DNA of 28,244 bases from IMG/VR virus record IMGVR_UViG_3300036798_000053, positions 1-28,244 of that record; one strand, given 5' to 3'. Under the pieces are notes generated by a model. It was not told where the DNA came from and ran no database searches. It saw only the letters and a program-made list of their open reading frames with translations. The DNA comes from a virus (Duplodnaviria; Caudoviricetes). Within the stretch, counting starts at the first letter, position 1; every line of letters starts with the position of its first letter. Below, one piece after another: positions 1 through 28,244 of this stretch. Position numbers and translations under genes: made by a program.

Positions 1-334
1 ACTGAGCACTGAGACCGTCCGCAGACGGAGCTGAGGTTGCGACAGCTCCAGCACTGTCACTGGAAGTGACAGTCGTAGGCCCAGCCGGGGTAAAGGCGGC
101 ACCGTTCTGGTCAAGCCAACTAACCTTTGCAGTTGCTACCTCGCCTGCACTGGTAAGAGTCTGAGTTGAAGCCACGAAAAACCTCCGGTCATTTTTTCCT
201 TCTCGGACAGCAACTACTCTACCGTTCCAGGACCAGGCAACGCCTTCAATCCTCTGATCGTAGTCGTGTTGCTTGTGATGATGGAAGTAATGACGCCAGC
301 TCTCATCCCTCCACTCGTCAGGCTCCTCTATCAT
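1..334 (-). CDS. Partial ORF running off the window; distal part is Ser/Thr/Ala/Val-rich and possibly Ig-like
   Basis: Manual translation from ATG 334 (ATGA overlap with the LAGLIDADG stop): MIEEPDEWRDESWRHYFHHHKQ...VATAKVSWLDQNGAAFTPAGPTTVTSSDSAGAVAT, open to the window edge. In-frame GTG at 175 is preceded by GGAGG. Confidence 0.65.
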   Translation of the reverse strand, partial: MIEEPDEWRDESWRHYFHHHKQHDYDQRIEGVAWSWNGRVVAVREGKNDRRFFVASTQTLTSAGEVATAKVSWLDQNGAAFTPAGPTTVTSSDSAGAVATSAPSADGLSAQ

Positions 335-735
335 GCGCCTTTTAGTTCTCGTTGAGAACGACGCCGGGACCACCCTGATCTTCTATGTGGAGGCTCAGCC
401 CAAAGCCGGTTCAAAACGCTTGATGCCTGAAGACGCTTAGGCATGGACAAGAAAGGCCAAAGCATTGCTATAACAGCTTGGGTGTCTGCCCAGCCGTTTA
501 CCGTGAGCGCCCATATTGGCTTGCTATTAGGACGAGAGGACGGCGAACTGTATGGACCACCAAGGTGCCCTACGCCACCAACAGCCCTCTGAAATCGTTC
601 CAGAGTGGTAGGCTCAATCTGATTAATACGAAGCCGCAAGCGCTGTCTCTGCTCCTGCTTAAACATGGCAACACAGCCTTCACCATCAAAAACCCCAGCA
701 GCCCAGGCAAGTTCTTCTCTATTGGGTGCGAACAT
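331..735 (-). CDS. LAGLIDADG homing endonuclease (single motif, free-standing)
   Basis: ELAWAAGVFDGEGCV motif, then RLRINQ...LERFQRAVGGVG and LWPFLSMPKRLQA. Start trimmed to ATG 735 (MFAPNREE). Confidence 0.9.
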   Translation of the reverse strand: MFAPNREELAWAAGVFDGEGCVAMFKQEQRQRLRLRINQIEPTTLERFQRAVGGVGHLGGPYSSPSSRPNSKPIWALTVNGWADTQAVIAMLWPFLSMPKRLQASSVLNRLWAEPPHRRSGWSRRRSQRELKGA

Positions 736-943
736 ACCCGTGAACATAGCCGGACTTGTCACCGTCCTGTGCAGACCAGTTGTAGCCGCCCTCAACGTGG
801 CTCAGGCTCTCCCTGGCGCTGTCTGTGGCGTCGGCCACAGGGTTGGACCAGTTGGGACGAGACTTCTTGACGGCGCCGTCAGAGGCACCCTCAACTAGCT
901 CTCCGGTCAAGTTGCGCTGAATACGGCCAAAGGGATCAGGCAT
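719..943 (-). CDS. Hypothetical phage protein (74 aa)
   Basis: TAATG coupling to the upstream gene with GGAGG RBS. Confidence 0.75.
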   Translation of the reverse strand: MPDPFGRIQRNLTGELVEGASDGAVKKSRPNWSNPVADATDSARESLSHVEGGYNWSAQDGDKSGYVHGYVRTQ

Positions 944-1233
944 TAGTCCTCCTCAGAATCTTCAGGATCTAGCACAGCGTGTGCATGTCCCGTGCCGAAC
1001 TGTCCACCCGACAGGTTACGCCCTGCGGCAGGTGGATTGCTAAAGAATGAACCAGGGGATGGAACACTCTGAATGCCCCGGCCTAGTGTACCTCCAAGGA
1101 AGCCGTGGGCATTGGTGTCCGTGGTAAAGTGCTGGTACTGCAGGCCAGCAGCACCGCCCGAGGGGTCGCCACCAGGGCCACCTTGGAACCCGGCCACGCT
1201 CTCACTGGGCTGCTTAGGGGAGACTCCAGGCAT
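943..1233 (-). CDS. Gly/Pro-rich hypothetical protein with LSGGQF motif
   Basis: TAATG coupling at both ends; GGAGG upstream. Confidence 0.75.
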   Translation of the reverse strand: MPGVSPKQPSESVAGFQGGPGGDPSGGAAGLQYQHFTTDTNAHGFLGGTLGRGIQSVPSPGSFFSNPPAAGRNLSGGQFGTGHAHAVLDPEDSEED

Positions 1234-1511
1234 TACTTGGTCCCTCCGACACTCTTTTGTGCAGCCACTGTGTTGTTAAGGGTTGAAGTGGCCTTCTCAT
1301 GGAGACCTGTCTTAAGCTTGGTACCGATCTCCTTGGCCCGGTCAGTAACCCACAGACCCTTGTCATAGCGGTGCTGGGTACCGTAACGAGATAGAGGAGC
1401 GTGCCTTTCAAATGGATCTAAAGGCTTACTACCCGAGACTGTGTTGACAAGAACGTGCTTGGCAAACTGCCCAAGGCTCAGCCCAGTATTTGTGTCGCCC
1501 AAGATACCCAT
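1233..1511 (-). CDS. Hypothetical protein with N-terminal LSLGQF motif
   Basis: Fills the operon slot; AGGA upstream; stop overlaps the next ATG. Confidence 0.7.
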   Translation of the reverse strand: MGILGDTNTGLSLGQFAKHVLVNTVSGSKPLDPFERHAPLSRYGTQHRYDKGLWVTDRAKEIGTKLKTGLHEKATSTLNNTVAAQKSVGGTK

Positions 1512-1520
1512 GAGATAATC

Positions 1521-1868
1521 CTACTGCTTATCGGTAATGTCCAAGGCGTCTAGCCTTTTATCTATACGGCGCATGAAGGCCAGCAGTCCACCCTGTGTCT
1601 CTCCGGTAAAGGGATCTTGGCTGCCCTTAATGAAGACGGTGAACTCTTCGATGGCCTTGCTCATAGTCTTGGCGTTCTCTTCAAGGACTGACACTCTGCT
1701 TGCTATCCCTGCTAAGCTGGCCTGCCGCTGGACTCTGCGGCGCTCTCTCCATGCCTTGAGCCTTCCACTCTGGGTGGTAAGAAACCACGTAGTCACAATG
1801 CCCGCTGCTGTACCGAGCACAATCCACAGCGCTGAAGCTTCCCCGGATACACTACTTAACGTCTGCAT
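1521..1868 (-). CDS. Membrane protein (N-terminal TM segment plus coiled coil), possible lysis accessory
   Basis: ALWIVLGTAAGIVTTWFL hydrophobic segment followed by a basic stretch and heptads. Confidence 0.7.
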   Translation of the reverse strand: MQTLSSVSGEASALWIVLGTAAGIVTTWFLTTQSGRLKAWRERRRVQRQASLAGIASRVSVLEENAKTMSKAIEEFTVFIKGSQDPFTGETQGGLLAFMRRIDKRLDALDITDKQ

Positions 1869-2290
1869 GGTTGAGGCTTGTAAATGGTATCGACGTACTT
1901 CAAGAAGGCATTGGCCCGTGCCTGGTTCTGTGAAGAAGTATTGGGATGGCTAGATGTGCCGATCAGAAGAGCAATGAACTGGTGCCACACAATGTCAACC
2001 TTGGCCCGAGACTCATTAGCCGTTAGACAAGCCTGGTAAGCGGTGTTCTGAATGGCCTGAACGTTGTTGTGGTTCTGATTAACAAGGAAGAAGACCGAGA
2101 AGGTAAAAAGGATGTCTATAAGGACAACAGCAGCGATTCTCCAGACCCGGCGAGAAGTCTTGGCCGACTTCTTCTCAGCCTGGATCGCCCTTGCTTCAGC
2201 ATTTCTGGACTCTTCCCGCAGCTCTTCGATCTTGTCGCTTAGACGATCTGCGGCAGCGACGATTTCCGCCTCATTCTCTGCCGTGGTCAT
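1856..2290 (-). CDS. Single-pass membrane protein (coiled coil, TM, Cys-containing external part)
   Basis: GAGGAGG RBS; RRVWRIAAVVLIDILFTFSVFFLV TM segment; ACLTANE and terminal PQPCRR resemble actinophage lysis-cassette membrane proteins. Confidence 0.75.
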   Translation of the reverse strand: MTTAENEAEIVAAADRLSDKIEELREESRNAEARAIQAEKKSAKTSRRVWRIAAVVLIDILFTFSVFFLVNQNHNNVQAIQNTAYQACLTANESRAKVDIVWHQFIALLIGTSSHPNTSSQNQARANAFLKYVDTIYKPQPCRR

Positions 2291-2435
2291 CGGTTTCCTC
2301 CTCTAACTTCTTATTGATAGACCCAAGTATGCCCTCAGCTTCAATGACTAGAGTGTGCAACTCTAAAGCCATACGGCGTTCGCTAGATACATGTTGGCCA
2401 ATCAAATCTGTTAGCAACATCTTGATTCGTCCCAC
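2271..2435 (-). CDS. Small helical hypothetical protein (54 aa, not in ORF track)
   Basis: Manual translation from GTG: MGRIKMLLTDLIGQHVSSERRMALELHTLVIEAEGILGSINKKLEEETDDHGRE; fills the gap; AGGGG upstream. Start uncertain. Confidence 0.55.
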   Translation of the reverse strand: MGRIKMLLTDLIGQHVSSERRMALELHTLVIEAEGILGSINKKLEEETDDHGRE

Positions 2436-2455
2436 ACACCCATTTCCCCTAAGGA

Positions 2456-2806
2456 TTACCAGCTAGCCCCGCCAAGGCCTAGTGGGTCTCCTCCGTTAGT
2501 GAGTCGGTCAGAGCCTTCGTAGCGAGTGTCCTCAAAGCCATCGCCAGGCTTGCGCACAGTAGACGGCTGCTGTGCGGGCATGTAACTTGGGTCGATCCGG
2601 TCAATGCCGAACACCTGCAGCACAGTGGCCTGGCGCTCAGCATAAGTCGGGTAGCCGAAACGAGGGGGCAGGTACTGGATCTGCGGTAGCGGCGGGCGCA
2701 GTGCCCGTAGCTGTTCAGCCGTAGCAGACTCAGCTACCCAGAAGGCATCCTCTGATTGTCTCTGGTAGTTGTTGGCCCATGGCTGGGCATAAGGCTCAAC
2801 TTGCAT
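2456..2806 (-). CDS. Pro-rich hypothetical phage protein
   Basis: AAGGTGGAG RBS; fits the operon. Confidence 0.75.
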   Translation of the reverse strand: MQVEPYAQPWANNYQRQSEDAFWVAESATAEQLRALRPPLPQIQYLPPRFGYPTYAERQATVLQVFGIDRIDPSYMPAQQPSTVRKPGDGFEDTRYEGSDRLTNGGDPLGLGGASW

Positions 2807-2815
2807 CTCTCCACC

Positions 2816-4300
2816 TTAGAACATCTTGAACTGTCCCTCATTTACATGAGGGATAGGGCGTGAGGGATAGGCCTGTTCATGAGATGGTATGTCCAGCCGA
2901 GGAGTCGCTGCCTTACGCTGGAGCTGCTCTTCACCCCACTGCATGGCTTGTGGCTGGCGCACTGAGGTACCTTGTCCCCGCTCCATGCCAGCCTGGCGAG
3001 CAGCATAGTCAGCAGCTGAGTGAAAGTTAGGCGTGCTGCCCATAGCCTTTTCTCTCTCACTCTTATCTCGGTAACCTACGTTTTGGATACCGTACCGCTT
3101 ATTTAGTTCCCGATCTGAACGGGGGTCGTCCCTAAACTCCTGCTTACGAGCAAGACCCCCGCCTCCTACCTTCCTACGGTAGGGCTTCTCTGAACTCAAG
3201 TGAGGGAACATACCACCACCACCACTATGCACGTCAGCGACAAAGAAGTCAGGCTCAGACTCGTCAAAAGAGTTAGCAAACGGCCCAGTCTTTGGACCCC
3301 ACTGCGACGATCCTAAAGGCGCAGACTTAGAGGGAGCATTACGAGATGTTCCCATTGGGTTGCCCCGGTCGGTATGTTGAAGCATTCGACCAGTCCGTAC
3401 TGCGTTAGCCGGTCGGCTTGTATTTGTTACCCCCTGCCGGTTAACTCCAGAAGTCATCTGGGTTGGGGGTACTCCCTCGGCGTGCTGCTTAATGACCGAC
3501 TCAGCTGCTTCGATGTTTGGTGACGTGCGCCGTCCCGGCTCACCACTGGTGAACTTAGTGTTGGGAGACACGTGGCTGATTGCACCCACATGAACAGAGG
3601 GGTCAATGTTGATTCCCTGCCCAGCAAGATGGCTGCGGGACTCCCGCATCATTTCCTTAGGCCGGTCTAAAGGCTCAGGTGCATCAGCCGGGTGCTCGTC
3701 ATAGAAATGCTTGGTAAAGGGAACAGGCTCACCAGTAGAGGCCCGATTGTGGCCCGCCATGTGTGCTCGCCAGACAGACTGATCCATCTGCCGCCCATAG
3801 TCTTCCTGCATCTGTCCCATGGACGTGCCGTGCTGCCTTAGCTTCGCTTCTGTATTTGCCCTGTCTTTATCACTCAGGTCTTCCCAACGAGGAGGGGTGG
3901 CCACAGCGTGTGGGTTCTCAAACCCCGGCAACTGCTGGTCCCCAAGCCCGTGTCCCTCGTTAGTGACACCGAGCGCATGGTATATCTGTGCCCGCTTCAT
4001 TTGCGTGCGGTTTATCTCGGGCATGCCCCGAGCACGAAGAAGGTTGTTATGGTGCGTAGTTACAAGGTCTTGTATGTCTCTTGAGCGCTCTTGTCCCCCC
4101 GGACTTGCTTCCCAAGCTGCTCGCTTACGTGTGGCACCGCCAATCTTTGAACGAGTAGACCGAGCCTTGGCCTGGCGTGCCTCTTCTCTCTCTTCCTTAG
4201 TCTTCTTTACAGGCGAGGGCGTTGCCCTGTTAGCCGTCTGGGCGGGTTCTGGCTCATAATCATCAAACATGTCCGTTGGACCGGTTTGTCTAGGCGGCAT
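2816..4300 (-). CDS. 494-aa protein with a divergent HhH-GPD (OGG1-like) DNA glycosylase/lyase core and C-terminal VNEGQF
   Basis: GPKTGPF with ADVH whose Asp is 19 residues after the Lys, then QAMQW; compare hOGG1 K249/D268/H270 and Q315/F319. The CDS is secure; the function is inferred. Confidence 0.6.
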   Translation of the reverse strand: MPPRQTGPTDMFDDYEPEPAQTANRATPSPVKKTKEEREEARQAKARSTRSKIGGATRKRAAWEASPGGQERSRDIQDLVTTHHNNLLRARGMPEINRTQMKRAQIYHALGVTNEGHGLGDQQLPGFENPHAVATPPRWEDLSDKDRANTEAKLRQHGTSMGQMQEDYGRQMDQSVWRAHMAGHNRASTGEPVPFTKHFYDEHPADAPEPLDRPKEMMRESRSHLAGQGINIDPSVHVGAISHVSPNTKFTSGEPGRRTSPNIEAAESVIKQHAEGVPPTQMTSGVNRQGVTNTSRPANAVRTGRMLQHTDRGNPMGTSRNAPSKSAPLGSSQWGPKTGPFANSFDESEPDFFVADVHSGGGGMFPHLSSEKPYRRKVGGGGLARKQEFRDDPRSDRELNKRYGIQNVGYRDKSEREKAMGSTPNFHSAADYAARQAGMERGQGTSVRQPQAMQWGEEQLQRKAATPRLDIPSHEQAYPSRPIPHVNEGQFKMF

Positions 4301-4610
4301 CCTTGACTCCTGACACGAACGCAGACAGCGTCTGTCCGCACTTCTTGCACTTGCCCTGGTGATGCAGTGCGCCGTTCTTCATCTTCTTACCATCGCCCTC
4401 GGCATCGAACTCACTCTTGCCCTTGCAGGTAAAGCAGTGAGCGTTAAGTGTCAACGGCTCGTCGGCCATGGGCACCTGCGTAGGGATACGGGACATGGGG
4501 CCGAAGGCGTGCGGCGCTACCTGCAAGGCCTGGGCCTGCAGTGCGGCGTGCGTCTGCACGGCGTCAGCCATGTACTGCGCATTGTAAAGGCGGCTAGGTC
4601 TCTTGGCCAT
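4290..4610 (-). CDS. Zinc-ribbon protein, DUF5679-like
   Basis: AHCFTCKGKSEF...MKNGALHHQGKCKKCGQTLSAFV matches the YCxKC...MKNG...GxCxxCG pattern as recalled. Confidence 0.75.
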   Translation of the reverse strand: MAKRPSRLYNAQYMADAVQTHAALQAQALQVAPHAFGPMSRIPTQVPMADEPLTLNAHCFTCKGKSEFDAEGDGKKMKNGALHHQGKCKKCGQTLSAFVSGVKDAA

Positions 4611-4978
4611 TACGGTGCCGGGTTTGCGTCACCCGGATCAGGGTCGTAGTCCAGTGGCTTAACGGTTCCAGCCAGAGGATGGGTGGCACGCAAAGTCTTG
4701 AGGTTATTGTTCCACTGAGTGGCACGGCCTGTGCCGTCTGATGGGGCGCTGGGATTGATCAACTGATCGGACTCATTAGCAGGCTGGGTCACCTGACCAT
4801 CCATAGAAGCACTGGTAGTGCTGGGACCAAGTGCGCCCACTTCCACGTCTGACCTGTCCGAGAACAGAGCGAGCTGAGCCTGCTGCACCAGAACATCAGG
4901 ACCGTCACGCCAGACCTGTGGCGTCCAAGGTGTCTTGTCTTCAGTGGCATCGCCACTGAACTGCTCAGTGGGCAGCAT
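4610..4978 (-). CDS. Hypothetical protein starting MLPTEQF
   Basis: AGGAG RBS; TAATG coupling to the next gene. Confidence 0.75.
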   Translation of the reverse strand: MLPTEQFSGDATEDKTPWTPQVWRDGPDVLVQQAQLALFSDRSDVEVGALGPSTTSASMDGQVTQPANESDQLINPSAPSDGTGRATQWNNNLKTLRATHPLAGTVKPLDYDPDPGDANPAP

Positions 4979-4980
4979 GA

Positions 4981-5199
4981 TTACGCTCCTTGTGAGGCCT
5001 TGGCAGCAGCTAGTGGACCGGAAGGATCAGTGCCGCCGCCCTTGTTACCACTGCGCATGCGACGGTCATTGAACAGACCTTTACCGGGCATCTTTCCCAT
5101 GCCAAGGCCCTCGCCACCCTCAGCTGCACCGGCAGCCTCTGCACCACCACCGATGCCAACAGCTTCTGCGACCTCTGGAATAGCAGCTACAAATGCCAT
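4981..5199 (-). CDS. Gly/Ala-rich small hypothetical protein
   Basis: AAGGAGG RBS; TGATG coupling. Confidence 0.7.
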   Translation of the reverse strand: MAFVAAIPEVAEAVGIGGGAEAAGAAEGGEGLGMGKMPGKGLFNDRRMRSGNKGGGTDPSGPLAAAKASQGA

Positions 5200-5354
5200 C
5201 AGGCAGCTTCCTCCTTAGGATGACCGCCATCGTACAGACAGCCAGGGTGGTCGCCGGTCAACATATAGATAATGTGGTCCGCAATCCCATAGGCGGGCGA
5301 ATCCTTGGGATAGATCCGACAGGTAGAACGGCAGAACTCCAGAACCTCGTCCAT
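5199..5354 (-). CDS. Small Cys/His-containing hypothetical protein (51 aa, not in ORF track)
   Basis: MDEVLEFCRSTCRIYPKDSPAYGIADHIIYMLTGDHPGCLYDGGHPKEEAA; TGATG overlaps at both ends. Confidence 0.65.
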   Translation of the reverse strand: MDEVLEFCRSTCRIYPKDSPAYGIADHIIYMLTGDHPGCLYDGGHPKEEAA

Positions 5355-5578
5355 CAGGCCTGCAGTTCGTGGTCTGGAGAGTAGGCAGGAGGCTGAGAAC
5401 CACGGCCAGCAGAGGCGAACACGCCCTGATAACCTGCCTCGTTCTGTGCCCTGGCCTGAGCAATCAATGCGTCAGGACTGGAGTGCCAGCAGTCAGGAGT
5501 CCAGACACCACCGGACCCACTACCCACTGGCTCAGTGGGAGAGTTCCCACTAGCAACAACCGTTCCAGTGTCAGACAT
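5354..5578 (-). CDS. Small hypothetical protein
   Basis: GGAGG RBS; TGATG coupling downstream. Confidence 0.7.
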   Translation of the reverse strand: MSDTGTVVASGNSPTEPVGSGSGGVWTPDCWHSSPDALIAQARAQNEAGYQGVFASAGRGSQPPAYSPDHELQA

Positions 5579-5726
5579 TCTTTTGCCTCCGATCCTTAAA
5601 GCCGGTTACAACCCGATCAGGGCCATTGTAATCCGTGGATAGGTGATTAGCACCTGCACTATCACGGGGCGGCTCGTCATAGCCCGGTTCCTGCCAGTTA
5701 ACTGCGTTCTTATCTCCGTCAGCCAC
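5571..5726 (-). CDS. Small hypothetical protein (51 aa, not in ORF track)
   Basis: GTG start in a TAGTG overlap with GAGGGG RBS: MADGDKNAVNWQEPGYDEPPRDSAGANHLSTDYNGPDRVVTGFKDRRQKNV. Confidence 0.65.
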   Translation of the reverse strand: MADGDKNAVNWQEPGYDEPPRDSAGANHLSTDYNGPDRVVTGFKDRRQKNV

Positions 5727-5893
5727 TACGCCCCCTCGGAAGGGCGAATAGGTTGACTCAGCTCGTCATACTGATCAGCAACAAAAGATTCTTTAACCTT
5801 GGGAGCGTCAGTGCTAGGGTCAAAGAGCATTGGATACCTCTCACTCAAGGGGCGGGGCTTGATCTCCTTGCGGCGGTCGTTGAAGTCAACCAT
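5726..5893 (-). CDS. Small hypothetical protein (55 aa, not in ORF track)
   Basis: GAGGAGGG RBS; MVDFNDRRKEIKPRPLSERYPMLFDPSTDAPKVKESFVADQYDELSQPIRPSEGA. Confidence 0.7.
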   Translation of the reverse strand: MVDFNDRRKEIKPRPLSERYPMLFDPSTDAPKVKESFVADQYDELSQPIRPSEGA

Positions 5894-5902
5894 TGCCCTC
5901 CT

Positions 5903-6232
5903 CTAGCCGGGAGTGAATGAAGTATTTGCCCGCCCGGTGCTCTTAACCACGTGCGCAGTGCTGTGGTTGTGCATGTACTCGTTAGACGTGTTTACACCAT
6001 ACACATGGTGATGTTCTACATCAGGGTCATCCCAGCGCACTGTTATGTGGTGCGAGGCCTGGGGATGGAACCTATCACGGACATCATCATGAACTCTTAC
6101 CGCTGTCACCTGGGGTGCGTCCGGTCCTGAGTGCTCTACTCCGTGCTGCTTAGCCGTGTCCCTGCGGACAGCCTCAGCCAGCATGCCCATGTGGGGACCG
6201 AACTGCTCACCTAATGACTCATGCGCTGGCAT
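5903..6232 (-). CDS. His-rich hypothetical protein starting MPAHESLGEQF
   Basis: GAGGG RBS; 109-aa ORF fitting the operon. Confidence 0.75.
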   Translation of the reverse strand: MPAHESLGEQFGPHMGMLAEAVRRDTAKQHGVEHSGPDAPQVTAVRVHDDVRDRFHPQASHHITVRWDDPDVEHHHVYGVNTSNEYMHNHSTAHVVKSTGRANTSFTPG

Positions 6233-6377
6233 CAGAGCCAGCCCTCTTCAGGTGCGCCAGGTGCTCAAGGTCCGACTCGGCCCAGCCCTTGCAGTCTCCG
6301 GTGTCGTTGAGAAGAGGCGGGTCAGGGTTTGGCCGGTTGTTCTCGTCGCCTGGCATCGGATCTACTGGAAGTCCCAT
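6219..6377 (-). CDS. Small hypothetical protein (52 aa, not in ORF track)
   Basis: MGLPVDPMPGDENNRPNPDPPLLNDTGDCKGWAESDLEHLAHLKRAGSDASA; fills the gap between neighbours. Confidence 0.55.
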   Translation of the reverse strand: MGLPVDPMPGDENNRPNPDPPLLNDTGDCKGWAESDLEHLAHLKRAGSDASA

Positions 6378-6389
6378 TACAAATCCAGC

Positions 6390-6932
6390 TTAGCCTTGCA
6401 TGCTTTGTTGCCTACGAGATGGCATCCCGTATGTAGGCCTTAGCAATGCAAGCTGCGACACTCTGTGCTGGTCAATCGTCACGATGGACTCTGACCCACG
6501 TGGCGCCATCTTGCTTTCAAGCACGGGCGTTGGCTGGAAAAACTGGTTTAGAGGGGCGTAACGCTCACCAGTAGTAGCTTGGCGTTGGATACCACTAAGC
6601 GGATTCATTTCCTCGGGCCAGAGCATGTCCCCAGGATCGATTCTCTCTCCAAGATGCACGCCTCTTTGGTAACTTCTTTGGTTTACCCTGGCTTTCAACG
6701 AGTCAAGAACTCGATCACTTCTACGATCAGTTATTGTCCCCAAGTATCCAGCGGGGAAATCTGCCCCAGGAATGCGATTAAACATCATGCGCCTGCCATC
6801 TAGGACAGAGCGCACCCACGGCTGGGGAGGCATGTTCCCGACGATGGCACCGGGGGTAATAGGAGCACCACTAGGGCCAGCCGTGTACAGCTGGCTCATG
6901 GCCTTGCCACCACCAAAGTTTGAATCAGACAT
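6390..6932 (-). CDS. Hypothetical phage protein (180 aa)
   Basis: TAAGGA RBS; contains GYLGTI...RSYQRGVHLGERID. Confidence 0.8.
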   Translation of the reverse strand: MSDSNFGGGKAMSQLYTAGPSGAPITPGAIVGNMPPQPWVRSVLDGRRMMFNRIPGADFPAGYLGTITDRRSDRVLDSLKARVNQRSYQRGVHLGERIDPGDMLWPEEMNPLSGIQRQATTGERYAPLNQFFQPTPVLESKMAPRGSESIVTIDQHRVSQLALLRPTYGMPSRRQQSMQG

Positions 6933-6940
6933 CTGATTCC

Positions 6941-7144
6941 TTACTTGTTGTTATAGATGCTCTTGGGCCAGCTCTGGTCCAGGCCACCTGATTGATGCGG
7001 ACCTGAATGGTACATGGACAGGTCACAGTAGACGGTGGTGAATCCACCACCGGCTGCAGGGATAACGGTCGTATTGCAGAACTGCTGCGGCTCGACTGTT
7101 GGAGTGGAGGTTGGGGTCGGGAGTTTAGGGTTGGGACGTGCCAT
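6941..7144 (-). CDS. Small hypothetical protein with C...C-x4-H-x3-H possible metal site
   Basis: AAGG RBS; FCNTT...YCDLSMYHSGPH. Confidence 0.6.
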   Translation of the reverse strand: MARPNPKLPTPTSTPTVEPQQFCNTTVIPAAGGGFTTVYCDLSMYHSGPHQSGGLDQSWPKSIYNNK

Positions 7145-7159
7145 GCCTTAAAGCATAAC

Positions 7160-7615
7160 TTAAGCAGGGTACCCAAGGTATTGCAGGCCATTAGCCGCAT
7201 CATTGACATACTTCAGGCCGTTCAAGGTAATGGGGCGGGCCTTATGGATCATGTCAATGGCCAGATCGTAGTCGATTCCGAAGGCGAACAATATAGCAAA
7301 GGCCGTGGATGGACCCCGGTTCTTGCCGTTGGTGCAGTGGGTATAGACCTTGGTATGCGGCTTGGCGGCTGCCATAAAGTAGTACTCGACTGAGTGCATG
7401 AACCACATGGGGTCCTTCGCCTGGCCGTCATCCTCTGTCGGGTTCCACAGACAGGAGATACGTGGATCAGCGCCCAGGTAATACTGGTCTGCTTCGTCCC
7501 AGGTGCAGTCAATGACATGGGTAATGCCCGCAAGTGCTAGCTGCTCAACGTCATCAGGGCTTTCGATGGCATTGCCGGTAGCCAGGCATGCTGTGATGAA
7601 GTCGAAGTCGATCAC
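7160..7615 (-). CDS. Dual-specificity / Cys-based (CX5R) phosphatase
   Basis: GITHVIDC, acid loop PTEDDG, P-loop VYTHCTNGKNRGPST, then AIDMIHKARP. Confidence 0.92.
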   Translation of the reverse strand: MIDFDFITACLATGNAIESPDDVEQLALAGITHVIDCTWDEADQYYLGADPRISCLWNPTEDDGQAKDPMWFMHSVEYYFMAAAKPHTKVYTHCTNGKNRGPSTAFAILFAFGIDYDLAIDMIHKARPITLNGLKYVNDAANGLQYLGYPA

Positions 7616-7998
7616 AGTCGCCGCATCCTTGAAGGGTCAACCTTACCTCGGAGTACTCCTCTTGCCTGCTGAATGTCGGGCATGCTTTCCCAGCCCGGAT
7701 GTGGGTCCTCCTCTACCTCATGCGGATGAGCATCGATCTCCCAGACATCATTGTGTCCAATCCCCCAGTTACCTGCTGACATGGTATGCGCAGCTTGCTT
7801 ATTCTTAAACACCCAGTTCATGTCACCGTATTGCTTGGGCTTACCGCTTTCATCCTTAGCCATGTCACCGCCAGGAACAAGGCCGTGTTCCTTGATGGAT
7901 GCTCGGTTACGGTGGTTAGACACGTGATAAACCTTGCCAAACTGGTCTTCGTTCAGATGCTCAAGTGGAGCGGGCTTGATCCGTTTCATTCGTCCCAC
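7612..7998 (-). CDS. ADP-ribosyltransferase-fold protein (KptA/Tpt1-like) with N-terminal LNEDQF
   Basis: VYHVSNHRNRASIKEHGLVP (YH..N..SI...GL.P), VWEID, EEDP and terminal GKVDPSRM. Confidence 0.72.
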   Translation of the reverse strand: MGRMKRIKPAPLEHLNEDQFGKVYHVSNHRNRASIKEHGLVPGGDMAKDESGKPKQYGDMNWVFKNKQAAHTMSAGNWGIGHNDVWEIDAHPHEVEEDPHPGWESMPDIQQARGVLRGKVDPSRMRRL

Positions 7999-8435
7999 TC
8001 GATCTTGCTGATGTCAGGGTTGTTAGGGTGCGGCCCTGCCAGCTTTCCTCTACGCACTACCTTGGCTGGTGCGAGAGAGACATGGTAAGGACTAATCACT
8101 CTCCCGCTGGGGAACTTACGGCTGGGGGCGGTCTTGTAAGGGGCAGTCAATCCTTCAGGCTGAACTTCGTACAGGTTTCGTCCGTACTGCTCTGTAGATT
8201 CTGGACTGTGCGACATCCATACGAACTGGTCATGTCCTCTTTCGGCAAAATCATCTGACCAGCGAGTCGAGTGTACCTTATATGAAACTTTTGATTCTCG
8301 GGAATGCACTGATGGAGGGACCATAGAGCCAGGCTTGATCATGTCCCCGACATTGAACTCCTGATCGCTGGCATGGTAAAGCTTGAACTGCTCACCTAGA
8401 GAGTTACTAGCGGTCATTGGGATCTTACTAGGCAT
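7986..8435 (-). CDS. Arr-like ADP-ribosyltransferase-fold protein with N-terminal SLGEQF
   Basis: LYHASDQEFNVGDMIKPG, VWMS, LYEVQPEG, KFP and SLAPAKVV parallel Arr motifs (FYHGT..L.VGD.L, IY.VEP.G, KKFP, S..PL.IV). Confidence 0.75.
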   Translation of the reverse strand: MPSKIPMTASNSLGEQFKLYHASDQEFNVGDMIKPGSMVPPSVHSRESKVSYKVHSTRWSDDFAERGHDQFVWMSHSPESTEQYGRNLYEVQPEGLTAPYKTAPSRKFPSGRVISPYHVSLAPAKVVRRGKLAGPHPNNPDISKIEWDE

Positions 8436-8437
8436 GA

Positions 8438-8839
8438 CTACCTATCATTAGGGTGAATCCACCCTTGGAGGAGGTTGGTCATCGTTCCTGTCTCCGCTAC
8501 CTCGTTCTTGAACGCAGGGTGGGAGCGCAAGTGCTTGACCAGTGACTCGGTGTCTGCCTGTGCCGTGATGAAGTGCTTGATCTCATGGTCGTAGTTCCAG
8601 ATAACGATCTTGATCTGATCCCGCATCTCGTTGTAGATAGGAGACTTGGGCAGCATGTCCATAAGCTTGATCAGTTCTTCCCTGACCCGGTCAGCGTGCA
8701 TGGCGGCATGCTTATGGTTGAACGCAGAGGAGTCAGCGATGTGGATGACCGTGGTAAAGGCGTCCTGCTTAGTGGGCGATGGCCCAGCGTCAGAGAACTC
8801 GTCGTACGTCAGCTTGGAGGCTGCCTCGTTACCTGCCAT
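8438..8839 (-). CDS. Helical hypothetical protein
   Basis: TAATG coupling; GAGG RBS. Confidence 0.75.
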   Translation of the reverse strand: MAGNEAASKLTYDEFSDAGPSPTKQDAFTTVIHIADSSAFNHKHAAMHADRVREELIKLMDMLPKSPIYNEMRDQIKIVIWNYDHEIKHFITAQADTESLVKHLRSHPAFKNEVAETGTMTNLLQGWIHPNDR

Positions 8840-9303
8840 TAGCGTCTGCCTCTCTGTGCCCTGGTAACACCACCCAGTGTCTTGCTCGCACTCTTGCCAC
8901 TGCCACCGAAGGCCTTGAGGATCTTGCCGACCTGCTTCATGGTCTGGTTGCTCTTTGGCTTGGCCGCAGCCTTTGGCGTGGCTCTGGGCTTGGGTGTGCC
9001 ACCGCCACCAGGATTCATGTTGTCCTTACGGGCTATGGCCTCGTCCTTGCGCCCCTGCCAGTAGTCGTCAGAAGAGGGGGTGCCAACTTGCTTCTCATAC
9101 TTCGGATTGGGCGGGATTGGTGGCATATGCTCTCTCTGCACAGCAGATGAGTGCGCATCAGAGAGCTGACGAAGAGATGTGCGCAAGTCATCAGGCGTTG
9201 CTTCACCAGGGGTCCCACTGATTTCCTCCTCTGAGTAGCCAAGGCTTTTCAGTACAGAGGAAGACTCAGGGTCTGAGGCAAACGCATCGTTACGACTGCC
9301 CAT
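8839..9303 (-). CDS. Hypothetical protein, acidic N-terminus and Lys/Gly-rich basic C-terminus
   Basis: AGGAG RBS; TAATG overlaps at both ends. Confidence 0.75.
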   Translation of the reverse strand: MGSRNDAFASDPESSSVLKSLGYSEEEISGTPGEATPDDLRTSLRQLSDAHSSAVQREHMPPIPPNPKYEKQVGTPSSDDYWQGRKDEAIARKDNMNPGGGGTPKPRATPKAAAKPKSNQTMKQVGKILKAFGGSGKSASKTLGGVTRAQRGRR

Positions 9304-9887
9304 TACTTTCTCCTATCAGTGAACAGCTGACCCTGCCTGGTATCTGCCTGGGCCGCTGCTACGTGTTGCTTTCGTTGTTCATGCATTATATCAGCTTCGT
9401 TCTCATGCTCCTGCAGGAGCGGCTCCCACGTGCGATTAGGCCTCTCATCGGGAGAGGGATACTTAACAACATCCTGGGGCTTTGGATTCTCTGTGACAGG
9501 AACGAACATGTGGCCCTGTTCCTGAGCAACAATGGCTCGGTGATGTCCATTCCAAAGTCGTGGTTCTATGGCACCATTTACAATACGGTGTCCAACGTGC
9601 AATGGCTCTTGGAGTCCACGGCTGGCAACATCTTGGGTAAGAGCATCCCAGTTAAAGGGGTGACCACGTTGTGGGTCATACATAGGATGGTCCCTAGTCA
9701 TCTGGCCCACGTTTAGATTCCGATGCTCAGGGCCTACACCAAGTGTTGTGAAGTCTCTGAGTTGAGAGGGAGAGTAGAGATCCTCAGAGACATCATTTGC
9801 TTTCATTCCCTTCAACTGTGTAATGGGCATAAACTGTTGACCTAGTGTGGGTATTTTCCCCTCAGGCCTCTGCACGGTACACCGCAT
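9303..9887 (-). CDS. ParB/sulfiredoxin-fold protein with N-terminal LGQQF
   Basis: LTQDVASRGLQEPLHV...LWNGHHRAIVAQEQGHMFVPV fits the ParB-N G..EP..V / GHHR / G...VPV signature. Start uncertain. Confidence 0.85.
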   Translation of the reverse strand: MRCTVQRPEGKIPTLGQQFMPITQLKGMKANDVSEDLYSPSQLRDFTTLGVGPEHRNLNVGQMTRDHPMYDPQRGHPFNWDALTQDVASRGLQEPLHVGHRIVNGAIEPRLWNGHHRAIVAQEQGHMFVPVTENPKPQDVVKYPSPDERPNRTWEPLLQEHENEADIMHEQRKQHVAAAQADTRQGQLFTDRRK

Positions 9888-10062
9888 CCGAGGGGGTCGT
9901 GGGCATGCCGTGGCGCAGCCTCGTTGTGTTGTCTACCGGGAGGCGGCGCTTGTTGTTGTGCTGGTCTTCCCAACGCTTTACTTGGCTCTCGTTCAGCTCA
10001 GCCCGGATCTGATCCAGCTTGTCGTTAAGTGCGTCCTGGGAAGGGGTACTAGGAATCTGCAT
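9862..10062 (-). CDS. Small hypothetical protein
   Basis: GGAGGAG RBS. Confidence 0.65.
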   Translation of the reverse strand: MQIPSTPSQDALNDKLDQIRAELNESQVKRWEDQHNNKRRLPVDNTTRLRHGMPTTPSDAVYRAEA

Positions 10063-10186
10063 GCTTCTCCTCCAGTGCGTTGAGCTGACGTTCGTGCTTG
10101 TTCAGCTGCCTTTGCTGAAACACGGTCCACACTGCCGCTCCTGCAGCCACACAGGAGCTAACAGCGACTAACCAGGTAGCAAGCAT
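10049..10186 (-). CDS. Small membrane protein (45 aa, not in ORF track) directly after the holin
   Basis: MLATWLVAVSSCVAAGAAVWTVFQQRQLNKHERQLNALEEKHADS: TM segment plus short coiled coil. Confidence 0.65.
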   Translation of the reverse strand: MLATWLVAVSSCVAAGAAVWTVFQQRQLNKHERQLNALEEKHADS

Positions 10187-10187
10187 G

Positions 10188-10421
10188 TTACGGAGTCTTG
10201 ACTGCGGCTGCCTTCGTCTGAGCCGTCACACCAGTGCTGTGCAGAACGACAGCAATGGCACCAGCAGCAGCCGACCAGGCAGCTGTCTCAACGCTATGGA
10301 CGTTGGGCACGCCACCAGAGGCAGCCAGTGAACCCAGGAAACCAGTAGCGAAGGTCGCAGTGACGGCCTCACCGAGGTTAACAAAGAACTTCTTCGTCCA
10401 GAGGACTGTGGGGGTAAGCAT
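10188..10421 (-). CDS. Holin (r1t-like)
   Basis: WTKKFFVNLGEAVTATFA resembles the r1t-holin N-terminus (T..FW...ERA..TFA); two TM segments; TAAGGAG RBS. Confidence 0.75.
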   Translation of the reverse strand: MLTPTVLWTKKFFVNLGEAVTATFATGFLGSLAASGGVPNVHSVETAAWSAAAGAIAVVLHSTGVTAQTKAAAVKTP

Positions 10422-10432
10422 GGTTTAACTCC

Positions 10433-10804
10433 TTATTTGGAAGTGACTGGGACCGGCACACCATCAGGCCAGCCATCGATGATACCGGACTGGAACTGAC
10501 CATTGTCCTCGTTGAGAGGGAAGGCGCCCACGTGACCGGCCACCATAGGCTCGGGCATGCCAGGCCGTGGGAAGATCGCACCCACATCAGTGATATTGAT
10601 GGCAGGGACCACCGGCTCGCCATTCCAGGTCGTCTTGACCGTAGGCATGAGGTAGTCAGAGCGCTGCTGCACGTGTGCTCCACGGCCCTGAGGCATAGAA
10701 GTCACGATCTTGTACGTGGCACCGATGCTCTCCTGCTGGCTGATGGGAGGACCACCGGCACCATAAGCGTCGGCCTCGCCTTCTCCAAACTCGTTAGCGG
10801 GCAT
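10433..10804 (-). CDS. Pro/Gly-rich hypothetical protein
   Basis: Start trimmed to ATG 10804 (MPANEFGE) with GAGG upstream, avoiding a long overlap. Confidence 0.7.
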   Translation of the reverse strand: MPANEFGEGEADAYGAGGPPISQQESIGATYKIVTSMPQGRGAHVQQRSDYLMPTVKTTWNGEPVVPAINITDVGAIFPRPGMPEPMVAGHVGAFPLNEDNGQFQSGIIDGWPDGVPVPVTSK

Positions 10805-11090
10805 AGGGGACCTCACTTCCTTCAGGCACAGGGTCCAGGTACGAGGGACCTTGCGGTTGGAACTTGTACGCCCGGTTCCAAACAATGCCGCCACGTGCTT
10901 GTGTCGGCTGTGCTTCCACATTGTACGCAGGGACAGAGCTACAAATCTTGTGCCCGCCGCAACAGACCCACTCGTCCAGCTGGTAGCTGTGTGGGTGGGT
11001 CAGGTCGTCCACGATGGCCTGCTGGTTGGCGTCCAGCTTCTGATCCAGATCCTTGTCGTACTTGGTGCCGACACGCTGAGCCTTACGCAT
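10794..11090 (-). CDS. Hypothetical protein
   Basis: GGAGG RBS; TAATG coupling. Confidence 0.7.
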   Translation of the reverse strand: MRKAQRVGTKYDKDLDQKLDANQQAIVDDLTHPHSYQLDEWVCCGGHKICSSVPAYNVEAQPTQARGGIVWNRAYKFQPQGPSYLDPVPEGSEVPYAR

Positions 11091-11386
11091 TAGAGAGCCT
11101 CCGTTTGACCTTCTTGGAAGGGAGCCAGTTCTCCACTCAGGTGAGTGGACCGGCGCCCGCCCTTGCCCGCCGTTACTTCGTACGCATGACCGTCAGTACC
11201 CTCGCCTGCATGGGTAACAGAAGGGAAGATAGCAGTTACCGTGCCGCTACGGTAACGACCCTTGGCCTTCACGGTGTCACCGACACCGTAGCTGGGAGGC
11301 TTAACCGTTGTTGAATAGATATTGGACGCTTCACCAACACGCCTACGCTGCGCATGCCCTAAGCGGCGGGTATCAGGACCTGACAT
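11090..11386 (-). CDS. Small SH3/Tudor-like beta-barrel protein
   Basis: YGVGDTVKAKGRYRSGTVTAI...AYEV...HLSGELAP; start trimmed to ATG 11386 with GAGGAG RBS. Confidence 0.6.
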   Translation of the reverse strand: MSGPDTRRLGHAQRRRVGEASNIYSTTVKPPSYGVGDTVKAKGRYRSGTVTAIFPSVTHAGEGTDGHAYEVTAGKGGRRSTHLSGELAPFQEGQTEAL

Positions 11387-11600
11387 GGATCTTTTACTCC
11401 TCTCCTGCGGTTGCAAGAGTTATGGGCTGCTCTTACGTTGTCAAACGTATCAGATCCACCCTTAGATACGGGAATCACATGGTCAACTGTGAACCCCATA
11501 GCCAGGCGTCCTGATATTTCAAGATCAATCTTCTCATTGCAGAGCCAACAAACTCCGTCATCCCGGGCTTGCTTAGACCGCAGTCAGTACAGGTCTTCAT
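11359..11600 (-). pseudogene. HNH endonuclease remnant, internally deleted and out of frame
   Basis: ATG 11600 gives MKTCTDCGLSKP; the -1 frame from 11568 gives ARDDGVCWLC...TVDHVIPVSKGGSDTFDNVRAAHNSCNRRRG to TAG 11359. That frame has a stop just upstream and no standard start. Confidence 0.8.
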
Positions 11601-11914
11601 GCTAGGTAACAATGTAACACAACTGCTGTGACATCACGCCCATTGTTCCCGGTAACAATCGTGTTCCCCGGCCTGAGGATCAGGTCTTCACCCTCCCCGG
11701 CCAGCTGCTGGCGGGCATGGATGGCACCCTTAAGGGCCTGGTTGACGGCCCCGGCACCTATGGCACGCAGGGTAATACGGGAGTGCTCATGGATGGAAGA
11801 GGTAACGGCCCCAGAGATGCCCTGTACGTTAGACGAGGGCCTGACGAAGATTACAGGGGGTACCGCTGCTGTTCCGCTAAGACTCCCCGGCTGAGGGGGC
11901 GACGTGGTCGTCAT
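11597..11914 (-). CDS. spoVS: SpoVS-family (Alba-like) protein
   Basis: V..SSNVQGISGAV...LRAIGAGAVNQALKG...AR...GEDLILRP is the SpoVS signature. Confidence 0.9.
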   Translation of the reverse strand: MTTTSPPQPGSLSGTAAVPPVIFVRPSSNVQGISGAVTSSIHEHSRITLRAIGAGAVNQALKGAIHARQQLAGEGEDLILRPGNTIVTGNNGRDVTAVVLHCYLA

Positions 11915-12287
11915 GATCGCCCAGTTTTACATGCTTCTTAAGCCGCTCCACGTCATATCCAATCAGGGCGTACTTAAACAGGGTAAAAAACATCTTAGGA
12001 GTTAGAACAACGATCCAAGGTTTTCTATCCATTCGGAGGAAGAGGGCAGCAAAAGGTACCCCACGATTCTTTCGCTGGATTTCTGTGGCTGGAAGTTTTT
12101 GATCAAGGACTGTAGAGACTCCAGTCTTACGTCCTGCGACTTGGAGACATAGAAGAGGTACTCCGTCGATGTCTCCGACATCGTCCAGACGACCAGCGCC
12201 CAGCGCTCTTCGGGCTTTCGTAAAGCCCTCTTCATTGAACATAGCAGCGACTTCACGTTCCCTCACCGGCCCCTTCCAATGCGTCAT
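11877..12287 (-). CDS. Hjc-like Holliday junction resolvase (PD-(D/E)xK), atypical catalytic motif
   Basis: KGPVREREVA...ARRA...DDVGDIDGVP..CLQVA; start trimmed to ATG 12287. Confidence 0.75.
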   Translation of the reverse strand: MTHWKGPVREREVAAMFNEEGFTKARRALGAGRLDDVGDIDGVPLLCLQVAGRKTGVSTVLDQKLPATEIQRKNRGVPFAALFLRMDRKPWIVVLTPKMFFTLFKYALIGYDVERLKKHVKLGDHDDHVAPSAGES

Positions 12288-12576
12288 GTTGTTCACCCCC
12301 ATTTCGGGCATTAGGACGCTCCTTATAGGGCCGCTGTCGCTTGACTCCACGGCGCTTCATCTCCCGCTCAGCGTGCTTGTGCATGCGCTCGGGCTTACCG
12401 TGCATGTACTCCAGGTGGCGCTGGCGCCAGGCCTCTGTGCACCGCTCACACCTACAGCGGAGGTTCCCGTACCCATTTGTGGTCCCATGGCGGGGGTCCT
12501 CAGGGTTATTCAGGAACTTCTCTCGGGCTGCCAGGGCCTTTGGCCCCAGTACCCTCTTCGATCTACTTGACATCAA
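12253..12576 (-). CDS. Basic Zn-finger-like putative DNA-binding protein
   Basis: RHGTTNGYGNLRCRCERC motif; AGGAGG RBS. Confidence 0.7.
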   Translation of the reverse strand: MMSSRSKRVLGPKALAAREKFLNNPEDPRHGTTNGYGNLRCRCERCTEAWRQRHLEYMHGKPERMHKHAEREMKRRGVKRQRPYKERPNARNGGEQHDALEGAGEGT

Positions 12577-13480
12577 GATTCCTCCTACTTACTGGAGCGT
12601 AGCACGTTTTCCTGTACGGACATTGGGCACACGTCCGGTGGCTCTTTTCAGCCCACTCAGGACGCTTGGGTACCCTACCTGAGGAGACATCCCGATTGAT
12701 GGCCAGGCACTCCTCAAGGATCTCCTCTATGAAGGTCGGCTCGTATTTGACCACGAACTCCTTGGGGGCAGCGGAAACGAACTTTGGTTCATAGATAAAC
12801 TTGATTTCTTCCCGCTCCAGGAAGTGGCAGTACAACATCCCCTGCTTTCGGTGAGATGGGAAGGGATGCTTGATGTTCCTCCACAAGGTGTCCCAGTCCT
12901 GGCCATACTTCTCGGACAGATGTGGAGCCTCCCACCGGATGGTGCCCGTGCCGATGGTCTTGATCTCAATGAGGCCGTCCGTGGTGGTATCGGCGTCGGC
13001 CCTGCCCACCACGTTGTACTCCCTGGAGCGGAAGGGGACCTCCCTGTACTTGAGGAAGCGCCGGGGCCTGCCACAGCGGGGGCACTCCAGTGGACTCAGG
13101 TCATCCCACAGCATTTCGCACGCCATGCAGAAAAACGAACCCTTGAGGATGCCCATGCCCCACCACTTCTGCTGCCACCAGTCATGGGTCTCGTTGCCGT
13201 GGTTAAATATGACCTCCATGACGATGGAGGTAGGCGTAGGCTCAGCAGGGACATCAGTCAATCGGTAATGGATGGCACGCTGACACTTCTCAGTGTGCGA
13301 CATCTCCGCTGGGTAGATGCCCGTGCGGTGCTTGCCTGTGTCTCCTACCTGCTGCACGTAGCGTGCAGTCCTGGTGACCAGCTTGTCATCCCTGAATGTC
13401 TCGCCTACTGTCTTTGCAAGGCTATGCATTGTCATGCAACCATTCTTTACGATGATGGGTCCAGTTAGATAGTGGGTCAA
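12563..13480 (-). CDS. Cas4-like (RecB-family) exonuclease
   Basis: N-terminal CQR, G...H, GRAD...LIEIKT, Q..LY, C-terminal CAQCPYRKTC (Fe-S) and inserted CxxC..CxxC. True start may be near 13436. Confidence 0.88.
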   Translation of the reverse strand: MTHYLTGPIIVKNGCMTMHSLAKTVGETFRDDKLVTRTARYVQQVGDTGKHRTGIYPAEMSHTEKCQRAIHYRLTDVPAEPTPTSIVMEVIFNHGNETHDWWQQKWWGMGILKGSFFCMACEMLWDDLSPLECPRCGRPRRFLKYREVPFRSREYNVVGRADADTTTDGLIEIKTIGTGTIRWEAPHLSEKYGQDWDTLWRNIKHPFPSHRKQGMLYCHFLEREEIKFIYEPKFVSAAPKEFVVKYEPTFIEEILEECLAINRDVSSGRVPKRPEWAEKSHRTCAQCPYRKTCYAPVSRRNLDVK

Positions 13481-13818
13481 TGTTTGTCACGTCTGGCTAC
13501 CGTTACCTGTCCTGGAAATCGTACATCTTCAAGAGAGTAAATAGTTCGGTCCCTAAGTTTGTTCCTAGCTCGTACAATCTTACGCCGGTCTCTTTCAGAA
13601 GTTCCCCCCCAGACTCCGTAACTCTCTCCATTGTCGATTGCGTATCGGAGGCAGTCTGATCTAAACGGACAAGGCCGTTCTCCATCCATTCCATTACAGA
13701 TGTTCTTAGCACGTAATACCTCCGGTGATGATGCCTTGTAAAACTCGTCGGTTCGTCCAATACACTTCCGTTGCTCATTCATAAGCCAGAGCGGGGTCTT
13801 AGTCCAGACTCTCGGCAC
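13477..13818 (-). CDS. whiB: WhiB-family transcription factor
   Basis: Four Cys (C, AKNIC, CP...C), YA, and GVWGGTSERDR. Confidence 0.95.
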   Translation of the reverse strand: MPRVWTKTPLWLMNEQRKCIGRTDEFYKASSPEVLRAKNICNGMDGERPCPFRSDCLRYAIDNGESYGVWGGTSERDRRKIVRARNKLRDRTIYSLEDVRFPGQVTVARRDKH

Positions 13819-14104
13819 GGTGGTCGTCCTCAGGGATTAGAACCAGCCGCTGGTTTCCTAGCTCGATATGCAAGACAGGAGACTTGTCCTGGATAGCCGC
13901 ATGATAGCGCAGCTGCTTCCAGTCATCTTCCTTGATTGTGATTTGGCGGTTCCCCCTAAGAACCGTCTTGCATTCGATGAGTGAATCGTCTGTGTGCATG
14001 TCCTGGGGCTTGGCTCCAGAACCAGAGCCAGCATGTTGCTTGGCTCCGTAGCGCTTAGCTACGCCCTTCTCCTGTGCCCTGGAGACTCGTCTACGAGGGT
14101 CCAT
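13799..14104 (-). CDS. Holliday junction resolvase-like PD-(D/E)xK nuclease
   Basis: QEKGVAK...GSGSG...D...LIECKT. Confidence 0.8.
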   Translation of the reverse strand: MDPRRRVSRAQEKGVAKRYGAKQHAGSGSGAKPQDMHTDDSLIECKTVLRGNRQITIKEDDWKQLRYHAAIQDKSPVLHIELGNQRLVLIPEDDHRAESLD

Positions 14105-15128
14105 CAGCTACCTTTGCGAGCACTGCCTCACGAATCTGTTGCTGCAGCTTCTCGTCGTTCTTGATCTCTTCCTCCATAGAAGGGCGACCACTCTTCCACT
14201 CCTTGTCACCGAAGGTGTACTTCATGCGGCCTGTCTTTTCAATGACCTCATACGCAATAGCAGCACTGATGGAGTCCTTAACCAGATCGTACTGTCCTGC
14301 ATCGAATCCATTGCCCTTGGCAAAGTACGCATCCACCATGCCGACCCGACCAGGAGGGGCCAGCTTGTTCTTCACATTGGTCATCTTGATGGTCTGGCCG
14401 ATGTGGTCGTCCCTGGTGTTGTTAATCCAATCCTCACGCCGTACCTCCACCCGTTGGAAGTAGAAGAAGTTCTTACCCTTGCCACCAGGAGTGGTGCGGG
14501 GGTCACCGTAGGTGGTGATCTTGTCCCGGTACTGGTTGATAACGATGCCCGTAAGGTCACGGCCTGTGCCTGTAAGCGGCGCCTTCATGTCCTGGTTGGA
14601 CTTGCGGAGGAACTTACCGGTGATGCGGGCACCGAGACCGACCTGACTATCCTCCATCGATCCTTTGTTCTCTTCCTTGGGGACAAGGGCCGGGTAGGAG
14701 TCGATGACAAGGAAGTCGACTTCGTGTGTGGCTATGAAGTCGATAGCCAACGTATAGACATACTCCATGACGTTCTCTTCGATAACCACTACCCGAGACA
14801 GGTCCACGCCCATCATCTGAGCATAGGGTTCATGGAAGTCCTCACTGGCGAACCACACGGTGGTGAACTTAGGATCAAGAGCCTGATTAGCGGCAATGGT
14901 CTTAAGCACGACCATGGTCTTGCCCGCTGACTCTAGGCCAAGGATCTCATTCCAGTGGTTAACTGCCCAACCCCCGCCCATAGCAGCATCAAAGCTAAGC
15001 GAGCCTGTAGTAACCGTTTCAGCATTGGGAACCATCTCTGATCCAAGCATCACAGCGTGCTCACCATATTCTTTTCTTATCTTGGCCATGACGGCTTTAA
15101 CAGATGGGTCGACTCCTACAGAGGGCAT
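14091..15128 (-). CDS. recA: RecA-like recombinase
   Basis: TTGSLSFDAAMGGG, GLESAGKT, LVIDS, INQYR.KI, TTPGG, KNK.APP; start trimmed to ATG 15128 with TAAGGA RBS. Confidence 0.95.
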   Translation of the reverse strand: MPSVGVDPSVKAVMAKIRKEYGEHAVMLGSEMVPNAETVTTGSLSFDAAMGGGWAVNHWNEILGLESAGKTMVVLKTIAANQALDPKFTTVWFASEDFHEPYAQMMGVDLSRVVVIEENVMEYVYTLAIDFIATHEVDFLVIDSYPALVPKEENKGSMEDSQVGLGARITGKFLRKSNQDMKAPLTGTGRDLTGIVINQYRDKITTYGDPRTTPGGKGKNFFYFQRVEVRREDWINNTRDDHIGQTIKMTNVKNKLAPPGRVGMVDAYFAKGNGFDAGQYDLVKDSISAAIAYEVIEKTGRMKYTFGDKEWKSGRPSMEEEIKNDEKLQQQIREAVLAKVADGPS

Positions 15129-15138
15129 TAGTTCCTTA

Positions 15139-15675
15139 TCAAGCGTTAGACAGGCGGGCAATAGATCCCAGTGGTGCAGAGGGTGCAGCACCTTGACGAG
15201 CGGCCATGGCCGGATCGCTAGTGGAGGCTGTTCCGGCAATGATTCCTTGGTTTCTAGGATAGCCGCACTCAAAGCACTCAGGAGCAGGTGAAGCAGCCGT
15301 GCCACTATTCGTATTGATCACGGTACCGCTAGAACGTGAGAAGAAGTTGGTGGACCCACAGCTGGGACAGTTACCGATCCTTGCAGTCTCTGCGGCGCCT
15401 TCCTTACCCTGCCATTGCCAAATGGGGAGCACTTCAGCTACCCGTGTCGGGTCGGTGGTGTTCTGTTGCCACTGGGACCCTTGCAGGGGGGCAGCAGGAG
15501 GCGGCGCTTGCGGTGCCTGATACTGACCGGGCATGCGACTGGCGTAGTCGTTGACCGCCCGCTGTCTGGACTGGTCCGTGTTGCCCATGCCACGTGGCAG
15601 ATAGTTCGGGTTAATAACCGGTTGTGGTGGAGGGGGCGCAGTCGTCCCCAGTTTGTTGCCCCAGAAAGAACTCAT
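15139..15675 (-). CDS. Pro-rich protein with C4 zinc ribbon
   Basis: CPSCGSTNFF...CFECGYP; ATGA overlap with the polA stop. Confidence 0.8.
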   Translation of the reverse strand: MSSFWGNKLGTTAPPPPQPVINPNYLPRGMGNTDQSRQRAVNDYASRMPGQYQAPQAPPPAAPLQGSQWQQNTTDPTRVAEVLPIWQWQGKEGAAETARIGNCPSCGSTNFFSRSSGTVINTNSGTAASPAPECFECGYPRNQGIIAGTASTSDPAMAARQGAAPSAPLGSIARLSNA

Positions 15676-17609
15676 TTCGCCTCACTCCATCGCTGCACTA
15701 CATGGGCCTCGGCCACCAGCGGTACCGTAACCAGCGGTTCATCAGGCTCCCACGGGTCCTGTATCTGTTCCATGGCTTGCTTCACCAACATTAGCCCATC
15801 CTCTGCTTGATCTTCAGGTACTTCGACCACTACTTCATCGTGAACGACCATAAGGATATGTCCATTGACTTGTGGTAACTGGTCATAGAGGTTGAGCATG
15901 CCCAGCTTGAAGATGTCAGCTGCCGACCCCTGGATCATGGAGCTAATGGCCTGGCGCTCGGCACCCCACCGGACCTTCTCAACACCAGAGAAAAGCCCTG
16001 GTAGACGCCGCTTTCTGCCCAGCACTGTCTCTACGTAGGGAAGGACTTTACCCTTGCGATAGGTAGACCGGGCAATGGCAAGCACGTCCTGCTTCCAAGG
16101 ATTAACCCGGCGATAAGAGTCATAGAAGGCGTCACGCACCTGCTTAGCCACCTTGATGTCAGGGAAGCCGTAGCGCTTGACCAAGGTACCGGGCGCTGCT
16201 CCATACAAACAGGAGAAGTTCCCATTCTTAGCGAGGATGTACTGGGTAGGTGTGTAGTCAGCACCCCAGATCCTCTCAGCGAGCAGCTTGTGCAGAGAGA
16301 TACCTTGCTCGTACGCCTTTAGAAGGCGAGGGTCCTGGGTGTAGTGGGCCAGGATACGTAGCTCGATCTGTGACAGGTCACTGACGATCAGTACATGGCC
16401 GGGGCGGGCCATAAAGACCTGACGCAGCTGCTTGGCACGCTCAGTGCGGCTCGGCACCTGCTGGATGTTCGGCTCACGGCAGGACATACGACCGGACACG
16501 GCGCCCACCTGTTGGAAGGAGGGATGCACCTGTCCATCGGTAGCCCAGTTCTGGATTCCCTCCACGAAGGTGCCCTGCAGCTTGTTAAGTGCCGAATAGT
16601 CCAGCACCTTGGCCACGATGGGGTCCTTATCGTAGTGCTCCAGCACGTCCTTGGAAGTCTTGCGCTTACCGGTGGGAGTTAGCTCCTTAACCGGGTGGCC
16701 TAACGTGTCGTAGATCAGATCAGCTACTTGTTCGTTGGCGTTCAGGTTGACTTCCATGCCCGCCGCCTTGTCGATGGCCACCTTGTCCTTTGCCATTTCC
16801 ATGGCGAACTCACGTCCCAGCCGCTGGATCACATCGATGTCAATCTGGATGCCGGTGTCTTCCATGTCGATGATCACCGACAGGAGATCCATCTCCAGGT
16901 TCATGATGTCCCACATTTCCTCACGGTCCAGGCCTCGCTTGACCTTGAGCCAGAGAAGCCAGTCGTACTTGGCGTCCAGATACGAGTAGGTATGGGCAGC
17001 GGAGTACGGATGTACCTCGACCTCCTTGCCGATCTTCTCGTACTTGAAGTGGAAGGCTCTAGTAACGCACGTCTTCAGGTCGTAAGCCGGAAAGTTCTCG
17101 TTCACCAACCGGGACCCAATCTCTGTGTCCCCATACGGAGGGGGCGGCACCTTCCCTCCGTAGTACTTGGCCATAGAGCGCAGGTCGAACTTGAGATTGT
17201 GTCCGACCTTGCGCCGCTCAGAGAACAGCAGAGGCTCTAGCCCTTTAGCAACCTCAGATACCCACAGTTGCTTAGGCGGCGCCGTCCATTGGTCGGGCAG
17301 GTCATACCACTTTTCCCGCCCTGTATCAGGGTTAGTCCTGTGCTCCTGGTACTTGCCTTGCTTGTTGACCCGGTGAGTCTCGTCGTCCGTGTCGTATATG
17401 ACCCGTTCCCCGAGTGGATGACCACAGGGGATGACATCGGCTCTACCGGGGCCAGCCAGGCTAACCCAAAAGACTTCGTTACGTAGGGGATTAAGTCGTC
17501 CCTGTTTGGTGGGGGCGACGGTCTCGACATCGATGACGAACTCGTCAAAAGCCTTGTAGGCTTCAACGACCTCTCTAAGTTGGGCTGCGGTAAGGACCCC
17601 ATCGGGCAT
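15672..17609 (-). CDS. polA: Family A DNA polymerase (3'-5' exonuclease plus polymerase, no 5' nuclease)
   Basis: DVET, HNLKFD and Y..LDA exo motifs; SGRMSCREPNIQ; DLSQIELR (A); AKNGNFSCLYG (B); VHDE (C). Confidence 0.97.
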   Translation of the reverse strand: MPDGVLTAAQLREVVEAYKAFDEFVIDVETVAPTKQGRLNPLRNEVFWVSLAGPGRADVIPCGHPLGERVIYDTDDETHRVNKQGKYQEHRTNPDTGREKWYDLPDQWTAPPKQLWVSEVAKGLEPLLFSERRKVGHNLKFDLRSMAKYYGGKVPPPPYGDTEIGSRLVNENFPAYDLKTCVTRAFHFKYEKIGKEVEVHPYSAAHTYSYLDAKYDWLLWLKVKRGLDREEMWDIMNLEMDLLSVIIDMEDTGIQIDIDVIQRLGREFAMEMAKDKVAIDKAAGMEVNLNANEQVADLIYDTLGHPVKELTPTGKRKTSKDVLEHYDKDPIVAKVLDYSALNKLQGTFVEGIQNWATDGQVHPSFQQVGAVSGRMSCREPNIQQVPSRTERAKQLRQVFMARPGHVLIVSDLSQIELRILAHYTQDPRLLKAYEQGISLHKLLAERIWGADYTPTQYILAKNGNFSCLYGAAPGTLVKRYGFPDIKVAKQVRDAFYDSYRRVNPWKQDVLAIARSTYRKGKVLPYVETVLGRKRRLPGLFSGVEKVRWGAERQAISSMIQGSAADIFKLGMLNLYDQLPQVNGHILMVVHDEVVVEVPEDQAEDGLMLVKQAMEQIQDPWEPDEPLVTVPLVAEAHVVQRWSEAK

Positions 17610-17619
17610 ATTGTATGCC

Positions 17620-18579
17620 CTAGTCGTCTACAGGTTCGTCCAGATACTTGGCCAACTTCTCCAGTTCCCGGCGTGAGGTTGCCTTGGGGGAGACATCCTC
17701 AATGGTGTATAGGTCGTCCAGCGCCTCTTCGATGATGCTGTCCAGATCCTGGAAATCGAAGTACTCAAATATCTCGTTCCAGTCATCCTCAAGGTCACGG
17801 TCCTTCACCTTGGTGAACTTTGTGCGGGTCTGGAATCCCTTGCCCGACTTCTTCAGCGAGGCAAAGTCAACATCGATGATCGGGTTACCGGTCTTGCGAT
17901 CCTTGAACACTTCCTTGAGATCGTTGTAGGCCGAGGTATTGATCTGCAGGGCCTTGGCCTCAGGGAAGCCGCCACCTGACAGGTGCAGGACATTGAAGAT
18001 GTAGTAGCCAGAAGGGTTGTCCCCCTGTCCACACACCGGGCACTTGGAGCCGGGGCAGAGGTACGGACGAGACCTGCGCTCATCACCTGCTGAGTCCAGC
18101 CAGTGCTGGCGGAAGCTGGTGAGCGGGGCATCCTCAAGAAACCTGATCAGCTCCACGTGGTCCCCGATCTTCAGCCAGTTGACATCCCCACCACCGCCTG
18201 AACGGGTGGTCTGGTCTGCGCCATCCCAGCCAGTGCGGACGCCTTCAGGCACGTCACTCTTCTTGCTGCGGCTGCTGCGAGAAGGACGCTCGTCCTCCTC
18301 TTCCCTCTTGACACGGCGGCGAGGAGGCTCATCGTCATCGTCCCTAACATGCTCTTCTGACCTACGAGAACGGCGGGGAGGCTCGTCGTCTTCATCCTCG
18401 TCGTCACGGTCGTCGTCACGGTCCTGGCTTGAGGAGTGCTTGACCGGCTCACGCTCACGGCGAGTGCGGGGTGGTCGCTCTTCCTCTTCATCTTCCGTGG
18501 TCTCGTCCTCATCACGGACACGGTCACGTCGCCGGTTGGCAACGGTGTCCTCAGAGCTGCGGCGTCGTACAGTTGGCAT
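17620..18579 (-). CDS. Single-stranded DNA-binding protein with long N-terminal R/D/E low-complexity region
   Basis: IRFLED...QHW...C..CPVC...FNVL pattern of gp32-like phage SSBs; adjacent to polA. Confidence 0.75.
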   Translation of the reverse strand: MPTVRRRSSEDTVANRRRDRVRDEDETTEDEEEERPPRTRREREPVKHSSSQDRDDDRDDEDEDDEPPRRSRRSEEHVRDDDDEPPRRRVKREEEDERPSRSSRSKKSDVPEGVRTGWDGADQTTRSGGGGDVNWLKIGDHVELIRFLEDAPLTSFRQHWLDSAGDERRSRPYLCPGSKCPVCGQGDNPSGYYIFNVLHLSGGGFPEAKALQINTSAYNDLKEVFKDRKTGNPIIDVDFASLKKSGKGFQTRTKFTKVKDRDLEDDWNEIFEYFDFQDLDSIIEEALDDLYTIEDVSPKATSRRELEKLAKYLDEPVDD

Positions 18580-18590
18580 TGTTTCTCCTA

Positions 18591-18941
18591 TCAGGGCGTC
18601 CGACCAAGGATGCCATGGGCTTCATTGATGAATCGTCTTGAGAATGGCTTGCGATAGTTGGGGTTTATGACACCCTCTTCCTCAGCTAGCTGGATCATAG
18701 CGAGTACTTGTGACTCGGTGTACAGCCAGGGGTTGGGATAAGAGGGGAGCCGAATCTTCGGCTTACAGATAATACCCTTCCGCTCCATGGCACGAATCGA
18801 TGCCACGCTCCGGTTAAGGGCAAGGGCCAGGCCTGCACGCTCAAAGAAGATCACGATCTGGCCGTGATAGTCCAGGGCATGCCATTTGCCGTCCCATGAG
18901 TACTGGGGTTGGTATAGAGCGGGACGCTTACGCCGAGGCAT
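18591..18941 (-). CDS. MerR-like helix-turn-helix DNA-binding protein
   Basis: LALALNRSVASIRAMERKGII..P...LYTESQV; start trimmed to ATG 18941 with AGGAGG RBS. Confidence 0.8.
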   Translation of the reverse strand: MPRRKRPALYQPQYSWDGKWHALDYHGQIVIFFERAGLALALNRSVASIRAMERKGIICKPKIRLPSYPNPWLYTESQVLAMIQLAEEEGVINPNYRKPFSRRFINEAHGILGRTP

Positions 18942-19335
18942 CTGCCTCCTGAGGCCGAGGCCCCTTACGGTCTGAATGAACACACTGTGCATCGTTAGCT
19001 CTGATCAACATGCTCGCCTTGGTAGGAGCGTGCCTAATATCGTCCAGGGCTTGAACGAGCAACTGTTCGGTCTCCCGCTCAAAGGCACGGCACTCCTCCA
19101 GCTTGCGAATAGCCGCACGCATCTTGACGATCTTCTCCTCCAGCTGATGGATTCGTTCGTTCTTCTCACTACCTGCCAATGCCCTAGTGCTGTCAAGCAA
19201 GCTGTCCAAAACATCAGCCTCTTGTGCTGACTGCTCCACCCAATCAGTCAAGCTGCTTATGACTCCCCAAAGCCTTTGATACTCAGCTGACTCATGGCGC
19301 AATCGGTCGATTAGTTCTTGGGTCTGGTCGTCCAT
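18928..19335 (-). CDS. Coiled-coil hypothetical protein
   Basis: TAAGGAG RBS; heptad pattern. Confidence 0.75.
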   Translation of the reverse strand: MDDQTQELIDRLRHESAEYQRLWGVISSLTDWVEQSAQEADVLDSLLDSTRALAGSEKNERIHQLEEKIVKMRAAIRKLEECRAFERETEQLLVQALDDIRHAPTKASMLIRANDAQCVHSDRKGPRPQEADASA

Positions 19336-19523
19336 TCACTCTCCTTAAGACATGCATATGGCGGCTCCCCACACATAGTCCATGGTGGGTGACCGTGTTC
19401 CTCTTTGAACCGATGGATGAAATCATGGTTGACACCGTGGTGGCAACCACACATGCACTCTGACTCTTCGGCGGTACAGAAGGCGTGCTGACCCTTCTGG
19501 CACCATGGCGTGCGCTCAGCCAC
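19311..19523 (-). CDS. Small Cys/His-rich protein
   Basis: C..G.H..C....C.C.CH; GTG start in a TAGTG overlap with AGGAG RBS. Confidence 0.65.
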   Translation of the reverse strand: MAERTPWCQKGQHAFCTAEESECMCGCHHGVNHDFIHRFKEEHGHPPWTMCGEPPYACLKESEWTTRPKN

Positions 19524-20065
19524 TACTTCAGCTCCTGAGGCACGAAGGCCCACGATTCGGTCTGGTCGATGAGCGTGTTCTCGTACTCCTTCTCGGAGAT
19601 TACCTTCTTGAGGTAGAGAGCGGACACGGCATCCGGGTCAGCCTCCACGGTGAAGACCACGTTGGGACAGGAGATCCTGAGGGCTTCCAGGTGCTTCTCC
19701 TGCTCTTCTGTCATCCACAGGTTCTTCTTCCGCAGCAGCTCCTCGGCCAGCTCAGGGTCAGGGGTAGGGGCCGCAGGACTAAGGCGGCGCTCGGCCTTGA
19801 GACTCTCATAGACCTGGGTCTTGCGGCCCTCGCTGTACTCCACCGGGGCGGGAAAGGTCCACAGGAAGTGCCCGCCTTCGATCTCCTCCCCAAACTCCAT
19901 GATGGCTGCCACCATGGAACCTTCCTTGGGGTTCTTGCCGCTGCCTCCCTCTCCGACCCGGAGCAGGTCCAGGCGCTTGGCGACCAGCTCATTCTGGCCC
20001 TTGAGCGTGCGCCACTCCTTGAAGCGGCGGGTAAAGGGGAAGGACTTCGTGGCAACTGTTGGCAT
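19523..20065 (-). CDS. Hypothetical phage protein
   Basis: GAAAGGA RBS before ATG 20065; ends WAFVP. Confidence 0.8.
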   Translation of the reverse strand: MPTVATKSFPFTRRFKEWRTLKGQNELVAKRLDLLRVGEGGSGKNPKEGSMVAAIMEFGEEIEGGHFLWTFPAPVEYSEGRKTQVYESLKAERRLSPAAPTPDPELAEELLRKKNLWMTEEQEKHLEALRISCPNVVFTVEADPDAVSALYLKKVISEKEYENTLIDQTESWAFVPQELK

Positions 20066-20114
20066 TGGTGTTCCTTTCAATAGTTTGACCTTAGCACCCT
20101 ACCAGGGCGGTGTA

Positions 20115-21659
20115 TCAGACCGTTCCTTCCAGGAAATCGGCCAGGCCCATGGCGGTCAGCTGATACTGGCCCTGCTTGTCATAGCCACCATCGATGAAGG
20201 CACCGGCCACCCCGATCTTCTGGAGCAGGTGGTCCAACATCCACTCTTCGATACTATCACGCATGACCATCTTAATCAGCGTGATCTCGTCCCACTCCGA
20301 TGAAATCCTATCGATGCGGGCTTCTCTTTGCTTGAGTTTGCCAGCTGACCAAGGTAGGTCGTACGAGATAAGGTAGTTCGCAGCAGGTAGATCCACCCCG
20401 ATGCCACCAGCGTCGGAGGAGAGCAGAACCCGACAGGTTGGATCGGCCTGGAAGTGGTCTCTGGCCTTCTCTCGCTCTTCGGTTGTGAAGTCTCCGGTGA
20501 AGTACTCAAGGCTCACTCCTTTCAGTTGTTCGCCTATGAGATTTAGCATAGGCTTGAAGAATGAGAATAGGACGATTTTATTGGACGGATCAGCGGAAAG
20601 AATGTCTTCAACGACTTCTTTCGTTGCCCGCAGTTTCGGTGAGGGCTTATCAACTTGACCCAGCTGACCCGTTTGACGCAGAAGTGCTGCGTATTTCGAC
20701 CCAGCTTGCGAGTCAGGATCGTCATACTTCTCAGCCGAGTACTCCAACAGTTTAGGGTGATCGCACAGCATGCGCAGGGCCATCAGCCGGGGCATGACCT
20801 CACCGTTCATCCACCCTTCACCTGTGCCTGAGTAGTGGTCCAAGATGTTCCAGCTGCTGTAAGCACTGGAACCACGGATGGTGCTCACTAACTCCTTGCC
20901 GATCCTGTCGTACACCTTCTGAGTAGCGGGGTCCATGTCAATGATGTACTCCTCCTGCACGATCTTGGGCATGTTCGACTTCACATCGGGGTCGGAACGC
21001 TTCTTACGGTGCATGGCGTCCTGCATAAGGTCACGCAGCCGCTCAAGGTTCTTATAGTGCTTGACACCGCCCCACTGGTTGCGGACCACGAACAGCTTGT
21101 CGAACACGGCGGCATTGCCCAACACGTCAGGGTCGATCCACTTCATGATGTGGTACAGCTCTTCAGGCCGGTTCTCTATGGGCTGGCCTGACAGACCAAA
21201 CTTATAGGGAGCCTCTATGCGCCGCACGTGGCGGGTGCGCTTGGCAGAAGGAGACTTTATGTAGGTGATCTCGTCACATACCACAGCATCCCAGGCGAAG
21301 TGTCGGAGCGTGTCCCAGTCACTGACCACCTGCTCGTAGTTCATGATCGTGTATTCGATCTCACCACGGCGCAGGACCCGGTACTGCGCCCAGCGCTCGG
21401 CCTTGTTACCTTCGATGACCTTCACCAGGCCACCGTCTGTGAACCGCTTCACGGCCTTAGCCCACTGCCACTTGACCGAAGCGGGACAGATAACGAGAAC
21501 TTGTTCAATCTCACCGCTGTCGATCAGCTCCTCAACGGCGGCGATGGTGGTGACGGTCTTGCCCAGGCCCATGTCATGGGCAACGAGCAGAGACTGCCGC
21601 TCCAGCATCCTGTCCACGCACTCGTCCTGATGCGTGTATAGCTCAGCGTTCTGGAGCAC
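20115..21659 (-). CDS. SNF2-family (SF2) helicase
   Basis: DMGLGKT, ICPAS, NYE, CDE, LSG.PIEN, GG.GVDL, DLPW, Q...R..R; start trimmed to GTG 21659. Confidence 0.95.
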   Translation of the reverse strand: MLQNAELYTHQDECVDRMLERQSLLVAHDMGLGKTVTTIAAVEELIDSGEIEQVLVICPASVKWQWAKAVKRFTDGGLVKVIEGNKAERWAQYRVLRRGEIEYTIMNYEQVVSDWDTLRHFAWDAVVCDEITYIKSPSAKRTRHVRRIEAPYKFGLSGQPIENRPEELYHIMKWIDPDVLGNAAVFDKLFVVRNQWGGVKHYKNLERLRDLMQDAMHRKKRSDPDVKSNMPKIVQEEYIIDMDPATQKVYDRIGKELVSTIRGSSAYSSWNILDHYSGTGEGWMNGEVMPRLMALRMLCDHPKLLEYSAEKYDDPDSQAGSKYAALLRQTGQLGQVDKPSPKLRATKEVVEDILSADPSNKIVLFSFFKPMLNLIGEQLKGVSLEYFTGDFTTEEREKARDHFQADPTCRVLLSSDAGGIGVDLPAANYLISYDLPWSAGKLKQREARIDRISSEWDEITLIKMVMRDSIEEWMLDHLLQKIGVAGAFIDGGYDKQGQYQLTAMGLADFLEGTV

Positions 21660-22539
21660 CAAACACGTCCACCAGCTGTTCATCGGTCATGTCACCGGGG
21701 TCTTTGATGTCGCCGTCCCATTCAGCCAGATGGACCGGCATCCTCCGGTACAGCTGCGGCCAAATCTTCTGTGTCTGCTCCACCCCAGCCAGGTCATTGT
21801 CCAAAGCCAGTGTCAGCCTGTCGAACTTGGCCTCCAAGAGAGTGATCTGATAGTGCGACACCATGGCACCGTAGGAAGCCACGGCAGGGATGCCCACTGT
21901 AGCCATGCGCACCACGTCCAGCGGAGACTCCACCAACACGGCCTCTCGGCCATTGTCCAGCTGGTTCATGCCAAAGAGGGTACGAGACTTCTTAAGTCCG
22001 GGCGGGTAGTTATTAACGACAGCTTCTCGCTTGAACTGCCAACCCCAGAAGTCCTCAGTCACGTCCTGCACTCTGCGGGGTGACCATATAGGAATGATCC
22101 ATCCCTGCTTCCATCTAATGCCAAAGGTTTGCGCCGCATCCCTACTGATCCGCTTCTCTTCCAGCGCCCAGTCCGGCACGTCACCGAAGGACGAGTACTT
22201 GGCATAGAGATAGAAAGGGTCCTCTGGCTCCTGGCGCAGAGACTCTTCAAGTTCAATGAGCGGTGCAGGCCTCAGCTTTGGGGGATGGAACCTACTACGT
22301 TTGACTTGTCTGATGGCCTGATCGGGATCAGTAACGCCGCCAATCTGCTCCAACAAGTGTGTAAGCGTGCCAGAACGGCCACACTGATAGCAGATCCACA
22401 ACCCTGTGTCCGAGTTGATAGAGAACGAAGGGTGACTGTCAGAGTGAAATGGGCAGTGACAGGAAATCTCCCGCCCACTGTTCACTACCTTGATGTCAAG
22501 ATCCTCCAGAATCTGATCAAGGTTCGTCAGGTTCTTCAA
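21643..22539 (-). CDS. DNA primase (CHC2 zinc finger plus TOPRIM)
   Basis: CPFHSDSHPSFS...CYQC; LVESPLD; ALDNDLAG; KDPGD. Start approximate (TTG 22539). Confidence 0.93.
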   Translation of the reverse strand: MKNLTNLDQILEDLDIKVVNSGREISCHCPFHSDSHPSFSINSDTGLWICYQCGRSGTLTHLLEQIGGVTDPDQAIRQVKRSRFHPPKLRPAPLIELEESLRQEPEDPFYLYAKYSSFGDVPDWALEEKRISRDAAQTFGIRWKQGWIIPIWSPRRVQDVTEDFWGWQFKREAVVNNYPPGLKKSRTLFGMNQLDNGREAVLVESPLDVVRMATVGIPAVASYGAMVSHYQITLLEAKFDRLTLALDNDLAGVEQTQKIWPQLYRRMPVHLAEWDGDIKDPGDMTDEQLVDVFGAPER

Positions 22540-23755
22540 TGCATTCTGTTTCTTCAAAGCTGCTCTCCTCCCAGCCGCATGCGATAAACGTTTCTGCCGG
22601 TGACACATTGCGCCCTGCCACGATCCTTAGCTTGATCAGTGGCGCTGTCTCGTCCCTCTCAGCACCGATAACCAGGTCCGCATCCTGTGACCAAGACGAT
22701 GACCATCCCAAGCTGTGCAGCGTGACCTTACCGGTTTTGTCCATCTTACCACTCAATGCCTGCATCGTGCCCACAAGCGGGATCTTCACCCGCTGAGCAA
22801 GGCGCTTCATGGACCGGGAGAGGGACGTGTAGGCCGATGCTGTGCCTGGCTGGTGACCGGCCTCGTTCTCCATGAGGTAGATACCGTCCACGAATACGAT
22901 GTCCGGGCGATGCTCATCTATCTTGCCGGACAGGCCAGAGGGAGTAGTGGTGGCCGTGATATCCGCTGAGCAGATGAACAAGCCGTCACGGTTCTCCTGA
23001 GCCTTCATCCCACGACGCAGCAACTTCATGTCATTGTCGTCCAGCTTGTTGCGGAGCAGCTTGTTGGAGTTGATTCCACAAGTTATGCCGTCATAGCGAG
23101 CCATCTGCTCCTTGAGGCTCATCTCAAACGTGATGAACAAGACCTTCTTGCCCGCTTCTTGAGCTGCAACAGCTGACTTCATCATGAGCCATGACTTGCC
23201 CGCCTTGGCCTGACCGGCAAAGAGGATGAACTGCTCATCATGGAATCCCCCCGTGAGATGATCGAAGGTTTCAAACCCTGTAGGGATACCGGTCATTTCA
23301 TCAGAGTGCATGCGCATCTCGTCGTACTCGTCATACCTACTGCGCCATTCTGTTGTAGCAACTAGGTCATTGAGAGAGCTGACTTCTGACCCCACACGGC
23401 TAAGGGTCTGGGACATACGATCCTTGGCCAGCTTTAAGTCGCCGTCTTCTAGGGCTTCATGCAGATCGATCTCACCATCCACCAAGAGGGTGCGCTCTCG
23501 GGTAGCACGGAACCGATCCACATAGAACTGATATGGCTCCTCCACGTCCAGCAGCTTGTAAGTGGGAAACTCAAGATGAAGAGCATCAGCAGTCGGTGTC
23601 TTGTTGTACCGGTTGTAGTAGTCCACCATCCAGATATAGACCCGGCGTGGTTCCTCATCCTCAAACCAGTTCTCTTTAATGCCGCCGCTAAGGGCAGGGG
23701 TGAAGTCACCTTCTGCAACGATCTTGGAGATAAGTCGCTTTGCTACGTCAGCCAC
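22517..23755 (-). CDS. dnaB: DnaB-like replicative helicase
   Basis: GIPTGF..FD..TGG, GQAKAGKS, FEMS, FVDGIYLM, QDADLVI. Confidence 0.95.
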   Translation of the reverse strand: MADVAKRLISKIVAEGDFTPALSGGIKENWFEDEEPRRVYIWMVDYYNRYNKTPTADALHLEFPTYKLLDVEEPYQFYVDRFRATRERTLLVDGEIDLHEALEDGDLKLAKDRMSQTLSRVGSEVSSLNDLVATTEWRSRYDEYDEMRMHSDEMTGIPTGFETFDHLTGGFHDEQFILFAGQAKAGKSWLMMKSAVAAQEAGKKVLFITFEMSLKEQMARYDGITCGINSNKLLRNKLDDNDMKLLRRGMKAQENRDGLFICSADITATTTPSGLSGKIDEHRPDIVFVDGIYLMENEAGHQPGTASAYTSLSRSMKRLAQRVKIPLVGTMQALSGKMDKTGKVTLHSLGWSSSWSQDADLVIGAERDETAPLIKLRIVAGRNVSPAETFIACGWEESSFEETECIEEPDEP

Positions 23756-24164
23756 GGGGCATCTCTCTCACTTTGTATCCATACGCATAGCGATGGTGTG
23801 GGTCAGGATCATAGACAGTGGTCACTGACTTATCCATCGCCAGGTTCTGTTGCAGGTTCTTGAAGTCGCCGCCTATCACGTCACGCACCGGCAAGTCCAT
23901 GTCCCATAGCCGGTCGGCCAGCACACGGGCGAAGCCATTGGAATGCCAGGTAAGTACCTCCACTGGTATGTTGTACCGACTCATAAGATCATGCATGTAG
24001 TTACATACACGTACGTCGAAGGCCCAGTATTCCAGAGCATCCTCCCAGTGGTGGCGGCGCAAGGCCCACTTCTCTGCCTTAGGTCGGAAGCAGGTGGCAA
24101 TCAGACCGTCGAACACGAACACAGTAGCCGCACGGCTGTCTATTGCTAGGTCCCCTCGTTCCAC
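23748..24164 (-). CDS. Hypothetical protein, possible degenerate HAD-like fold
   Basis: VFVFDGLIA N-terminal strand; lies between loader and helicase. Confidence 0.65.
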   Translation of the reverse strand: MERGDLAIDSRAATVFVFDGLIATCFRPKAEKWALRRHHWEDALEYWAFDVRVCNYMHDLMSRYNIPVEVLTWHSNGFARVLADRLWDMDLPVRDVIGGDFKNLQQNLAMDKSVTTVYDPDPHHRYAYGYKVREMPRG

Positions 24165-24806
24165 TTAGTCGGTGAACTTTATGATCTCGGAAGTACGTTC
24201 AATGAAAGACCGCATCGACTCAGAGTAACAGGACTCCCATCGGGACGGCGGCATGTTGGAGGTAAAAATCGTGTAAAGCCCATTGTTAAAACGGTTGCGC
24301 ACCAGCAGATCGAAGGTATCGATGGAGAAGTCGGTGCCCGTGGCATGCTCCTTGCCCACGTCATCGATAACCAACCACTTGGCTCGGTCGGACAGGCCCT
24401 CCAGCAGGTCGGTCAGCTCTGCCCAGGCAACGTCATCCTTGTCTCTGAGGTTGAAGGACCGGAGATGCATCGTGATCAGCTCGGCCAGCTGCACGAAGTA
24501 CACCGGATAGAAGTTCTGGCGTAGCACACGCACTGACTCAGGGGGCAGATCCTTCCCGGTCTTCGTACGAAACTCCCAGAGTCGTTGTCGCTCGTTCAAG
24601 CTGGCAACAGCCAGGAATGTCTTACCAAGACCGGGCTTACCATACAGCAGGAGATTGGGCCGTTCTTTGGTCGGACGCCACTCTCTAATGGTTTTGTAGA
24701 TGCCACGTCGAATGGGTCCATCTGTTCCCGTGGTTCTGAAATCTTGATAACCGATGTCTCTGAACGCTGTTGGAATGTGGGGGTCAGCGAGCAGAAGATC
24801 AGCCAT
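24165..24806 (-). CDS. DnaC/IstB-like AAA+ helicase loader
   Basis: GKPGLGKT, LVIDDVGKE, R.R...TIFTSN; GAAAGG RBS. Confidence 0.92.
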   Translation of the reverse strand: MADLLLADPHIPTAFRDIGYQDFRTTGTDGPIRRGIYKTIREWRPTKERPNLLLYGKPGLGKTFLAVASLNERQRLWEFRTKTGKDLPPESVRVLRQNFYPVYFVQLAELITMHLRSFNLRDKDDVAWAELTDLLEGLSDRAKWLVIDDVGKEHATGTDFSIDTFDLLVRNRFNNGLYTIFTSNMPPSRWESCYSESMRSFIERTSEIIKFTD

Positions 24807-24847
24807 AGCAGAACCTTTCGTAAAGAGGGTAGAGAGAAGAGTGTAGT

Positions 24848-24968
24848 GCCGGTCATAGGTTGATCCCCGGCAAGGGCCAACCTATGACCGGCTGCTGCAG
24901 CAGGCGACGGCTCCCACTGCAACGTAACCAGCAAGTCGGGGGAAGGGAACCCCGCACTCAACTGGTTA
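24848..24968 (-). other. Three abutting stem-loops filling the intergenic region (structured RNA or ssDNA signal)
   Basis: H1 24925-24968, H2 24894-24923, H3 24848-24892 (15-bp perfect arms GCCGGTCATAGGTTG/CAACCTATGACCGGC), separated by single nucleotides. Confidence 0.75.
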
Positions 24969-26201
24969 GACCAAAGCCTCCAACGCATCTGCCGCTCGGC
25001 GCAGGCTGTCAATCATTTCCTTTACAACATCAGTGCTAAGTGAAACCGTGTCAGGCTCACTACGAATAGATGTGATAGTTGCTGCACCGTCCTTCACGGC
25101 GAGCACTTCATCGTCCTCTGCCGGACCATCAGCAAGTTCAACAGGCCCCTGCAACAGATCGAACTTCTGCTTCTTAGCACGCTTTTTCTTAGGTGCCTCG
25201 GTCTCCACACCGGTCGCCTGCAGGATCTTGTTGACGTACACACGATGCTGCATACCACGTCCCGGCACAACGCCGCACTCCACGCCAATGGCCTTGACTT
25301 CGTCAAAAGACTTGGCTTCCAGTTCCTCACGTGTGTACGTGGTAGTAGGCGTAAGGGTCTCCCTGGAAGCAAGTTCCTCCACCAGTTCTTCCAGGTCTTC
25401 CTTGACCAGTTCAACCGACTCGTCCCCTGCAACGATTACCACAGAAGGCTCCAGCACGTCCTCACCTGTCTCTTCATAGTGAATAGCTGCGTCATATGTC
25501 CTAGCACGGATGGCCTTCACGGCATCAACCCATGTCTCGGCCTCGGACACGTCAAGGTCCAGGGCGCTGGCGATGCTCTGGATCTCATGCTGTGCTTCAA
25601 TCTCACCGTCATCAGCCAGCTCGGCCAGCATGTCCAGATCGGGCGCAGCATCGTCATCAGGAGCATCCTCCACGTCATCGACCGCCTCAAGGAGAGCCTG
25701 TGCCTCTGCGCTCAGCTCGTCCGGCTCTTCCTCGGCCCAGCCGTCACCGGTCTCCACGTCCACTTCATGGAACCCTTCCTTGCCAGCGAGATCGTCGTCA
25801 AGTTCATCGTCGTCAAACACAACCTTCTCCAATCCATTGATCAGTGACCGGGTCTGTATCCGGTACTTCGCCGCTTCCTCCAGTACATCATAAAGGGTGT
25901 CGTCGTCATTGGGATCACCCACCAGGATCAGCCTGGCATCCGGCTCAATCTGGAGGACAGCCACAATCTCTTCTGGAAGTCCATGAGATACTGCATACCC
26001 AGCTGTGCTGGCCCAATCATCCAGGTCGCTCATTGTGTCAGTAGGATCATCCCAATCAGGGAGGACCACACGGACCTCGCCCTTTCGATGCTGCTTGAGC
26101 CACCCCTCCACGAAGTCCTCCAACAGCGCCCTGGCATTGTTCCGGTGGACTTCCTGGTCACCTACAAACGCCAGGGTGAGGCGTGCTGTCTCTTCAGCCA
26201 T
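24966..26201 (-). CDS. Large highly acidic protein with a Rho-N/HeH-like helical motif
   Basis: AAGGAG RBS before ATG 26201; D/E-rich; YTREELEAKSFDEVKAIGVECGV...VNKIL. Confidence 0.75.
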   Translation of the reverse strand: MAEETARLTLAFVGDQEVHRNNARALLEDFVEGWLKQHRKGEVRVVLPDWDDPTDTMSDLDDWASTAGYAVSHGLPEEIVAVLQIEPDARLILVGDPNDDDTLYDVLEEAAKYRIQTRSLINGLEKVVFDDDELDDDLAGKEGFHEVDVETGDGWAEEEPDELSAEAQALLEAVDDVEDAPDDDAAPDLDMLAELADDGEIEAQHEIQSIASALDLDVSEAETWVDAVKAIRARTYDAAIHYEETGEDVLEPSVVIVAGDESVELVKEDLEELVEELASRETLTPTTTYTREELEAKSFDEVKAIGVECGVVPGRGMQHRVYVNKILQATGVETEAPKKKRAKKQKFDLLQGPVELADGPAEDDEVLAVKDGAATITSIRSEPDTVSLSTDVVKEMIDSLRRAADALEALV

Positions 26202-26214
26202 TCTTATCTCCTTC

Positions 26215-26511
26215 TTACTTGCTGGAGTTCTTGATGAACCGTATCCAGGCGTCATCGCCAAGTGCTGAGATCCACCGGACTCCCTTGTGCAGAATCAGGG
26301 CCAGCCCAGCGCCCGCCAGACCGTACACAACGGCTGTGCGCCAGTGACCTACCGGGAGTGCCAGGAAGGCCGCTCCGAAGGAGCTGAGGCCCGCTAGAAC
26401 CATCTTGAAGATGGCCCTGCCTATGCCCTCCCCTGTCAGTTTGGGGTATAGCACAACCTTGATCAGCTGCACCGAGAAGAAGGCAGAGAATCCAGTTAGC
26501 AGAAACAGCAC
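26215..26511 (-). CDS. Three-TM membrane protein
   Basis: Three hydrophobic segments; follows the tail gene. Confidence 0.75.
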   Translation of the reverse strand: MLFLLTGFSAFFSVQLIKVVLYPKLTGEGIGRAIFKMVLAGLSSFGAAFLALPVGHWRTAVVYGLAGAGLALILHKGVRWISALGDDAWIRFIKNSSK

Positions 26512-26516
26512 AGCCG

Positions 26517-28244
26517 TTAGTGTAGCCCCGCATTCGTCCAGGCGAGCGCATGGGTGTAGATGGAGAAGGTAGACCCGATGGGGGTGTAGTCGGGCATGAC
26601 CTCGATGAGCCGGTCCAGGCGGGTCAGGACATTGGGGTACCAGGCGGTAGGAGACTTGTTAGGAGTTCCCTCAAACGCATAGTCCGGCGATGGGGAGAAC
26701 GTACCATCAAAGTAGGCCACGTTGACGCCCTGGTTGAACAGGGGAGCAGCCAAGTAGTACGGAGAAGGAATAGACCCAGTACCGGCAGCGACGATCTGCA
26801 TCCGTGCATAGTTTGCTCCAACAGGAGCTGTCACGTTGAGAAGACCGACCTGTGACCACGTACCGGTTGTGGTGTTTACCGTTTGCGTCCCATGCGTAGT
26901 TGAGAGAGGAGATGAGAACGGGTTGGAAGTTGCATACCAGGCAATGTTCACGACCCACTGGTCAACTATTCCCGATCCTGAAGGCTGAACCCAGAAAGAT
27001 CCAGAGTACGCATCAGAAGCATTTATCGGCATGGGAGCTGTCTGGGTATAGAACTGCCAAGACCCATGTCCCGTGATCTTAAACCCGGCATTGACACCAG
27101 CTGGCCAGCGGGGATTAGACGTGGGGCCTGTGCTGACTTCAGTTAGTACTCCACCAAGAGGGGTGGTCCAGCCAAAGCTTCCCGCCAGCCCTTGACCATT
27201 GACGATGAGGTTGCGGGCAGCAGGGAACAGGTTCAGCCACAGGTCCCGTGGAGGCGACCACGCAGTGGGGCCTGGAGTGGCCAACGTGTTAACTTCCAAC
27301 TGCGCTGCATCAAACAGGTGCCGGTCCCCGGTCATGGCGACGTTCACAGACTTGAATGTGCGGCCAACGTACGCAGCTCCCGCAGGAGGGGTGGCCGCTA
27401 CGGACGCACGTACCCACTGTCCTGCAATCTCTTGTACTGGTGCGCCAACTGAGGAGGGAAGAATAGGAGCACCATTGCTGGAATACCAGTCCAGCTGAGC
27501 AACAAAGGACTCAACAATAGGCGTAGCCGCAGGCACTGGCTGGAAGTAACCGGAAAGAACGAGTGTCTGAGGAGTAGCCAGCTGTACAACGGGAATCCCT
27601 AGCGTCGTTGCGTTAGAAGTATTGCACTCACTAATAGCAATACCATACCCTGCCACTGCCCCAGACCACGTATCTCCTTGGACCGTGCCGCCTTCGACTG
27701 ATGTTCCTCCAAAGAGAACCATTTGGGTTCCTGCAACGCTATAGGTCATCATGCCGTCCACTCGGGGAAGTGGTGTAGGAGTTCCAAAGTTCACAGTGCT
27801 CCAGTTTCCTGCCTGGAACTCCCAACTGTCTGTGTAATAAGTAGGTGAGCTAAAAGCGCTTGCACCGCCAAACATAAACACAGCACCAACCGTGGAGTTG
27901 TAAACCATCAACTGGTCGTACCTTGGTTTAGGAATGCCCACAGGAGACAGCTTCGACCACTGATTAGCCACACTACTGAACTGCCAAGTGTCGCTCGATG
28001 TCGTATTGCCAGTTAGTAAGCCTCCAAAAAGAACACTCACACCGGTAGTGGTGTACACCATGCCAGCCTGCGTACGTGCAGAAGGCGGCAGTGTTGGCGA
28101 CAGCGATGCCCACGTGCTTCCTCCAACCGTGTAGGTCCATGTGTCATTCAAGAATCCTGACCCGGTGTTCCCTCCAAACAGGATTACCTTGGACGCATTG
28201 CTGTCATAGACCATTTGGTGGTTATACCGAGCAGCAGGGGGGCC
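26517..28244 (-). CDS. Tail/baseplate protein (5' partial) with Kelch repeats and two carbohydrate-binding-like domains
   Basis: Frame is open to the window edge; four P..R...M.Y...FGG...D[TS]W repeats; two modules with WY...W.......P.GA.Y; YFDG tail-type C-terminus. Confidence 0.85.
   Translation of the reverse strand, partial: GPPAARYNHQMVYDSNASKVILFGGNTGSGFLNDTWTYTVGGSTWASLSPTLPPSARTQAGMVYTTTGVSVLFGGLLTGNTTSSDTWQFSSVANQWSKLSPVGIPKPRYDQLMVYNSTVGAVFMFGGASAFSSPTYYTDSWEFQAGNWSTVNFGTPTPLPRVDGMMTYSVAGTQMVLFGGTSVEGGTVQGDTWSGAVAGYGIAISECNTSNATTLGIPVVQLATPQTLVLSGYFQPVPAATPIVESFVAQLDWYSSNGAPILPSSVGAPVQEIAGQWVRASVAATPPAGAAYVGRTFKSVNVAMTGDRHLFDAAQLEVNTLATPGPTAWSPPRDLWLNLFPAARNLIVNGQGLAGSFGWTTPLGGVLTEVSTGPTSNPRWPAGVNAGFKITGHGSWQFYTQTAPMPINASDAYSGSFWVQPSGSGIVDQWVVNIAWYATSNPFSSPLSTTHGTQTVNTTTGTWSQVGLLNVTAPVGANYARMQIVAAGTGSIPSPYYLAAPLFNQGVNVAYFDGTFSPSPDYAFEGTPNKSPTAWYPNVLTRLDRLIEVMPDYTPIGSTFSIYTHALAWTNAGLH

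Follow-up and report, generated by a model that had tools for sequence, protein, structure and literature searches.

A short Q-F end-motif on unrelated accessory proteins of BRock-like myoviruses as a candidate head-packaging tag

Results

The window analysed here, the whole 28,244-nt stretch of IMG/VR record IMGVR_UViG_3300036798_000053, covers part of the genome of a soil virus, a BRock-like actinobacterial myovirus. The genes considered below lie on its minus strand:

943–1233, minus strand: 96 aa, Gly/Ser/Pro-rich; LSGGQF at 997–1014, 17 aa from the C-terminus
1233–1511, minus strand: 92-aa orphan; LSLGQF at 1464–1481, ending at residue 16
2816–4300, minus strand: 494-aa helical protein; C-terminal VNEGQF (2828–2845) overlapping clamp-like QFKMF (2819–2833)
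4610–4978, minus strand: 122 aa, disordered-looking; LPTEQF at 4958–4975 (residues 2–7)
4981–5199, minus strand: 72 aa; second motif FNDRR at 5059–5073
5571–5726, minus strand: 51 aa; FKDRR at 5586–5600, near the C-terminus
5726–5893, minus strand: 55 aa; N-terminus MVDFNDRR (5870–5884)
5903–6232, minus strand: 109-aa orphan; leader MPAHESLGEQF, with tag LGEQF at 6200–6214
6941–7144, minus strand: 67-aa Pro/Thr-rich ORF; weak VEPQQF at 7079–7096; uncertain member
7612–7989, minus strand: 125 aa, likely ADP-ribosyltransferase (ART) fold; LNEDQF at 7939–7956
7986–8435, minus strand: Arr-like ART fold; LGEQF at 8385–8399
9303–9887, minus strand: ParB/Srx-like; LGQQF at 9831–9845, C-terminal QGQLF at 9321–9335 and FTDRR at 9309–9323
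10433–10804, minus strand: 123 aa, Pro/Gly-rich; weak LNEDNGQF at 10493–10516

A preliminary description of this DNA had listed ten copies of a shared peptide ending in QF, and a six-frame scan finds all ten; the eight strong copies are also present in the curated gene set, in frame within predicted genes on the minus strand. Their terminal bias is as described, each ending at most 19 residues from an N-terminus or at most 17 from a C-terminus. Scored as [LV][GNSP]x(1,2)QF against 5,000 within-protein shuffles, the 32 genes of 331–11386 (3,691 aa) hold 8 matches, where the shuffles average 0.35 and never exceed 4, so that the enrichment proposed earlier as a check is borne out in the window; this pattern was derived from the window itself, and the independent test lies in the relatives. 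The 22 replication and tail genes of 11597–28214 (5,530 aa) hold none, with 0.43 expected, in agreement with the earlier impression by eye. The proteins with strong copies are otherwise unrelated, as had been claimed, since the best cross-match among the eight (E 0.099) is the tag itself. The motif is thus real, and we found no description of it in the literature searched.

Conservation, also proposed as a check, gave a mixed picture: many orthologues keep the motif and some are without it (8839–9303 compared with G002; P0010). Orthologues of 943–1233 carry MSGGQF in G002, MSGAQF in G001 and DPSAQF in G020, those of 4610–4978 carry LPNQQF, LPTEQY or LPTQEF, and the LNEDNGQF of 10433–10804 is present in the G002 orthologue and missing from that of G001. 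Neither 1233–1511 nor the VEPQQF gene has a relative among the relatives' genes compared. For 7612–7989 a PARP lead covers 16% of one cluster; among its relatives, P0011 has the leader MSAEDHLGQQF and P0010 has YNDRR in addition to lacking the tag. No family could be assigned to 2816–4300: apart from a weak DUF7178 match in 2 of 57 members there was no Pfam match, the PDB gave no sequence match and profile comparison gave nothing significant. Glycosylase, an enzyme class named in the preliminary description, is for this protein a putative label. The LGQQF copy at 9831 belongs to the ParB/Srx-like protein only if translation starts at ATG 9887, in a 26-nt overlap with the upstream gene; the gene caller chose ATG 9830, excluding the tag, and relatives that carry the tag ahead of the same domain favour the upstream start. 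One soil DNA run, a possible source of the window, showed no variant near either start.

In relatives the tag takes the longer form M-S-A-x-D-N-L-[SN]-x-x-Q-F, a leader that the preliminary description had missed. It had also overlooked that this leader matches the N-terminus of cellular Arr enzymes, and that two more motifs are shared. Among pattern matches, at least three neighbouring tagged genes were found at 35 of 51 viral and 0 of 85 cellular loci, and the match lies at a gene start in 48 of the 51 and 10 of the 85, counts in which related sequences are included, so that they do not represent independent events. When sequences were selected by the upstream half of the leader only, QF followed in 41 of 94 non-ART starts, compared with 6 of 326 internal controls, and the codons of the tag differ among copies within one genome. 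A quick PolI tree places the tag-rich genomes on separate branches, and the capsid pattern of the clade is matched by about 2,400 stored stretches in IMG/VR. By eye, no common late-promoter motif was seen upstream of tagged genes in G018 and G019. N-terminal enrichment was significant in only 3 of 15 relatives chosen without regard to the motif, which counts against a role in packaging, and was not significant in the cultured phage Alone3. The earlier idea that unrelated enzymes and disordered peptides carry one modular short motif, kept in orthologues, nonetheless holds; the motif is under selection as protein sequence and extends to a large phage clade.

The proteins headed by the tag in relatives include Arr-like ADP-ribosyltransferases, GNATs, a 2H phosphoesterase, ParB-like proteins and disordered proteins. 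In the window, 7986–8435 has an Arr-type ART fold: it matches Arr with E 1.1e-4, structural comparison aligned 96 residues (Z 9.2, rmsd 3.6), and the L, Q and F of the tag are invariant in 8 sequences. The protein itself has no Pfam match, and no viral locus was found for it. The ART fold that the preliminary description gave this protein is supported, with the Arr type added, and so is a ParB/Srx-like lead for 9303–9887. In the ART members the F of the tag directly precedes the first strand, and it corresponds to the first position of the Arr Pfam model. Some chromosomal bacterial Arr enzymes begin with the same 12-residue leader, M[AT]AxDDL[SR]SQ[QR]F, which is a likely origin of the tag. 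These enzymes have no capsid, which counts against packaging.

Such an origin raises the question of a relic, in which expanded Arr paralogues supplied new genes with a ribosome-binding site and their first 12 codons, without any shared function. The tag has the length and register of the cellular leader, its F opens the Arr model, and G019 has six tagged Arr paralogues, all as a relic would predict. We consider it quite improbable all the same, since full motifs also occur at C-termini and internally, Q and F are retained in non-ART proteins though their codons vary, and QF stands at the leader position in only 19 of 205 cellular Arr domains.

The family of 2816–4300 illustrates how the tag moves. 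Among its 54 long relatives, 22 have QF in the last 45 aa (shuffle mean 3.8) and 6 have the full motif at the N-terminus; because the tag shifts between the two ends within one family, it is a protein-level motif, independent of position and of the fold to which it is attached. The C-terminal QF is missing from the other 32, which counts against packaging.

Alongside the tag we found a second shared motif, F-x-D-R-R, and a third, beta-clamp-like QxxLF. The MVDFNDRR start of 5726–5893 recurs in several relatives on a small gene between gp72 and the portal gene. QxxLF or QxxMF occurs 23 times in 218 tagged proteins (3.4 in shuffles), often within 10 residues of QF, and lies in the last 30 aa of 24 of the 54 long relatives of 2816–4300 (shuffle mean 0.16); the window also has QLALF in 4610–4978 (4862–4876) and, internally in 2816–4300, QLPGF (3920–3934). 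With Q at position 1 and hydrophobic residues at 4 and 5, the C-terminal QxxLF/MF fits the beta-clamp consensus Q-L-x-L-F given in PMC4549789.

These clamp-like motifs bear on an unlikely alternative, that the tag docks accessory enzymes on a conserved host or phage machine in the infected cell (replisome, RNA polymerase, ribosome or protease) and plays no part in packaging. Their abundance near QF, the same leader on cellular Arr enzymes and the position of most tagged genes outside the head operon agree with docking. The QF tag itself, however, does not fit the consensus in PMC4549789 and stands beside QxxLF, not in place of it; phage replication proteins are without the tag, and the 85 cellular matches contain no cluster of tagged genes.

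Head genes are absent from the window, and any argument for packaging rests on the relatives. Their tagged genes avoid the replication module (2 of 251) and the tail module (0 of 82); the majority belong to other accessory regions (64 of 1,775). Of the 172 accessory genes in the head-neck region 5 are tagged, two of them doubtfully, a share that does not differ from that of the replication module (p 0.13); tagged genes are thus not concentrated there, which counts against packaging. Single tagged genes do lie before the portal gene in G001 and between scaffold and capsid in G020, the G011 orthologue of 2816–4300 lies between gp72 and portal, and [LI]-[AS]-P-x-P-Q-F is a frequent start of the core gene upstream of portal. 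No solved relative of gp72 was found, and in the PDB the capsid profile had only two matches, both weak. A terminase string, LSQQF, was dropped as chance because it is not conserved, and a search for a dedicated receptor gene ended with no gene family that tracks the tag-rich genomes.

The relatives encode terminase, portal, scaffold and sheath, and their head operons run portal-scaffold-capsid. Profile searches of five complete relatives, with working controls, found neither an S78 head protease nor MuF (PF04233) in any of them, and no MuF-fused effector; an S77 protease search had no match anywhere, its control included. These results bear on the possibility that the motif is a prohead-protease cleavage site for trimming propeptides, as in T4 and giant phages. 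The position of F directly before the first strand in ART members would suit a cut, and in one complete relative a Peptidase_A4 gene lies next to terminase. We regard trimming as very improbable, given the missing S78 protease, operons in which no protease gene was seen, a capsid protein with no evident propeptide, and C-terminal copies at which cutting would release 2–5 residues. The same protease result and the C-terminal copies weaken the prohead protease as a binding partner, one of several that had been suggested.

Strings resembling the tag, not counted as copies, are also present in the capsid protein (L[TS]AxQF), at the scaffold end and in the portal (LGE[EQ]F) of these phages, and evidently arise in folded proteins; three tag-rich genomes have QI in the capsid. 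L-[SN]-x-x-Q-F would fit a common helix-capping pattern. That the tag is a generic helix cap, a stability or degradation signal, or part of a tail or ejection route, with no binding to the head, is nevertheless improbable: a generic cap would not be limited to the termini of accessory genes, as the internal controls indicate, and no accessory gene of the tail module is tagged.

Discussion

Altogether, we favour, as modestly probable, a model whereby the tag is an uncleaved, portable end-motif of BRock-like myovirus accessory proteins that loads enzymes into the head for injection. During assembly the L-[SNG]-x(1,2)-Q-F peptide would bind a conserved head component and remain uncleaved, and the tagged enzymes would enter the head with the DNA and then be injected into the bacterial host. 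Because no accessory gene tracks the tag, the partner would be a core head protein, possibly the inner face of the major capsid protein, the scaffold or the portal. The cargo may act early in infection through ADP-ribosylation, acetylation and nucleotide breakdown, some of it perhaps steered to the host replisome by the separate clamp-like QxxLF.

Support for head packaging comes from the enrichment in the window, the clustering of tags in viral but not cellular loci, the retention of QF, full motifs at both termini, the avoidance of other modules and the single genes beside head genes. The cargo classes point the same way, since Arr-type ARTs, GNATs and 2H proteins are reported as head-packaged or MuF-fused (PMC5512222, PMC9503650), though MuF is absent from the relatives. 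So does charge, which is shifted towards basic in tagged small proteins (median net +0.012 versus -0.015 per residue), T4 internal proteins also being described as basic (PMC9026906).

One close likeness is to the T4 capsid-targeting sequence on IPI, IPII, IPIII and Alt (PMC9026906, PMC5694885), a peptide of about 10–12 residues that a myovirus places on an ADP-ribosyltransferase as well as on small, basic proteins that are unrelated. The T4 signal is N-terminal only and is removed by gp21, whereas the QF motif is a short peptide on unrelated small proteins that can also stand at a C-terminus or inside the protein, and its clade has an SPP1-like portal; a cleaved signal of the T4 type is weakened by the missing S78 protease and MuF. 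Packaging is established for the T4 signal, and inferred for the QF tag. Encapsulin cargo-loading peptides (PMC8229669) are likewise about 10 residues long, terminal and uncleaved, sit on unrelated cargos within or outside the core operon, and bind the inner face of an HK97-fold shell. The QF peptide, of other sequence and mostly N-terminal, would by analogy use the DNA-filled phage head as its shell in place of an encapsulin. MuF-fused effectors and phage polyvalent proteins, whose ART, GNAT and 2H classes have been proposed to be head-packaged (PMC5512222, PMC9503650), are delivered as part of a single polypeptide that includes a folded domain, while QF-tagged proteins are stand-alone products of small genes.

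A bolder version, which we offer as a tentative possibility, is a large, mostly uncultured clade of actinobacterial myoviruses with peptide barcodes, in which an Arr-derived, uncleaved QF loads dozens of enzyme families in an encapsulin-like manner, F-x-D-R-R directs proteins to the portal or another head site, and QxxLF guides the injected enzymes to the sliding clamp of the host. For phages that have neither MuF nor a T4-type core, the choice of proteins to inject is largely an open question. If packaging is correct, a tag of 6–12 residues would reveal from sequence which proteins are injected by a phage clade very common in soil and freshwater, many hypothetical genes would become candidate counter-defence or host-takeover enzymes, and reporter proteins could be loaded into Streptomyces phage heads simply by means of the tag. 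Even with a host partner, three short motifs on dozens of unrelated phage genes form a testable interaction code.

The probable source of the tag is the N-terminal arm native to an Arr-family enzyme, later put to new use, which would make the tag an example of a targeting signal evolved from an enzyme's own N-terminus. The phage proteins share with Arr (PF12120) the fold of 7986–8435 and, with some chromosomal members, the 12-residue leader; they differ in being short, divergent and multiple, and in that the leader is also joined to non-ART proteins.

A movable protein-level tag

The preliminary description reported short peptides of the form [LV][GNSP]x(1,2)QF on proteins from the left side of the window, and every position that it gave for them is correct. 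The pattern is enriched there (eight copies in 32 genes, compared with a shuffle mean of 0.35 and a maximum of 4 in 5,000 shuffles); as it had claimed, all eight copies lie close to a terminus, and the 22 right genes hold none. Because this pattern was post hoc, we used relatives as the test set, comprising 22 IMG/VR contigs and phage Alone3 with genes predicted by a simple gene caller. Their tag consensus is M-S-A-x-D-N-L-[SN]-x-x-Q-F, and a shorter form, L-G-x-Q-F, also occurs. N-terminal enrichment is significant in three of the 15 relatives chosen without the motif (G001, G002 and G011) and not in the other 12, including Alone3, although tagged proteins, singly or in small numbers, occur in several of the non-enriched relatives too. 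G002, the nearest relative, carries seven N-terminal copies, mostly on genes other than those tagged in the window; its orthologue of the untagged window gene 8839-9303 begins MSNLNPQQF, a tag gained or lost between close relatives. In a quick PolI tree the tag-rich genomes fall on separate branches, and none of the gene families compared among genomes tracks them.

A DNA-level search with M[SATG]Ax[DE][NHYD]L[SG]xxQF found 51 viral loci on 47 contigs, 48 of them at a called gene start, with at least two tagged genes at 46 loci and at least three at 35. The identical pattern gave 85 loci in 185,579 cellular genomes, ten at a gene start and none with three tagged genes, five of the 85 having little flank. 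A BRock-type capsid gene is present in six of eight checked contigs with pattern loci.

The QF motif is real, and it is a movable, protein-level element. Copies within one genome encode L, S/N, Q and F by differing codons. With [NH]L[SNG] close to the start as the sole selection criterion and pattern seeds excluded, QF followed in 41/94 non-ART and 24/40 ART-like proteins (ART, ADP-ribosyltransferase; split by a crude pattern) versus 6/326 internal sites; the variants QW, QL, LF, QY and EF also occur. The 494-aa protein of the window has 75 relatives, 54 of them at least 380 aa long. Among these 54, QF lies within the last 45 residues in 22 (shuffle mean 3.8, maximum 10), frequently as the complete motif (for instance NLNxEQF), and within the first 45 in six. 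The motif is apparently undescribed so far: the literature searched gave no account of it, and no literal peptides among the 20 of 110 matching papers listed.

Genomic location and a possible head link

The window spans an entire 28-kb virus record without head genes. Its right part encodes tail, DnaC, DnaB, primase, helicase, PolI, RecA, WhiB, Cas4-like and SpoVS-like proteins; its left part is a row of small genes, almost all without an assigned family. The closest cultured relatives are Streptomyces phages Alone3, LuckySocke, GiJojo, pSt2308 and BRock, a 112-kb myovirus (PMC7453282). PolI is 32-34% identical to theirs, gene 6390-6932 matches only these five, and gene order agrees with Alone3. 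Separately, PolI of G002 (G002:21125-23060) is split over two ORFs and the capsid gene of contig G020 (G020:33550-34806) lies in two pieces ~255 nt apart, an intron or frameshift being possible in each.

Genes in the window; all genes of interest are on the minus strand
331-795, HNH/homing endonuclease-like, in or beside the tagged cluster
2816-4300, minus, 494-aa protein
7160-7615, dual-specificity phosphatase-like, in or beside the tagged cluster
7612-7989, minus, likely ART
7986-8435, minus, modelled as an Arr-like ART fold
9303-9887, minus, ParB/Srx-like
11597-11914, SpoVS-like core gene, in or beside the tagged cluster

The ParB-like gene has an ambiguous start (9830-9887): an upstream ATG gives a 26-nt overlap with the previous gene, and an in-frame ATA directly follows a purine-rich stretch.

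Tagged accessory genes number 2/251 in the replication module, 0/82 in the tail, 5/172 in the head-neck region (p 0.13 versus replication), 12/167 in the SpoVS-gp182 cluster (six from the window) and 64/1,775 elsewhere; by these counts tags avoid replication and tail genes without concentrating in the head operon. That the tag serves a tail route, or is a degron or helix cap, we consider improbable. Individual tagged-gene insertions at the head operon are suggestive. We lean modestly towards the tag being an uncleaved docking peptide that would bind a core head protein, the docked accessory enzymes being loaded into the head and later injected. Such action would resemble that of the T4 capsid targeting sequence (CTS; PMC9026906, PMC5694885) and of encapsulin cargo peptides (PMC8229669), yet the tag belongs to neither. 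Between terminase and portal, Alone3 gp72 orthologues (e.g. L224:11864-12283) form a highly conserved, Gly/Pro-rich core family of 131-145 aa; no relative with a solved structure was found, and gp72 is a candidate minor head protein.

Cargo and the Arr leader

A looser pattern marked 248 gene calls as tagged, and these form 89 clusters, redundancy and chance matches included. Pfam left 58 of 70 selected tagged proteins without a match; matches include Arr-ms (3; Arr, rifampin ADP-ribosyltransferase), GNAT (3), 2H (1), KTSC (1) and DUF7178 (2). Among small proteins, those with the tag are more basic and richer in His, the sequences not being independent. The model of 7986-8435 (pLDDT 61.6) matches Arr-like ARTs (Foldseek E 1.1e-4, Z 9.2), with residues 1-15 disordered; the 494-aa protein gives a confident helical model and no family was found for it. 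The complete genome G019 encodes six Arr-ms proteins, all tagged (135/194 proteins scanned). It also encodes a proteasomal ARC/Mpa-type ATPase, GTP-PEPCK and Peptidase_A4 beside terminase (L224:598-2115, L227:8006-9937, L224:2112-2717).

ART, GNAT and 2H domains are described as head-packaged or MuF-fused in PMC5512222 and PMC9503650. With search controls that worked, neither MuF nor S78 protease was found in five complete relatives; a search for S77 protease matched nothing, its control included. That the tag is a protease site seems to us the most improbable reading.

Three of the ten cellular gene-start matches are chromosomal Arr genes starting M[AT]AxDDLSSxQF-YHGT.

Chromosomal Arr genes with the 12-residue leader
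L288:5001-5417
L296:5001-5417
L309:4620-5036

Among 120 Arr homologues (205 Arr domains, many in tandem double-Arr proteins), the first domain often begins with the identical 12-residue frame; just 19 domains have QF and nine the strict tag. The phage and cellular leaders are likely homologous. That the tag is a relic of a captured Arr leader is very improbable in our estimate. The complete phage leader also heads a single gene in an actinobacterial MAG, outside any obvious prophage (L321:5001-5480).

Two further motifs

Two more shared patterns stood out, both defined post hoc.

Copies in the window
2819-2833, 3920-3934, 4862-4876, 9321-9335: beta-clamp-like QxxLF/MF and QLPGF on tagged proteins
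5059-5073, 5586-5600, 5870-5884, 9309-9323: F-[NHKRTY]-D-R-R on small proteins (four copies)

The 218 tagged proteins contain 23 copies of QxxLF/MF versus 3.4 in shuffles, an enrichment absent from 3,647 other proteins (85 versus 76.6). At the C-terminus of the 494-aa family it is strongly conserved, 24 of the 54 long relatives having it among their last 30 residues. By sequence it fits the beta-clamp motif (PMC4549789). Docking of tagged proteins on a machine within the infected cell is an unlikely, though not negligible, alternative to head docking. F[NHKRTY]DRR is found in 34 copies across 3,206 proteins, where shuffles gave a mean of 1.3 and a maximum of 3. In several genomes it recurs in a small head-operon gene that lies between gp72 and portal, and the Alone3 terminase has it at its C-terminus.
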